Positions 1 to 64,000 are shown, numbered from the stretch's first letter. The stretch: 64,000 nt of DNA from Nitrosopumilus sp. (GCA_963667665.2 OY763927.2:160001-224000), one strand, 5' to 3'. Notes: generated from the sequence alone by a model not told the origin. Numbers and translations are program-made.

Positions 1-634
1 CTGCATATTCTTCTGATTCTGCAATCAATGTGTAATCATTAATCCCACTAGTCTGGATTTTATCAGGTATTGCTATTACAAAAAATACATTATCTTCTAT
101 TCTTAGGTAATCTGGTTCTGGGTGAACTCTAGATACTGCTGCAACATTTCCTTCTTTGTCATAAAGTGTAGCAATTACTGCCACAGTATTAGCTGTAATG
201 TCACCCTTATTGGTAACAGTTCCAGTTATCATCAAATTATTGTAATTATCTCTAGATAACTCTGATTCAATAATGTCTATGACCTGATTTTTTGGAGGGC
301 TAATCTTGTAATCTAGCTTCAATGAATATGATTTAGTTTTTTTTGCTTCATCATTTGTTAAAACAAGATCAAATGGGCCTTTCATTCCTGGCATGATTAC
401 ATTTACTAAGGAATTTGTTTCCATTGTTTCAATAATGAAATTATTTTCATCAAGTAAAGTTACATGAACATTAATTTGATTTAATGGAAATTCTAAATTG
501 TTTTTAATTTCACCAACAATGTGTAGTGCACCATCATCGCCAATGTATTGTTGATCATTTTGGATAAACACCTCACCAAATGCTAAAGGTGTGATTCCAG
601 CAAAAATAATCAGAATTATGAAAATCTTTTCCAC
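1..634 (-). CDS. Secreted FxLYD-like domain protein, runs off the left edge (partial)
   Basis: Manual translation from GTG at 634: MEKIFIILIIFAGITPLAFGEVFIQNDQQYIGDDGALHIVGEIKN...; signal peptide plus HIVGE(I/V)xN motif; not in the ORF track. Confidence 0.65.
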   Translation of the reverse strand, partial: MEKIFIILIIFAGITPLAFGEVFIQNDQQYIGDDGALHIVGEIKNNLEFPLNQINVHVTLLDENNFIIETMETNSLVNVIMPGMKGPFDLVLTNDEAKKTKSYSLKLDYKISPPKNQVIDIIESELSRDNYNNLMITGTVTNKGDITANTVAVIATLYDKEGNVAAVSRVHPEPDYLRIEDNVFFVIAIPDKIQTSGINDYTLIAESEEYA

Positions 635-682
635 AATTCATTCATGTTATATTCTTTAAAGAAGTTTTTGTTAAATGTATGT

Positions 683-1372
683 TCAAGGCAAATGCTCAGT
701 CTTCCATTCTTCTGCCTCATTGATACAATTGAACCAATCAACTTCTAATTTATCTGAATCAAATTCTCCTAATTCATTTTTGAATTCTTTATCACATTGA
801 GTTTTCATATTATCTGATACTTGAATGACTTTTTGTGTTAATCCTACTGGCGGTGCTTCAAACTTTTCTGGTTCTTCATAATTTTTTACACCTGTTTTAG
901 CTGAATAGAATTCAACTAGTCCTAACATTTCATATTCTAAAGCTTCTTGAATTTGTGTATCTGATCTTACTTTTGCAGATTCATCTCCTGTTTTAATCCA
1001 TTCAATGAATTCTGTATCACTTTTTAACTGTGATTCTGAGGAGATCTTTAACAATTCAACTGAACTCTTGAAGAGTTCTGGTGGTGCTAATTCATCATAT
1101 CTTGAAATTGTTTCTTTAAATTTGATTAAATGTTTATCATAGAAATCAAATAATCCTTCTTTTGAAATATCTCCTTCTTCCCATCTATTTTTCTCAGAAT
1201 AGAATTTTATTTGTAATTGATTTACATCCTCTTGAATTTGGTCTAACTCAATTCCAAACTGTAGTCCTTTTTGTTTGGTTTGCTCTACTGAATAATTGTA
1301 TCCTATAATTGATCCAATAATGAGAATGACAATAATTACAATTGTGATGTTTTGAATTTTCTTTTTTTTCAA
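683..1372 (-). CDS. Hypothetical protein with N-terminal membrane anchor
   Basis: 229 aa ORF; basic N-terminus followed by a hydrophobic helix. Confidence 0.75.
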   Translation of the reverse strand: MKKKKIQNITIVIIVILIIGSIIGYNYSVEQTKQKGLQFGIELDQIQEDVNQLQIKFYSEKNRWEEGDISKEGLFDFYDKHLIKFKETISRYDELAPPELFKSSVELLKISSESQLKSDTEFIEWIKTGDESAKVRSDTQIQEALEYEMLGLVEFYSAKTGVKNYEEPEKFEAPPVGLTQKVIQVSDNMKTQCDKEFKNELGEFDSDKLEVDWFNCINEAEEWKTEHLP

Positions 1373-1659
1373 AGATAATCTATATAATTTCCATTTTCGT
1401 CTAATTTTAATTCAATTGTGAATTCAGTACTGCTGATAAATGAATCATTACGAGTTGTTCTAACTCTTGCTATGACTAGCTCATATGGCCAAATCTCAAC
1501 TACTATTGCACCCACTTTTGCAGTTGGTGTTTCAGTAATTTCCATATCTTCACGCTTTACTCCGTGTTTTTCTAACATGTGAATAGTATGGTCTAATAGT
1601 GGTTGAGGATTATTGTTATTTAGTACCCAAACTGTCCCTTCATAATCTATTTTTTGCAA
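1369..1659 (-). CDS. Hypothetical protein
   Basis: 96 aa ORF overlapping the next gene by 4 nt. Confidence 0.7.
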   Translation of the reverse strand: MQKIDYEGTVWVLNNNNPQPLLDHTIHMLEKHGVKREDMEITETPTAKVGAIVVEIWPYELVIARVRTTRNDSFISSTEFTIELKLDENGNYIDYL

Positions 1660-1691
1660 TTTGAAATAATCCTAATTAACTCATATAACAA

Positions 1692-1925
1692 TTATTCGGG
1701 AACAATCACATTTAATGTCATTGTGCTTACAACTCTAGAGAGTTTTCTAATTGTTGCAATTACTTTTGCAAATTCTTCTGGGTCTTCTGTTTGAATCTCT
1801 GCAATTACATCATATGCCCCAAAAGTAAGATATGCATTACTGATTTTATCCATCTGTTTTAATTCATCAACAATATATTCTTCAGCTCCAAGATCACAAT
1901 TTAATAAAATGAATCCTTTGTGCAT
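1692..1925 (-). CDS. Lrp/AsnC ligand-binding domain protein
   Basis: 77 aa; FILLNC...TFGAYDVIAEI...STMTL pattern of stand-alone AsnC domains. Confidence 0.85.
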   Translation of the reverse strand: MHKGFILLNCDLGAEEYIVDELKQMDKISNAYLTFGAYDVIAEIQTEDPEEFAKVIATIRKLSRVVSTMTLNVIVPE

Positions 1926-1977
1926 TACTTTATCTTCAATTAATTTACCAAGTTCAAGTCTTTAAGTTTTACAATAA

Positions 1978-3297
1978 TTACCATCTACTGCGACCGCCGT
2001 AGCTATTTTTACCGCCTCTGTCGCTGTATCTTTTTCTACCGCCGCCTCTATCATCTCTTGAATCGCCACCACTACGTGATCTTCCATATCCTCCAGAGCG
2101 TCCTCCTCTAGAGTAGTTTGATCTTGATTGTCCTCCATATCTTCTTGATGGCATTTGTCTTTTTAGAGGATCTGGAATTGAAATTTGTATTCCCATTTTT
2201 TGATTCAAATCTTCTAGTGGAACTTTGATTTGACGTTTGATAAGATTCCAATCTCCAACAGATGAATATGACACAAATGTAATTGCTTTACCTTTTGCAC
2301 CTGCTCTAGCTGTTCTTCCAATTCTATGAAAGTATACTAATTCTTGATTTGGAACATCATAATTGATTACTAGTTCTACTGTTGGAACATCTATGCCTCT
2401 TGAGGCTACATCTGTTGCAACAAGAATGTCAGCTTTTCCACTTCGGAATTTTCCCATTGTTTGTTCTCTTCTGTGTTGCGACATGTCTCCTTCAATTGCT
2501 ACTGCGTTGTATTTTTCCTGATGAAGGAATTTTGCAACATCTCTTGTTCTGTATTTTGTTGAACAAAATACAATACATTGACGTTTGATTGGTTTGATGA
2601 AATCAATTAGATACTTGAATTTGTCTCGGTCTTTAATTACTAAATATGATTGATCTATTCCATCTCCACTAAGATCATCTGCACTTAACAGAAACTGTTT
2701 TGGATTATTTAGATATTCTTCAGAGAGTCTTAGAATCTCAGTTGGCATTGTTGCTGAATACAACGACATTACTCTGTCTTCTGGTGCTAAATCTAAAATA
2801 AATTGAATATCATCAATGAATCCCATATCTAACATTGTATCTGCTTCATCTAGAACAATATGGGTAATGTCTCTTAGTTCTATAGATCCTCTTTTGAGAT
2901 GATCTATTAGTCTACCTGGTGTTGCTACAACAATTTCTATTCCTCTATCAAGAGCATCTAACTGGATTCCCATTCCCTGTCCTCCATAAACTGTTACAAC
3001 TCTGATTTTGGTATATTTTCCAAATTTCTTTATTTCCTCTGTAATCTGGATTGCCAACTCTCTTGTAGGTGCCATGATCAACCCTTGAATTCCATTTCTT
3101 GGTTGGATTTTTTGTAACATTGCTAATGCAAAAGCTGCAGTCTTTCCAGAACCTGTATGGGCTTGTCCCACAACATCTCTTCCTGTAAGTAATACTGGAA
3201 TTACTGCTTCTTGGATTGGAAATGCTTCCTCATATCCAAGATCATTAATTCCTTTCAGTATGTCGTCGTTTAATCCTAATTCTTGAAATTTTGTCAT
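1978..3297 (-). CDS. DEAD-box RNA helicase
   Basis: GSGKT, PTRELA, TPGR, DEAD, SAT, HRIGRTAR motifs; RGG-rich tail. Confidence 0.97.
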   Translation of the reverse strand: MTKFQELGLNDDILKGINDLGYEEAFPIQEAVIPVLLTGRDVVGQAHTGSGKTAAFALAMLQKIQPRNGIQGLIMAPTRELAIQITEEIKKFGKYTKIRVVTVYGGQGMGIQLDALDRGIEIVVATPGRLIDHLKRGSIELRDITHIVLDEADTMLDMGFIDDIQFILDLAPEDRVMSLYSATMPTEILRLSEEYLNNPKQFLLSADDLSGDGIDQSYLVIKDRDKFKYLIDFIKPIKRQCIVFCSTKYRTRDVAKFLHQEKYNAVAIEGDMSQHRREQTMGKFRSGKADILVATDVASRGIDVPTVELVINYDVPNQELVYFHRIGRTARAGAKGKAITFVSYSSVGDWNLIKRQIKVPLEDLNQKMGIQISIPDPLKRQMPSRRYGGQSRSNYSRGGRSGGYGRSRSGGDSRDDRGGGRKRYSDRGGKNSYGGRSRW

Positions 3298-3395
3298 TTT
3301 TGTTTTCTTCTCTTAAGCAACAACGAAAAAGCTCATTGCTTACTCGTCGTTATTCCGATATTTGCGAGTCTCGATTAAGGTCTAATAAACGCTTG

Positions 3396-4214
3396 TTATT
3401 TTTGCACATCTAATTGAGCATCAATAACTTTTTTGAAACTATCAAATGGTTGGGCTCCCTTTAACTCCACATATCCTAGTTGATCATTTCCTATAAAAAA
3501 TCCAGGTGTTCCTGAAACTCCATAGTCCCTTCCATCATTAAGATCTTTTTTGATTTCTTCAATATACTTTCCATTGATAAGACATGAATCAAATGTTTCT
3601 TGATCTAATTGGATTTCTGTAGCATACTGACTAAACATAGATAACGCATCAGCAGTTTCTTGTTTACTCCATTGATTTTGATTGTAAAACAACATGTCGT
3701 GCATTTCTTTGGCTTTACCTTGTTCATTTGCACACTCTGATGCAACAGATGCTGGTACAGCATTTGGATGAATACTTTGAATTGGGAAATCTCTAACTAC
3801 TAGTTTGACTTTTCCTTGTTCTATGTATTCCTCAAGAATTAATGGAAGTGTTTGAGTGTGGAATCTTGCACAAAATGGGCATTGAAAATCTGTAAATTCA
3901 ATTATTGTAATTGGTGCATCTGGGTTTCCAATAACTACATCATCATCTGCTGAAATTTTCATTGGGAGTTCTGGTTGGCTTGTAGGTAATTGATTTTGTA
4001 ATACCTTGAGTTCTAATTTGGCAATTGCATCTTGCAGCTCTTCTTCAGAAATTTGATTAGAATTAAGATTTGATGTATACGAACCTGCAAAAAATGCAGC
4101 AACTCCTACTGATATGATTAATACTATGATTAACCCACGAAATGTTGATTTTTTTACAGATATTTCTCCATTATTTTGATTCAATTCGTCTGAACTCATT
4201 TGAATTTGTTCCAA
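3396..4214 (-). CDS. Membrane-anchored DsbA-family thioredoxin-fold protein
   Basis: DFQCPFC active site, GTP cis-Pro motif, N-terminal TM helix. Confidence 0.92.
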   Translation of the reverse strand: MEQIQMSSDELNQNNGEISVKKSTFRGLIIVLIISVGVAAFFAGSYTSNLNSNQISEEELQDAIAKLELKVLQNQLPTSQPELPMKISADDDVVIGNPDAPITIIEFTDFQCPFCARFHTQTLPLILEEYIEQGKVKLVVRDFPIQSIHPNAVPASVASECANEQGKAKEMHDMLFYNQNQWSKQETADALSMFSQYATEIQLDQETFDSCLINGKYIEEIKKDLNDGRDYGVSGTPGFFIGNDQLGYVELKGAQPFDSFKKVIDAQLDVQK

Positions 4215-4277
4215 ATTCTAGCATACTTATTCGTATTGCCAAATTATCTAATGATGCTCATTTTTGAGAAATTTAAA

Positions 4278-4352
4278 AGCCAATGACGGGATCCGAACCC
4301 ACGACCTGCTGATTACAAATCAGCTGCTCTAACCAGGCTGAGCTACATTGGC
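4278..4352 (-). tRNA. tRNA-Thr(TGT)
   Basis: Reverse complement GCCAATGTAGCTCAGCCTGGTTAGAGCA-GCTGA-TTTGTAA-TCAGC-AGGTCGTGGGTTCGGATCCCGTCATTGGCT folds as a cloverleaf. Confidence 0.93.
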
Positions 4353-4463
4353 ACAAAGTAAAATGAAATTTTTCAGGTTTAAAATGTTACCAAGATAATC
4401 TAAAAGACATTCACTTGTTCTATTATGTTTGAATTAACCGTCAGTTTATAATAATCCACAATT

Positions 4464-4709
4464 TTGATACCTTTGATGAGAATAAGATACATCGAGCCAA
4501 ATAGGTTAAAGGTTTTGATGATGATGTTTCTTGGAACAGGCATAATAGGTTTGATTATGGGGCTACGATTTGCTCCTCCCTCAATGACTATGATTCTTAC
4601 TTTCATGGGAGTAGTAAATATTGGATTGTGCGCATTTTTCGCATTTACCTATTTGACACAGACACGAAGTGAACCTGATAAAAGAAAGAAAAAGAAAAAA
4701 CACGATTAG
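4464..4709 (+). CDS. Small two-TM membrane protein
   Basis: Two hydrophobic segments and a Lys-rich tail; start uncertain. Confidence 0.7.
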   Translation: MIPLMRIRYIEPNRLKVLMMMFLGTGIIGLIMGLRFAPPSMTMILTFMGVVNIGLCAFFAFTYLTQTRSEPDKRKKKKKHD

Positions 4710-4867
4710 AATATTTACTTTAAAATACCTTTTACAAGAATTGTTATTTCCTTTTTGTTGAAAACATGTTTGAACAGGTTATGATATTATGAACTTTTTA
4801 AATCAATTATGAAAAATATTTCTCTACATTAAAGTATAAATAATAATGCTCTTTCAACAATTCAGAA

Positions 4868-5419
4868 ATGCTAGATTTAATGGCCAAGAAATTGTTTCTT
4901 ACAAAAGGTAAGGGTATTCATGAAGACAGATTAACAAGTTTTGAATTTGCTTTAAGAGATGCAGGAATTGCTGGAACAAATATCGTGTTGATTTCTAGTA
5001 TCTTTCCACCAAACGCAAAATTAGTTTCTAGAAAAGAGGGTCTAAAACAAATTAAGCCAGGCCAGATTCTATTCACAATTTATTCAAAGAACCAAACCAA
5101 TGAACCACATAGAATGTGTGCTGCATCAGTAGGTATCGCACAACCAAAAGATAAGGGCAGATATGGTTATCTCTCTGAATACGAGTCTTTTGGTCAAAAT
5201 GAAATACAAGCAGGTGACTATGCTGAAGATATTGCAGCACAAATGCTTGCATCATCCTTGGGAATTCCATTTGATGTTGACAAAGCTTGGAATGAAAAAA
5301 GACAACAATGGTCAATTTCAGGTGAAATCTATAAAACTCAAAACATTACTCAATCAACTAAAGGTGATAATGATGGAAAATGGACTACTGTCTTTGCCGC
5401 AGCTGTACTCTTACTGTAA
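4868..5419 (+). CDS. pdaD: Pyruvoyl-dependent arginine decarboxylase
   Basis: SFEFALRDAGI..NIVLISSIFPP (SS self-cleavage site), GYLSEY, C-terminal AAAV. Confidence 0.9.
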   Translation: MLDLMAKKLFLTKGKGIHEDRLTSFEFALRDAGIAGTNIVLISSIFPPNAKLVSRKEGLKQIKPGQILFTIYSKNQTNEPHRMCAASVGIAQPKDKGRYGYLSEYESFGQNEIQAGDYAEDIAAQMLASSLGIPFDVDKAWNEKRQQWSISGEIYKTQNITQSTKGDNDGKWTTVFAAAVLLL

Positions 5420-6568
5420 TTATTTTTTATATCCTTTAAGATAAAATAATGCAGCAACAATTGCAACTATGGTAATTATAATTACTACAACAATTGATTC
5501 ATCAAATTCCACTTTTTCAACTTGAAGTTGAGTTCCTCCAAGTGAAAATTTTAATTCTTCTTTGTTTACTGTTGTTTTTTCACCAAAAATGTATTTTCCT
5601 TGAATTCTTTGCCCTTCTTCAGGATCAAAAATCCATCCTTCTTTTGTAATGTCTGTAGGAATCTTTTCATTATCAATTATTTGTGTTGGAACAATATTTC
5701 CATTGATATTTGAAACATTTGTGTTTTCAAATGATAGAACTACAACCTGAATTAAAGAATTTAGAGGATAAAATCCTGCTGAAAAATAATCTGATCTCTT
5801 TAGATTTTCAACTTTGAGAAATTCTAGTGGACTAATCTCAGAAATTGTTGGGGCTATATTTGGATAGTCAACTGATAATTTTAACTGCAAAAGCGATTTT
5901 GAATCTAATGGGATTAAAGAAAATGTAATCTTTGAGTTTTCATCATTTGATAAATCCTTTGCAACACTGTAGAATCCTCCTCCATCTCTAATTATTTTGG
6001 CAACAAGTATTGCTGAAATCTTTTCATACATTGAATTAGTGTCTTCCATAGGCATTGTGTATACTGCTGAAACCATACCTCTACCTGAGACAACTCCTGA
6101 TGTTTCAAGTGCCACATTTGATTCATCATTAGTATGAACGTAAACTGAATGGAATTTGGCATCTGTATCAAATGCTTGGTTAATTCCATCAATGTATAAT
6201 TCTGCAATCTCTTTTGTTGCATCTTGAATAGCAATGATACCTTTATCTTCAGGATTTCTTTGTACATTTATCATAATACATGATTGGTCTACCACTCCTA
6301 GGATACACTTTTCTTGGTTAGTCAAAATTATGGCCTTTACTCTCTTGTCTTCTCTAATTTCTTGTTCTAATTCTGCAGGAATTTTGATTTCCTGAATGCT
6401 AGTACTTTGTAATGTGATTGATGCTGTGACATTTTGAGTTATGCTTTTGTCTATGATTACTTGAGCAATTTCCTGAAAAGTTGCATTTTTCACCTCTTGT
6501 GAATAGGCATAATTTGTTGAAATTCCAACTAACACAATTAATGCTATAAAAAATATCTTTTTTTGCAT
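5420..6568 (-). CDS. Hypothetical surface protein (signal peptide plus C-terminal TM)
   Basis: 382 aa ORF with hydrophobic termini. Confidence 0.75.
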   Translation of the reverse strand: MQKKIFFIALIVLVGISTNYAYSQEVKNATFQEIAQVIIDKSITQNVTASITLQSTSIQEIKIPAELEQEIREDKRVKAIILTNQEKCILGVVDQSCIMINVQRNPEDKGIIAIQDATKEIAELYIDGINQAFDTDAKFHSVYVHTNDESNVALETSGVVSGRGMVSAVYTMPMEDTNSMYEKISAILVAKIIRDGGGFYSVAKDLSNDENSKITFSLIPLDSKSLLQLKLSVDYPNIAPTISEISPLEFLKVENLKRSDYFSAGFYPLNSLIQVVVLSFENTNVSNINGNIVPTQIIDNEKIPTDITKEGWIFDPEEGQRIQGKYIFGEKTTVNKEELKFSLGGTQLQVEKVEFDESIVVVIIITIVAIVAALFYLKGYKK

Positions 6569-6752
6569 AGGTTGCTACTCTAAAAATGAAATTATTAAAT
6601 TTATTCTTCTTTCATAAATTTTGAAACACTGATTTGATAAACTTTTTTTGTTTTTTTACAAAAATACATTATCACCTAGCTAATATTGCCACATATGAAA
6701 ATCTTCTTTGCAGGGGGCTTTTGTTGGCCTTTAGTAATGGAGTATTGATTAT

Positions 6753-7205
6753 ATGACAACATACTACGAGGTGCTACGCCCCGTGACACCTGCCGATCTC
6801 GATACGCGTCCAAGGTTTGTCGAGGTATTGAAGCTGATCCCATCGCAGGGACATGTGACCTCTGAACTGTTCAGACATCTTGGAGAAAGCCGTGCAAGCA
6901 AGGGCATAACGCATGCATACTCACGCGGAATCCTCAAGAGAATCTCGCCGCACGATCAAATATTGGGACTGAATTCCGTAAAATTCTGGCGCACCCAGCT
7001 CAACGAGTCGGGCCACAAAAACAGCATATCCAAAAACGGCACCAAGTCTTTGTATCTGCAGGGCCTCTCAAAGTTCGATGCGGTCTGCCAGCCATTTGAT
7101 GCCACTCCCATTTCTGCCTTTGCCACATCCACACAAAACCTGCAAACCATCCAAGATCTGTGCAAATCCTGTCATCTAGGCGGTGTTTGGGTCCGTTTAC
7201 TGTGA
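6753..7205 (+). pseudogene. Truncated ORF at the island left edge, possibly an integrase N-terminal fragment
   Basis: GC rises abruptly; 'SVKFWRTQL...TKSLYLQGLSKF' resembles the core-binding region of archaeal tyrosine recombinases; no catalytic domain. Confidence 0.35.
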
Positions 7206-7359
7206 TTTTTTGGCAGATTCGCTGACACTTTTTATTTGACATCTGATGCTGCATATTTTAAAAGAACTGCCAAATGTTTCAATGGTCTGTGCGACAGTGA
7301 CAGTCTTTAGAATGCCTGCATATGGCCGTACCATATTTTAGTTAATCTTGAGTTGACTG

Positions 7360-7847
7360 TTAACTGTAGTGCAAATACCTGACAGTCTGGTGTAAAGTGT
7401 TGTAATTACAACTTATATTGGTAATTAAGACTGTAGGATCCTGAAAGTAGTATACCAATTTACCTGACATTGTATTCCTCACCTGTTTGCCTGTCTGTGA
7501 TATCTTCCACTGCCAGTAGCATCTTGCGGGAGAATGCTTACGCAGGAATCTCCTGATTCTCCCAGTCAAGAGAACGGTGCGCCTGATCATGGTTGTACCA
7601 ATCTATGAATCGATATATGATATTCATCCTTGGCAATGCGTGAAACGGCCTGGCCCATCCTGAGCGGATAGGTGATGCTGCACGTACGGTTTACGTATCG
7701 AAACCACAGCTTCTTGACCCGGATCACAGGCACGTTTATGGATTTTGCGATCTGCGCGTCAGTCATGCCGCCTTTTCTCTTCTTCCTGACTATCCAGTTT
7801 ATTTGATTCGTCCAGCTTTTCATGACGCAGATACGGTGCTGTCCCAC
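7360..7847 (-). pseudogene. Degraded IS481-like transposase N-terminal (HTH) remnant
   Basis: WIVRKKRKGGMTDAQIAKSINVPVIRVKKLWFRY HTH segment; frame broken downstream. Confidence 0.5.
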
Positions 7848-8070
7848 ATGCCTTTACCGTTCTGCACGATGCTGCCATCTTCATTTTTACTCTGCGCCCA
7901 AGTCAGCCATGGTACGTTCCTCCCACAGTATACGGGGTGCGGTATACTACTTTTCGGACTATAATCAATAGACATAAATATTTTATAATAAAAAACAGGT
8001 CATTGATTTCTAGTCATAATTATAACGTCATTTTGCAATCGGATCGTCTAATGTCATCTTTTGGAGACAC

Positions 8071-8088
8071 GGGGGGGGGGGGGGGTGA
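8071..8088 (+). promoter_or_regulatory. G15 homopolymer ending in an SD-like GGGGTGA, 6 nt before the giant ORF start
   Basis: 15 consecutive G at 8071-8085, TGA at 8086-8088, TTG at 8095. Confidence 0.5.
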
Positions 8089-8094
8089 CAGCAC

Positions 8095-11000
8095 TTGAAC
8101 CGTCATTTATACCCCCAGATTCGCACCATACACGTGCTGTCAGTCATTGTAGTGTTTGCCATATCTGCAGGCATTCTCCTGGCTGCACAGTCAGGATGCA
8201 TCGGTGCGACTCTGGCCGGAACAGACGGCAGCTACAACACGCCTGATACAGGGCTGTCTGAGCACGCCCCTGTGCAGGCAGTAACGGCATGGGAGGGGAT
8301 GTCAAACCTGAGTGTTGCCTGCCAAATTGCAGACACGTTTGCAGATATGTTGTTTACAGGCGTGCTGGATGTTGCCTATGCGGTGCATGCAGTATTGAGT
8401 TTGACTGCCGTTGATAATATCACAGATGATGACATCAGCCTGGTGCTTAACGGCGCATCCGACATCACCACATTCAAGTTGGGCAACCACACATACGCCG
8501 CAGTTGCAGCATATGCTAATTTAGGCGTTCAGATACTAAATGTCACCGACCCATCCAACATCACCGCAGCCGGCAGCATCATAGATATGGGCGAGGAGAC
8601 CGCCGATCTGGAGCTTCGTGGTGCACGAGGCATTACCACATTCGAGTCAGGTGGCCACACATACGCCGCAGTTGCAGCATATTCTTCTGACGGCGTCCAG
8701 ATCCTCAATATTACAAACCCCTCCATCATCACCGCCGCAGGCAACACCGCAGATATCGGCACCAACACCGACGATCTGGAGCTTAACGGTGCACGAGGCA
8801 TCGCCACATTCGTATCAGGCGGCCACACATACGCCGCAGTCGCAGCACATCTTGATGACGGCGTCCAGATCCTCAACATCACCGACCCCTTACACATCAC
8901 CGCAGCCGGCAACATCACAGATACCGACACCCTAGAGCTTGAGGGTGCATCCGGCATCGCCACATTCGAGTCAGGCGGCCACACATACGTAGCAGTCGCA
9001 GCATATCTTGATAACGGCGTCCAGATACTGGATGTCACCGACCCCTTACACATTATCCCCGCAGGTAACATTACAAAGATCGGCAGCAACACCGACGATC
9101 TGGAGCTTAACGGTGCATACGGCATCACCACATTCGTATCAGGCGGCCACACATACGCCGCAGTCGCAGCATTTCTTGATGACGGCGTCCAGATCCTCAA
9201 CATCACCGACCCCTTACACATTACCCCCGCAGGCAGCATAGATACAAGCACCCTGAAGCTTAATGGTGCACAAGACATCACCACGTTCACGTCGGGCGAC
9301 CACACATACGTAGCAGTCGCAGCAAATCGTGATAACGGCGTCCAGATACTGGATGTCACCGACCCCTTACACATCGTCCCCGCAGGCAACATCGCAGATA
9401 TCGGCAACAACAACGACGATCTGGAGCTTAATCGTGCACAAGGCATCACCACGTTCGAGTCAGGCGGTCACATATACGCCGCAGTTGCAGCATTTGAGGA
9501 TGACGGCGTCCAGATCATAAGAATCGATATACCACCTGACACCACGTCCCCGGCAGATGCGTTTGTGACCACGTGGAGGACGACTTCTGCAGACGAGTCG
9601 ATAACCCTCCCGCTAGTAGGAACCGACATCACCATTAATTGGGGCGACGGCAGCACCACCGCCGGCGTCTCGACACCCGTTGACCACACCTACAATACTG
9701 CCGGCGACTATACCGTCCAGATAACCGGCGGCCTGACATGGTTTCACCTGAACAATGCCGCCGACGCGTCCAAACTGGTCTCACTGGATCAGTGGGGTAC
9801 CGCCTCATGGGCCTCGATGGAGAACGCCTTTAGCGGCGCCTCCAACATGGTGTACAACGCAGGTGATGCGCCCGATCTCTCAGGCGTGACTGACATGTCC
9901 AACATGTTCGATAGCGCCGCCGCCTTTGACGGCGACCTCTCATCCTGGGACGTCTCGTCTGTCACCGACATGAACAGCATGTTCTCAGGCGCCTCCGTCT
10001 TCAACCAGCCCCTCAACGACTGGGTTGTCTCCTCTGTCACCGACATGTCTGGCATGTTCTACGAAGCCTCCGACTTCAACCAGCCCCTCAACGACTGGAA
10101 CGTCTCCTCTGTCACCGACATGTCCAACATGTTCCGGAGCGCCTCCGACTTCAACCAGCCCCTCAACGACTGGAACGTCTCCTCTGTCACCGACATGTCT
10201 GGCATGTTCTTCCGCGCCTCCTCCTTCAACCAGCTCCTCAACGACTGGAACGTCTCCTCTGTCACCGACATGCACAACATGTTCGCCGTCGCCCGCTCCT
10301 TCAACCAGCCCCTCAACGACTGGGATGTCTCGTCTGTCGCCTCCATGTCCAACATGTTCCACATCGCCTCCGACTTCAACCAGCCCCTCAACAGCTGGAA
10401 CGTCTCGCGCGTGACCAACATGGATGACATGTTCAATTTCGCCACCGCGTTCTCGCAGAACCTCGGGAACTGGTATGTCGTGGCAAACGCCACCTCGATT
10501 GCAAGGGCGGACGTGCCGAGGGTGGTGGCAGAGATCTCCGCGCAGAACGATCACCTCAATGGCCACAAACCGACGTACGGTATCAGCAGGGACAGCGATT
10601 ATGCCTTCTTTGAGATCGTGAACGGCAACAAGATAAACATGACTTCAGTTGGGACAAAGTCCTCCTATAGGGTTAATGTGACTGCCTCGGGTTCAAACGT
10701 CTTTGAGGACGGTAACAATTGGCGCCTGCTGGAGATTAAAGTTACAGATCAAACAACTGATACCACACCACCTGTTATAAAACTTGAAGGTTCCAGTCTT
10801 GTAACGATCACGGTAGACGAGACTTATACGGAACAGGGTGCAGTTTGTGACGACGATGTAGACGCTGACAAGCCAGCCACAGTGGGCGGTGATACTGTCG
10901 ATACCAGCACGGTTGGACAATACACAGTAACATACGACTGTACGGATTCATCAAACAATGAGGCGACACAGGTGTCAAGAACTGTGAATGTACAGTCAGC

Positions 11001-14000
11001 ACCTGACACCGACGCACCTGTCATAATAATTACAGGCTCTGCAAATATTCAACTCACGGTAGTCGAGACTTATACGGAACAGGGTGCAGTTTGTGACGAC
11101 GATGTAGACGCTGACAAGCCAGCCACAGTGGGCGGTGATACTGTCGATACCAGCACGGTTGGACAATACACAGTAACATACGACTGTACGGATTCATCAA
11201 ACAATGAGGCGACACAGGTGTCAAGAACTGTGAATGTACAGTCAGCACCTGACACCGACGCACCTGTCATAATAATTACAGGCTCTGCAAATATTCAACT
11301 CACGGTAGTCGAGACTTATACGGAACAGGGTGCAGTTTGTGACGACGATGTAGACGCTGACAAGCCAGCCACAGTGGGCGGTGATACTGTCGATACCAGC
11401 ACGGTTGGACAATACACAGTAACATACGACTGTACGGATTCATCAAACAATGAGGCGACACAGGTGTCAAGAACTGTGAATGTACAGTCAGCACCTGACA
11501 CCGACGCACCTGTCATAATAATTACAGGCTCTGCAAATATTCAACTCACGGTAGACGAGACTTATACGGAACAGGGTGCAGTTTGTGACGATGATGTAGA
11601 CGCTGACAAGCCAGCCACAGTGGGCGGTGATACTGTCGATACCAGCACGGTTGGACAATACACAGTAACATACGACTGTACGGATTCATCAAACAATGAG
11701 GCGACACAGGTGTCAAGAACTGTGAATGTACAGTCAGCACCTGACACCGACGCACCTGTCATAATAATTACAGGCTCTGCAAATATTCAACTCACGGTAG
11801 ACGAGACTTATACGGAACAGGGTGCAGTTTGTGACGATGATGTAGACGCTGACAAGCCAGCCACAGTGGGCGGTGATACTGCCGATACCAGCACGGTTGG
11901 ACAATACACAGTAACATACGACTGTACGGATTCATCAAACAATGAGGCGACACAGGTGTCAAGAACTGTGAATGTACAGTCAGCACCTGACACCGACGCA
12001 CCTGTCATAATAATTACAGGCTCTGCAAATATTCAACTCACGGTAGACGAGACTTATACGGAACAGGGTGCAGTTTGTGACGATGATGTAGACGCTGACA
12101 AGCCAGCCACAGTGGGCGGTGATACTGCCGATACCAGCACGGTTGGACAATACACAGTAACATACGACTGTACGGATTCATCAAACAATGAGGCGACACA
12201 GGTGTCAAGGACGGTAACTGTAATAGAGACGGGTGCTCCGTTTATCACCACTTGGACTGCCACCGACTCCGACAAGAGCATAACCCTCCCCATGAAAGGC
12301 ATGTACTCCATCCTATGGGGTGACGGCTCCAACAGCACAAATGTCAGCGACTCCCAGTCGCACACGTACAGCACCGCCGGAACCTACACCGTCACCGTAC
12401 TGGGTGATGGCCTTGAGTATATCCGCCTGCACGGCGATACTGCAAACGCGCTCCAGCTCAAGTCGATCGACCAGTGGGGCGACACGAGATGGACCACTAT
12501 GCACGAGGCGTTTTACGGGGCCCGCAACATGGTGTACAATGCGACTGACACGCCGGACCTGAGTCTTGTCACCGACACGTCCTACATGTTCGATAGCGCC
12601 ACCGCCTTTGACGGCGACCTCTCCTCATGGGACGTCTCGGCAGTGACCAACATGAACCGCATGTTCTTCGGCGCCTCCTCATTCAACCAAACCATCTCCT
12701 CTTGGGACGTCTCGGCTGTAACTGACATGCACCGCATGTTCTACGAAGCCTCCGACTTCAACCAGCCCCTCAACGACTGGGATGTCTCCTCGGTAAGTGA
12801 AATGGGCAGCATGTTCTACCAAGCCGCCGACTTCAACCAACCCCTCAACGCCTGGGACGTCTCCTCTGTCACCGACATGTCCGACATGTTTGACTTCGCC
12901 ACCTCCTTCAACCAGCCCCTCAACAGCTGGGACGTCTCGAAGGTGACTAACATGTTCGGCATGTTCAGCAGCGCCTCCTCCTTTAATCAGACCCTCAACA
13001 GCTGGGACGTCTCCTCTGTCACCGACATGTCCTACATGTTCTTTGGCGCCTCCTCCTTTGATCAGCCCCTCAACAACTGGAACGTCTCCTCTGTCACCGA
13101 CATGACCAGCATGTTCGAAGGCGCCACCTCCTTCAACCAGCCCCTCAACAGATGGAACGTCTCCTCTGTCATCGGCGTGGGCATGATCTTCATGTTCCAC
13201 AACGCCGACGACTTTGACCAGAACCTCGGGAACTGGTATGTCGTGGCAAACGCCACCTCGATTGCAAGGGCGGACGTGCCGAGGGTGGTGGCAGAGATCT
13301 CCGCGCAGAACGACCACCTCAATGGCCACAACCTGACGTACGGTATCGGCAGGGACAACGATTATGCCTTCTTTGAGATCGTGAACGACAACAAGATAAA
13401 CATGACTTCAGTTGGGACAAAGTCCTCCTATAGGGTTAATGTGACTGCCTCGGGTTCAAACGTCTTTGAGTCCGGTAACAATTGGCGCCTGCTGGAGATT
13501 AAAGTTACAGATCAAACAACTGATACCACACCACCTGTTATAAAACTTGAAGGTTCCAGTCTTGTAACGATCACGGTAGACGAGACTTATACGGAACAGG
13601 GTGCAGTTTGTGACGACGATGTAGACGCTGACAAGCCAGCCACAGTGGGCGGTGATACTGTCGATACCAGCACGGTTGGACAATACACAGTAACATACGA
13701 CTGTACGGATTCATCAAACAATGAGGCGACACAGGTGTCAAGAACTGTGAATGTACAGTCAGCACCTGACACTGACGCACCTGTCATAATAATTACTGGT
13801 TTAACAAACATTCAACTCACGGTAGACGAGACTTATACGGAACAGGGTGCAGTTTGTGACGACGATGTAGACGCTGACAAGCCAGCCACAGTGGGCGGTG
13901 ATACTGTCGATACCAGCACGGTTGGACAATACACAGTAACATACGACTGTACGGATTCATCAAACAATGAGGCGACACAGGTGTCAAGAACTGTGAATGT

Positions 14001-17000
14001 ACAGTCAGCACCTGACACTGACGCACCTGTCATAATAATTACAGGCTCTGCAAATATTCAACTCACGGTAGTCGAGACTTATACGGAACAGGGTGCAGTT
14101 TGTGACGACGATGTAGACGCTGACAAGCCAGCCACAGTGGGCGGTGATACTGTCGATACCAGCACGGTTGGACAATACACAGTAACATACGACTGTACGG
14201 ATTCATCAAACAATGAGGCGACACAGGTGTCAAGAACTGTGAATGTACAGTCAGCACCTGACACTGACGCACCTGTCATAATAATTACTGGTTTAACAAA
14301 CATTCAACTCACGGTAGACGAGACTTATACGGAACAGGGTGCAGTTTGTGACGACGATGTAGACGCTGACAAGCCAGCCACAGTGGGCGGTGATACTGTC
14401 GATACCAGCACGGTTGGACAATACACAGTAACATACGACTGTACGGATTCATCAAACAATGAGGCGACACAGGTGTCAAGAACTGTGAATGTACAGTCAG
14501 CACCTGACACTGACGCACCTGTCATAATAATTACTGGTTTAACAAATATTCAACTCACGGTAGTCGAGACTTATACGGAACAGGGTGCAGTTTGTGACGA
14601 CGATGTAGACGCTGACAAGCCAGCCACAGTGGGCGGTGATACTGTCGATACCAGCACGGTTGGACAATACACAGTAACATACGACTGTACGGATTCATCA
14701 AACAATGAGGCGACACAGGTGTCAAGAACTGTGAATGTACAGTCAGCACCTGACACTGACGCACCTGTCATAATAATTACAGGCTCTGCAAATATTCAAC
14801 TCACGGTAGACGAGACTTATACGGAACAGGGTGCAGTTTGTGACGACGATGTAGACGCTGACAAGCCAGCCACAGTGGGCGGTGATACTGTCGATACCAG
14901 CACGGTTGGACAATACACAGTAACATACGACTGTACGGATTCATCAAACAATGAGGCGACACAGGTGTCAAGAACTGTGAATGTACAGTCAGCACCTGAC
15001 ACTGACGCACCTGTCATAATAATTACTGGTTTAACAAACATTCAACTCACGGTAGTCGAGACTTATACGGAACAGGGTGCAGTTTGTGACGACGATGTAG
15101 ACGCTGACAAGCCAGCCACAGTGGGCGGTGATACTGTCGATACCAGCACGGTTGGACAATACACAGTAACATACGACTGTACGGATTCATCAAACAATGA
15201 GGCGACACAGGTGTCAAGAACTGTGAATGTACAGTCAGCACCTGACACTGACGCACCTGTCATAATAATTACAGGCTCTGCAAATATTCAACTCACGGTA
15301 GACGAGACTTATACGGAACAGGGTGCAGTTTGTGACGACGATGTAGACGCTGACAAGCCAGCCACAGTGGGCGGTGATACTGTCGATACCAGCACGGTTG
15401 GACAATACACAGTAACATACGACTGTACGGATTCATCAAACAATGAGGCGACACAGGTGTCAAGAACTGTGAATGTACAGTCAGCACCTGACACTGACGC
15501 ACCTGTCATAATAATTACAGGCTCTGCAAATATTCAACTCACGGTAGACGAGACTTATACGGAACAGGGTGCAGTTTGTGACGACGATGTAGACGCTGAC
15601 AAGCCAGCCACAGTGGGCGGTGATACTGTCGATACCAGCACGGTTGGACAATACACAGTAACATACGACTGTACGGATTCATCAAACAATGAGGCGACAC
15701 AGGTGTCAAGAACTGTGAATGTACAGTCAGCACCTGACACTGACGCACCTGTCATAATAATTACTGGTTTAACAAACATTCAACTCACGGTAGTCGAGAC
15801 TTATACGGAACAGGGTGCAGTTTGTGACGACGATGTAGACGCTGACAAGCCAGCCACAGTGGGCGGTGATACTGTCGATACCAGCACGGTTGGACAATAC
15901 ACAGTAACATACGACTGTACGGATTCATCAAACAATGAGGCGACACAGGTGTCAAGAACTGTGAATGTACAGTCAGCACCTGACACCGACGCACCTGTCA
16001 TAATAATTACAGGCTCTGCAAATATTCAACTCACGGTAGACGAGACTTATACGGAACAGGGTGCAGTTTGTGACGACGATGTAGACGCTGACAAGCCAGC
16101 CACAGTGGGCGGTGATACTGTCGATACCAGCACGGTTGGACAATACACAGTAACATACGACTGTACGGATTCATCAAACAATGAGGCGACACAGGTGTCA
16201 AGAACTGTGAATGTACAGTCAGCACCTGACACCGACGCACCTGTCATAATAATTACAGGCTCTGCAAATATTCAACTCACGGTAGACGAGACTTATACGG
16301 AACAGGGTGCAGTTTGTGACGACGATGTAGACGCTGACAAGCCAGCCACAGTGGGCGGTGATACTGTCGATACCAGCACGGTTGGACAATACACAGTAAC
16401 ATACGACTGTACGGATTCATCAAACAATGAGGCGACACAGGTGTCAAGAACTGTGAATGTACAGTCAGCACCTGACACCGACGCACCTGTCATAATAATT
16501 ACTGGTTTAACAAACATTCAACTCACGGTAGTCGAGACTTATACGGAACAGGGTGCAGTTTGTGACGACGATGTAGACGCTGACAAGCCAGCCACAGTGG
16601 GCGGTGATACTGTCGATACCAGCACGGTTGGACAATACACAGTAACATACGACTGTACGGATTCATCAAACAATGAGGCGACACAGGTGTCAAGGACGGT
16701 AATTGTACAGACGGCAGTAACACCTCGCATCACGCTCTCGGCAGATGCGTTTATCACCACATGGAGGACCGACTCTGCCAACCAGACGATCACCATCCCT
16801 GTGGGCGGCTCTACTGCCAGATACAGCATAGACTGGGGCGATAACAGCCCCGCCGAGACGGACATCACTGGTGACAGTACACACACCTATCGTGAGGCGG
16901 ACAGCTACACCGTCTCCATATCAGGCGGCCTTGAGAGGTTCTACCTTGACGGTCAGCAACCCAACGCAGGCAGGCTGGCATCAATCGAGCAGTGGGGCGA

Positions 17001-20000
17001 CACGAAATGGACCACCATGAACGGGGCGTTTGACGGGGCGGCAAACATGGTGTACCGCGCAACCGATGCGCCGAACCTGTCCGGAGTCATCAACATGAGC
17101 GGCATGTTCGGCGGCGCCTCATCCTTCAACGGCGACCTATCCTCCTGGGACGTCTCGTCTGTTACCGACATGAGCGACATGTTCTTTGAAGCCTCCTCTT
17201 TCAACGGCGACCTCTCCTCATGGGACGTCTCGGCAGTGACTAACATGTCCAGCATGTTCGACAACGCCTACGACTTCAACGGCAACCTCTCCTCATGGGA
17301 CGTCTCGGCAGTGACTGACATGTCCAACATGTTCTTCTACGCCATCTCCTTCAACCAGCCCCACAACGACTGGGATGTCTCGTCTGTCACCGACATGTCC
17401 CGCATGTTCGCAGGTGCCATCTCCTTTGACCGGCCCCTCAACTCCTGGAACGTCTCGGCGGTGAACGACATGAGGGGAATGTTCCAGACCGCCTCCTCCT
17501 TCAACCAACCCCTCAACAGCTGGAACGTCTCGGCAGTGACCAACATGAAACGCATGTTCAACTCCGCCTCCTCCTTCAACGGCAACCTCGGAAATTGGTA
17601 CATCACGCTTGACAATGCGTCAGTCACAGGAATCCTGCAGGCAGTTGGAAACATCACACCTCAGAATGAGTTCCTTGCAACCCATGAGCCTACGTACGGT
17701 ATTGGATCCAGTAGCGACTCGGAACACTTTGGCATAAATGGTGCCGCGTTGGTCCTGATGACCATTCCTGATGCCAATCCTGCCATTGTCAACATAACCT
17801 CCACCGGAGACTTTGGCACATCCAATTCCCGCATATTTGAGATAACTATCTTGCCAGGCGTTGCAGACACCACCAACCCAAGGCTTGCATCAATTGAGAG
17901 GTCCAGCCCGACATCCCAGAACACGGACAGCCAGTCGCTGATCTACGAGGTAACCTTTAGCGAAAGCGTCACGGGAGTAACCTCATCTGATTTTATCCTG
18001 TCCCTAGTTGGAAGCAATGCTGGTATCGGTTCTATCACCGGGATATCAGGCTCTGGCAGCGTGTACTATGTGACAGTCTCTGCCGCGCAGGACGGGACGT
18101 ACAACCTCGACCTCGTCTCGTCAGGACACGGCATCAGGGACGCAGCGAACAACCTCCTTAACAACACAACCCCCACCACCGGAACTGACGAGACATACAC
18201 CGTCAGTACCGCAGTTATAGACAACACCAACCCAAGACTTGCATCAATTGAGCGGTACAATCCTGCAACCGAGAATACGGACAACCAGACACTAGTCTAC
18301 AAGGCAACCTTTAGCGAGGATGTCACGGGAGTAACTGCATCCGACTTTGTCCTGTCTCCTAGCAGTACGGGAAGAGTCAGCGGCACCACCCAAGTCACCG
18401 GCATCTCAGGCTCCGGCGACACGTACTACGTTACAGTCTCCTCATCTACTGACGGAACATACAACCTTGATCTTGTCTCATCAGACCACAACATTGTCGA
18501 TGCTGCAAACAACTCGCTGACCAACACGGCTACTACCGGTGCAGACCAGACATACACCGTCAGTACCGCAGTTATAGACAACACCAACCCAAGACTTGCA
18601 TCAATTGAGCGGTACAATCCTGCAACCGAGAATACGGACAGCCAGACACTAGTCTACAAGGCAACCTTTAGCGAGGATGTCACGGGAGTAACTGTATCTG
18701 ACTTTACCTTGTCTTCTGACAGTGCGGGGGGAGAAAGCACATCCACCTCAACTGGACAGTTCACACAGACAAGATCCCCCAATCTTACCATACCTGACCT
18801 TGCAACTGTATCTGATACCATCACAGTCCCTGATTCTGAAACTGCCACATCCGTCTCAGTTGAAGTAGACATTACGCATAACTACATCGGCGATCTCAAG
18901 ATAGACATTATTGCCCCTGATGGCACTTCAATAACACTACACGACAATTCTGGCGGCAGCACCGACAACATAGACCAGCCGTACGCCCCGTTATTTGGAA
19001 GCATCCCCATCTCAGGTGTCTGGACCCTGCAGATACACGACAGGACTGCTCCCGATCCAGGAGTCCTGAACAGCTGGACACTTACCATCAATTACGGCAC
19101 CACCACCACTGTCAGCTCCGTTACTGACATCTCAGGTTCAGGTGATGTGTACTATGTGACAGTCTCTGCCACGCAGGACGGCACATACAACCTTGATCTT
19201 GTCTCATCAGACCACAACATTGTCGATGCTGCAAACAACTCGCTGACCAACACGGCTACCACCGGTGCAGACCAGACATACACCGTCAGTACCGCAGTTA
19301 TAGACAACACCAACCCAAGACTTGCATCAATTGAGCGGTACAATCCTGCAACCGAGAATACGGACAACCAGACACTAGTCTACAAGGCAACCTTTAGCGA
19401 GGATGTCACGGGAGTAACTGCATCCGACTTTGTCCTGTCTCCTAGCAGTACGGGAAGAGTCAGCGGCACCACCCAAGTCACCGGCATCTCAGGCTCCGGC
19501 GACACGTACTACGTTACAGTCTCCTCATCTACTGACGGAACATACAACCTTGATCTTGTCTCATCAGACCACAACATTGTCGATGCTGCAAACAACTCGC
19601 TGACCAACACGGCTACTACCGGTGCAGACCAGACATACACCGTCAGTACCGCAGTTATAGACAACACCAACCCAAGACTTGCATCAATTGAGCGGTACAA
19701 TCCTGCAACCGAGAATACGGACAGCCAGACACTAGTCTACAAGGCAACCTTTAGCGAGGATGTCACGGGAGTAACTGTATCTGACTTTACCTTGTCTTCT
19801 GACAGTGCGGGGGGAGAAAGCACATCCACCTCAACTGGACAGTTCACACAGACAAGATCCCCCAATCTTACCATACCTGACCTTGCAACTGTATCTGATA
19901 CCATCACAGTCCCTGATTCTGAAACTGCCACATCCGTCTCAGTTGAAGTAGACATTACGCATAACTACATCGGCGATCTCAAGATAGACATTATTGCCCC

Positions 20001-23000
20001 TGATGGCACTTCAATAACACTACACGACAATTCTGGCGGCAGCACCGACAACATAGACCAGCCGTACGCCCCGTTATTTGGAAGCATCCCCATCTCAGGT
20101 GTCTGGACCCTGCAGATACACGACAGGACTGCTCCCGATCCAGGAGTCCTGAACAGCTGGACACTTACCATCAATTACGGCACCACCACCACTGTCAGCC
20201 CCGTTACTGACATCTCAGGTTCAGGTGATGTGTACTATGTGACAGTCTCTGCCACGCAGGACGGCACATACAACCTTGATCTTGTCTCATCAGACCACAA
20301 CATTGTCGATGCTGCAAACAACTCGCTGACCAACACGGCTACCACCGGTGCAGACCAGACATACACCGTCAGTACCGCAGTTATAGACAACACCAACCCA
20401 AGACTTGCATCAATTGAGCGGTACAATCCTGCAACCGAGAATACGGACAACCAGACACTAGTCTACAAGGCAACCTTTAGCGAGGATGTCACGGGAGTAA
20501 CTGCATCCGACTTTGTCCTGTCTCCTAGCAGTACGGGAAGAGTCAGCGGCACCACCCAAGTCACCGGCATCTCAGGCTCCGGCGACACGTACTACGTTAC
20601 AGTCTCCTCATCTACTGACGGAACATACAACCTTGATCTTGTCTCATCAGACCACAACATTGTCGATGCTGCAAACAACTCGCTGACCAACACGGCTACT
20701 ACCGGTGCAGACCAGACATACACCGTCAGTACCGCAGTTATAGACAACACCAACCCAAGACTTGCATCAATTGAGCGGTACAATCCTGCAACCGAGAATA
20801 CGGACAGCCAGACACTAGTCTACAAGGCAACCTTTAGCGAGGATGTCACGGGAGTAACTGTATCTGACTTTACCTTGTCTTCTGACAGTGCGGGGGGAGA
20901 AAGCACATCCACCTCAACTGGACAGTTCACACAGACAAGATCCCCCAATCTTACCATACCTGACCTTGCAACTGTATCTGATACCATCACAGTCCCTGAT
21001 TCTGAAACTGCCACATCCGTCTCAGTTGAAGTAGACATTACGCATAACTACATCGGCGATCTCAAGATAGACATTATTGCCCCTGATGGCACTTCAATAA
21101 CACTACACGACAATTCTGGCGGCAGCACCGACAACATAGACCAGCCGTACGCCCCGTTATTTGGAAGCATCCCCATCTCAGGTGTCTGGACCCTGCAGAT
21201 ACACGACAGGACTGCTCCCGATCCAGGAGTCCTGAACAGCTGGACACTTACCATCAATTACGGCACCACCACCACTGTCAGCCCCGTTACTGACATCTCA
21301 GGTTCAGGTGATGTGTACTATGTGACAGTCTCTGCCACGCAGGACGGCACATACAACCTTGATCTTGTCTCATCAGACCACAACATTGTCGATGCTGCAA
21401 ACAACTCGCTGACCAACACGGCTACCACCGGTGCAGACCAGACATACACCGTCAGTACCGCAGTTATAGACAACACCAACCCAAGACTTGCATCAATTGA
21501 GCGGTACAATCCTGCAACCGAGAATACGGACAGCCAGACACTAGTCTACAAGGCAACCTTTAGCGAGGATGTCACGGGAGTAACTGCATCCGACTTTGTC
21601 CTGTCTCCTAGCAGTACGGGAAGAGTCAGCGGCACCACCCAAGTCACCGGCATCTCAGGCTCCGGCGACACGTACTACGTTACAGTCTCCTCATCTACTG
21701 ACGGAACATACAACCTTGATCTTGTCTCATCAGACCACAACATTGTCGATGCTGCAAACAACTCGCTGACCAACACGGCTACTACCGGTGCAGACCAGAC
21801 ATACACCGTCAGTACCGCAGTTATAGACAACACCAACCCAAGACTTGCATCAATTGAGCGGTACAATCCTGCAACCGAGAATACGGACAGCCAGACACTA
21901 GTCTACAAGGCAACCTTTAGCGAGGATGTCACGGGAGTAACTGTATCTGACTTTACCTTGTCTTCTGACAGTGCGGGGGGAGAAAGCACATCCACCTCAA
22001 CTGGACAGTTCACACAGACAAGATCCCCCAATCTTACCATACCTGACCTTGCAACTGTATCTGATACCATCACAGTCCCTGATTCTGAAACTGCCACATC
22101 CGTCTCAGTTGAAGTAGACATTACGCATAACTACATCGGCGATCTCAAGATAGACATTATTGCCCCTGATGGCACTTCAATAACACTACACGACAATTCT
22201 GGCGGCAGCACCGACAACATAGACCAGCCGTACGCCCCGTTATTTGGAAGCATCCCCATCTCAGGTGTCTGGACCCTGCAGATACACGACAGGACTGCTC
22301 CCGATCCAGGAGTCCTGAACAGCTGGACACTTACCATCAATTACGGCACCACCACCACTGTCAGCCCCGTTACTGACATCTCAGGTTCAGGTGATGTGTA
22401 CTATGTGACAGTCTCTGCCACGCAGGACGGCACATACAACCTTGATCTTGTCTCATCAGACCACAACATTGTCGATGCTGCAAACAACTCGCTGACCAAC
22501 ACGGCTACTACCGGTGCAGACCAGACATACACCGTCAGTACCGCAGTTATAGACAACACCAACCCAAGACTTGCATCAATTGAGCGGTACAATCCTGCAA
22601 CCGAGAATACGGACAGCCAGACACTAGTCTACAAGGCAACCTTTAGCGAGGATGTCACGGGAGTAACTGTATCTGACTTTACCTTGTCTTCTGACAGTGC
22701 GGGGGGAGAAAGCACATCCACCTCAACTGGACAGTTCACACAGACAAGATCCCCCAATCTTACCATACCTGACCTTGCAACTGTATCTGATACCATCACA
22801 GTCCCTGATTCTGAAACTGCCACATCCGTCTCAGTTGAAGTAGACATTACGCATAACTACATCGGCGATCTCAAGATAGACATTATTGCCCCTGATGGCA
22901 CTTCAATAACACTACACGACAATTCTGGCGGCAGCACCGACAACATAGACCAGCCGTACGCCCCGTTATTTGGAAGCATCCCCATCTCAGGTGTCTGGAC

Positions 23001-25440
23001 CCTGCAGATACACGACAGGACTGCTCCCGATCCAGGAGTCCTGAACAGCTGGACACTTACCATCAATTACGGCACCACCACCACTGTCAGCCCCGTTACT
23101 GACATCTCAGGTTCAGGTGATGTGTACTATGTGACAGTCTCTGCCACGCAGGACGGCACATACAACCTTGATCTTGTCTCATCAGACCACAACATTGTCG
23201 ATGCTGCAAACAACTCGCTGACCAACACGGCTACCACCGGTGCAGACCAGACATACACCGTCAGTACCGCAGTTATAGACAACACCAACCCAAGACTTGC
23301 ATCAATTGAGCGGTACAATCCTGCAACCGAGAATACGGACAGCCAGACACTAGTCTACAAGGCAACCTTTAGCGAGGATGTCACGGGAGTAACTGTATCT
23401 GACTTTACCTTGTCTTCTGACAGTGCGGGGGGAGAAAGCACATCCACCTCAACTGGACAGTTCACACAGACAAGATCCCCCAATCTTACCATACCTGACC
23501 TTGCAACTGTATCTGATACCATCACAGTCCCTGATTCTGAAACTGCCACATCCGTCTCAGTTGAAGTAGACATTACGCATAACTACATCGGCGATCTCAA
23601 GATAGACATTATTGCCCCTGATGGCACTTCAATAACACTACACGACAATTCTGGCGGCAGCACCGACAACATAGACCAGCCGTACGCCCCGTTATTTGGA
23701 AGCATCCCCATCTCAGGTGTCTGGACCCTGCAGATACACGACAGGACTGCTCCCGATCCAGGAGTCCTGAACAGCTGGACACTTACCATCAATTACGGCA
23801 CCACCACCACTGTCAGCCCCGTTACTGACATCTCAGGTTCAGGTGATGTGTACTATGTGACAGTCTCTGCCACGCAGGACGGCACATACAACCTTGATCT
23901 TGTCTCATCAGACCACAACATTGTCGATGCTGCAAACAACTCGCTGACCAACACGGCTACCACCGGTGCAGACCAGACATACACCGTCAGTACCGCAGTT
24001 ATAGACAACACCAACCCAAGACTTGCATCAATTGAGCGGTACAATCCTGCAACCGAGAATACGGACAGCCAGACACTAGTCTACAAGGCAACCTTTAGCG
24101 AGGATGTCACGGGAGTAACTGCATCCGACTTTGTCCTGTCTCCTAGCAGTACGGGAAGAGTCAGCGGCACCACCCAAGTCACCGGCATCTCAGGCTCCGG
24201 CGACACGTACTACGTTACAGTCTCCTCATCTACTGACGGAACATACAACCTTGATCTTGTCTCATCAGACCACAACATTGTCGATGCTGCAAACAACTCG
24301 CTGACCAACACGGCTACTACCGGTGCAGACCAGACATACACCGTCAGTACCGCAGTTATAGACAACACCAACCCAAGACTTGCATCAATTGAGCGGTACA
24401 ATCCTGCAACCGAGAATACGGACAGCCAGACACTAGTCTACAAGGCAACCTTTAGCGAGGATGTCACGGGAGTAACTGTATCTGACTTTACCTTGTCTTC
24501 TGACAGTGCGGGGGGAGAAAGCACATCCACCTCAACTGGACAGTTCACACAGACAAGATCCCCCAATCTTACCATACCTGACCTTGCAACTGTATCTGAT
24601 ACCATCACAGTCCCTGATTCTGAAACTGCCACATCCGTCTCAGTTGAAGTAGACATTACGCATAACTACATCGGCGATCTCAAGATAGACATTATTGCCC
24701 CTGATGGCACTTCAATAACACTACACGACAATTCTGGCGGCAGCACCGACAACATAGACCAGCCGTACGCCCCGTTATTTGGAAGCATCCCCATCTCAGG
24801 TGTCTGGACCCTGCAGATACACGACAGGGATGCTCCCGATCCAGGAGTCCTGAACAGCTGGACACTTACCATCAATTACGGCACCACCACCACTGTCAGC
24901 CCCGTTACTGACATCTCAGGTTCAGGTGATGTGTACTATGTGACAGTCTCTGCCACGCAGGACGGCACATACAACCTTGATCTTGTCTCATCAGACCACA
25001 ACATTGTCGATGCTACAAACAACTCGCTGACCAACACGGCTACCACCGGTGCAGACCAGACATACACCGTCAGTACCGCAGTTATAGACAACACCAACCC
25101 AAGACTTGCATCAATTGAGCGGTACAGTCCTACATCCCAAAATACGAACAGCCAGTTCCTGATCTACAAGGCAACCTTTAGCGAGAACGTTACGGGAGTG
25201 ACTGAATCTGACTTTACTTTGTCACCTGGCAGCACGGGAGGGGAAAATAACGGCATCAGTCCGATCATCGGCATCACAGGTTCCGGCGACACATACTACG
25301 TGATAGTTTCCTCAACCGTTGACGGGACATACAACCTTGATCTTGTCTCATCAGACCACAACATTGCAGATGCTGCAAACAACTCGCTGACCAACACGGT
25401 TCCCATCACCGGAATTGATCAGACGTACACAAAGATCTAA
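8095..25440 (+). CDS. Giant (5781 aa) modular surface protein/adhesin: LVIVD-like propeller repeats, PKD, three BspA/DUF285 LRR blocks, 19 DUF5011-like Ig repeats, Ig-like repeats and 7 proprotein-convertase P-like domains
   Basis: Uninterrupted ORF; N-terminal hydrophobic segment; YAAVAA..DGVQILDVTDP repeats; WDVSSVTDMxxMF repeats; DTDAPVIIITG..GQYTVTYDCTD repeats; VDITHNYIGDLKIDIIAPDGT...GVWTLQIHD...GVLNSWTL P-domain. Confidence 0.9.
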   Translation: MNRHLYPQIRTIHVLSVIVVFAISAGILLAAQSGCIGATLAGTDGSYNTPDTGLSEHAPVQAVTAWEGMSNLSVACQIADTFADMLFTGVLDVAYAVHAVLSLTAVDNITDDDISLVLNGASDITTFKLGNHTYAAVAAYANLGVQILNVTDPSNITAAGSIIDMGEETADLELRGARGITTFESGGHTYAAVAAYSSDGVQILNITNPSIITAAGNTADIGTNTDDLELNGARGIATFVSGGHTYAAVAAHLDDGVQILNITDPLHITAAGNITDTDTLELEGASGIATFESGGHTYVAVAAYLDNGVQILDVTDPLHIIPAGNITKIGSNTDDLELNGAYGITTFVSGGHTYAAVAAFLDDGVQILNITDPLHITPAGSIDTSTLKLNGAQDITTFTSGDHTYVAVAANRDNGVQILDVTDPLHIVPAGNIADIGNNNDDLELNRAQGITTFESGGHIYAAVAAFEDDGVQIIRIDIPPDTTSPADAFVTTWRTTSADESITLPLVGTDITINWGDGSTTAGVSTPVDHTYNTAGDYTVQITGGLTWFHLNNAADASKLVSLDQWGTASWASMENAFSGASNMVYNAGDAPDLSGVTDMSNMFDSAAAFDGDLSSWDVSSVTDMNSMFSGASVFNQPLNDWVVSSVTDMSGMFYEASDFNQPLNDWNVSSVTDMSNMFRSASDFNQPLNDWNVSSVTDMSGMFFRASSFNQLLNDWNVSSVTDMHNMFAVARSFNQPLNDWDVSSVASMSNMFHIASDFNQPLNSWNVSRVTNMDDMFNFATAFSQNLGNWYVVANATSIARADVPRVVAEISAQNDHLNGHKPTYGISRDSDYAFFEIVNGNKINMTSVGTKSSYRVNVTASGSNVFEDGNNWRLLEIKVTDQTTDTTPPVIKLEGSSLVTITVDETYTEQGAVCDDDVDADKPATVGGDTVDTSTVGQYTVTYDCTDSSNNEATQVSRTVNVQSAPDTDAPVIIITGSANIQLTVVETYTEQGAVCDDDVDADKPATVGGDTVDTSTVGQYTVTYDCTDSSNNEATQVSRTVNVQSAPDTDAPVIIITGSANIQLTVVETYTEQGAVCDDDVDADKPATVGGDTVDTSTVGQYTVTYDCTDSSNNEATQVSRTVNVQSAPDTDAPVIIITGSANIQLTVDETYTEQGAVCDDDVDADKPATVGGDTVDTSTVGQYTVTYDCTDSSNNEATQVSRTVNVQSAPDTDAPVIIITGSANIQLTVDETYTEQGAVCDDDVDADKPATVGGDTADTSTVGQYTVTYDCTDSSNNEATQVSRTVNVQSAPDTDAPVIIITGSANIQLTVDETYTEQGAVCDDDVDADKPATVGGDTADTSTVGQYTVTYDCTDSSNNEATQVSRTVTVIETGAPFITTWTATDSDKSITLPMKGMYSILWGDGSNSTNVSDSQSHTYSTAGTYTVTVLGDGLEYIRLHGDTANALQLKSIDQWGDTRWTTMHEAFYGARNMVYNATDTPDLSLVTDTSYMFDSATAFDGDLSSWDVSAVTNMNRMFFGASSFNQTISSWDVSAVTDMHRMFYEASDFNQPLNDWDVSSVSEMGSMFYQAADFNQPLNAWDVSSVTDMSDMFDFATSFNQPLNSWDVSKVTNMFGMFSSASSFNQTLNSWDVSSVTDMSYMFFGASSFDQPLNNWNVSSVTDMTSMFEGATSFNQPLNRWNVSSVIGVGMIFMFHNADDFDQNLGNWYVVANATSIARADVPRVVAEISAQNDHLNGHNLTYGIGRDNDYAFFEIVNDNKINMTSVGTKSSYRVNVTASGSNVFESGNNWRLLEIKVTDQTTDTTPPVIKLEGSSLVTITVDETYTEQGAVCDDDVDADKPATVGGDTVDTSTVGQYTVTYDCTDSSNNEATQVSRTVNVQSAPDTDAPVIIITGLTNIQLTVDETYTEQGAVCDDDVDADKPATVGGDTVDTSTVGQYTVTYDCTDSSNNEATQVSRTVNVQSAPDTDAPVIIITGSANIQLTVVETYTEQGAVCDDDVDADKPATVGGDTVDTSTVGQYTVTYDCTDSSNNEATQVSRTVNVQSAPDTDAPVIIITGLTNIQLTVDETYTEQGAVCDDDVDADKPATVGGDTVDTSTVGQYTVTYDCTDSSNNEATQVSRTVNVQSAPDTDAPVIIITGLTNIQLTVVETYTEQGAVCDDDVDADKPATVGGDTVDTSTVGQYTVTYDCTDSSNNEATQVSRTVNVQSAPDTDAPVIIITGSANIQLTVDETYTEQGAVCDDDVDADKPATVGGDTVDTSTVGQYTVTYDCTDSSNNEATQVSRTVNVQSAPDTDAPVIIITGLTNIQLTVVETYTEQGAVCDDDVDADKPATVGGDTVDTSTVGQYTVTYDCTDSSNNEATQVSRTVNVQSAPDTDAPVIIITGSANIQLTVDETYTEQGAVCDDDVDADKPATVGGDTVDTSTVGQYTVTYDCTDSSNNEATQVSRTVNVQSAPDTDAPVIIITGSANIQLTVDETYTEQGAVCDDDVDADKPATVGGDTVDTSTVGQYTVTYDCTDSSNNEATQVSRTVNVQSAPDTDAPVIIITGLTNIQLTVVETYTEQGAVCDDDVDADKPATVGGDTVDTSTVGQYTVTYDCTDSSNNEATQVSRTVNVQSAPDTDAPVIIITGSANIQLTVDETYTEQGAVCDDDVDADKPATVGGDTVDTSTVGQYTVTYDCTDSSNNEATQVSRTVNVQSAPDTDAPVIIITGSANIQLTVDETYTEQGAVCDDDVDADKPATVGGDTVDTSTVGQYTVTYDCTDSSNNEATQVSRTVNVQSAPDTDAPVIIITGLTNIQLTVVETYTEQGAVCDDDVDADKPATVGGDTVDTSTVGQYTVTYDCTDSSNNEATQVSRTVIVQTAVTPRITLSADAFITTWRTDSANQTITIPVGGSTARYSIDWGDNSPAETDITGDSTHTYREADSYTVSISGGLERFYLDGQQPNAGRLASIEQWGDTKWTTMNGAFDGAANMVYRATDAPNLSGVINMSGMFGGASSFNGDLSSWDVSSVTDMSDMFFEASSFNGDLSSWDVSAVTNMSSMFDNAYDFNGNLSSWDVSAVTDMSNMFFYAISFNQPHNDWDVSSVTDMSRMFAGAISFDRPLNSWNVSAVNDMRGMFQTASSFNQPLNSWNVSAVTNMKRMFNSASSFNGNLGNWYITLDNASVTGILQAVGNITPQNEFLATHEPTYGIGSSSDSEHFGINGAALVLMTIPDANPAIVNITSTGDFGTSNSRIFEITILPGVADTTNPRLASIERSSPTSQNTDSQSLIYEVTFSESVTGVTSSDFILSLVGSNAGIGSITGISGSGSVYYVTVSAAQDGTYNLDLVSSGHGIRDAANNLLNNTTPTTGTDETYTVSTAVIDNTNPRLASIERYNPATENTDNQTLVYKATFSEDVTGVTASDFVLSPSSTGRVSGTTQVTGISGSGDTYYVTVSSSTDGTYNLDLVSSDHNIVDAANNSLTNTATTGADQTYTVSTAVIDNTNPRLASIERYNPATENTDSQTLVYKATFSEDVTGVTVSDFTLSSDSAGGESTSTSTGQFTQTRSPNLTIPDLATVSDTITVPDSETATSVSVEVDITHNYIGDLKIDIIAPDGTSITLHDNSGGSTDNIDQPYAPLFGSIPISGVWTLQIHDRTAPDPGVLNSWTLTINYGTTTTVSSVTDISGSGDVYYVTVSATQDGTYNLDLVSSDHNIVDAANNSLTNTATTGADQTYTVSTAVIDNTNPRLASIERYNPATENTDNQTLVYKATFSEDVTGVTASDFVLSPSSTGRVSGTTQVTGISGSGDTYYVTVSSSTDGTYNLDLVSSDHNIVDAANNSLTNTATTGADQTYTVSTAVIDNTNPRLASIERYNPATENTDSQTLVYKATFSEDVTGVTVSDFTLSSDSAGGESTSTSTGQFTQTRSPNLTIPDLATVSDTITVPDSETATSVSVEVDITHNYIGDLKIDIIAPDGTSITLHDNSGGSTDNIDQPYAPLFGSIPISGVWTLQIHDRTAPDPGVLNSWTLTINYGTTTTVSPVTDISGSGDVYYVTVSATQDGTYNLDLVSSDHNIVDAANNSLTNTATTGADQTYTVSTAVIDNTNPRLASIERYNPATENTDNQTLVYKATFSEDVTGVTASDFVLSPSSTGRVSGTTQVTGISGSGDTYYVTVSSSTDGTYNLDLVSSDHNIVDAANNSLTNTATTGADQTYTVSTAVIDNTNPRLASIERYNPATENTDSQTLVYKATFSEDVTGVTVSDFTLSSDSAGGESTSTSTGQFTQTRSPNLTIPDLATVSDTITVPDSETATSVSVEVDITHNYIGDLKIDIIAPDGTSITLHDNSGGSTDNIDQPYAPLFGSIPISGVWTLQIHDRTAPDPGVLNSWTLTINYGTTTTVSPVTDISGSGDVYYVTVSATQDGTYNLDLVSSDHNIVDAANNSLTNTATTGADQTYTVSTAVIDNTNPRLASIERYNPATENTDSQTLVYKATFSEDVTGVTASDFVLSPSSTGRVSGTTQVTGISGSGDTYYVTVSSSTDGTYNLDLVSSDHNIVDAANNSLTNTATTGADQTYTVSTAVIDNTNPRLASIERYNPATENTDSQTLVYKATFSEDVTGVTVSDFTLSSDSAGGESTSTSTGQFTQTRSPNLTIPDLATVSDTITVPDSETATSVSVEVDITHNYIGDLKIDIIAPDGTSITLHDNSGGSTDNIDQPYAPLFGSIPISGVWTLQIHDRTAPDPGVLNSWTLTINYGTTTTVSPVTDISGSGDVYYVTVSATQDGTYNLDLVSSDHNIVDAANNSLTNTATTGADQTYTVSTAVIDNTNPRLASIERYNPATENTDSQTLVYKATFSEDVTGVTVSDFTLSSDSAGGESTSTSTGQFTQTRSPNLTIPDLATVSDTITVPDSETATSVSVEVDITHNYIGDLKIDIIAPDGTSITLHDNSGGSTDNIDQPYAPLFGSIPISGVWTLQIHDRTAPDPGVLNSWTLTINYGTTTTVSPVTDISGSGDVYYVTVSATQDGTYNLDLVSSDHNIVDAANNSLTNTATTGADQTYTVSTAVIDNTNPRLASIERYNPATENTDSQTLVYKATFSEDVTGVTVSDFTLSSDSAGGESTSTSTGQFTQTRSPNLTIPDLATVSDTITVPDSETATSVSVEVDITHNYIGDLKIDIIAPDGTSITLHDNSGGSTDNIDQPYAPLFGSIPISGVWTLQIHDRTAPDPGVLNSWTLTINYGTTTTVSPVTDISGSGDVYYVTVSATQDGTYNLDLVSSDHNIVDAANNSLTNTATTGADQTYTVSTAVIDNTNPRLASIERYNPATENTDSQTLVYKATFSEDVTGVTASDFVLSPSSTGRVSGTTQVTGISGSGDTYYVTVSSSTDGTYNLDLVSSDHNIVDAANNSLTNTATTGADQTYTVSTAVIDNTNPRLASIERYNPATENTDSQTLVYKATFSEDVTGVTVSDFTLSSDSAGGESTSTSTGQFTQTRSPNLTIPDLATVSDTITVPDSETATSVSVEVDITHNYIGDLKIDIIAPDGTSITLHDNSGGSTDNIDQPYAPLFGSIPISGVWTLQIHDRDAPDPGVLNSWTLTINYGTTTTVSPVTDISGSGDVYYVTVSATQDGTYNLDLVSSDHNIVDATNNSLTNTATTGADQTYTVSTAVIDNTNPRLASIERYSPTSQNTNSQFLIYKATFSENVTGVTESDFTLSPGSTGGENNGISPIIGITGSGDTYYVIVSSTVDGTYNLDLVSSDHNIADAANNSLTNTVPITGIDQTYTKI
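8420..9520 (+). repeat. About six degenerate beta-propeller (LVIVD-like) repeats
   Basis: Recurrent GGHTYAAVAA...DGVQIL(N/D)(I/V)TDP, 55-60 aa period. Confidence 0.7.
9880..10470 (+). repeat. 75-bp BspA/DUF285 LRR repeat block 1
   Basis: GTCACCGACATG...ATGTTC...TTCAACCAGCCCCTCAAC..TGG units at 25-aa period. Confidence 0.85.
10760..12225 (+). repeat. Tandem array of 6 near-identical 246-bp (82 aa) Ig-like units
   Basis: Antisense shadow ORFs recur at 10808, 11054, 11300, 11546 and 11792 (246-bp spacing), plus a last unit. Confidence 0.92.
12560..13230 (+). repeat. 75-bp BspA/DUF285 LRR repeat block 2
   Basis: Same 25-aa consensus as block 1. Confidence 0.85.
13520..16710 (+). repeat. Tandem array of 13 near-identical 246-bp Ig-like units
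   Basis: Shadow ORFs from 13571 to 16523 every 246 bp. Confidence 0.92.
17080..17600 (+). repeat. 75-bp BspA/DUF285 LRR repeat block 3
   Basis: Same 25-aa consensus as blocks 1 and 2. Confidence 0.85.
17865..25437 (+). repeat. Array of 357-bp (A, Ig-like) and 726-bp (B, Ig-like with inserted P-domain) units; core order ABABABABBBAB plus divergent first and last units
   Basis: P-domain copies marked at 18654, 19737, 20820, 21903, 22629, 23355 and 24438 (spacings 1083 x3, 726 x2, 1083). Confidence 0.88.
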
Positions 25441-25500
25441 AACCTTGTATAATCGCCTAATATTTTTAACCCCACACGTCCTGTAAGGGGTTATCTATGT

Positions 25501-25720
25501 CAGAAGTTGAAAATGTGCTCCGTAAATGGATTTTTTGCTCATAATCTCATAATCTAATTGATATTATTTTTTGATATACGATGCTAAATGTTCAAAACTT
25601 AACCAGTTAACATGTCAAACCAGAAAAACGAACAAGGTTTCCGGGACATCGTTACGAAAGAAGAATTCAAGGTCTTGTATGACGCGTTGGAATATGTAAA
25701 TATACCATTTTCAACAGACA
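25501..25720 (+). mobile_element. Left-end remnant of an ISH3/IS4-like element related to the one at 36217-37562
   Basis: CAGAAGTTGAAAATGTGC matches the terminal repeat at 36216; MSNQKNEQGFRDIVTKEEFKVLYDAL is homologous to MSGQKNEWSFQDNATKKEFKILYDAL. Confidence 0.75.
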
Positions 25721-25769
25721 GTTTTTTAATCACTGTCAGACTGTCAATACCGCTTCCTTTCTAGAACAT

Positions 25770-26162
25770 ATGGACAAGGTGTACAGGGAGGTAGGCAAGA
25801 TGGTCCTGATACTAGACAAGGCACCGTGGCATATATCCAAGGAGACGAAAAGATTCTTTGCAGAGCGCGACATTATTGTCCTGTGGTATCCTATCGGACA
25901 TCCATATCTGAATCCCGTAGAGGAAGTATGGAGCGTACTCAAACGTGTAATGAATCATTCCATACGTTATGCAGACAAGGATGCACATCTGGCAGCAGTG
26001 TATGAATTTATCAGGGTACACAAGTTTGATTATAATTTTAAGAAATTCTGGAAGAGAAAACCGCCCAAAGGAATCATGCGGCCATTCATAAAGATGGATG
26101 ATCCGCCAAATCCCGACATTGTATCACACCAGGTATCGTCTAAACCTGCACAAAAACAATGA
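25770..26162 (+). pseudogene. IS630-family transposase, C-terminal fragment
   Basis: VLILDKAPWH ... PYLNPVEEVWSVLKR DDE motifs; N-terminus missing. Confidence 0.85.
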
Positions 26163-26336
26163 TTGTACGAATAGTTTGATCTTCTGTATGTATCATGTTG
26201 GTGCCTGCATTTTTTTCCAATGTGATATGTATAGTCATACATGAATCTGAATTTTAATTTTCCATGCATTTTGTTTTGTGCTTTTGGCATATTCCCCAGA
26301 CAAGAGGCATTATGCCTATGATGGTCCTAAAATATC

Positions 26337-27056
26337 ATGTACAGAAACTTATGCACGTTGCTATACATGTTGCTAAACGCCGCAGATTATGGAGCACCAC
26401 AAATTAGAAAGCGCGCATTTATTGTCGGATCAAAGAGCGAAATTCCAATTGAACCCCCCGTACAAACACACGGATCAAAGGAAGATTTGAAAAAGAACCC
26501 TGCACTTTTGCGACACCTGAAACTGATTGAGGCAATAGATGACCTCCCAACAATTAGAACTGGAAACATTACATCAAACACTGATGATTACCTCCCAAAA
26601 TCAAACCCATTTCAGGTTGAAATGAGGAAAAAATCGGCCAAAGTCAAGGATCACATAGTAACAAAAAATTCTTCTCTTGTGATTGAGAGGATAAAGGCTG
26701 TTCCACCAGGAGGCAACTGGGAAGACATACCACGAAAGCTTATGCAAGTTGATGGAAAGTATAGCAGGATTGAAAAGGCTCACAGTATGATATACAAAAG
26801 ACTCCGCAAAAATGAGCCAGCAATTACAATTACAAACTTTAGGAAAGGAATGATGATTCATCCAACGCAGAACAGGTTGTTTTCTGTTAGGGAAGCTGCA
26901 AGAATTCAAACGTTTCCTGATGATTATGTCTTCAAAGGAGGACTAAGTTCAAAACAACAGCAAGTAGCTGATGCAGTGCCAGTAATGCTTGCAAAAAAAG
27001 TATCCGAATCTGTCTTGAAACACCTCCATCAGGTAATCAAAATAGCATCTGTTTAG
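26337..27056 (+). pseudogene. C5-cytosine DNA methyltransferase, 5'-truncated
   Basis: Motifs VIII (LNAADYGAPQIRKRAFIVG), IX (RLFSVREAARIQTFPD) and X (QVADAVP) present; FxGxGG, PC and ENV absent. Confidence 0.88.
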
Positions 27057-27063
27057 ATAAAAA

Positions 27064-27357
27064 ATGACTGACATCTTTTCAAAAGAAAAAAAAAGTATTG
27101 TGTTTAAGGATAGTGTATGTTGTATTTGTAATGAACATAAGAAATTTCTTGCACGAATTAATGCTGGAAAAAAACTCTATTGCATGCAATGTGAGGCAAA
27201 AATTACTAAAGAATATGGTACAAATTATTGGAAATCATGTTCTTTTGAAGAATTTCTAGAAAGTGCATCAGATTCTCATGGGGAAAAAAGAAGTTGGAGA
27301 ACATCAAATATGTTTTCAAACATAAGAAAAACGTTACAACAATCAGATGAAGAATAA
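27064..27357 (+). CDS. Small ORF: Vsr-like first residues joined to a Cys-rich segment
   Basis: MTDIFSKEKKS resembles Vsr N-termini and lies directly after the dcm-like gene; the rest has CxxC pairs and no Vsr core. Confidence 0.4.
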   Translation: MTDIFSKEKKSIVFKDSVCCICNEHKKFLARINAGKKLYCMQCEAKITKEYGTNYWKSCSFEEFLESASDSHGEKRSWRTSNMFSNIRKTLQQSDEE

Positions 27358-27369
27358 GATGCATGAAGG

Positions 27370-27442
27370 TAGCCCGGGCCAGACTCGAACTGGCGTCACG
27401 GGCTTCAAAGGCCCATATGCTTGACCTCTACACTACCGGGCT
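27370..27442 (-). tRNA. tRNA-Gln(TTG)
   Basis: Reverse complement AGCCCGGTAGTGTAGAGGTCAAGCATA-TGGGC-CTTTGAA-GCCCG-TGACGCCAGTTCGAGTCTGGCCCGGGCTA. Confidence 0.92.
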
Positions 27443-27545
27443 GCAAAATCAGAATTTTTACAATTCTGAACCATGACATCTGTCTTTGTTAGATAAATCA
27501 GATAACATGAGTTTTCTGCAAGAATTACGAACTTAAGCGTATTGA

Positions 27546-27752
27546 TTATTTTCTAACTTTTCTATAAGCTGCAGTTCTACAATTGTTGTTGGCGCAAGCC
27601 GAAGGTAAATTAATTCCACCATCACCGTTAATTCTGGGATACCACTCAGTTCCACAGTTTGTGCATTTTAGCGGTTCTAATGTTACATGGTGCCCTTTTG
27701 ATTGTGTCCATTTAATCCATTTTGGTAATGGAGTTAGTTCTTTTTTAACCAA
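27546..27752 (-). CDS. Small zinc-ribbon protein
   Basis: CTNC...WYPR...PSACANNNC. Confidence 0.55.
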   Translation of the reverse strand: MVKKELTPLPKWIKWTQSKGHHVTLEPLKCTNCGTEWYPRINGDGGINLPSACANNNCRTAAYRKVRK

Positions 27753-27761
27753 TATTTGCCT

Positions 27762-28807
27762 CTAGTTAGAATCTGCCATTTTACGTCTAGTGCCCCATGC
27801 TTTATGAGCAGCTTCACTTTGCCTTTCTTTTTCACTGGTAGAATAACTTAGGGTTACATCATAAGCATGTTTTAGGCATTGAAAGATCAAATCTATATTT
27901 TCTGGAACGATGTGAATTCTTCTTTCAGAATTTTTTAAAAAAAACCATCCTTTGATTATTCTAATTCTTTCATCATCAATATCAAATTTTTCAGGATCAA
28001 TTCTAAACGAAATTCTTGCAGTATCTTTTTCACAAATCACTACTGCAAACATACTGCCTCGTTTTTCTCCCTTCATGATGTGCAAATAGTACCATCTGTT
28101 GTGAGGCTCCCCCTTGCAATCAAAAGTTTGCTCAATTTTTGAAATTAAATCTGTGACATTTTTTTTATTTTCAGGTGATGCACGTTCTAATTTTTCCTTC
28201 CAACCAATTTTTTCAGTTTTAGTATCATCGCCTAATTCTTGATAAATTGTTTCTTCTTTGCCAACAACCATTTTAGTAGATACTAATTTTTGACCATCTC
28301 TTTGGTAGAAGTTAAGTTCAACACATTTGATGTCAATACCTCGTACACGTAGATATCTACAAATATCTTCTATTTTTTCATCAATTTTTTCAGCTACAAT
28401 GTACAGTCGTTGGTTTTGGTTAAATGGTTCAGGAATTTCCTTGTAATCTGTTTCATATTTTTTGTATAAATCTGTAAAACCTGAAATATGTTTTTCTTTT
28501 GCAATTCGATTTAGATCTTCATATCGAATATCTTCTGCCCATACACCATATTCTAAAATTTGAGAAACAACTTCACGTGATGAAACTCCTTTTTTAGTTC
28601 AATGATTACAACGTTTCCATCTCTATCTAAGCCCATCAAATCTATTCTGGTTTTTGTTGCAGTAGGAACTTGTCTGCCAATTATGAAAATATCTTTATCT
28701 AAAATTTTGGGGTGTTTCTCAAGAAATTCTTCAATTTCGAATTCTTTATCAACTGTTTTCTTTTCATATTCGACTACTTTGTCATTTTCAATTAGATGTA
28801 TTCCCAA
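27762..28807 (-). pseudogene. NucS/DUF91-like PD-(D/E)xK endonuclease with C-terminal DUF5655-like domain, frameshifted
   Basis: E..IEEFL...IIGRQV..RIDLMGLD..VVIIELK; one extra A in the A6 run near 28590 gives KKGVSSREVVSQILEYGVW, which reads open into ORF 27762-28271. Confidence 0.8.
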
Positions 28808-28857
28808 TGATAATTAATGAAACGAGTATCTAAAAAAGTAAGATCTGGGTCTCTTTT

Positions 28858-29330
28858 GTGATTTCTAGGATCCAACTTTTTAGTATGAACTTACGAACAG
28901 TTTCAGTGACTAGTCTTACTTTCTATGGAGGAGTAAATGAGATTGGAGGCAACAAAATCCTACTCCAAGACAAAGATACCAAGGTTTTTCTTGATTTTGG
29001 AATGAGTTTTGGCAAACGTGGGGATTATTTTGATACGTTCATGGGTCCAAGAACTGCCACTGGATTACGTGATTTTATAGAAACTGGGTTGATTCCTGAC
29101 TTGGATAGAGTTTATCGTAGTGATTTAATGGAGATGATGGGAAAAAGAGAAACAGATACTGACATTGATGCAGTACTGTTAACTCATGCACATGCAGATC
29201 ATGCTGACTACATTTCATTTTTGCACGAAGATATTCCAATCTACATGGGAGACACCTGTAAACTAATACTGGAAGCTATACGTGAACGTGGACAAAGAAG
29301 TTTTGAAAAAGAAATTCTAGCATACACATC
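28858..29330 (+). pseudogene. MBL-fold (RNase J/beta-CASP-like) hydrolase, N-terminal fragment
   Basis: FYGGVNEIGGN, LDFG, THAHADH; truncated by a transposase remnant. Confidence 0.8.
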
Positions 29331-29588
29331 AAAGATATTCACTTTAAACATCAATTATCTAACAACAATATTCAAGAACGTCTTAATGGTGAATTTAGAG
29401 ACAGAGAAAAAACCTTTAGAGGTTTGAAAAAGGATGATTCGCCAGCCATTACAGGAATGAAACTATACCACAATTACATCAGACTTCACATGAGTTTAGA
29501 TGGTGATACACCAGCTAAGAGAGCAGGAATTGAGATAAAGGGAGATAACAAGTGGATTACTATCATTCAGAATGCTAGTGAAAAATAA
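29326..29588 (+). pseudogene. DDE (IS6-like) transposase C-terminal remnant
   Basis: Manual translation NNNIQERLNGEFRDREKTFRGLK...YHNYIRLHMSLDGDTPAKRAGIEIKGDNKWITIIQNA*. Confidence 0.75.
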
Positions 29589-29591
29589 AAT

Positions 29592-29939
29592 CTACTTTGG
29601 TTGATTTTTAAATTTTTCTTGTATTTCCTCAGGAGACATTATTATACCAAAGAATTTTTCATATTTTTGTAATTCATCATTAAATATGATAGCCCAAGTT
29701 TTCAACTGTACAGGTGTTAAGATAATAGTGCATTCTATATTTCTATTTATTGTTGCCTTTGATACTTTGATTTGATTTCCTTTTACTGCGTCTTGAAGAT
29801 TAAACGAATCATGTAAAACTGTTAATCTTAAACCATCATATCCTAAGTTGGTGATTTGCCCAGTTGGTATTATTTCTCTATAACAATCGCTTTCTCTCAC
29901 CGTTATATCTGGCTGTTCTGACATACTATTTTTCCCCAA
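29592..29939 (-). CDS. Hypothetical protein
   Basis: 115 aa ORF with plausible composition. Confidence 0.55.
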   Translation of the reverse strand: MGKNSMSEQPDITVRESDCYREIIPTGQITNLGYDGLRLTVLHDSFNLQDAVKGNQIKVSKATINRNIECTIILTPVQLKTWAIIFNDELQKYEKFFGIIMSPEEIQEKFKNQPK

Positions 29940-30015
29940 AAACTGTATATAACCTTATCAAGCCAAATTGGTCTCAAAATTTCCAGCTCCCGACAGTTAA
30001 CACGAATAAGATTTT

Positions 30016-30267
30016 ATGATGACTCACGCTAAGTTAACAGAACCGATTAAACATCAAAGTTATACTGCTGAATCATGGCATAGTAGACTGATGGCAACCA
30101 ATGACACAGTAATAAGAAATCATTCACAACTAAAAAAATTCAGAAATTCTAAATGTGTAAAATGCGGAAAGCCATTTGTCCTTAATGATACAATTCATAC
30201 TACTACAAGCACAAGGAATGGCAGAAAGAGATATCATAAAAAATGCTGGGAATCAAAATATCATTAG
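30016..30267 (+). CDS. Small putative Zn-finger protein
   Basis: CVKC...YHKKCWE. Confidence 0.55.
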   Translation: MMTHAKLTEPIKHQSYTAESWHSRLMATNDTVIRNHSQLKKFRNSKCVKCGKPFVLNDTIHTTTSTRNGRKRYHKKCWESKYH

Positions 30268-30429
30268 TATATGGAGAATATGTGTTTGTACCAATATTAT
30301 CATTTTTGATATCATCCAATATATCATCTACAAACATGAATAATATTCCATCTAATTGTTCTTCGTGTTGATTTTTATCACTTGGGAAATAATCTAAAAG
30401 CATTTTGTTACCTCAATAATCATTTAATT

Positions 30430-30819
30430 TCAATAATTTAATTCAATTTTCTCAAATGGGAAATTCAATGAATAAACATATTCTCCATAAGGGGTATTTT
30501 CATTACACAACAAATCTGTGGCTCCAAAATATACAAAAAGAGTGTATTCAGCGTTATTTCTATCGTCATCATTGATTATTTTAGCATGGTATACTTTGGT
30601 ATCTTTATTTCTCTTTTGCATAAAATCTTTCAAACAGTTATTTTGTTCATTTTTGCTTTCATGTCTTTGCATATTTTCTGCAATATTACCTTGTCCAACA
30701 TAAATTGCCTTTAATTTATCATCAGATTTCTTTGCAATGACATAAACTCCATCATATGTAGACCAATCATAACTTCCATCTCCACCATAGTGAATTGGTT
30801 TACTCCATTTTAATTCCAT
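30430..30819 (-). CDS. GIY-YIG-like domain protein
   Basis: GVYVI...IYVGQGNIAENMQRH...AE...CN; the usual conserved Arg is not evident. Confidence 0.55.
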   Translation of the reverse strand: MELKWSKPIHYGGDGSYDWSTYDGVYVIAKKSDDKLKAIYVGQGNIAENMQRHESKNEQNNCLKDFMQKRNKDTKVYHAKIINDDDRNNAEYTLFVYFGATDLLCNENTPYGEYVYSLNFPFEKIELNY

Positions 30820-30949
30820 ATCATTTATCTCCTATCACTTTTCTTCCTAGAAGATCCCATAAATCCATTAGGTAGTCCTAATTCTTTAGCCAATCTACCA
30901 CCAAAAGTTTCATGTTCAAAGTTTCTTTTGTAGCCAGAACCACCTCTAG

Positions 30950-32149
30950 CACTGTGCTTATCTGAAATACATACGGGAAGACATTACAGTTTACTGTTCC
31001 GAGGAATCCAAGCTCATCATGCAGAATTTTGACGAGACTGGAAATGGTGAGCAGTACTTGGATTTGACAGAAAAGTTCCAAATTCATGAAGGCAAAAGTG
31101 GTTCTACCAAGGGAAAAATGGTAAAAGAGAAGGGCGTTAAGATTCCAAGAGATGTCCGAGTCTTCAAAAGCGGCGAGGAGATCAATTTGGATTCAATTGT
31201 GGTCACCCCGATGCCAGTTGATCATTCAATTTCTGGAGTTCACGGATTCGTCCTAGAAACCTCAGACGGCATGATTGCCAATACGGCCGATCTCAGATTC
31301 CACGGACGCCGCAAGAAAGACACAGAAAACTTTGTCAAAAAATGTGCCGAGTCTTCCATCGATATCCTACTGTGTGAGGGCACCAGGATCGACAAGCAGT
31401 CCACGATGACCGAGTTTGACGTAGAAAGCAAAGTTACCGAAATCGTACGAACCACGAAAAACCTAGTAGTTTGTGGATATCCAATACGGGATCTGGATCG
31501 ATTGCAGTCGTTCTATCTTGCCGCAAAGGAAACCGGAAGGTACCTGGCAATCGAGCCAAAACAGGCGTATCTTTTGAAACTATTTGCAGAATCTGAAAAC
31601 CTCCAAGGGCTGTACCCGGATCCACAGGACAAGCACATCATGGTGTATATGCCAAAGGGAGAATGGGGTCTGATTGACAAGAACCTTAATCACTTTACCG
31701 AAAAGCTGCTGAATGAAGATTATCAGGTTTGGGCTCGAGAATTCTTGAATTATGACAACCGTATTGATTACCGGGGTGTCCGGGAGAAACAGGGCGAGAT
31801 AATGCTATCCCTGAGTGACTTTAAACTGCAGGAATTAATCGACATTCGACCTAATACTGGTTCAAGCTACATACGGTCCTTGACAGAACCCTTCGACATG
31901 GAAATGGAGTTGAAAGAAGAGAGAATAAAGAACTGGTTTGAGAGATTCGGACTTTTGTCAAATGAAAAGGAATGGCACCAAATCCATGTTTCTGGACACG
32001 GCGACGGCACGCAAATAAAATCCATCATTGAAGGGGCCAATGCTAAAAAACTGATTCCGATCCACACCTCGCCCGAGAATGAAATCTATCATGAAAGGTG
32101 GCACGGCAACGTACATTCTGCACGCCTTGGCGACTCTGTAGCCTTGTAA
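30950..32149 (+). pseudogene. Second MBL-fold (RNase J/beta-CASP-like) hydrolase, 5'-truncated
   Basis: PVDHS, TADLRFHG, LLCEGT, HVSGH, LIPIHT; in-frame upstream sequence HCAYLKYIREDITVY reaches only to the end of the HxHxDH motif. Confidence 0.8.
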
Positions 32150-32412
32150 TTTCTCGACCAGCATGGCGCACCGATGTGGCTTATCTTCAGGTCTTTATCA
32201 TGATTTAATCGGGGAAATATCTGCACTGTTAATGTTATAAACGCCGTGGTCTCGCCGCATCTTATTCCACCTGACGGGACTGTCTCCGGCGTACTGGAAC
32301 CGGAGAAATGTGTCGGCCCTCTAACGTGATACTCCCGCCCTCGAATGCAATACCCTATCAAAATCGATGAAGACTCTCTAAAATGTATCAGTGCATAAAA
32401 TCGTATATTGTG

Positions 32413-33159
32413 TTATACTAAGAACTTTGAAGCGTTTTTCCCTTCCTGAGTAATTTTTATCCATCTATTCCTTCCAATTTTCTCAATTTTAATGAATTGC
32501 CATTTTTCTAAAGGTCTGATTATATTTTTGTCAAGACTGGCAAATCGCACCATCGAATGATTGTCTCTATTTGTAGGATTGACTGAAATCAGATTCTTTT
32601 TTTCTGCAAGTTCTGCCATCTTCTTTTTTGTAATTTTTCCCTTCTCTGTTGTAATTATTCTCAGAGCACCGATCAATTTAGAATCGGGAATTTTAATAGA
32701 GTATGTAGGAACATTTTGAATCTCTTTTATCCCTAGGGATAAAGGTTTTTCCGCCTCAAATCCAGGATAGTTTTCTGCCTCTACATAAAACGGGTGAACG
32801 TTGGAGTCATCATTGAACATCATGCATGCCATCATTATTCCTATTGCCTGAATCTTTGATCCCGATGCCAAATTGGCATAGATGTCGTTTCCCTTTTCTT
32901 CTTCTATGATGTTTTTTACTGCACGAATAATTTGAAACAGATCATGTCTGTCATGTGATTCTTCATCAGTTTTAATTCCCAGTCTCTTTAATTGACTTGT
33001 TATCCTTGTGATAAATGGCCCTGCCTTGTCATCGCTTTTATTTTTATGAACCAATAGTCACACCTTGTCTGCTTTTTCTTGTTTTGCAGGAAGGACCACC
33101 CTGTCAATCTCAAATCCTACAGGGGCAATCTGCACACGTAGTTTTGCAATTCTAGTCAT
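32413..33159 (-). pseudogene. DUF6293/HFX_2341-like (CARF-like plus winged HTH) transcriptional regulator with in-frame TGA at codon 34
   Basis: ATG 33159: MTRIAKLRVQIAPVGFEIDRVVLPAKQEKADKV*LLVH..., then NLASGSK and C-terminal wHTH (LEKWQFIKIEKIGRNRWIKITQEG); stop at 33058-33060. Confidence 0.8.
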
Positions 33160-33224
33160 GATAGTATCTAAGGTATGCACACTATATACATAATATATAA
33201 TAATTTCTCAAATCTAGATAATTT

Positions 33225-33449
33225 ATGAAGCAAACACAAAATATGGCACTAAACTCTTGTGTCGTAGTTGACATTACAGCGAAACTAAAAGTAGCCCTGA
33301 AACTCAAAGCACATGTTAAAAGCAAATCAATCAAGAGCATTCTGTGCGATGCTGTATCAGATAATGTACATCGTGTACATGGTTACTTGCCTGAAAAAAT
33401 AACTGCCAAAGCTGCTTCTTCATATCTTTTGCATGGTGGTATACAGTGA
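33225..33449 (+). CDS. Small putative ribbon-helix-helix protein upstream of the Ubl operon
   Basis: VVVDITAKLKVALKLKAHVKSKSIKSILCDAV strand-helix-helix pattern. Confidence 0.4.
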   Translation: MKQTQNMALNSCVVVDITAKLKVALKLKAHVKSKSIKSILCDAVSDNVHRVHGYLPEKITAKAASSYLLHGGIQ

Positions 33450-33471
33450 TTTTTTACCGGACACACTCAAA

Positions 33472-33479
33472 GGAGGTGA
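33472..33479 (+). promoter_or_regulatory. Shine-Dalgarno GGAGGTGA for the Ubl gene
   Basis: Perfect archaeal SD 6 nt before TTG 33486. Confidence 0.75.
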
Positions 33480-33485
33480 TAAATA

Positions 33486-33749
33486 TTGGAAGATAAACAC
33501 GATACAAACATAACAATTCTTATTCGTACGCCACAAAAACCTTGGGAACATGAATTCAAGTCAACTACTACGATAAAGCAAGTGATTGAAGACATTGTAA
33601 AACATTTTAGTTTTGCACCAAATGGCACATATGAGCTGAGATTAAAGACGGACGAAGATAATCCGCTAGAGCCAGACAAGACTTTGGAAAATTATGGAAT
33701 AAAGGATGGAGCCATCGTAATTTTCACCGATCTTGGAGTTGCCGTATGA
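33486..33749 (+). CDS. Ubiquitin-like beta-grasp protein (BilA-like) with C-terminal extension after Gly
   Basis: ITILIRT...TTIKQVIEDI...LEPDKTLENYGIKDGAIVIF resembles the ubiquitin fold; ends ...TDLG-VAV. Confidence 0.8.
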   Translation: MEDKHDTNITILIRTPQKPWEHEFKSTTTIKQVIEDIVKHFSFAPNGTYELRLKTDEDNPLEPDKTLENYGIKDGAIVIFTDLGVAV

Positions 33750-34219
33750 CTGTTCCGCCGGCTACTTCTTTGTTAATTGCACAGCATGAGATTAATGATG
33801 CAAAAAATAATCCTGTGTTGAAATTAGTGACATTTTCTGAATTTAACAAAGAAGAACTTGCGCTTACAGTAGAGATGCAGTCAAAAATTGATCAAGAAAG
33901 GTACATTCTCAAAATAGAATTTGATAATTACAAGGAATGGCCACTTCTCTTAGAATTTATCGATCCCTCAACCGGGAGGGAAGGAACAAAGCCTGCTTAC
34001 CCAAAATGCAATGACAGTTTTTTTCACTCCTATCCGTGCATCTGTAACCCGTGTTCGAGAAAATCGTATAGCTCATATTCGGGAATCCACAACAACTGGA
34101 ATCTTGTAGGCTGGAAACAAAATCCACAAGTTAGCAGTTTAACCAATTTACAATCTATACTTCAAGCAATCTACTTTCGAATAAACACTAAAGGACGCTA
34201 TAAAGGAAGAATGGCTTGA
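33746..34219 (+). CDS. E2-like conjugating enzyme (BilB-like)
   Basis: YILKIEFDNYKEWPLLLEFIDP...FFH..PCICNPCSR UBC-like pattern; ATGA overlap with the Ubl gene. Confidence 0.72.
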   Translation: MTVPPATSLLIAQHEINDAKNNPVLKLVTFSEFNKEELALTVEMQSKIDQERYILKIEFDNYKEWPLLLEFIDPSTGREGTKPAYPKCNDSFFHSYPCICNPCSRKSYSSYSGIHNNWNLVGWKQNPQVSSLTNLQSILQAIYFRINTKGRYKGRMA

Positions 34220-34767
34220 TCAGAGATATGTTGTCAATATCTAAGAAAACGTCTAGACTAAAAGACAGAAAAAAATATCTAATTTCTTCCAAAGTCATCA
34301 GGGACACTGAGAAGGTTTTACAAGACTATGCTTGTAAAAGTCCGCCTAATGAGGGCCTGATCTATTGGGCCGGGGAAATTTCAGATAATGTGATTAGTAT
34401 AACAGCAGTAATAGCTCCAAACACAGAATCTGATTCGTACCGTGTGTCAACATCACACAAAGATAACTTTCATGTGGTAAATGAATTGAATGAACTAAAA
34501 CTAGTAGAGGTGGCACAAGTTCATTCGCATCCCGATTACTGGGTGGATCATTCCTATGGCGATGACAAATGGGCAGCCTTCAAATTTGGGGGATTGCTAT
34601 CCATTGTAGTTCCAAATTACTGCAAGGAAGGAATGCTGCCGCTAGAAAAATGCGGCATTCATCGTTACAAAAAGAGAGGGTTTGCCCGTCTTTCAATAAA
34701 GTATGTAAAAGAACACTTTCAATTGATTGATCGCACAGACTCAAAATTTGTGGATTTGAGAAGATGA
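34216..34767 (+). CDS. JAB/JAMM (MPN+) metalloprotease, Ubl-processing/deconjugating (BilC-like)
   Basis: EGLIYWAG ... QVHSHP..VDHSYGDD = E-xn-HxH-x7-S-x2-D. Confidence 0.9.
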   Translation: MIRDMLSISKKTSRLKDRKKYLISSKVIRDTEKVLQDYACKSPPNEGLIYWAGEISDNVISITAVIAPNTESDSYRVSTSHKDNFHVVNELNELKLVEVAQVHSHPDYWVDHSYGDDKWAAFKFGGLLSIVVPNYCKEGMLPLEKCGIHRYKKRGFARLSIKYVKEHFQLIDRTDSKFVDLRR

Positions 34768-36176
34768 ATATTCCTCTAACTCGTGATCAATGGTATGAAA
34801 CAAGAGATGATAGAACAAGGAGAATAACAACGGGAGATTTTGAGAATCATGCAGTAGGTATTGTGTTAGATCCAAATTGCAAAGATCTGTTTTCCCACCA
34901 ATGCATGGCCTACATAGTGTGCAATATCATGCCAAGATGGTGCAGAAGACTGGTAATAGACTTGCCTGACGTAGAAAGCATCATACCCCGATATCGTCAT
35001 CAAGAGTTTAAGGAAGTCATAAAGAACTCTGTAAATTCCATTGATCCGTACGGTGATTTTCAGTTTGATAGAATTGATGATAGCAAGGTTGATCAGATAC
35101 TAGTGATAGGAGATCATGAAAAAACTTATTCCAAATCCACTGTATGGATAGACGCAAACGGTTGGATTGCAGGATGCGGGGCAAATTCTAACAAATACAA
35201 ATTAGCCCATAACCATAGCTATAATCCTATAGGTCCTTCTTTTGCATCATGTTTGGGGGCAGCGCAGATATTCGAACAGGCCGTATGCAATAATCGTAGT
35301 GTGGAATATCAAAAATGGCTAAGCTTGTTTGACTTTGACACGTCAGAACACGATCCATCCAAACTGAAGAATCCTGAATTTTCTACAGATTTTGATTATG
35401 GAACCATATATCAGATAGGATGTGGTGCCGTTGGCTCTTCGTTAGACGCCCTCATCTCCCTGACCGACTGGAAGATGGATCTGAGGTTGATTGATAACGA
35501 TGCTGTAGATTATTCTAATTGCAATAGATCCCTGCCGTTTTTGCCATGTGATGCATTACAGGAAAAACTCAAAGTCGATGTGTGCAGTCAAGTACTTGAA
35601 AATAAGAATCGACATATCGCTGCTATTCCTAAAACATATTACGAGTTTACAGGCGAAGAATCGCTTGAAGGTAATCCTGATATCATTCTTTCACTTGCAA
35701 ACGAGGGCAATGTTTGGTCAACTATCCAGGATAATTATCCGCCAATAGTAATTCATGCGGCAACTACTCAAAGCTGGGGAATTAATCTTGGCCGGCACAT
35801 CCCCAGATCCGAATGGTGTGTCATGTGTACTTTCTCAAAACATGTTAATCCATCGTACAAACCCAAATGCGATACAGGAGAGATAACTGCTGAAAATTTG
35901 CAGCCTGTTTTTGGCGTTTTGCCATTTTTATCCCCCGCCGCTGCAGTACTAGTATTGGCAGAGATGTCAAAACTCCAATTTGAAGAGTATCCAATTAACT
36001 ATAATTTCATTGATTTTTCTATGAAAGCACCATTCAATTTTGAACCTGGTCAAAGGAGGCCTGTACAAGGTTGTGAATGTCGTAAACAACAATCTGAAAT
36101 TTATGATCAGTTACACGGTGATTCAAAATTTTGGAAGTTTTGTAAAAAAATCGAATTTAGCGATATGAAATCGTGA
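34764..36176 (+). CDS. E1-like activating enzyme (ThiF/Uba family) with N-terminal inactive-like domain (BilD-like)
   Basis: GCGAVGS, DNDAVDYSNCNR, KVD, CVMC, candidate catalytic Cys in KPKCDTG, C-terminal CEC; ~200 aa N-terminal extension. Confidence 0.88.
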   Translation: MNIPLTRDQWYETRDDRTRRITTGDFENHAVGIVLDPNCKDLFSHQCMAYIVCNIMPRWCRRLVIDLPDVESIIPRYRHQEFKEVIKNSVNSIDPYGDFQFDRIDDSKVDQILVIGDHEKTYSKSTVWIDANGWIAGCGANSNKYKLAHNHSYNPIGPSFASCLGAAQIFEQAVCNNRSVEYQKWLSLFDFDTSEHDPSKLKNPEFSTDFDYGTIYQIGCGAVGSSLDALISLTDWKMDLRLIDNDAVDYSNCNRSLPFLPCDALQEKLKVDVCSQVLENKNRHIAAIPKTYYEFTGEESLEGNPDIILSLANEGNVWSTIQDNYPPIVIHAATTQSWGINLGRHIPRSEWCVMCTFSKHVNPSYKPKCDTGEITAENLQPVFGVLPFLSPAAAVLVLAEMSKLQFEEYPINYNFIDFSMKAPFNFEPGQRRPVQGCECRKQQSEIYDQLHGDSKFWKFCKKIEFSDMKS

Positions 36177-36216
36177 ATTTTTGAGCAAGATCTATGTTGC
36201 AATTTTTTACAATGTC

Positions 36217-37562
36217 AGAAGTTGAAAATGCACCCCTATCGTACACACTGTAAATAGTATTCTAATTCCTTGTCTGTTGATTTTATGATCCTCTTGGCCA
36301 ATACAATGAGCCGCACCAGGAATGCACTAGCTGCCATATTTTTTTTGGCATGCCGCTCAAACTTGATCTTTAACACCTTGTTTATTTTTCGCACTGCCGT
36401 ATACCACAGGTTGCACACAATCATAGAGAGAAAGAACATAAAGACTCTGATCGCATGATTTCGACTGCATGTGCGGGCACGCATCTGCTCAACTGATTTG
36501 AAGTTGTTCTCTATACGCCATCGCTTTTTGTATTCTTCAGGAACATCTTTTATGGTGCGTTTTATGTACCAGCGTTCCACATTTGTGGCATACATCAGAT
36601 ATTCCCATCTTTTCTTACCCTTCTTTTCCTTAAGACGCTTTTTTATCACCAGCCAAAACCTGAACGCTGTTCGTCATTGGATCTCATCTCATATTGAGAT
36701 ATTGCCTTTCTTTTGCCACTGCGAAACTCTGAGACGACCTTTTTGATTTCAGGTGTCTTGCTGACTGCCATCAGGAATCTCTCGCCACATTCGTCCAGAA
36801 AACGCATCACATCTACACTGCTAAACTCGCGGTCCATGAGAATTATTGACTTTTTTAATCCCGTCTTCCTTGATTCTGAGAGCAGTTTACGCACAAATTC
36901 GATCTTTGAGACGTCCTCTGTGACGCGTACGACCGCTATCGTGGGCAGCTGCTCTTCGGTAACTATCTGCATTGTGGCATACGTCTCAAACCGTGATGTT
37001 CCTCCCTTGGGCCTGCCGCTGATTACAAGGCGGTCATTGTGCCTGTCTGCGCCTGTAAATGGGATCAGATGTTTGTCTATGGCCAGCATGTGACCTGTCT
37101 TTCTCTCAAGACCGGATCCTTCCTTGATCGTACTTTCTAACATGCGTCTGCACAGGGCATCCATCTTGTCGGGATCCATCGCACCTATCATTCCCAGCAG
37201 CCACTGGGATGTTGGGATACTGACGTTCTTGTCATCTCTGAGTGTGATTGACATCTCTGTCACGGCCCTGTTGGCAGTAGTTCCGTTCTTGCACATGTGC
37301 AGCAGAACCAGGACGGCATCCTCAAGACCGTACACGGCGTTATGCTCTGTTGAGAAGGGCAACTTTGCACACTTCAACGCATCATACAAGATCTTGAATT
37401 CTTTTTTTGTAGCATTGTCTTGGAAACTCCATTCATTTTTCTGGCCTGACATGTTAACCAGTCAAATCTTGATCTTTTGGCCCCAGATGTCAAAAAACTA
37501 TGTGAATTATCTTGTGAAATTATGCACAAAAAACTTGCTTATGGGGTACATTTTCAACCTCT
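36217..37562 (-). mobile_element. ISH3/IS4-like insertion sequence with frameshifted transposase (36646-37452 plus 36236-36649)
   Basis: 20-bp TIRs AGAAGTTGAAAATGCACCCC / AGAGGTTGAAAATGTACCCC (18/20); LAID, LMDREF, YKKRWRIENNFK motifs; no clear TSD. Confidence 0.85.
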
Positions 37563-37631
37563 AATCCCACCATACCTTACAGATTTGCATCACATCTTTT
37601 TTTGTCAACCGCTCACCGCAGGCCATTTTGT

Positions 37632-38431
37632 CTATATCAGGGCCTCCTGCATGACACGCTCACGGGCTATCTGGCAGTATTCTTCCGATATGTCTATTCC
37701 AATATAATTGCGCCCCAACAGCTTGGCCATCTTTAGTGTGGTACCACTCCCGCACATCGGGTCAAGCACGACATCTCCAGTGAAACTGAACATTTTCACG
37801 CACCTGCGGGCTATCTCGGTTGGCATCAGGGCAGGATGCTCCCGTAAGACTCGTTCCTTTTGTGCGGTACCGAGATATTCCAGACCTGTCTGGTGTAATC
37901 CAGCCACTCCTTTTTGGACAGCTTGCTCTGTTCCTTCTCTTCAATGCTACGTTTTTTTGGAATGCCATCCTTGACATATACAGTGATGTACTCGACGGTG
38001 TTTTGCGCGTACAGATTCCCTGGAAACGGATAGCTTCCAAGCATGAGGGTTTTTGTCGGGTTTGGGCGGGCCCAGATGTAGGTGTCGTACAAGTACAGGC
38101 CAGTATCGTGGATTATGGAATGTTGTATAGCAGAATTTATGTCATAGATGTGGCGGTTGTGGTGCGTGTCAAACGCGTCCTTGGCGATAGGCATTGATGG
38201 CGCATTGATTACCAGTTTGCCGTTTGGTACCAATACACGCTGACACTGTCGCCACACCTCCAAAAGTTTGGAGATATAGGAATCAAATACGTGTATGTTG
38301 CCGATCTGGTCTTCTTCACTGCTATACGTCTTGACATCAAAGTATGGTGGGGATGTGACTATCAGATCTACAGATTCAGCGGGCATGCCGGGCATTATAT
38401 CTGCACAGTCGCCACAGATTATCTTATTCAT
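37632..38431 (-). pseudogene. Beta-class amino-methyltransferase (likely N4-cytosine), frameshifted
   Basis: IVTSPPY in 37826-38431; HPA..P and VLDPMCGSGTT in 37632-37907; frame change near 37840. Confidence 0.85.
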
Positions 38432-39168
38432 AACTTACCTCATCCTCTGTGTGGCGACAATCAGTGCTGGCCGTGACTATTATGGGTAGGAACAGGCCGG
38501 TGCGGATCATCTGCCTACTGCCTTTAAACACGCGTGGGTATCTCTCAGGTGATGCCGCACCATCTTTATTTGCCAGTCCGGATCTGGGACGACCTCTGCG
38601 GTGTCTATGCATGTTTTGCCACTTGTCCAATTCGGCGTTTTTCCCAATCCTGCATACGTGCAGGCAAAAATCTTCTGCAGCCTGGGCTTGCCAGCATCAA
38701 CTGACATTCTCTCTGACACTGGAGAATTCACCATCCCTTTCTTGCTTGTCCATATACATCGAAAATAATTTTTAAAATATAAAACCGTGATTTGATTTAT
38801 TTGACCGATGGATTTTTCTTATTCACCATACGGGTTCTGTCGGACTGTCGGGAGCTAAAAACCGGGCCCTGTCAGGCACGGGTTCTGTCGGGGTTATCAA
38901 GAGATCAATTTTGTTTCATAACTTCGACAGGCGCACCTGAACTTTCACAAGCAGACAATTCTCACACGACGTGGCGTTCTCTGCCAACAGCGTTCATTGC
39001 AAAGGTACGAAATCTCCGGGCTGGGAAACAAAGTCCCATCTACGCAAAGGTAATAAACCGGTCATTCCTATACATATATGAGCATGAAGTTACATCCAAT
39101 GTCAAACCCGTATGTTGCAATAAACCTAAAAAACCCCGCGAAAAACTCTCTACTAAATCTAGTTAGTA

Positions 39169-39735
39169 TTGGCACTAATCCCATTTCTTGTTGATGTTTT
39201 ACAAGACCCAATAATTCAATTAATTGCAGTTTTGAGCGCTTTTGGTATTGGCATATTTCAAGGAATTATTCTAGGACGAGCCATACTTGTAAGATTTACA
39301 CGTCTTCAAAATCATGTAAAGACTGTATCAATTTCTTTGTTTATCATATTTTTGGTAAATGCTGTTTTGAGTGTTCCACGTTTTGCTTCTCCTGAGAAAA
39401 TTGACCTCTCTAATGTGTCTGCAGGTAGTACAGGTGAAATTATTTCTTCTATCTTTTTGATTTTTGGAATGAATACTGGGTTTCTAACTGTGCTAGCTAT
39501 TTCTGTTACTGTGATGACTTTTGTTCTTTTAAAATATACAGATATTCGTGGAATAGCAAAAGTATTTGTTTTCTTTTTTAGTGCAATTATTCTATTATTT
39601 ACTGGTCTAAGTAGATTCACGGATCTAACCCCTAGTACGTTTGAGGTGCTTTTGTATTTTCTTTACCAGTTAGGAATTACTATTGGAATTCTTGCAGGTA
39701 CCATCAGAAAAATTAAACCAAAAAAATGGACCTGA
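39169..39735 (+). CDS. Multi-pass membrane protein (core genome resumes)
   Basis: 188 aa, about 5 TM helices, AT-rich composition. Confidence 0.75.
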   Translation: MALIPFLVDVLQDPIIQLIAVLSAFGIGIFQGIILGRAILVRFTRLQNHVKTVSISLFIIFLVNAVLSVPRFASPEKIDLSNVSAGSTGEIISSIFLIFGMNTGFLTVLAISVTVMTFVLLKYTDIRGIAKVFVFFFSAIILLFTGLSRFTDLTPSTFEVLLYFLYQLGITIGILAGTIRKIKPKKWT

Positions 39736-39809
39736 AATAATTTCAAACGTTTAAATCAGATTGTAATTGTTTTGATTTTGACATCGAATTCAAACCGTTC
39801 GGGGAACAA

Positions 39810-39838
39810 GCTGACAGTCCATGCGTTGGACTGTCAGC
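39810..39838. other. Perfect 12-bp GC-rich hairpin between convergent genes
   Basis: GCTGACAGTCCA-tgcgt-TGGACTGTCAGC. Confidence 0.6.
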
Positions 39839-39855
39839 CCCATTTATTATAAAAT

Positions 39856-41628
39856 CTAGTTCAATGATGATAATGCTTTAACTTGCTCATCTACATAATC
39901 AAAGCCTTCTTGCCAAAACTTTGGAGATCTGATATCAAATCCATATTCTGAGAGGAGTTTCTCTGGTTTTTTAGCACCACCTGCTGCAAGAATGTTGATG
40001 TATGATGGAACAAAATCTTTTCCCTCTTTTTTGTATCTTTGAAATAGAGATAACGCAAGCAAGTTTCCAAAAGAGTATGCATAGCAATAAAATGGTGTAT
40101 GATAAAAATGTGGAATACAACTCCACTCTATTGCAAAGTCTTCAGTAAGACTCACTGAATTTCCAAATTGCTCTTTTAGATTTTGTAGATATGTCTTTGA
40201 AATCCCATCTACTGTAGTTCCTTCTCCAATTTGCTTATGTGCATCAACTTCAAAGATTGTGAAAAATGACTGTCTAAGAATTGTTGCATACAAATCATCA
40301 ATTTTCTCTGATAACATGATCTTCTTTTCATCATCAGAAATCTTGTCAGAAAGATTGTCATACAATAATAATTCTGAAAATGTGGATGCAGTCTCTGCTA
40401 AAGGTAACGGGGCGTCTTGAACTAGAATTGATCTGTCTTGTGCTGCTTGGCTGTGTACTGCATGGCCTAGTTCATGAGCTAAAGTAAAAACATCTCTTGA
40501 TTTACCTGTAAAATTTACCAGAACATATGGTGTAATTTTTGGCGTTAAAGTACTACAAAATGCTCCATCTCTTTTTCCTTGTCTTATTGATGAATCAATG
40601 TGATTTTCATTGAAGACTTTTCTTGCAAATTCTTCTAATGTTTTATTAAATTTTCCAAGTGACTCAAAGACTAGTTTTACAGATTTATTGTATGTGTAAT
40701 TTTTTTCTTTGATGTTAGCTGCTGCTGGAGCATACACATCGTATCTTCTCAACTTTTTAATTTTTAACATCTTTGCTTTTTGAATAAAGAACTTTTGAAA
40801 AACAGGAGAATTTTTCCTACAAACTAAAAGAAGAGACTCTATAGTTTTATCATCAATGTTATTTCCAATGTTTCTCATTGAAATTGGGGAATCATATCCT
40901 CTAATTTCAATACCCTCATCTCTCCAATTAAGAACAATATTTTGATAGATCTCGCCTATCACTCCTTTGTTTTCGGTATATTTTGTTAGAATGGTTTTGT
41001 AGGCTGTCTCACGAATCTTTGGGCTAGTGCTTCTGACATAGTTTGTGAGTTCTTCTCTTGTCATTTTTTTGGTCTTGTTTCCAATTTTCATTTTGTATTC
41101 ATAGACATTAGTTATCTTGTCATAGAGTTTTACAAGTGCAGATATACCTGTAACATCTAGCGTGTTGATAATTTTTTCTTCAGGTTCACTCAGAGCATAT
41201 TTTGCAAATAGTCTTTTGTGAGCCAAATATTCTGTAAGCTCTCCTGAATCTTTGATTAGTCTTTTAGCGTTTTTTTCATCTACTTGTGTTTTCCACCATA
41301 AGTCAAAAAACAAAATCTTGTTAGAAATCTCAGAACCTAATTTTGACATCTTTGTCATTAGGGATGTTGCTTCATCTGATTGAGTATCTGAAGAATATGA
41401 CAATGATGCATAACCTCCAATTCTACTCATCTTCTCAGAAATTCCTTCCACTTCATTCAGAATACTCATAAATTTCTTTGAGGACATTTTTGGATCTAAT
41501 TTTAATTTTATTTTTTCAAACTTTTTTGCCTGATTTTCTAATTCTTTAATCTGTTTTTGAAATGCTGGACTCTTTGGGTTCTTTACTAATTCTGATAGAT
41601 CCCATTCTCCAAGCTGATATTCTACCAT
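39856..41628 (-). CDS. pepF: Oligoendopeptidase F (M3B)
   Basis: WDLSEL N-terminus, GKRDGAFC, TLAHELGH, AETASTFSE, HFY..FYCYAY. Confidence 0.92.
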   Translation of the reverse strand: MVEYQLGEWDLSELVKNPKSPAFQKQIKELENQAKKFEKIKLKLDPKMSSKKFMSILNEVEGISEKMSRIGGYASLSYSSDTQSDEATSLMTKMSKLGSEISNKILFFDLWWKTQVDEKNAKRLIKDSGELTEYLAHKRLFAKYALSEPEEKIINTLDVTGISALVKLYDKITNVYEYKMKIGNKTKKMTREELTNYVRSTSPKIRETAYKTILTKYTENKGVIGEIYQNIVLNWRDEGIEIRGYDSPISMRNIGNNIDDKTIESLLLVCRKNSPVFQKFFIQKAKMLKIKKLRRYDVYAPAAANIKEKNYTYNKSVKLVFESLGKFNKTLEEFARKVFNENHIDSSIRQGKRDGAFCSTLTPKITPYVLVNFTGKSRDVFTLAHELGHAVHSQAAQDRSILVQDAPLPLAETASTFSELLLYDNLSDKISDDEKKIMLSEKIDDLYATILRQSFFTIFEVDAHKQIGEGTTVDGISKTYLQNLKEQFGNSVSLTEDFAIEWSCIPHFYHTPFYCYAYSFGNLLALSLFQRYKKEGKDFVPSYINILAAGGAKKPEKLLSEYGFDIRSPKFWQEGFDYVDEQVKALSSLN

Positions 41629-41680
41629 TTGATAATATCATTTTCTAACTATTAAAAAATGAATGCGTGTTTAATCTAGA

Positions 41681-42010
41681 TTACACTAAGGACTTGTCAG
41701 TTTTGTCCATTATTTCTAAACTTTCAGTAGGTTTTATTTTATTTTTCATATAAGGAATTGCGTTTTCTAATCCCTCCATTGAATTATAAATTGTGTTTCT
41801 TTGGTATTCGCTAAGTGAAGAGCCCATTCGTTGTTCATACTCTGAAATTTCTAGAGAAAGTTTTCTAACATCATTCATAAGTTCATTAGCATTTGTAATA
41901 GGATCTACATGATTACTCCAACCAAAGGTAAGTTTTGTAATTTTTAATACTAGCTCAGAAATTTGCATATTTTTCAATAGACCTTCTTCATCAATTTTTT
42001 GCGAATCCAT
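41681..42010 (-). CDS. Hypothetical protein
   Basis: ORF 41681-42076; more probable start MDSQK at 42010. Confidence 0.6.
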   Translation of the reverse strand: MDSQKIDEEGLLKNMQISELVLKITKLTFGWSNHVDPITNANELMNDVRKLSLEISEYEQRMGSSLSEYQRNTIYNSMEGLENAIPYMKNKIKPTESLEIMDKTDKSLV

Positions 42011-42076
42011 AAAAGTTGAAAAATGCTGTTTACTACTTAAGCATTTGTGATTAATAGTAAAAAACATCAGGCTCAA

Positions 42077-42334
42077 TCAATAATATTCTTCATGAAGATA
42101 GCACCACTTCCAAATGTCTCCTGGAATTGCCTTCATTACAGAATGCCCAGTTTCTTCAAAGTGCTTTGTTGCATGTTTACCAATTGATGAATCACAGCAA
42201 CCAACATGACCGCATGTTAAACACATTCTAATTGCAACTACTGGTAAATGTTCTTTTTCACATTCCTCACAACTTTTTGTATTTGGCGTGGTTCCTTTTT
42301 TTTCTTGAGAAAAATGTTCACATTGTTTTGACAT
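42077..42334 (-). CDS. Stand-alone UBP-type zinc finger protein
   Basis: CEH...CEEC...RMCLTCGHVGCCDSS..KHATKHF..TGH..WKWCY. Confidence 0.9.
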   Translation of the reverse strand: MSKQCEHFSQEKKGTTPNTKSCEECEKEHLPVVAIRMCLTCGHVGCCDSSIGKHATKHFEETGHSVMKAIPGDIWKWCYLHEEYY

Positions 42335-42335
42335 T

Positions 42336-42875
42336 TCAGTATTTTTTTAGAGTATCTTTGTATCTCTTTACAGAGTCAATGATTACTATTTTTGCCTCTT
42401 TTGCTGTTCCCCATCCTAAAATTTCTACTTTCTTTCCTTCCAAATCTTTGTAAACTTGGAAAAAGTGTGCAATCTCTGAGCGATAGTGATCTTCTATGTT
42501 TGTAATGTCTGTGGTGTGTAAATATCTAGGATCATTTGTTGAGACACAAATAATTTTGTCATCTGATTCTCCATCATCTTTCATTTGAAGTAATCCTATT
42601 GGTCTTGCTTCAATGAGAATTCCAGGATATGTTGGGTTAGTTACTAGTACTAGTGCGTCAAGTGGGTCCCCATCTTCAGATAACGTTTGAGGTACTAGTC
42701 CATAATCTCCTGGATAATGAAATGGCGAAAACAATACTCTGTCAAGCTTTATCATGTTGTGTTTTTTATCATATTCATATTTGTTCATGGATCCTTTTGG
42801 AATCTCTACAATTACATTGATAATTTCAGGAATATCTGACCCTGATTCGATATCGTGCCAAAAATTTTTACTCAA
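42336..42875 (-). CDS. ppa: Inorganic pyrophosphatase (family I)
   Basis: EIPKGS.NKYEYD, YP.DYG..P.TL.EDGDPLD, DDKII. Confidence 0.96.
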   Translation of the reverse strand: MSKNFWHDIESGSDIPEIINVIVEIPKGSMNKYEYDKKHNMIKLDRVLFSPFHYPGDYGLVPQTLSEDGDPLDALVLVTNPTYPGILIEARPIGLLQMKDDGESDDKIICVSTNDPRYLHTTDITNIEDHYRSEIAHFFQVYKDLEGKKVEILGWGTAKEAKIVIIDSVKRYKDTLKKY

Positions 42876-42972
42876 TTTCTAACTCTCCAGTTTACTTATT
42901 CGGTATATGTATTCTATGAATGATTTTCTAAATTCGGAAAAATATTTTATCTTGTTTTATTATGAATGTTTA

Positions 42973-43539
42973 TTGGCAAAAATTGTAGTAATCCTTGGCT
43001 CTGTAAGATCTGAACGAAATGGAATTAAGGTTGCAAAATGGGTTGTTGGCAAACTAAAAGAAAAAGGCCACCAAGTTTGATTGGTAGATCCTGTAGAATT
43101 AGACCTACCATTATTAGACAAAATGTACAAAGAGATGAAATCCCCTCCTGAAAAATTACAGGAACTTCAAAAAATCATTAAAGATGCAGATGGGTACATC
43201 CCAATAGCTCCTGAATACAATCATAGTATATCTTCTGCTATGAAAAACACATTGGATTATTTCTTAGAAGAATATTTTTTCAAACCTTCAGATATCATAT
43301 CTTATTCTGTAGGTCCTTTTGGTGGTATTGTTGCAGGAAATCATCTTCGACAAATATTAGCAGAAATGGGTGCATCTGCTATTCCTTCACAACTTCCAAT
43401 CTCCAAAGTCCATGAAACCTTTGATGATGGAAATCTTCTTGATGAAAACTATGATAGAAGATTTTCAAGATTTCTAGATGAGTTTGAATGGTATGTTACA
43501 GCTTTGGCAAAACAAAGAGAATCTGGGACGCCTTATTGA
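42973..43539 (+). pseudogene. NADPH-dependent FMN reductase with in-frame TGA at codon 36
   Basis: TTG 42973: MAKIVVILGSVRSERNGIKVAKWVVGKLKEKGHQV*LVDP..., then PEYNHS and MKNTLD; stop at 43078-43080. Confidence 0.8.
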
Positions 43540-43541
43540 TC

Positions 43542-43973
43542 TTACACTTGATCATTGGTGTTTGGAATTACTCTGAAGATTTTTACAGTGTAATCTCCTT
43601 CAAAGACATTTACAACTTTTCCTGTACTTGAATCAAGACTTGTAACTCTGAATTTGTACTCATAAGAGCCATCTCCTTTCACGTCAACTTGTGTAAAGTG
43701 AACTGGATCTTCTCCCTTGTAAAATTGAATGATCACTGGATATCTTTCAACATAATCAGATGCTGCTCCTTTCACAAATCCCCATGGAAGCTTGTTGTCT
43801 TGAGGAATACTCATTGTAGTTGTAGTCTGTTGCAAACTTGTCTCCTCACTAATTGGAGTCACAGTTATGCTGTTTTGACTAGTATGGGCTGAAATATCCT
43901 CTGGGATCATCATTATGGCAAATACTGTCATAATTGATGCAATCAAAAATATGCTTGATTTTGTATTCATCAA
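43542..43973 (-). CDS. Secreted hypothetical protein
   Basis: Signal peptide plus beta-rich domain. Confidence 0.7.
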   Translation of the reverse strand: MMNTKSSIFLIASIMTVFAIMMIPEDISAHTSQNSITVTPISEETSLQQTTTTMSIPQDNKLPWGFVKGAASDYVERYPVIIQFYKGEDPVHFTQVDVKGDGSYEYKFRVTSLDSSTGKVVNVFEGDYTVKIFRVIPNTNDQV

Positions 43974-44031
43974 TCTCTCTTTTTTTGTAAACCCTTTAAA
44001 ACTTTGTTACTAATTTGTTCCAACTTTGTTA

Positions 44032-44172
44032 TTATGGTAATTCATCTTCTAAATCTGAACATGCCTTGTGAACCCATTTTTCATTAGAGTTTTTTATGAT
44101 CTCTTTACCCACTTTGATCTCTCCTCCACATTCTACACATTTTCCATTAAATCTGGCTTTCACAAATTTCAA
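44032..44172 (-). CDS. Small Zn-binding protein (46 aa)
   Basis: Manual translation MKFVKARFNGKCVECGGEIKVGKEIIKNSNEKWVHKACSDLEDELP. Confidence 0.6.
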   Translation of the reverse strand: MKFVKARFNGKCVECGGEIKVGKEIIKNSNEKWVHKACSDLEDELP

Positions 44173-44226
44173 CTGTTTTTATCCAATTTTAACTAACTAA
44201 TTTGAGATCTTTCTTAATTCTTGTTT

Positions 44227-44973
44227 TCATTTATCTAAAACACATGAATTGGCATCAGGATCAAAGACGGTTCCTGCACCACATTTTGAATTAGCTTCAG
44301 TAGATGTCTCTACCTCACTTGTTGAATCTTTAGACTCTATTACACTTCCTAAAACACATGAATTGGCATCAGGATCAAAGACGGTTCCTGCACCACATTT
44401 TGAATTAGTTTCAGTAGATACAATCATCTCGCTTGTTGAATCTTTAGCCTCTATTTTGTCCTCTATGGGATCCTCTGTACTCCGTCTCTCTAGATCATTG
44501 TCCAAAAAGCCTTGGCTATATGCACCACCAATTATTATTAAAATTAAAACAGGAATACCAATTAAAATGGGAATTTTTAATCTAATACTTCTTGTCTGAT
44601 TTTTTGACCTAGCAGATGGCATTTGCACATCTGCTGTTTTAGGTTCTGCACCAACTTCAAAAATAGAAGAGCCACAAACCATGCAAAAATTAGCTCTTGT
44701 TGGACTCTTTTTTCCACATTTCCAACAATGAATCATGTCCTTATCTTCAGACTCACTTTCTGTCTTTTCAACAATCTCTGATTCTATATCGGGCTGGTCT
44801 ATACGATGCTTGACTAGGTATTTCTCTCTTAGTTGTTCTAGGTATCTATCATCACTCTTCCAAATAGTGTTGTTTAGGATGTGTGCTTGTTTGATATGCT
44901 CTAGTCTGTATGGATCCCCCACCCCGAGTTTCAATAATGCGTTTACATTATCTATAACGTCTTTGGAATCCAT
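44227..44973 (-). CDS. Zinc-ribbon membrane protein with duplicated extracellular Cys-pair motif
   Basis: CWKC..CMVC, TM helix, two copies of NSKCGAGTVFDPDANSCVL at a 114-bp period. Confidence 0.75.
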   Translation of the reverse strand: MDSKDVIDNVNALLKLGVGDPYRLEHIKQAHILNNTIWKSDDRYLEQLREKYLVKHRIDQPDIESEIVEKTESESEDKDMIHCWKCGKKSPTRANFCMVCGSSIFEVGAEPKTADVQMPSARSKNQTRSIRLKIPILIGIPVLILIIIGGAYSQGFLDNDLERRSTEDPIEDKIEAKDSTSEMIVSTETNSKCGAGTVFDPDANSCVLGSVIESKDSTSEVETSTEANSKCGAGTVFDPDANSCVLDK

Positions 44974-45228
44974 ATTCGTTTCTATTATGGACTATTCTAA
45001 ATTGTTTCCTTTTAGAACAACGAGATACATGGAAAACACATGATTCTAGGACGTTTTTTTAACATGAGGTATTTTCCAGACCTATCATTCTACGACGCAG
45101 AACAAAGGCTTCTCGTTATATTGTATATGTCAAAATACTATATAACAATTATTCATACTTTCAGATAACATGTGATTTTTAGATGAAGTAAGACTCTTAA
45201 TTGATGAACATATGAAATCAAGAGTTCG

Positions 45229-45861
45229 ATGTTCACAGAAATAATGATGATTGGCGGATTATTTTGGTCTGTAACATATATTCTAATTATTAGACGAGGC
45301 TTCAAAGATAAAACATTTGGAATGCCCATGGCTGCACTTTGTGCAAATATTTCATGGGAGGTAATATTTGCATTTTTCATTCCACATGATGCCCCTCAGA
45401 TTTATGTAAATTATATCTGGTTTTCTTTGGATGTGGTAATTGTAATACAATTTTTAAAGTATGGAAAAAAGGAATTCTCAAATATTCCTAAATGGCAGTT
45501 TTTTGCCGTATTTGCATTAGGAATAGCAATTGCAATTCCAATGATTTTGGCGATAAATTATGAATTTGAAGATGAAACTGGGGCATATGCTGCATTTGGA
45601 CAAAATCTTGTGATGTCTATATTGTTTGTGACAATGCTGATAAACAGAAAAGGTATTGGCGGTCAGTCATTCTACATTGCATTATTCAAGATGATTGGAA
45701 CTGCAATAATCAGTTTAGCGTTTTATCAATACAAGTCTCTTGCTCAAGATTCAATTTTGCTGCAATTTCTTTTTGTATCGATATTTATTTTTGATTTAAT
45801 CTATACAATTGGAATTTATCGCAAGTGTAAACACAATGGAATTTCTTTAAAGCAATTCTAG
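45229..45861 (+). CDS. PaxB/Pyr4-like integral-membrane terpene cyclase family protein
   Basis: W..TYILIIRRGFKDKTFGMP..ALCANISWE; ~7 TM; KMIGT; late Asp in FIFDLIY. Confidence 0.7.
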   Translation: MFTEIMMIGGLFWSVTYILIIRRGFKDKTFGMPMAALCANISWEVIFAFFIPHDAPQIYVNYIWFSLDVVIVIQFLKYGKKEFSNIPKWQFFAVFALGIAIAIPMILAINYEFEDETGAYAAFGQNLVMSILFVTMLINRKGIGGQSFYIALFKMIGTAIISLAFYQYKSLAQDSILLQFLFVSIFIFDLIYTIGIYRKCKHNGISLKQF

Positions 45862-46053
45862 AATCTAATTTTCATGTTCTTACGACTTCATATCCTGATA
45901 CATCCGAGTTCCAGATTATCTTAACATCAGATGTCGATTCAAAATTTGAAATAAAAATAGTCATATCCAAAGAAATATTGTAATCTTTTGCAAGAAATGT
46001 AAGAATTATAACATAAAATCACATTTATAAAAAATTAGATTTGATTAAATCTG

Positions 46054-46587
46054 TTGAGTAAAACAAAAGATGAGGTATTCAGTTTACGATTTACAAAAGA
46101 ACGAGCAGATGCTATTAGACTGACAGCAAAAGAACACAACATTTCACCTACCAAAGCAGCTGAAAATATAATCATTAACAATATTGATGTTTTGAATAAA
46201 TGCTTCAAACGTCAAGATTTGATAGTGCAGCGTGGAGAGATAAAAAAACTATACAATAAATTCTCAAAAGAGGAATTAGATGAATGGGTTGGAGAAAAAT
46301 ACGAATCAACACGATCATGTATGCGATTATTTTCTCCAATGTTGCAATTTGAAGAGATGGTATCTACAATGTCTTTATGGTTCAAACAAAACGGCCATCA
46401 TTTGTATTATGACGATAGTGAAGGAATTAGAACCATAGTGTGTGCCAATAGTGATATGGGACATAATTGGCTTTATGTGAATGGAATGGTATATTTCAAA
46501 ATGTTCAATGATGCAAACTATTCAACAAGCAATTTTGAATCAAATGATGAAAAATTTGAATTTAAAATAAAAATTCCAAGACATTGA
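46054..46587 (+). CDS. Hypothetical protein with possible N-terminal RHH
   Basis: VFSLRFTKE.ADAIRLTAKEHNISPT pattern. Confidence 0.6.
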   Translation: MSKTKDEVFSLRFTKERADAIRLTAKEHNISPTKAAENIIINNIDVLNKCFKRQDLIVQRGEIKKLYNKFSKEELDEWVGEKYESTRSCMRLFSPMLQFEEMVSTMSLWFKQNGHHLYYDDSEGIRTIVCANSDMGHNWLYVNGMVYFKMFNDANYSTSNFESNDEKFEFKIKIPRH

Positions 46588-46780
46588 TCATAAATTTGAA
46601 TAAATCAAAGAACAAAAACCTTTTTCACCCTTTTCAAAATCTTGTCCACATTTTACACATCTTGGCATACTTTTTTTTGAAATCTTCAAGAGGAATATAA
46701 TAATTATCTCTCAGATAATTCCCATTTTTGGGAAGTATTATATTCAAATATATGATATTCATAAAAATAGATTTTAAGAA

Positions 46781-46882
46781 TTGGTTAAGAGAATACAATG
46801 TCCTCATTGTAAAAAACATCTAGCTGGGGAATCTAATCTGCAAAGACACATCAAAACCATTCATAAATCTAAGAATTCTTGA
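46781..46882 (+). CDS. C2H2 zinc-finger microprotein (33 aa)
   Basis: Manual translation MVKRIQCPHCKKHLAGESNLQRHIKTIHKSKNS. Confidence 0.55.
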   Translation: MVKRIQCPHCKKHLAGESNLQRHIKTIHKSKNS

Positions 46883-46911
46883 AATTTGAAAATACAACCG
46901 ATTTGGAAAAA

Positions 46912-47043
46912 TTAGAATTTTTTCTTATGAATATGATCCCAACAACAACAATAATTCCATGTACAGTTCTTACATGTTAAAGGTGATGGCGAATTCTTGC
47001 ATTCTTCAGGAGTACAACCACAATCGGCACATTTCCTTGACAT
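46912..47043 (-). CDS. Cys-rich microprotein (43 aa)
   Basis: MSRKCADCGCTPEECKNSPSPLTCKNCTWNYCCCWDHIHKKKF; the longer ORF call overlaps a tRNA. Confidence 0.55.
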   Translation of the reverse strand: MSRKCADCGCTPEECKNSPSPLTCKNCTWNYCCCWDHIHKKKF

Positions 47044-47126
47044 GACTCTAAAAAAAATGAGATAATATGAACATATTAAGTATATGTAATTATTTAAAAA
47101 ATCTGTTTCGATTTGATAAAATATTA

Positions 47127-47223
47127 TGGTGGACCGAATGGGATTTGAACCCACGACCTTTGCGGGAAATAATTCCTTACGCAGTGTGAGTGCGTCATCC
47201 AAACCAAACTAGACGACCGGTCC
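47127..47223 (-). tRNA. tRNA-Val(CAC) with a 19-nt non-canonical intron (about position 44/45) and encoded CCA
   Basis: ACGCA-CTCACAC-TGCGT anticodon arm; BHB TGCG-TAA-GGAA..TTCC-CGCA-AAG; intron 47159-47177. Confidence 0.88.
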
Positions 47224-47318
47224 AACAAATTTACAAAATAACAAGCTTTTCTGTCTTTAGATTTTCAGATATTTCGTAATTACCCAGCCCTTTTGTATCA
47301 ATTTTCAAAATATCATAC

Positions 47319-47567
47319 ATGTCCTTACAGGAATTTGATGCCTTGATTGATAAAATGACTTTAGCATTTGAATATGCAGACAATCTTGGACAATTTGTTG
47401 ATGCTGCCAAAATTTTATTCCAAATGAATGAAGAATTACCTGATGATATTCAGCTAAATCTTGAGGAATTAGAAAATCCTGAAACTGCAAAATCATTCAT
47501 TATGCAATACAGTTCTGAGTTAAAATTTGCAATTGTAGAGTATAGGCAAAGATTGATGAATTACTAA
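47319..47567 (+). CDS. Hypothetical protein
   Basis: 82 aa helical ORF. Confidence 0.7.
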   Translation: MSLQEFDALIDKMTLAFEYADNLGQFVDAAKILFQMNEELPDDIQLNLEELENPETAKSFIMQYSSELKFAIVEYRQRLMNY

Positions 47568-47569
47568 TT

Positions 47570-47737
47570 CTATTTCTTTACACCGAGATTTCTGTTCTTT
47601 AATCTCAAGTATGGGTTTCTGCATTTTCTGCATCTTGTAGCGCCAATATCATTTCTGCATCCACACTTGAAGCAAATTTTCATTACAAGACGTGCTTGTT
47701 GTGCAATGCGTTTTTTTTCAGGATCTGTAATTGGCAT
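47570..47737 (-). CDS. rpl40e: 50S ribosomal protein L40e
   Basis: Manual translation MPITDPEKKRIAQQARLVMKICFKCGCRNDIGATRCRKCRNPYLRLKNRNLGVKK. Confidence 0.92.
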   Translation of the reverse strand: MPITDPEKKRIAQQARLVMKICFKCGCRNDIGATRCRKCRNPYLRLKNRNLGVKK

Positions 47738-47768
47738 TTAATTCACTCCAAAATCTCTCTCTTTTATT

Positions 47769-48686
47769 CTAATCGGATTTTTCCATCTTTCCTGCTAATA
47801 ATACAGGTACTTCTGCAGGTCTTTTTGCAACAGGAATGTTTGCCTTGTTAAACATTGATACTTTGGATTCAGCAGAACCATAAGTTCCCATTACAATAGC
47901 TCCAGCGTGCCCCATTCTCTTTTCTTTGGGGGCTGCACGTCCTGCAATGTATGCTACAGTTGGTTTGTTAAATCCTGAATCCATAATTCTTTGAGCTAGA
48001 ATTTCTTCAGAGTCGCCACCAATCTCTCCTACTATTACTAGTCCCTCTAAACCTGGAATGTCTTTTATCATTTCAAATGCATCAATGAGTCTTGTTCCAT
48101 TTACTGGGTCTCCGCCAATCCCAATTGTAATTGATTGTCCAAATCCTGCAGTAGTTAATGCATCTGAAATCTCATAAAGTAAAGTTCCACTTTTGGATAA
48201 AACAGCAATGTTTCCAGCTTTAAATGGCATTGGTGGCATTATACCAACTTTGATTAGTTCTGGAATCATAATTCCTGGAGTGTTTGGTCCAATGACTATT
48301 GCACCTTTTTGTTTTGCTAATTCAATTGTCTCCATCGTATCTCTAATTGGGACGTATTCAGGAATTGCAACTAGTAGTTTGATTCCTGCTTCTAGTGCCT
48401 CTTTTGCAGCACCAAGGAAGAATTTTGCTGGAACATAGATAATTGAAATTTTTGCACCCGTTGCATCTACTGCCTCTTTCATGTTATTGTAAATTGGAAC
48501 ACTGTCATTCCATGTTTGGCCTCCTTTGCCTGGTGTTACTCCTGCAACAACATTGGTACCATATGCAATCATATTTGTTGCATGTACTGAGCCATATGAC
48601 CCTGTAATTCCTTGAACAATTACTCCTTTTTTCTCATAATCTGAATCTCCAGGATTTCCTTTTAGTAGTTCAAAAATATCAGTCAT
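47769..48686 (-). CDS. sucD: Succinyl-CoA synthetase alpha subunit
   Basis: VQGITG, GVTPGKGG, GPNTPG, SKSGTL, RMGHAGA phospho-His. Confidence 0.96.
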   Translation of the reverse strand: MTDIFELLKGNPGDSDYEKKGVIVQGITGSYGSVHATNMIAYGTNVVAGVTPGKGGQTWNDSVPIYNNMKEAVDATGAKISIIYVPAKFFLGAAKEALEAGIKLLVAIPEYVPIRDTMETIELAKQKGAIVIGPNTPGIMIPELIKVGIMPPMPFKAGNIAVLSKSGTLLYEISDALTTAGFGQSITIGIGGDPVNGTRLIDAFEMIKDIPGLEGLVIVGEIGGDSEEILAQRIMDSGFNKPTVAYIAGRAAPKEKRMGHAGAIVMGTYGSAESKVSMFNKANIPVAKRPAEVPVLLAGKMEKSD

Positions 48687-49789
48687 TTTTTTACTCCCAT
48701 CACTGCTGCATTAATTGCCTCTTCAACTGAATCATAAATCTTAGTTTTAGAACCTTGAAGCATCTCTTTTGCTTTTTCAGATTCCGTTCCCTTTAGTCTA
48801 GCAAATACTGGAATGTCAATTAGATTATTCTCATATGCTTGCAAAAATGCTTTAGCTACTACTGTTGTTTTTACAATTCCTCCATACAGATTAACTAGAA
48901 TTCCTTTAACTCCATTTAATTTGTTAATCAAAGTTAAAGCTTCATAAACTGATTCTGTAGTTGCACCACCACCTACATCTAAGAAACATGCAGGCTTTCC
49001 TCCATTATCTGATAACATATCAAGTGTAGACATTACAAGTCCTGCACCGTTTCCAACTACTGCAATGTCTCCATCTAATTCAACTAATGAGAATCCACTT
49101 TTTTCTGCTCTCTCTTCTATCTTTGATTTCTCTTGATATTTTTGTAATTCATCGTGTCTGAAATTACTATTGTCATCTGTAACAAATTTACCATCAAGTG
49201 CAATTATAGAATCATCTTGCATGATTGCAAGTGGATTAATTTCTACAAGCTCAGTCTCTTTTTCAATTGTAAGCTTTGATAATTTTTTCAAAGTATCAAT
49301 AAAACCATCTGCAGTTTTTCCATCTAATCCAATCTCTTTTGCAACATCACTTGCAATCTCATCTGAAACATCACCCATTCCAACTTCTTTAATGATTTGA
49401 GTTTTTATTGACTCAATTTCAACACCTCCTTCTGCTGATGCAATAATTGTATAGCATCTTTTAGAGCGGTTCAAAAATATTGAAAGGTATAATTCTTTTT
49501 TGATGTCTGCCATCTTTTCTAATAGAATTGCTCTTGCTTTTTCTCCCTTGATTGTCAAATCCATTACTTGAGGATACTTTAGCTCAAATTCATCATCATT
49601 ATGGCACATTTGGATACCTCCTGCCTTTCCTCTTCCACCTACTGGAACCTGGATTTTAATCACAAATGGGTATCCTAACTCTTTTGCATGCTTTCTTCCT
49701 TCCTCTATATTGGTAGATGATTTACTATCAAGAAGATTAATCCCATATTCTCGAAATAATTCCTTTGCTTGAAACTCTAATAATTGCAT
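48683..49789 (-). CDS. sucC: Succinyl-CoA synthetase beta subunit
   Basis: GGRGKAGG, EINPL, NGAGLVM, FLDVGGG. Confidence 0.96.
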   Translation of the reverse strand: MQLLEFQAKELFREYGINLLDSKSSTNIEEGRKHAKELGYPFVIKIQVPVGGRGKAGGIQMCHNDDEFELKYPQVMDLTIKGEKARAILLEKMADIKKELYLSIFLNRSKRCYTIIASAEGGVEIESIKTQIIKEVGMGDVSDEIASDVAKEIGLDGKTADGFIDTLKKLSKLTIEKETELVEINPLAIMQDDSIIALDGKFVTDDNSNFRHDELQKYQEKSKIEERAEKSGFSLVELDGDIAVVGNGAGLVMSTLDMLSDNGGKPACFLDVGGGATTESVYEALTLINKLNGVKGILVNLYGGIVKTTVVAKAFLQAYENNLIDIPVFARLKGTESEKAKEMLQGSKTKIYDSVEEAINAAVMGVKK

Positions 49790-49829
49790 GCAAAAATTCT
49801 GGATTTTACGATCCTTATTAATTATGATA

Positions 49830-50159
49830 TTATCTTAGTTGCTCCTCAAGAAAATCAATCATTTCTAAAAAGCGATCCTTGCTTTTTCTCAATAATTCTT
49901 GAGGATATTCTTTAATTGTAAATACAAATTGTTGATGAAAGCTTGGCACTAAAATTCCTCCTGATACAACCATTTGCTCAATTACATATCCTTTGGTAAG
50001 AGTACATACAATTTCTTCATATGATTCTTCTTCTTCTTCTAGGGTTTGTCTGTAAAGAACGATAGGCTTGTTTGTCTTTGCAACAATACTTGATCCCTTT
50101 TCTAATAAATCGGATAATTGTTGAATCTGCCACGCATCCAAACTAATCTGCTTTACCAT
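49830..50159 (-). CDS. Hypothetical protein
   Basis: 109 aa ORF. Confidence 0.7.
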   Translation of the reverse strand: MVKQISLDAWQIQQLSDLLEKGSSIVAKTNKPIVLYRQTLEEEEESYEEIVCTLTKGYVIEQMVVSGGILVPSFHQQFVFTIKEYPQELLRKSKDRFLEMIDFLEEQLR

Positions 50160-50269
50160 ATTCTTAATACGTGATTTTTATATTTAACCGTGATAAAACA
50201 ATGCATATTCACTATTTGTCATCAATAAAGTAACCTGAGAAATATAAAATAAAGAAAATGATTTGGCAT

Positions 50270-50857
50270 TTATGCCATATCTAGTGCTCGAGAGTGTCTT
50301 TTAGTATGTGGTCTTTCTCCAGCATACTTTCTTCGCATGTGCCCTGATGGTCTTCCATAGATTAACTCTAGGAACCATGACTCATGTTCAATTTCTTCTG
50401 CTAAGATATCTTTTGCAATGTCATATGTTGTAGGATCTTTTCCTAATGTCATCTGGCAAATTTTGTTCCAGTTGACTAGTGCACCTTGTTCTGCTTTGAG
50501 ACATTTTTGTAGGATTTCTTTATAATTAGTTGGATTTGCTGGAAGCTGTAAGAATTCACAACCTGACATTTTGATAAATTCAGTTGCATCATTTGGAAGA
50601 GTACCTCCTAATTGGTAGATTCTTTCAAGACATGATTCAAAGTGGCTAAGATCTTCTAATCTTGCATCCTCGATAATTCCTTTGAGTCCTTCTCCTTCCA
50701 TACCTGTGCAATGTGCTCTGAGATTGGTAAAGTAGTAGTATGCCGTAAATTCAACTGCAGCATTTTTGATTAACTCTTTTAACAACTCGTCAACATCAAG
50801 GCCATTTTGTTTTAGAACGTTAATTCCAACAACATTTGGGGTTTCTGATTTGGACAT
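50270..50857 (-). CDS. dps: DPS-like (ferritin superfamily) DNA protection protein
   Basis: EFTAYYY, ARLEDLSHFE, AEQGA, EEIEHE diiron ligands; GRPSGH tail. Confidence 0.88.
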   Translation of the reverse strand: MSKSETPNVVGINVLKQNGLDVDELLKELIKNAAVEFTAYYYFTNLRAHCTGMEGEGLKGIIEDARLEDLSHFESCLERIYQLGGTLPNDATEFIKMSGCEFLQLPANPTNYKEILQKCLKAEQGALVNWNKICQMTLGKDPTTYDIAKDILAEEIEHESWFLELIYGRPSGHMRRKYAGERPHTKRHSRALDMA

Positions 50858-50909
50858 TTCCTTATGAAATTTATGATTCTAATAAAAGTATTACATTAAT
50901 TCTTAAAAT

Positions 50910-53900
50910 CTATTCTACAGATATTCTTATTTTTTGTCCATCAATATCATCATCTTTGTATTCCTTGCATGATTCTGTAAAATTTACTTGCTTTACTCTA
51001 ACCAAAAATGCCAGTTCATCTGCTCTCTCTTTTACCATTTCAAGTGATTCATCATCCAAATCAAGAATTGATGCAACACCTAAAACATCAGTTGGCGTGT
51101 ATCCTCTTTCTTTTCTTAGAGTTTGGAGTCGTCTTGCAACATCTTTTACTAATCCTTTTGCCATCATTTCTCTATTTCGTGATGTTGAGATAAATACGAT
51201 ATAGTTGTCTCTTTTTGATACTGCAAAGTTTTCATTTGCATCAAAATCTATAACAAAATCTTCATTATCTAATGATATAATTTCTCCACCAATATCAAAA
51301 TCATATTTTCCATCTTTTTGCAATGATGAAATAATCTCTTCTGGATTTGTTTCTGTAAATGCGGCAACTAGTTTCCCCATGTGTTGTCTTGCCTTGGGTC
51401 CAATTTTCTTTCTTTCTAATTCGATAATTGCTTTAACAGGTAATCCTAATTGTTTTAATTCTAAAATTTGCTCTAGTCCTGATTCTTTTTCTGTTTCAAC
51501 AATACTAAATTTTTCTATGTTTAACTGGGACTGTAATAATTCAGATAATGATTCGAGTTTAGTTTTCTGATCTTTTCTTACACAAATTTGTGCTTCATTT
51601 AATGGCCATCTTCGTTTTAGTTTTCCTTTCATTCTGGCAGCTGATGATACAGAGACAACGTCTTTCATTATATCAAATGATTCCTCAATTTTTTCATTGA
51701 CTAGTGATTCTTGATATTGAGGCCATTTGTCAAGTAGAATACTTTGCTTTTCATCAAATACTGTTTGGTATAGGTATTCACTAGTAAATGGACAAAACGG
51801 ATGAATCAAAATATCTAGTGTTTTAAGCACTTTACTTAGTACTGCATAAATTGCAAGTCTTCGGTTTTTCTTTTCCTCACCTTCATCCCATAATTCCCTC
51901 CTGGTAATTGGAATGTATACTTGACTTAGATTATTTATGATAAATTCATCAATTGCTTTTGCACCTTCATGGAACTTACATGTTTGAATTTTTCCAGTAA
52001 TTTCTTGAATCAATTTTTGTAGTTTTGATAGTAGCCAAATATCTGGAGATGTTAACAGATCATTTTGTTTTGCCCATTCAATTGTTTTTGATTGTTCAAA
52101 ATTGTCGTATTCACTATTTTGCTTAAAGTATAGGTGTAGATTGAATAGTGTGTTAATCACCTGATATGGTCTTGACATTAACTCATCAGTGCTGAAGCTT
52201 AGTGGCTCAATTGGGCTTGCCTTCCACATGAAATAGAACCGTATCAAATCTACTGGATATTTTTGCAGCAATTCTGCTCCATCTAAAACATTTCCTTTGC
52301 TTTTACTCATCTTGCCTCCTTTTTCATCAAGTACATGTCCTTGAAACAAAAATGACTTGAATGGAGGAGTTGGAGAATTATTTAAAATAACATTTTCAAT
52401 AAGTAGTGTGTATGCCCATCCTCTAGTTTGATCAATTCCTTCAGTGAAAAATGGTGCAGGAATTTCTTTTGAATATTCTTCATCACTTAATGATGAATAT
52501 GGTGCAGAACCACTATTGTGCCATGTATCTAAAACATATTCTTCTCTCTTTGTTTTAGTACTGTTGCATTTTTTGCACTTTACAGAAATATTGTCAATCC
52601 ACGGTCTGTGTAATTCAAAATCTTCTCCATCAGGCAAATTATCTGCTGCATCAACAATTTCTTTTCTTGTAAAGAACCAATTTTTTTCACCACAATCCTC
52701 ACAATTCCAAACAGGTAATGGACAACCCCAAATTCTTTCTCGTGAAATACACCAAGGGTGTCTTTCTTTTATGATTCCCAAAAATCTATTTTTTGGTTGC
52801 TCAAAAAAGTATTCTACACTTTCTGCAGCCTCAATTGCTTTGTTTTCAAGGCGGTCTAGCTTGTAAAACCAACCTCTTCTGGCAAGCCATACAATTGGAT
52901 GGTGTGATCTCCAGCATAATGGATACTTGTGTTTTATTTTACCAATTTTTACTAGAGCATTACACTCTTTTAGATCTTCTACAATTATTCTGTCAGCATC
53001 TCTGACAAACATTCCTGTGTATTTGCCTGCTTGGGTAGTGAACTTTACTTCATCATCAATGGGGCTGAAAATTTTGACTTTTCTTTTATTTGCTATTTTG
53101 ATATCTTCCTCTCCGTTTGCAGGAGACAAGTGTACCAGTCCACTTCCTGCAGTAACATCAACAAATGATTCAGCTACTGCAACATGATAATTATCTGACT
53201 TTGCGTATTCACTTAACTCTGGAACTAAATTCAACAATGGATGGATGTATTTTTTTCCTTCAAATTCTGAACCCTTTACAGTTTTTTCAATTTTATAATC
53301 CTCAATTTTCACATCTACCATGAATTCTTCTAGTCTGGTCTTTCCAACAACCCATGTCTCGTTCTCTACTTTGACATAATGATAATCTTCTTTTGGTTGT
53401 AAACCGACCATTGCATCTGTAATTAGTGTAAATGGCATGGTAGTCCATACAATCAAAAATGCATCTTCATCAACTAGTTTTACTTTGTAGTATAGTGACG
53501 GATCTTTAACTTCTTCATATCCTTGATTTACTTCTGCATGACTCAGTGATGTCTGACAACTTGGACAATATGCAATTACTGTAAAGTCTTCTTCTAGAAT
53601 TCCATTCTCATATGCTTTTTTTAGAACTTGCCATTCTCTTTCAATAAATTCATCTCTAAAAGTCCAATATGCTTTGTCATGATTAAATGACATACCAAGT
53701 AAATCATCAACTTGTATCCATGCCTTGTTGTATTTTTCTACAACTTTTTTGCATTCCGATACAATTCTCTCAATTCCAAATTGTTTAATTAATTCTGTCT
53801 TTCCACCAGTAACTCCTAATTCTTTTTCAACTTGTAATTCAACTGGAAGTCCTTGTGTATCCCATCCTCCATTGAACTCAATTTTTTTTCCTTGTAATGT

Positions 53901-54107
53901 ATTGAATCGATACCACAAATCTTTGATGACTCTGCCCCTTAGATGTCCTGCATGTGGGATACCATTCATAGTTGGTGGCCCTTCAATGAATCTAATTTTA
54001 TCCGGTTTGTCAGATGCAAAAATTTGTTTTTCTAAATCAATTGATTTGATGTATTTTCTTACTTGGAATTCTATTGCTTTTGCATCAAACTTTGTAGAAA
54101 GTTCCAT
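50910..54107 (-). CDS. ileS: Isoleucine--tRNA ligase
   Basis: EGPP..NG.PHAGH, WTTMPFTL, WCISRER.WG, EGIDQTRGW, KMSKS. Confidence 0.96.
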   Translation of the reverse strand: MELSTKFDAKAIEFQVRKYIKSIDLEKQIFASDKPDKIRFIEGPPTMNGIPHAGHLRGRVIKDLWYRFNTLQGKKIEFNGGWDTQGLPVELQVEKELGVTGGKTELIKQFGIERIVSECKKVVEKYNKAWIQVDDLLGMSFNHDKAYWTFRDEFIEREWQVLKKAYENGILEEDFTVIAYCPSCQTSLSHAEVNQGYEEVKDPSLYYKVKLVDEDAFLIVWTTMPFTLITDAMVGLQPKEDYHYVKVENETWVVGKTRLEEFMVDVKIEDYKIEKTVKGSEFEGKKYIHPLLNLVPELSEYAKSDNYHVAVAESFVDVTAGSGLVHLSPANGEEDIKIANKRKVKIFSPIDDEVKFTTQAGKYTGMFVRDADRIIVEDLKECNALVKIGKIKHKYPLCWRSHHPIVWLARRGWFYKLDRLENKAIEAAESVEYFFEQPKNRFLGIIKERHPWCISRERIWGCPLPVWNCEDCGEKNWFFTRKEIVDAADNLPDGEDFELHRPWIDNISVKCKKCNSTKTKREEYVLDTWHNSGSAPYSSLSDEEYSKEIPAPFFTEGIDQTRGWAYTLLIENVILNNSPTPPFKSFLFQGHVLDEKGGKMSKSKGNVLDGAELLQKYPVDLIRFYFMWKASPIEPLSFSTDELMSRPYQVINTLFNLHLYFKQNSEYDNFEQSKTIEWAKQNDLLTSPDIWLLSKLQKLIQEITGKIQTCKFHEGAKAIDEFIINNLSQVYIPITRRELWDEGEEKKNRRLAIYAVLSKVLKTLDILIHPFCPFTSEYLYQTVFDEKQSILLDKWPQYQESLVNEKIEESFDIMKDVVSVSSAARMKGKLKRRWPLNEAQICVRKDQKTKLESLSELLQSQLNIEKFSIVETEKESGLEQILELKQLGLPVKAIIELERKKIGPKARQHMGKLVAAFTETNPEEIISSLQKDGKYDFDIGGEIISLDNEDFVIDFDANENFAVSKRDNYIVFISTSRNREMMAKGLVKDVARRLQTLRKERGYTPTDVLGVASILDLDDESLEMVKERADELAFLVRVKQVNFTESCKEYKDDDIDGQKIRISVE

Positions 54108-54190
54108 CTGGATTTTGATATGTAGGTGACATTATAAAGCTAAATTGCTTTTTCAAGACTTGGAATATATAATTGAGTGAAAGATAATTT

Positions 54191-55456
54191 TTGTTGGTAA
54201 ATGTTCTAGTAGTTGGTTCTGGTGGGCGAGAACATGCATTATCATGGAAACTATCTCAAAGCCCTAATGTTGATACTGTATATACTGCTCCTGGAAATGG
54301 TGGCACTGAAAATAATGTTCCCATAAATGTGGATGATTTAGATGGATTATCTGATTTTGCTAAAAAAAATAATTGCTTTACAGTAATAGGACCAGAAGCC
54401 CCATTGGCTGCAGGAATTGTTGATAAATTTAATCAATGTAATCTCAAAGTTTTTGGTCCTTCAAAACTTGCAGCACAACTTGAATCAAGTAAGATTTGGG
54501 CAAAGAATTTCATGAAACGCAATGATATCCCTTCAGCACGATTTGAAATATTTGATGATGCTCAAAAGGCTCAAGATTATGTCCAATCCCTTGATTACAA
54601 TGTTGTAGTAAAAGCTGATGGACTTGCTGCAGGAAAGGGGGTTATTGTTTGTAATAGTAATGCAGAGGCATTTTCTGCAATCCAAATAATTCTAGTTAAA
54701 AAAACATTTGGTGATGCTGGAAATCGTATCATCATTGAAGAGCGAATAGATGGAATTGAAGCTTCATACATTGCACTTTCTGATGGTGAGATTGCTATTC
54801 CTATGGCAACCAGTCAAGATCATAAGAGGATTTTTGATAATGATCAAGGTCCTAATACAGGCGGTATGGGTGCGTATTCTCCAACCCCAATTGTTGATGA
54901 TGTCCTAGCAAAAAAAATACAAGAAAAAATTATTGATAAAACAATTCAAGCAATGAAAAATGAAAATATTTCTTTTAAGGGATTTCTGTATGCTGGAATA
55001 ATGATCAAAAATAATGAACCGTATGTTTTAGAATACAATGTACGTATGGGGGATCCTGAATGTCAACCAATTACAATGAGAATGGATTTTGATTTGTATG
55101 ATTATTTTGTTGCATGCGCTGATGGAAAATTATCATCAATGCCTTTACCCTCTTGGAAGAATCAATCTGCAGTATGTATTGTATTAGCATCAGAGGGATA
55201 TCCAGAATCATATTCCAAAAATGAAGAAATCTCAGGATTTGATTCTGTTTCTGATGAAGCCTATGTTTTTCATGCTGGAACAAAAAAACTAGATGGAAAA
55301 ATTGTCTCAAATGGTGGGCGTGTTTTGGGAGTTACTGCATTAGGCGATTCTCTAGAATCTGCAATTACTAATGCTTATGCAGCAGCTGAGAAAATTTCAT
55401 GGTCTCACAAATATTGTAGAAAAGATATCGGTAAGAAAGGTATAACTTATCTCTGA
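54191..55456 (+). CDS. purD: Phosphoribosylamine--glycine ligase
   Basis: GSGGREH, KADGLAAGKGV, QDHKR, GPNTGGMG, GGRV. Confidence 0.97.
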   Translation: MLVNVLVVGSGGREHALSWKLSQSPNVDTVYTAPGNGGTENNVPINVDDLDGLSDFAKKNNCFTVIGPEAPLAAGIVDKFNQCNLKVFGPSKLAAQLESSKIWAKNFMKRNDIPSARFEIFDDAQKAQDYVQSLDYNVVVKADGLAAGKGVIVCNSNAEAFSAIQIILVKKTFGDAGNRIIIEERIDGIEASYIALSDGEIAIPMATSQDHKRIFDNDQGPNTGGMGAYSPTPIVDDVLAKKIQEKIIDKTIQAMKNENISFKGFLYAGIMIKNNEPYVLEYNVRMGDPECQPITMRMDFDLYDYFVACADGKLSSMPLPSWKNQSAVCIVLASEGYPESYSKNEEISGFDSVSDEAYVFHAGTKKLDGKIVSNGGRVLGVTALGDSLESAITNAYAAAEKISWSHKYCRKDIGKKGITYL

Positions 55457-56010
55457 GTTTCTAAAATTCTATCTTCAGTAATTACCCAATCAATTATAAT
55501 ATCATGTTCTGATTTTGGGATTTTTTTTACAATTTGTTTTTCAAAAGTTAAAGATATTGTTACAGACTTGTGTTTTGCTAGAAATCTATCATAAAACCCA
55601 TGACCATATCCTAATCTAACTCCAATTGGTGATATGCCTACAGTTGGAACTAAAACTACATCAAGATCATTATCTATTTCACAGTCTTCTTTAGGTTCCA
55701 TGATATCAAAACTGCCTTTTTCTAGGCTTGAAAAATCAATTATTTTTCTAAATTCCATTTCTTTTTCAATCACTTTAGGCAAAAACACCTCTTTTCCATT
55801 ACTGAGAAGTTCTTGAATAATGTCTTGTGTTAAAATTTCACTTCCAATCGGATAATACACTCCAATCTTTTGAGCAACTCTGTATGAATTAATTTTCTTT
55901 ATTCTCTTTTGAATTTTTCCACTTGCAATCTTCATAAAATCAAAAGATGTGTTGTCTCTTTTTTCTAAAAGAAAACTTCGAAGTGATTTTCTTTCAGGAC
56001 TATCTTCCAA
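55447..56010 (-). CDS. 5-formyltetrahydrofolate cyclo-ligase
   Basis: DVVLVP...RLGYGHGFYDRFL, HD..ID..ITE. Confidence 0.93.
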   Translation of the reverse strand: MEDSPERKSLRSFLLEKRDNTSFDFMKIASGKIQKRIKKINSYRVAQKIGVYYPIGSEILTQDIIQELLSNGKEVFLPKVIEKEMEFRKIIDFSSLEKGSFDIMEPKEDCEIDNDLDVVLVPTVGISPIGVRLGYGHGFYDRFLAKHKSVTISLTFEKQIVKKIPKSEHDIIIDWVITEDRILETQR

Positions 56011-56863
56011 TTTGAGTACTCAAAGATGCTGCAGTAATTGTATTTTTTAATAGCATAGCAACTGTCATAGGGCCAACTCCTCCTGGAACTGGTGTTGCAA
56101 AAGATGCTTTTTGGATAATTTTCTCATAGTCTGAATCTCCAACTAGTTTTTCTTGTAATTTTGAAATTGCAACATCAATTACAACTGCACCCTCTTTAAT
56201 CATCTCTGGTGTTAGGGTGAACTTTGTTCTATCACCAACTGCAGTAATAATAATATCTGCAGCTTGACATAACTCAGTTAGATTTTTAGTTTTAGAATGA
56301 CATGTCACTACTGTTGCATTTTTTTCTAATAATAAATGATATAGTGGTTTCCCAACAAGATTACTTCTGTTAATTAATACAACATTTTTTCCATGCAAAT
56401 CAATTTCATGATAATCAAACATCTCCATTATTCCTAATGGTGTACATGCAACTAGTGCTGCTTTTTTCATTACAAGTAATCCTGCATTATGCGGAGTTAG
56501 TCCATCAACATCTTTTAGCGGTGATATTCTTGATGTTGTAGCAAATTCATCTAGTTGTTCAGGCAATGGAAGCTGAACTAGAATTCCATGAACTAAACTA
56601 TCTTTGTTTAAATTTTCAATAATCTCATCAAGTTGTGTTTGTGAAATATTTGCATCAAGTTTATGATCTTTTGTGATAATTCCTGTCTCGTTGCATGCAG
56701 AATGCTTGTTTTTAACATATGTAGCTGATGCTGGATTGTCTCCTACTAGAATTGTAGCTAAGCACGGATTGACTCCTTGAGATTTTAACACATTAACTGC
56801 TTTTTTGACTCTATCCTTGACTGATTGGGCAATAACTATTCCATCAATCTTGATACCTGGCAT
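56000..56863 (-). CDS. folD: Methylene-THF dehydrogenase/cyclohydrolase
   Basis: YVKNK, LVQLPLP, KDVDG, CTPLG, RSNLVGKP, TPVPGGVGPMT. Confidence 0.96.
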   Translation of the reverse strand: MPGIKIDGIVIAQSVKDRVKKAVNVLKSQGVNPCLATILVGDNPASATYVKNKHSACNETGIITKDHKLDANISQTQLDEIIENLNKDSLVHGILVQLPLPEQLDEFATTSRISPLKDVDGLTPHNAGLLVMKKAALVACTPLGIMEMFDYHEIDLHGKNVVLINRSNLVGKPLYHLLLEKNATVVTCHSKTKNLTELCQAADIIITAVGDRTKFTLTPEMIKEGAVVIDVAISKLQEKLVGDSDYEKIIQKASFATPVPGGVGPMTVAMLLKNTITAASLSTQIGR

Positions 56864-56894
56864 ATTCTGCTTTTGATTAGTAGATATTTAATAC

Positions 56895-57239
56895 TTGAAT
56901 TTCACTGGTTGTACACTAATGAAACTTGATTTTGATGTAAACAATTCAATCAAAAAAATAAAAAAAAGTAGTACGTATTTTCACACCTTTATCAACAAGT
57001 CCAGTTTAGCTGTTGGAGTTTTGGTTTTAAAACCTGGAGAAGAAGATACACAAGTTCCTCATGATAGTGATGAGGTATATTATGTAATTTCTGGTGATGG
57101 TTTTTTGAAAATTAAAGAAAAAGATTACAAAGTTTCAAAAGATAAAGTATTCTTTGTAGCAAAAGATGTTAAGCATTATTTTCACGGAAATAAAAAAGAA
57201 CTCAAAGTTTTGTATTTTTTTGGTGGACCAGACACTTAA
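56895..57239 (+). CDS. Cupin domain protein
   Basis: PH.SDEVYYVISGDG...H.F; start probably at MKLDF. Confidence 0.85.
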   Translation: MNFTGCTLMKLDFDVNNSIKKIKKSSTYFHTFINKSSLAVGVLVLKPGEEDTQVPHDSDEVYYVISGDGFLKIKEKDYKVSKDKVFFVAKDVKHYFHGNKKELKVLYFFGGPDT

Positions 57240-57853
57240 CTGATAATTGTTTTTCTTCCAGAAACTCTGATCTTTTTTCTTGCAAACAAATTAATTGCCT
57301 CAGGATAAATTCTATGTTCTTCTTTTAGAATTCTTTTTGATAATGATTCATTTGTATCATTTTCTTTTACTTTGACTATTGCCTGAATAATTATGGAACC
57401 TGTATCCATTCCTAAATCAACAAAATGTACTGTACATCCTGAAAATTTTACACCATGCTCTAATGCTTGTTTTTGAGAATCTAATCCTGGAAATGCAGGT
57501 AATAATGATGGATGGATATTGATCATTCTGTTTTTGTATTTTTTTACAAATTGTGGACTGATGATTCTCATAAATCCTGCAAGACAAACAAGGCCATTTT
57601 TAGGGGTAACTCCATGTTTTATCAAAGATGTCATAACTTTTTTGTCATATTGCACTCTGCTTCCTTTGAAGCCCTTGCTTTCAATGACTTCTATGTTGAT
57701 TCCTAACTTTTTTGCTATTTTCAGACCCTTTGCATTATGCTTGTTTGAAATCACTATTGCAGGATTAATTGGAATTTTTTTTTTCTTAATTGATTTTAGA
57801 ATAGACTCCATGTTGCTCCCACGACCTGAGATTAGAATTCCTAGATTTAGCAA
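57236..57853 (-). CDS. purN: Phosphoribosylglycinamide formyltransferase
   Basis: SGRGSN, LAGFMRI, NIHPSLLP, GCTVHFV..DTG. Confidence 0.96.
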   Translation of the reverse strand: MLNLGILISGRGSNMESILKSIKKKKIPINPAIVISNKHNAKGLKIAKKLGINIEVIESKGFKGSRVQYDKKVMTSLIKHGVTPKNGLVCLAGFMRIISPQFVKKYKNRMINIHPSLLPAFPGLDSQKQALEHGVKFSGCTVHFVDLGMDTGSIIIQAIVKVKENDTNESLSKRILKEEHRIYPEAINLFARKKIRVSGRKTIIS

Positions 57854-57920
57854 CTAGTCAATAGTAGATCAAACCTGCAATTAATGTGTGTGTATCGTAG
57901 ATTAATTACTACTATGCTGT

Positions 57921-59000
57921 AGACCAGTTGCGCAATTGATACAATTTGATCACAATCTCAATATTTACTCACAACAAGATCCAAAGCTAAGAAATAATCA
58001 TTCTCAAAATATGTTCAATCACATAAAACTAGCAAAAAAACCAAAACAATTCTTATCCATTACAGGACTAACTGTTACACAGTTTGATTCTCTATCCAAA
58101 GAAATACAAAAACATTACAAAATCACAGAAGCAAAACGTCTGTCAAAAAATAGAGAACGAAAAATCGGCGCAGGACACAAGTTTGATCATCCTCTCAAAG
58201 ATAGAATCATAATGCTGCTAATGTACTACAGAATGTACACAACATATGATTTGTTAGGTATGATATTTGATCTGGATAAATCAAATGTAATGCGAGACAT
58301 CAAATATTTGGAGCATGCAGTAAAGAAATCCATTCCAATTCCTACCAAAAAATATGCAGATTCAAAAAAGCTCAAGAATTTAGATGACATACAACAGTTC
58401 TTCCCTGAATTAATTGCAATTACTGATGGCACAGAGCAACTAATCCCAAGACCCAAAAATAGAATCAAAAGAAAGACACACTATTCAGGAAAAAAGAAAG
58501 ACACACACTATACAAAACCAAATTACGATTAATCTAAATGGTGAAATAATTCACAAATCTACACATTGTCCTGGGAGTCATCATGATTATAAAATATACA
58601 AATCAAAACATCCAACATTACCTGAAGAGTTGATGGTATTTTATGACCTTGGTTATTTAGGGGTAGAAAGAGATCTTCCAAAACAAATCAGCATTTTACC
58701 TTACAAGAAAAAGAGAGGAAAAAAGTTAACTGATTCTCAGAAAGAATGGAATAAAGCTCAGTCTAAGATTAGAATTAAAGTAGAGCACATCATTGCACAA
58801 ATCAAGGGATTCAGAATCAATTCAGACACGTTTAGGAATAGATTGTGCAGGTATGACACAATTAGTGAGATTGTTTGTGGGTTGATCAATTTCAAGATAC
58901 GATGGAAAGAAAAGTTTGTTGTGATTCCATGACAACATGAATCAATCAAATCTGAATTGAATCAAAGAACCGATTTTGTTAGTAATTGCGCAACTCATCT
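57921..59000 (+). mobile_element. IS5-family (ISL2-like) element with frameshifted transposase
   Basis: TIRs AGACCAGTTGCGCAATT / AGATGAGTTGCGCAATT; TGT on both flanks (candidate 3-bp TSD); DGTE, YSGKKK, DLGY.G, RIKVEH motifs; +1 frame break near 58500. Confidence 0.87.
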
Positions 59001-60065
59001 TGTATATCTAATGTGCAAAGATCCCTTTTACTCTTCCAAAACAGTATTCATAGCAAGGAAACTTTACGAGTTTATCAATACTCCTTGGATAAATTTCTGC
59101 AGTACTTCAAACTTCGTGACTATGACAGTTTGGCAACTATGAACTCAAAGATGCTTCAAGAAATGGTTGAAGATTATGTGATGGAGAAAAAGAGTCAGGG
59201 TAAGGCACGGAGTACGATCAAAACTCCTATTTCTGCACTGGAATTATTCTGTGATGCTAATGATCTTGCAATTAACTGGAAGAAAATACACCGATTACTT
59301 CCTGCACAAAAGAAAAAGTCTGGTTCTAGATCATACTCTACTGAACAAGTACAAAAAATGCTTCAAGCTACAACTAATCTTAGAAACAAAGCGATCATAC
59401 ATTTTCTAGCTTCATCAGGTGTACGTATTGGTGCACTTCCCGAACTAAAGATAAAACATATCAGAAATATGCCACAAGGATGTAAAGTTGTGACTGTTTA
59501 TCCTGATGATGTTGAAGAATACTTTACATTTCTAACTTCTGAAGCTTCACAGGCAATTGATGATTATCTTGATAAAAGAATACATGATGGTGAGCATCTA
59601 GACCCTGAACACCCTCTGTTTAGAGAACACTATGCAATTGGAATTGCAAAACCAAAACATTTGGTTAAAGTTAGTATTCAAGCTATAATTGACAGAATTC
59701 TAAGGCGAGCTGGAATTAGATTTGGTAGAGATGGTTCTAGACGTGATGTACAGCTTGATCATGGATTTAGAAAACGTTGGAATACAATTGTCAAAACTAC
59801 TGATGGTGTTAAGATAATTCTAGCTGAAAAGATGTTTGGACATTCTACCCCTACCATTCCATTGGATGAAACATATGTTGATGCATCAATTGAAAAACTC
59901 TTTGAGGAATTCAAAAAAGTAATTCCTGAATTAACCATTGATGATTCTGAACGTCTCAAATTCAAAAATGAAAAATTGGAAAAAGAAAACACAGAGATTG
60001 AAATAAGGTCTGCAAGAATTGATGCTCTTGAAAGACGAATGAGAATTATGGAAAAATCGAAATAA
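58986..60065 (+). CDS. Tyrosine recombinase/integrase (likely true start GTG 59013)
   Basis: SSGVRIG, HGFRK, MFGH, C-terminal Tyr (DETY). Confidence 0.9.
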   Translation: MRNSSCISNVQRSLLLFQNSIHSKETLRVYQYSLDKFLQYFKLRDYDSLATMNSKMLQEMVEDYVMEKKSQGKARSTIKTPISALELFCDANDLAINWKKIHRLLPAQKKKSGSRSYSTEQVQKMLQATTNLRNKAIIHFLASSGVRIGALPELKIKHIRNMPQGCKVVTVYPDDVEEYFTFLTSEASQAIDDYLDKRIHDGEHLDPEHPLFREHYAIGIAKPKHLVKVSIQAIIDRILRRAGIRFGRDGSRRDVQLDHGFRKRWNTIVKTTDGVKIILAEKMFGHSTPTIPLDETYVDASIEKLFEEFKKVIPELTIDDSERLKFKNEKLEKENTEIEIRSARIDALERRMRIMEKSK

Positions 60066-60083
60066 ATGAAGTATAATATCTTG

Positions 60084-60713
60084 TCAAAAACTTAATTGTT
60101 TTAATTTATCCAAATACCTTTGATTCATATAATCTTCTAATTCTTTTATTTTTTTAATTTCCACATCTGTTAATTTTATCTCTTTAAATTCCTTAAACAT
60201 TTTACCCATATCTGTTGTAGATAATATGTTATCTATATTCATTGGAACTTTATTTTTCATTATTTTCATAATTATTGTATATGTAATTGAATTTACAAAT
60301 TCTTCAACACTAAAAACATTGAGCCAATTTTCACCTTTATTCAAGCCAATGAATATGATTTTAAAAAGTAGAGCTGACATTGTCTTTTCCACTTCTTCAA
60401 ACATCCTATCATTCATTTTAATGAATTCAGGATCTAACATTTTCATACTAAAATTAGTTTGATATTGTGTTTTAATACTCATTTTTTTAAATCTAATGTC
60501 ATTTAATTTATCCTCTGATATTTTGTATAATTTATTTTTCCCTAATCGTCTAGATGTTATTATTCCATCCTCTGCTAATTGTTTTAGATATCTACTCAAT
60601 ACATTATCTGATAGTTCAATTTTATCTTTGATGGTTGTATATTGTACTTCATCATTATCTGACAATATGGATATTATGTCATCAAATCGTGCTTGTTTAT
60701 CTCTAGGTCTCAT
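60084..60713 (-). CDS. Winged-HTH transcriptional regulator
   Basis: LSDNVLSRYLKQLAEDGIITSRRLGKNKLYKI. Confidence 0.8.
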   Translation of the reverse strand: MRPRDKQARFDDIISILSDNDEVQYTTIKDKIELSDNVLSRYLKQLAEDGIITSRRLGKNKLYKISEDKLNDIRFKKMSIKTQYQTNFSMKMLDPEFIKMNDRMFEEVEKTMSALLFKIIFIGLNKGENWLNVFSVEEFVNSITYTIIMKIMKNKVPMNIDNILSTTDMGKMFKEFKEIKLTDVEIKKIKELEDYMNQRYLDKLKQLSF

Positions 60714-60810
60714 AATTCTCTTTTTTACTTTTTATATAATATCAAACATGTTAACTTTCCTTAACTAAGGTGATTCATAATGTGACTAACAAATGTTATA
60801 AATTGTTATA

Positions 60811-60831
60811 CCTTACCTTACCTTAGGTAAG
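60811..60831. promoter_or_regulatory. Candidate operator between divergent regulators
   Basis: CCTTA x3 merging into the palindrome CTTACCT-T-AGGTAAG; related CCTTA-AC-TAAGG near 60760. Confidence 0.5.
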
Positions 60832-60847
60832 ATGATTGAAAGTTCAG

Positions 60848-61015
60848 ATGAATATAAAAATTGAGAAGCGAGATTTAGATCTAATTCAAAAGGCTTCTGG
60901 TATAATTGGACAGGATAAGTCTGATTTTGTACGATTATCTGTTAAAAAAGAGCTTGCACGATTAGGTTTTCTCACAAAACAAGAATCCAAAGCTTTAGGA
61001 GTTGAAATCTCATGA
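60848..61015 (+). CDS. Ribbon-helix-helix (CopG-like) protein
   Basis: Manual translation MNIKIEKRDLDLIQKASGIIGQDKSDFVRLSVKKELARLGFLTKQESKALGVEIS. Confidence 0.65.
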   Translation: MNIKIEKRDLDLIQKASGIIGQDKSDFVRLSVKKELARLGFLTKQESKALGVEIS

Positions 61016-61170
61016 ATCCCAGAATCTGTGCTGATGATAATCCTAAGATTGTTTTACGACGATATAATTGGGACGGCGAAATTGTAGAATTTTCCTTATG
61101 TAAAGAACATTGTCAAGATTCTGACTTCTCAAATTTCATTTCTGAAACTCCAATTATGGAGACAAACTAA
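61012..61170 (+). CDS. Small hypothetical protein coupled to the RHH gene
   Basis: ATGA overlap; MNPRICADDNPK...LCKEHCQD... Confidence 0.5.
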   Translation: MNPRICADDNPKIVLRRYNWDGEIVEFSLCKEHCQDSDFSNFISETPIMETN

Positions 61171-61775
61171 TTGTCTCAACTACAAATATTTCCAATATTA
61201 CAAAATTACAGTAAACGTACGTTTACCTCTGCAAGGTACCATGTAGAGAAAATATTCGCCAGACGAGGAATCGTATATTTGAATGAAGGTGTGTTGCAAT
61301 TATTTATTGTAATACACCTTCATTTTTTCATAATTCTTTTTTTGACTAGTTGGATTTTAATTGATAGTTTTAAAAAAATAAGATCTAAAGTTGCAAGTTT
61401 GGACACTGAGACTTTAGATTTAACACATAACCGAGGTGTTTACTTTATCATCTAAGATCTTACCAATAAATAATTCCAAAAAATCATATCTTCTTTGTAA
61501 ATACTGTTTGAAAACAAAGAATCGTTCCAGAAAATTTCATTCATTACATGCTCTGAAATGGCATCTTACACATGAGCATGGAGATTATTAGATTTAAATT
61601 AAAAATTAAAACAAAACCTGCTTGGTATCCTGTAATCAAACGAGAATTCCCTGAAGATGAAAAAGATTTTGGAGAGTGGTATTATGATGACTGAATGGTA
61701 TGATGACATATGTTTAGGGAACTTAGGGAAGATATCTTCTATTGACTGTAATATAATCAGATTTATTTTTAGAGA

Positions 61776-63164
61776 ATGGTATTGTATCTTCCCTATCTTC
61801 CCTGTTTGGAGATTTTTCTAATGGGCATCACCAGATTTCAAAGACAACTATCTGATAATGATATTATTGATGGTGATATTGGAGGTCCAGCACAGAAAAT
61901 AGGTCATGAATTAGTAGATCAAACCTACTTTATCACAATCGCTGATCAAGACCATGAAATGTTCTATTATAACAAAAAAGCAAGGATTTGGCGTGAAAAT
62001 GGTGTTGATTTCATTTGGAAATTCATTGCTACTAAATATCCTGCACTATCCAAAGCAATGCTCAATGAGGTAATTCACTATATTCAAGGTCAAACTCTTC
62101 TACCTAGATGGAAGTTCCAGCCTCCAGATGGATGGATTGCATTTGAGAATCAATGTATAGATACCATTCATAATTATGCAGATGAATTTGATACCCCTGA
62201 TTTGTACATCCGAAACAAGTTCCCAGTTAGAGTGGATAAAAGAGCAACATGTCCAAAATTTAGCAGATTCTTGAATCAGATATTGCCTGATTATGAGGAT
62301 CGTTGTACTCTATTGGAAATAATGAGTACGGTGTTAATACCTCATATCAATTTTGAAAAGGCTGGGATGTTTATTGGTACATCATCTACAAATGGTAAAT
62401 CTACAATTCTTAAATTAATGCGTAAATTATTTGGAGAGAGAAATATTGTTTCAATTCCATTACAGAGTTTAATTGAAAATAGATTCATGGGTCAAAAGTT
62501 AGATGGAAAATTACTAAACATCTATGCTGATATTAATGATAAGAAAATTACTGATTTGGATAAATTCAAGTTGTTTGTGTCTGGTGATTCTATTACTGTC
62601 GAAAGAAAAAATGGACATCCCTATGAAATCATTCCAAAGACAAAACATTTTTTCAGTACAAACACATTACCTGAAATTCAAGAGGACAATAATGCAGTTT
62701 ATAGAAGATTCATCATAATTGAGTTTCCAATTTCTTTTGAGGGAAAAGAAGACTTTGATTTATTTGGCAAATTAACTACAAAAGAAGAATTAGAAGGTAT
62801 CATGTGGTTGTTACTTAGAACTGCAAAACGTTTGGCAAGAAATAGACAATTCACTTTCAAACAAACACCTAATGAAATTCGTATGAGGTGGAAACGACAA
62901 AGCAATGCCGTATTTGATATGATTGAAAAGTCAAGAGATTTCATTATTAAGAAAAGTGATGGAAGGATGTCTCGTGCAGAATTTTATACAAAGTATGTTA
63001 AATTTTGTAAATCAAAAAATTATACCATACAAACACCTGGTACAGTAACAAGGCAAGTAGAAAAACTAGGTTATGAATCTCAAAAAAGTAATGGTACTTG
63101 GTATTGGTTAGGACTTGCAATGCATAATGAATTTACTGAAAATGAACAAGAAATACTGTCTTGA
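61776..63164 (+). CDS. D5/P4-like SF3 replicative helicase (no obvious primase domain)
   Basis: CPKF..FL, Walker A GTSSTNGKST, LLNIYAD, FSTN.LP, AVYRRF..IEF, C-terminal wH; start may be ATG ~61820. Confidence 0.88.
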   Translation: MVLYLPYLPCLEIFLMGITRFQRQLSDNDIIDGDIGGPAQKIGHELVDQTYFITIADQDHEMFYYNKKARIWRENGVDFIWKFIATKYPALSKAMLNEVIHYIQGQTLLPRWKFQPPDGWIAFENQCIDTIHNYADEFDTPDLYIRNKFPVRVDKRATCPKFSRFLNQILPDYEDRCTLLEIMSTVLIPHINFEKAGMFIGTSSTNGKSTILKLMRKLFGERNIVSIPLQSLIENRFMGQKLDGKLLNIYADINDKKITDLDKFKLFVSGDSITVERKNGHPYEIIPKTKHFFSTNTLPEIQEDNNAVYRRFIIIEFPISFEGKEDFDLFGKLTTKEELEGIMWLLLRTAKRLARNRQFTFKQTPNEIRMRWKRQSNAVFDMIEKSRDFIIKKSDGRMSRAEFYTKYVKFCKSKNYTIQTPGTVTRQVEKLGYESQKSNGTWYWLGLAMHNEFTENEQEILS

Positions 63165-63236
63165 ACTACAAAATTATGCCTGAAAATGATGTGATATTGC
63201 ATAATCTAATCGTAAATTTCAAAAATGGAGTAAATT

Positions 63237-64000
63237 ATGACTAATGATGAAAAACTAGACTTGATTTTACAAGATCTAGAATTAATCAAGAATCATCTCA
63301 AGATTGTACCTGATAGAGAAATTACAATTACTGAAAGAAAATCAAGTGTTGAATTATATGAGAAGTTTGCAAAAGACGAGCTAAAATTAAATGAAAAGAC
63401 AATAACAAATCATCTATCTGTAATATCTAGATTCTTGGTTCATTCAAAGGGAACAATCAACAAAACGACTGTGAAAAAGTTTCTTGACTCTAATGACTCT
63501 AATTCTTGGAAGTCAAACCAGTTAAAGGCACTAAGAAAATACATACGTGACTTTCTCAAGCTTGGCAACTGGATTAACGAGTTTAACTTTACTAAAGCCA
63601 AAGCTAAGGTAAAAAATGAACTTCCAAATGATGAGCAGCTAGCAGAATTCTGCTCTATACTACCACATGAAATTCAAATAGCTTTTCTCATAATGTATAG
63701 TTCAGGATTACGAATAGGTGAAGTTCTATCACTGAAACTATCAAACTATGACCCAGACTCAAAAATGATTGATGCATCTGACATTCACAAAGGAAAAACA
63801 AAGGACTCTTGGATTAGCTTTGTAACTGAACAGACTGCAGAATATCTTGAAGATTATTGTAAATCATTAGATGTTGAAAATGGTGATGAATCCCTTTTTA
63901 CTGTCAGTACAAGATCTGTACAAAATGCATTTCAGTCCGTATCTACTCAATGTGAAATAACAATTAACCCACATTTGTTACGTACCATATTTGCAGAAAA
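63237..64000 (+). CDS. Second tyrosine recombinase, runs off the right edge (partial)
   Basis: Manual translation MTNDEKLD...MYSSGLRIGEVLSL...HKGKTK...NPHLLRTIFAE. Confidence 0.85.
   Translation, partial: MTNDEKLDLILQDLELIKNHLKIVPDREITITERKSSVELYEKFAKDELKLNEKTITNHLSVISRFLVHSKGTINKTTVKKFLDSNDSNSWKSNQLKALRKYIRDFLKLGNWINEFNFTKAKAKVKNELPNDEQLAEFCSILPHEIQIAFLIMYSSGLRIGEVLSLKLSNYDPDSKMIDASDIHKGKTKDSWISFVTEQTAEYLEDYCKSLDVENGDESLFTVSTRSVQNAFQSVSTQCEITINPHLLRTIFAE

Follow-up and report, generated by a model that had tools for sequence, protein, structure and literature searches.

An intact Bil-like operon for predicted ubiquitin-fold conjugation in an IS-flanked, probably foreign island of an ammonia-oxidizing archaeon

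Ammonia-oxidizing archaea are globally important nitrifiers whose defenses against viruses are poorly known. In a 64,000-nt stretch of a Nitrosopumilus sp. genome (hereafter the window), four adjacent genes together resemble a ubiquitin-type conjugation pathway, and we were particularly interested in whether this archaeon carries a protein-tagging system of the bacterial Bil kind and, if so, what purpose it would serve. A first, sequence-only reading had placed the genes in an ammonia oxidizer and proposed an antiviral role; the host assignment held, as the 1.89-Mb genome encodes an archaeal AmoA (390 bits). Going by the available parts of the published accounts, antiviral tagging with a ubiquitin-like protein (Ubl) has been demonstrated for one bacterial Bil type only, and an intact, distinct relative in ammonia-oxidizing archaea would, if the proposal is true, extend such immunity to archaea and their viruses. 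Our analysis makes it fairly probable that the locus is a complete, apparently functional Ubl conjugation operon of the Bil superfamily, that it belongs to a distinct and horizontally spreading clade, that it resides in a foreign island of the archaeal genome, and that it is likely antiviral. This interest is tempered by the facts that a known system has such parts in such an order, that metagenomes commonly contain the clade, and that the function is deduced by analogy.

The four co-directional genes (33486 to 36176; Table 1) follow the order Ubl, E2, JAB/JAMM peptidase, E1, which matches the definition of the Bil superfamily, and all three junctions are 4-nt overlaps (ATGA, TTGA and ATGA). 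All listed features of the earlier description, that is, four overlapping genes behind a Shine-Dalgarno sequence, were indeed found, and the BilABCD composition and order that it recognized agree with the available part of the preprint by Chambers et al. (bioRxiv 10.1101/2023.09.26.559546); Gong et al. give the order likewise.

Table 1. The conjugation operon and its upstream region (positions counted from the first nucleotide of the window)
Feature	Position	Strand	Remark
Shine-Dalgarno sequence GGAGGTGA	33471..33478	+	7 nt before TTG start of Ubl gene; direct reading
Ubl gene (BilA-like)	33486..33749	+	87 aa, TTG start
E2-like gene (BilB-like, DUF7665/CEHH-related)	33746..34219	+	157 aa, ATG start
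JAB/JAMM metallopeptidase gene (BilC-like)	34216..34767	+	183 aa, TTG start
E1 gene (BilD-like)	34764..36176	+	470 aa, ATG start
Broken HFX_2341/DUF6293-type gene (Csa3-like Rossmann + winged helix)	32413..33159	-	divergent from operon
Divergent intergenic region, presumed promoter/operator	33160..33485	.	presumed from gene arrangement only

The Ubl consists of a single beta-grasp domain with the C terminus ...TDLG84-VAV. It exceeds the cut-offs of both Pfam YukD (33 bits, 1.1e-7; cut-off 27) and Pfam ubiquitin (25.9 bits, 8.6e-6; cut-off 25.4), which bears out the ubiquitin fold assigned to it earlier, and its alignment with PADLOC BilA (2.7e-4, 19.4 bits) covers the second domain of that model. 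The tail comprises the glycine plus three to five residues in the window and in all 13 related loci compared, and we predict that the protein is a precursor trimmed after Gly84. For Type II BilA, such pre-processing after the reactive glycine has been demonstrated, according to the available part of the Chambers et al. preprint. The JAB-type protein carries the complete E-HxH-S-D JAMM motif ascribed to it, with all five catalytic residues (E46, H103-x-H105, S113 and D116) identical in 18/18 aligned sequences. Its best PDB sequence match is the BilC DUB (8tyx_B; 1.5e-5, 28 bits); it also matches PADLOC BilC (3.2e-6, 24.8 bits) and, below the family cut-off, Pfam Prok-JAB (4.2e-4).

The E2-like protein gave no match in Pfam, NCBIfam, PADLOC or PDB sequences. 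Its AlphaFold2 model (pLDDT 89.3) adopts a UBC fold, for which Foldseek returned 8tz0_C/D as the best matches; in the comparison with BilB 8tz0_C, the VIA Z score was 12.8 (rmsd 2.8 Å, 133 residues), as against 9.6 or less for the next-best UBC E2s. The sequence-only reading had called this protein UBC-like and would have been abandoned without such a fold; the fold is present, and so is the cysteine cluster (P-C98-I-C100-N-P-C103). In a 9-sequence alignment, Cys100 and His115 are conserved, the latter within a His115-x-Asn-Trp motif downstream of Cys100, and Cys98 and Cys103 are extra cysteines specific to the clade; judging by this pattern, Cys100 is most likely the catalytic residue. The Atlas clusters neighboring the E2 correspond to Pfam DUF7665 and Metal_CEHH, the latter giving no match to the window protein itself. 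Among its 150 best relatives, 29 match PADLOC BilB and two E2-JAB fusions match BilC, with no other PADLOC family appearing at the same threshold (E<=0.001).

Of the two adenylation domains that make up the E1, the N-terminal one is inactive and the C-terminal one active. All features previously noted in it were recovered, including its length, G219-x-G-x-x-G224, the zinc half-sites C352-x-x-C355 and C437-x-C439, and a lone candidate catalytic residue, Cys369, which is the only cysteine between the two half-sites. Its model (pLDDT 85.8, pTM 0.91) has BilD 8tyz_A as its closest Foldseek match (E 2.3e-26, TM 0.73 over 526 columns), followed by UBA7/UBA6/UBA1 (1e-14 to 1e-11). By sequence, phmmer detects BilD in the PDB (7.5e-4, 21.7 bits), and PADLOC BilD is matched over model positions 33-284 of 453 (3.7e-11, 40.4 bits). 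Arg255 aligns with Arg246 of Ensifer aridi BilD, described as an adenylation residue by Chambers et al. in the part of their preprint available. Cys369 is conserved in 13 of 14 rows of an alignment spanning the window's clade, haloarchaeal and Mesorhizobium relatives and three Type I sequences, the remaining row (locus L033) being gapped at this position. It is a candidate for the E1 catalytic cysteine, placed on a short crossover loop: within residues 353-384, the model contains two strands and, at 353-356, one short helix, nothing more, and its confidence around Cys369 is low (pLDDT 52-67).

Taken together with homology to the E. aridi and Collimonas Bil systems, these parts suggest how the pathway might run. 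The JAMM peptidase would trim Val-Ala-Val off the Ubl precursor to expose Gly84, which would be adenylated by the C-terminal adenylation domain of the E1 (GxGxxG 219-224, Arg255) and then form a thioester with Cys369 on its loop near the zinc site of Cys352/355/437/439. From there, the Ubl would be handed to a cysteine of the E2, for which Cys100, having His115 next to it, is the likeliest choice, and moved onto lysines of target proteins; the JAMM peptidase may also take it off again.

How does this operon relate to known systems? For three of the four proteins, the best PDB match is a Bil protein: BilC by sequence for the JAB, BilD by both sequence and fold for the E1, and BilB by fold for the E2. 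To this extent the earlier Bil-like assignment stands, yet the operon is a member of neither described type; it is a distant relative of the bacterial Bil systems that forms a clade separate from Type I as well as from Type II.

The closest solved structures for E1, E2 and JAB are those of the Type II system of E. aridi (PDB 8tyx-8tz0). As described in the available part of its literature, Type II arranges its genes alike (Ubl-E2-DUB-E1) and has a Ubl of one beta-grasp domain that extends past the reactive glycine (by up to nine residues, trimmed by the JAMM enzyme), an E1 with inactive and active adenylation domains and the CxxC plus CxC zinc site of E. aridi BilD, an E2 with a catalytic cysteine (putative in our case) and a downstream histidine, and an association with CapH/CapP, which recurs in bacterial members of the window's clade. 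On the other hand, the sequence similarity given above for E1 and JAB is marginal, and the window E1 does without the ~80-aa helical Cys domain reported for E. aridi BilD. The zinc half-sites are spaced by 82 residues (C355-C437) rather than 148 (C343-C491), and the catalytic cysteine would lie 14 residues past CxxC rather than 74. The Type II CEHH motif, given as C-x5-E-x-H-x4-H, is absent from the window E2, where neither a Glu at +6 nor a His at +8 follows C98, C100 or C103, and 15 residues separate Cys100 from His115. Finally, the hosts of the window's clade include archaea. Its smaller E1, lacking the Cys domain, would provide a system for asking how the Ubl passes from E1 to E2.

Type I Bil (ISG15-like; Collimonas sp. 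OK412; Millman et al. and Hor et al. preprints, in the parts available) matches the window operon in its four proteins and their order, in a conserved E1 cysteine aligned with Cys369, and in the H-x-[ND]-W motif of the E2. Its BilA, however, is described as having two beta-grasp domains and a terminal glycine, unlike the 87-aa, one-domain window Ubl with its G-VAV end, and its BilD does not have the four zinc cysteines of the window E1. Against PADLOC BilD, Type I proteins of alphaproteobacteria score 393-566 bits (positions 5-451), as against 40.4 bits for the window E1. In the window, PADLOC BilB is not matched, and BilA, BilC and BilD reach 19-40 bits; with such scores, PADLOC-type models would not call this system. 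Type I also spans the longest internal branches of our E1 tree, which was made by a quick method with SH-aLRT support only, with long-branch warnings for Type I and the loci L033 and L036. Type II was compared outside this tree, through PDB chains and descriptions.

Archaeal counterparts are operons on haloarchaeal megaplasmids (Natrinema zhouii NZ_CP084885.1, Halomarina sp. PSR21 and Haloferacaceae archaeon XH8), whose proteins are annotated as hypothetical, Mov34 or ThiF. They have the same genes in the same order, and their E1 and E2 are 26-28% and 32-34% identical to those of the window. In the quick tree, a group made up of these operons and one from Mesorhizobium is sister to the window's clade; the haloarchaeal operons are thereby of a different clade, with Ubl tails GKGASE, GGV and GKGAGR and, of the window's cysteine cluster, the equivalent of Cys100 alone retained in the E2.

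Also comparable are Bub ('6E'/DUF6527), Cap2/Cap3, SAMP/UbaA and the Caldiarchaeum/Asgard operons, which have in common an E1-type adenylation of a C-terminal glycine and, in some cases, an E2 and a JAB. To our knowledge, SAMP/UbaA has no E2. The Caldiarchaeum type features an Rpn11-like peptidase as well as a RING E3; the earlier remark that no RING E3 accompanies the window operon agrees with our scan, as none was found among the ORFs of at least 50 aa at 25.7-46.6 kb. The four window proteins are unfused, and a Pfam scan of 24 ORFs of the window gave no DUF6527 match. By comparison, Bub is described, in the available part of Gong et al., as fusion proteins (Ubl-E2, JAB-E1 or E2-E1) with a DUF6527 serine protease, and Cap2 of Type II CBASS, in that of Chambers et al., as an E2-E1 fusion acting on CD-NTase.

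The clade is common in metagenomes, widespread, and probably spreads horizontally among bacteria and archaea. Its gene order is kept in Bacteroidota, a deltaproteobacterium, an Actinomycetota MAG and three Nitrososphaeria, one of them Candidatus Nitrosotenuis aquarius with a 1.7-Mb single-contig genome. All four genes occur in the same order at 14 of 16 genome loci and 32 of 51 metagenome loci; 17 of the other 19 metagenome loci are cut by a contig end, one is without the E1 ORF at the end of the locus, and one has no detectable partners. Seven further candidates from the genome collection (L015-L021) were left out of these counts, as they matched only a GCGAVGSS-type pattern at 27-28% identity (residues 149-279), and the one inspected, L015, was a dehydrogenase-like ORF. 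Within the archaeal class, the distribution is very patchy, the E1 being carried by 3 of 401 genomes and by none of 83 other genomes of the genus. Two peptide patterns retrieved no viral relative from IMG/VR. An ISG15-like system had previously been counted in one archaeal taxon, according to the available part of a census preprint. Such a mixed bacterial and archaeal distribution bears on the origin of E1-E2 cascades.

As for the role, analogy with Type I and the genomic context of bacterial relatives suggest that the operon most likely defends against viruses by tagging virion proteins. In the available parts of the Millman et al. and Hor et al. preprints, an antiviral mechanism is demonstrated for Type I and for no other Bil type; E. 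coli was protected by five Type I operons, and in the single Bil system whose target is known, a phage tail fibre receives the tag. Relatives of the window's clade adjoin genes of Wadjet (JetC/D), DISARM (DrmD), Druantia (DruA) and R-M systems, Cas4, dCTPase, IetA and PDC candidates, such PADLOC families (E<=1e-8) being present in 16 of 26 related loci, a count without background control. These neighbors, the tail-fibre precedent and the patchy distribution argue against a functional cascade of a non-immune kind, which would tag host proteins in a stress response or in protein quality control and owe its mobility to being a generally useful accessory trait. Nevertheless, Type II Bil and Bub may be stress-response pathways rather than immune systems, as proposed in the available part of Gong et al. 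Likewise, CapP, found upstream in 11 of the 26 loci (114 flanking ORFs, each 180 aa or longer, again without background control), belongs with CapH/CapP-type regulators that, according to the Chambers et al. preprint as far as available, react to DNA damage; such a trigger is not virus-specific. Moreover, no intact defense system lies beside the operon in the window genome, and the archaeal relatives (L001, L046 and L057) have no upstream regulators other than winged-helix ones. On balance, we consider the non-immune alternative unlikely, if well worth keeping in mind, and antiviral tagging the better explanation.

The operon sits in a foreign, IS-flanked island (38.7% GC, with 32.5-34.6% in the flanks) and was probably acquired by gene transfer. 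IS copies mark both ends of the island, one IS end lying 36 nt past the E1 stop; the boundaries are not delimited by a direct repeat of the tRNA-Gln gene. The pseudogene neighbors reported earlier are largely real for 25.7-38.5 kb, where seven genes are truncated, split or stopped: a DDE_3 fragment, a C5 methylase truncated N-terminally, a metallo-beta-lactamase fragment, a beta-CASP protein (31019-32149) matching part of its model only, a DDE transposase and an N6/N4 methylase, each split inside its own domain, and an HFX_2341-like gene. The beta-CASP gene was considered as a metallo-beta-lactamase partner of the kind seen in '6A_MBL' systems, and rejected because it is not conserved beside relatives. 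Defense-related neighbors thus exist, as the sequence-only reading had it, but the stretch is decayed and every recognizable one is broken, so that the argument for a defense island rests on the bacterial relatives.

Such surroundings raise the suspicion that the operon is inert cargo, a cassette of recent acquisition within a decaying island, unexpressed or unused and as yet spared by mutation. The broken genes, among them the likeliest regulator of the operon, the nearby IS end and the 12 non-synonymous strain differences described below would fit this. However, all four ORFs are undamaged, their overlaps and Shine-Dalgarno sequence are preserved, all catalytic residues are retained, and full-length proteins 69-79% identical to those of the window are encoded on other contigs. 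In near-identical strains from other runs, the 26 single-base differences listed for the operon (125 more across the 3.8-kb stretch lie outside this set) comprise 14 synonymous and 12 non-synonymous changes and no stop or frameshift; with 12 of 26 altering the protein, selection within the species is not established. In runs of two further studies, strains ~1% apart have no stop among the listed differences, and the lone indel pair listed, a 1-nt deletion at 35848 and a 1-nt insertion at 35852 on a single minor contig, restores the frame within 4 nt. We therefore regard an inert cassette as distinctly improbable next to a working operon.

Least of all do the data fit a sulfur-carrier system (ThiS/MoaD with ThiF/MoeB) or a SAMP/UbaA-type system, neither with an E1-E2 cascade: although Pfam labels the E1 just 'ThiF' (6e-9) and public records name its relatives 'ThiF family adenylyltransferase', this already disfavored idea is barely credible, because the E1, whose grouping with ThiF/MoeB had been named as fatal to the sequence-only reading, scores 11-18 bits against NCBIfam equivalogs with cut-offs of 159-510 and is a two-domain pseudo-dimer grouping with BilD and the canonical E1s UBA1/6/7 rather than with the single-domain homodimeric ThiF/MoeB, because the E1 gene is translationally coupled to those for a UBC-fold E2 and a JAMM peptidase, and because the Ubl matches ubiquitin/YukD, not ThiS/MoaD.

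Returning to the operon itself, its control may have been altered. The divergent HFX_2341-type gene, a possible regulator, is well recognizable (Pfam HFX_2341_N 9.9e-21, DUF6293_C 7.4e-19, PADLOC CARF3 2.6e-58) and contains an in-frame TGA at codon 34 (33058-33060), which might leave the operon silent or deregulated. Ahead of the related Natrinema plasmid operon, an unbroken homologue (32% identity, 5.7e-40) takes the corresponding divergent position. When the read-through regulator served as BLAST query, this locus was the only one identified, with no match at the two other haloarchaeal, 15 genome and 51 metagenome loci, and neither the ORF list nor a Pfam scan of three upstream ORFs revealed a DUF6293 protein in the Ca. 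Nitrosotenuis operon flank. Since, among these, the homologue turned up in the Natrinema locus alone, the HFX_2341/DUF6293 association is a lead rather than a rule. A different pair of genes, HTH_3 and Peptidase_M78, lies upstream at the Nibrella locus. A sigma-70-type promoter scan, of a kind not applicable to archaea, yielded fewer sites than shuffles.

A bolder and rather doubtful interpretation is that the clade represents a third Bil type, defined by a Ubl of one domain whose tail is Gly+3, an E2 of the DUF7665 type bearing the clade-specific cysteine cluster, and a zinc-bearing E1 whose catalytic cysteine sits on a short loop and not in a helical Cys domain. Such a type might have crossed into archaea as innate antiviral immunity and been rewired from CapH/CapP to winged-helix regulators, including Csa3-like HFX_2341/DUF6293 repressors; here, the repressor would be knocked out by the TGA, perhaps leaving the operon constitutively on. 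Regarding the described types, 401 sampled alphaproteobacterial genomes contained Type I-like and intermediate E1s, none close to that of E. aridi, and a plasmid search for a Type II representative gave one Rhizobium match.

The four open reading frames that a sequence-only reading had placed between 33486 and 36176 are present at exactly those coordinates and all lie on the + strand (see table). We find them to be a real, intact Bil-like operon for the conjugation of a ubiquitin-like protein (Ubl). Its junctions read ATGA, TTGA and ATGA, so that the stop of one gene and the start of the next share 4 nt, and GGAGGTGA lies 7 nt upstream of the first operon start, the TTG of the Ubl gene. The host had been called an ammonia-oxidising archaeon, rightly so because its 1.89-Mb genome (2 contigs) encodes archaeal AmoA (390 bits). 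An imperfect inverted repeat within the 5′ part of the E2-like gene (33765-33854, + strand; 32 nt, 75% complementary, 26 nt apart) may be due to chance.

Features of the conjugation operon and its neighbours (window positions)
Feature	Position	Strand	Remarks
Ubl gene	33486-33749	+	87 aa, TTG start
E2-like gene	33746-34219	+	157 aa
JAB peptidase gene	34216-34767	+	183 aa, TTG start
E1 gene	34764-36176	+	470 aa
DDE_3 fragment	25770-26162
C5 cytosine methylase	26337-27056	+	first 138 model positions (N-terminal) missing
Metallo-beta-lactamase fragment	28858-29427	+
Beta-CASP/RMMBL protein	31019-32149	+	match limited to RNase J model positions 100-249 (of 546)
HFX_2341/DUF6293-type gene	32413-33159	-	divergent from operon; in-frame TGA 33058-33060 (codon 34)
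DDE transposase	36236-37452		split inside domain
N6/N4 DNA methylase	37632-38431	-	split into two ORFs inside domain

A described system for comparison is the Type II Bil system of Ensifer aridi. According to Chambers et al. (bioRxiv 10.1101/2023.09.26.559546), BilC cleaves BilA after Gly97, and the glycine is adenylated by BilD, with Arg246 involved. BilD then forms a thioester through Cys417 on a helical Cys domain, its CxxC and CxC zinc site supports E2 binding, and BilB, using Cys138 with His151, hands the Ubl to lysines. For the archaeal operon, structure and conserved residues lend good support to the predicted conjugation cascade.

The E2-like protein has no match in Pfam, NCBIfam, PADLOC or PDB sequences. 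Its model, built from 20 homologues (pLDDT 89.3), is closest to BilB: Foldseek ranked 8tz0_C/D (BilB) first, and VIA-align returned Z 12.8 against BilB (rmsd 2.8 Å over 133 residues, 22% identity) versus 9.6 or lower against eukaryotic UBC E2s, so that the UBC-like fold proposed earlier is borne out. A profile of the 20 homologues collected 180 representatives at E<=0.001; among the best 150 of these, 29 gave weak PADLOC BilB matches (top 4.5e-10), two are E2-JAB fusions (P0145, P0220) matching BilC, and none matches any other PADLOC family. Pfam DUF7665 was touched by 6/20 homologues, and the Atlas clusters nearest to the E2 carry DUF7665 and Metal_CEHH. While C98, C100 and C103 are invariant in the 20 close homologues, the E2s of Nibrella and of the related haloarchaeal and Mesorhizobium operons retain only C100 of these positions; because of this, and because all proteins compared, Type I included, share H115-x-[ND]-W, we take Cys100 as the probable catalytic residue. 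In Candidatus Nitrosotenuis aquarius (locus L024, 3410-3892, - strand), the E2 reading frame is open immediately downstream of the Ubl stop, and ATG, GTG and TTG are absent until codon 43; either an unusual start is used or the N-terminal helix is missing.

The Ubl scores above the Pfam cut-offs of both YukD and ubiquitin; its match to the PADLOC BilA model (2.7e-4) falls in the second beta-grasp domain of that model. It ends in ...TDLG84-VAV, and a Gly followed by 3 to 5 residues forms the Ubl end in the window and in 13/13 related loci listed; such tails fit obligatory trimming by the JAMM peptidase. In one related locus (L012, 1530-2072) the Ubl is extended at its N-terminus and is 180 aa long. 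For the JAB peptidase, the E. aridi BilC deubiquitinase is the top PDB sequence match (1.5e-5), next to a PADLOC BilC match of 3.2e-6. Its canonical JAMM motif (E46, H103, H105, S113, D116) is identical in all 18 aligned sequences, namely the window, 11 loci of its clade, Ca. Nitrosotenuis, three haloarchaeal operons, Mesorhizobium and one Type I system.

The E1 matches Pfam ThiF (6e-9), PADLOC BilD (3.7e-11) and, by sequence, the PDB chain of BilD (7.5e-4). An AlphaFold2 model based on 32 aligned sequences (pLDDT 85.8, pTM 0.91) is closest to BilD chains (E 2.3e-26, TM 0.73), followed by UBA7, UBA6 and UBA1 at 1e-14 to 1e-11. By its model the protein is therefore a two-domain E1 and not a MoeB-type homodimer. 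Nor does it group with ThiF/MoeB sulfur-transfer enzymes, one of the outcomes that the sequence-only reading had named as fatal to its case: NCBIfam ThiF/MoeB equivalogs reach 11-18 bits against cut-offs of 159-510, and the nearest fold is that of BilD. Arg255 aligns with Arg246 of E. aridi BilD, and C352/C355 with C437/C439 reproduce its CxxC and CxC pattern. Cys369, the sole Cys between the two zinc half-sites, is kept in 13/14 rows, which cover the window's clade, its relatives from haloarchaea and Mesorhizobium and, as far as the alignment shows, three Type I proteins; the row of L033, a related locus, is gapped there. The half-sites are 82 residues apart in the window but 148 in E. aridi, and the model has no helical domain between them (region pLDDT 52-67). 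We infer that the catalytic Cys of this E1, with Cys369 as the candidate, would sit on a short crossover loop.

In searches for relatives, 344 of 6580 candidates proved to be homologues of the E1 at E<=0.001; for the E2 the count was 20 of 26. The species-genome collection yielded 14 true loci of the operon, from several Bacteroidota, a deltaproteobacterium and two MAGs, one of Thaumarchaeota and one of Actinomycetota. Two loci from the class scan bring the genome loci to 16, and in 14 of these the order of the four genes is unchanged; in L013 the JAB and E1 genes are broken, and L014 is a fragment at the edge of a contig. L001 and L025, whose values are identical, probably represent a single MAG. 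Of the 51 metagenome loci, 32 hold the complete set in order, 17 run into a contig end on their upstream side, one is without E1 at the locus end, and one (L069) has no detectable partners in 1.4 kb upstream. In L052 (989-2938), JAB and E1 match a single fused ORF.

Type I E1s, from a sample of 401 alphaproteobacterial genomes (5 with a match), align with the full PADLOC BilD model at 393-566 bits, whereas the score is 40 bits for the window's E1 and 54-66 bits for two bacterial E1s of the same clade. A Type I E1 searched against PDB sequences in turn gave no match to Type II BilD. On these sequence comparisons, the window's clade would thus be about as distant from each described Bil type as those are from each other. 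In a quick maximum-likelihood tree of 48 E1s (SH-aLRT support only, and without a full Type II sequence), the clade is monophyletic (38 rows, support 97), its sister comprises three haloarchaeal megaplasmid E1s and a Mesorhizobium plasmid E1, and the longest branches separate Type I. Within the clade, a 14-row group (support 96) includes the window, the MAG from Thaumarchaeota and the E1 of Candidatus Nitrosotenuis aquarius, which the public record lists as "hypothetical protein".

The E1 was found in only 3/401 genomes sampled from the host's class, window genome counted, and in 0/83 other genomes of the same genus. The operon sits in an island (25.4-39.9 kb) of 38.7% GC versus 32.5-34.6% in the flanks. 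IS copies at both ends are marked by an exact 19-nt repeat (at 25497 and at 36212) and by an inverted repeat of 217 nt (25502-25718 versus 37346-37562); the nearer IS end lies 36 nt downstream of the E1 stop. The two patterns used brought up no relative on viral contigs. Taken together, these findings indicate an accessory cassette that was acquired horizontally. In the downstream IS element (36212-37562), the DDE_Tnp_1 transposase is split into ORFs of 268 aa and 137 aa inside the catalytic domain; we regard the island as bracketed by IS ends because a 217-nt piece of a related IS copy lies inverted 10.7 kb upstream (25497-25718). Directly upstream of the island, a single ORF of 5781 aa (8095-25440, + strand) is foreign-looking in composition, with 51% GC in a genome stretch of about 33%. 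Further along the window, a tRNA-Val(CAC) gene (47127-47223, - strand) is, at 97 nt, long enough for an intron.

An antiviral role of the operon is plausible, and the argument for defence draws on the surroundings of its relatives, not on the mostly wrecked neighbours in the window. A PADLOC scan of 114 flanking ORFs of >=180 aa from 26 clade loci (raw counts, some loci being close relatives) placed CapP upstream in 11/26 and further families at E<=1e-8 in 16/26, including JetC/JetD, DrmD, dCTPase, IetA, DruA, R-M subunits, Cas4, TniQ/TnsC and PDC candidates. The Nibrella operon has an HTH_3 and Peptidase_M78 pair directly upstream, the CapH/CapP arrangement that Chambers et al. (bioRxiv 10.1101/2023.09.26.559546) tie to immune operons. 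As for published surveys, Millman et al. report ISG15-like subtypes with a single Ubl domain in 2.6% of genomes, and a passage of a census preprint places ISG15-like systems in one archaeal taxon, which it does not name. Searches by Bil genes, archaeal Ubl defence and DUF7665/Metal_CEHH/DUF6293/HFX_2341 found no paper on a Bil-like operon in Nitrososphaeria or Thaumarchaeota. The stretch that holds the operon turns up in 20 runs from 7 studies, one labelled sponge metagenome; it is identical in runs of two studies and about 1% different in two others. The 26 strain differences listed inside the operon comprise 14 synonymous and 12 non-synonymous changes and no stop, weak evidence of constraint since 125 more differences lie outside this listing.

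The pseudogene-rich surroundings noted earlier are largely confirmed for 25.7-38.5 kb, most neighbours being fragmentary, truncated, split or stopped (see table). No restriction enzyme partner was recognised for the N6/N4 or C5 methylase, and neither the beta-CASP protein nor the metallo-beta-lactamase fragment is conserved beside related operons. The broken HFX_2341-type gene we keep as a lead to a regulator of the operon. Its family is described as a repressor akin to Csa3 that reduces cas transcripts in Haloferax, and the related operon on a Natrinema plasmid has an intact homologue in the same divergent position (32% identical, 5.7e-40). No homologue was found beside two other haloarchaeal loci or 51/51 metagenome loci, nor did DUF6293 appear among the listed ORFs of the Ca. 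Nitrosotenuis flank or when three of its upstream ORFs were scanned with Pfam; other probable archaeal loci have different winged-helix genes upstream. If the HFX_2341-type protein represses the operon, the TGA in the present copy would leave the operon on.
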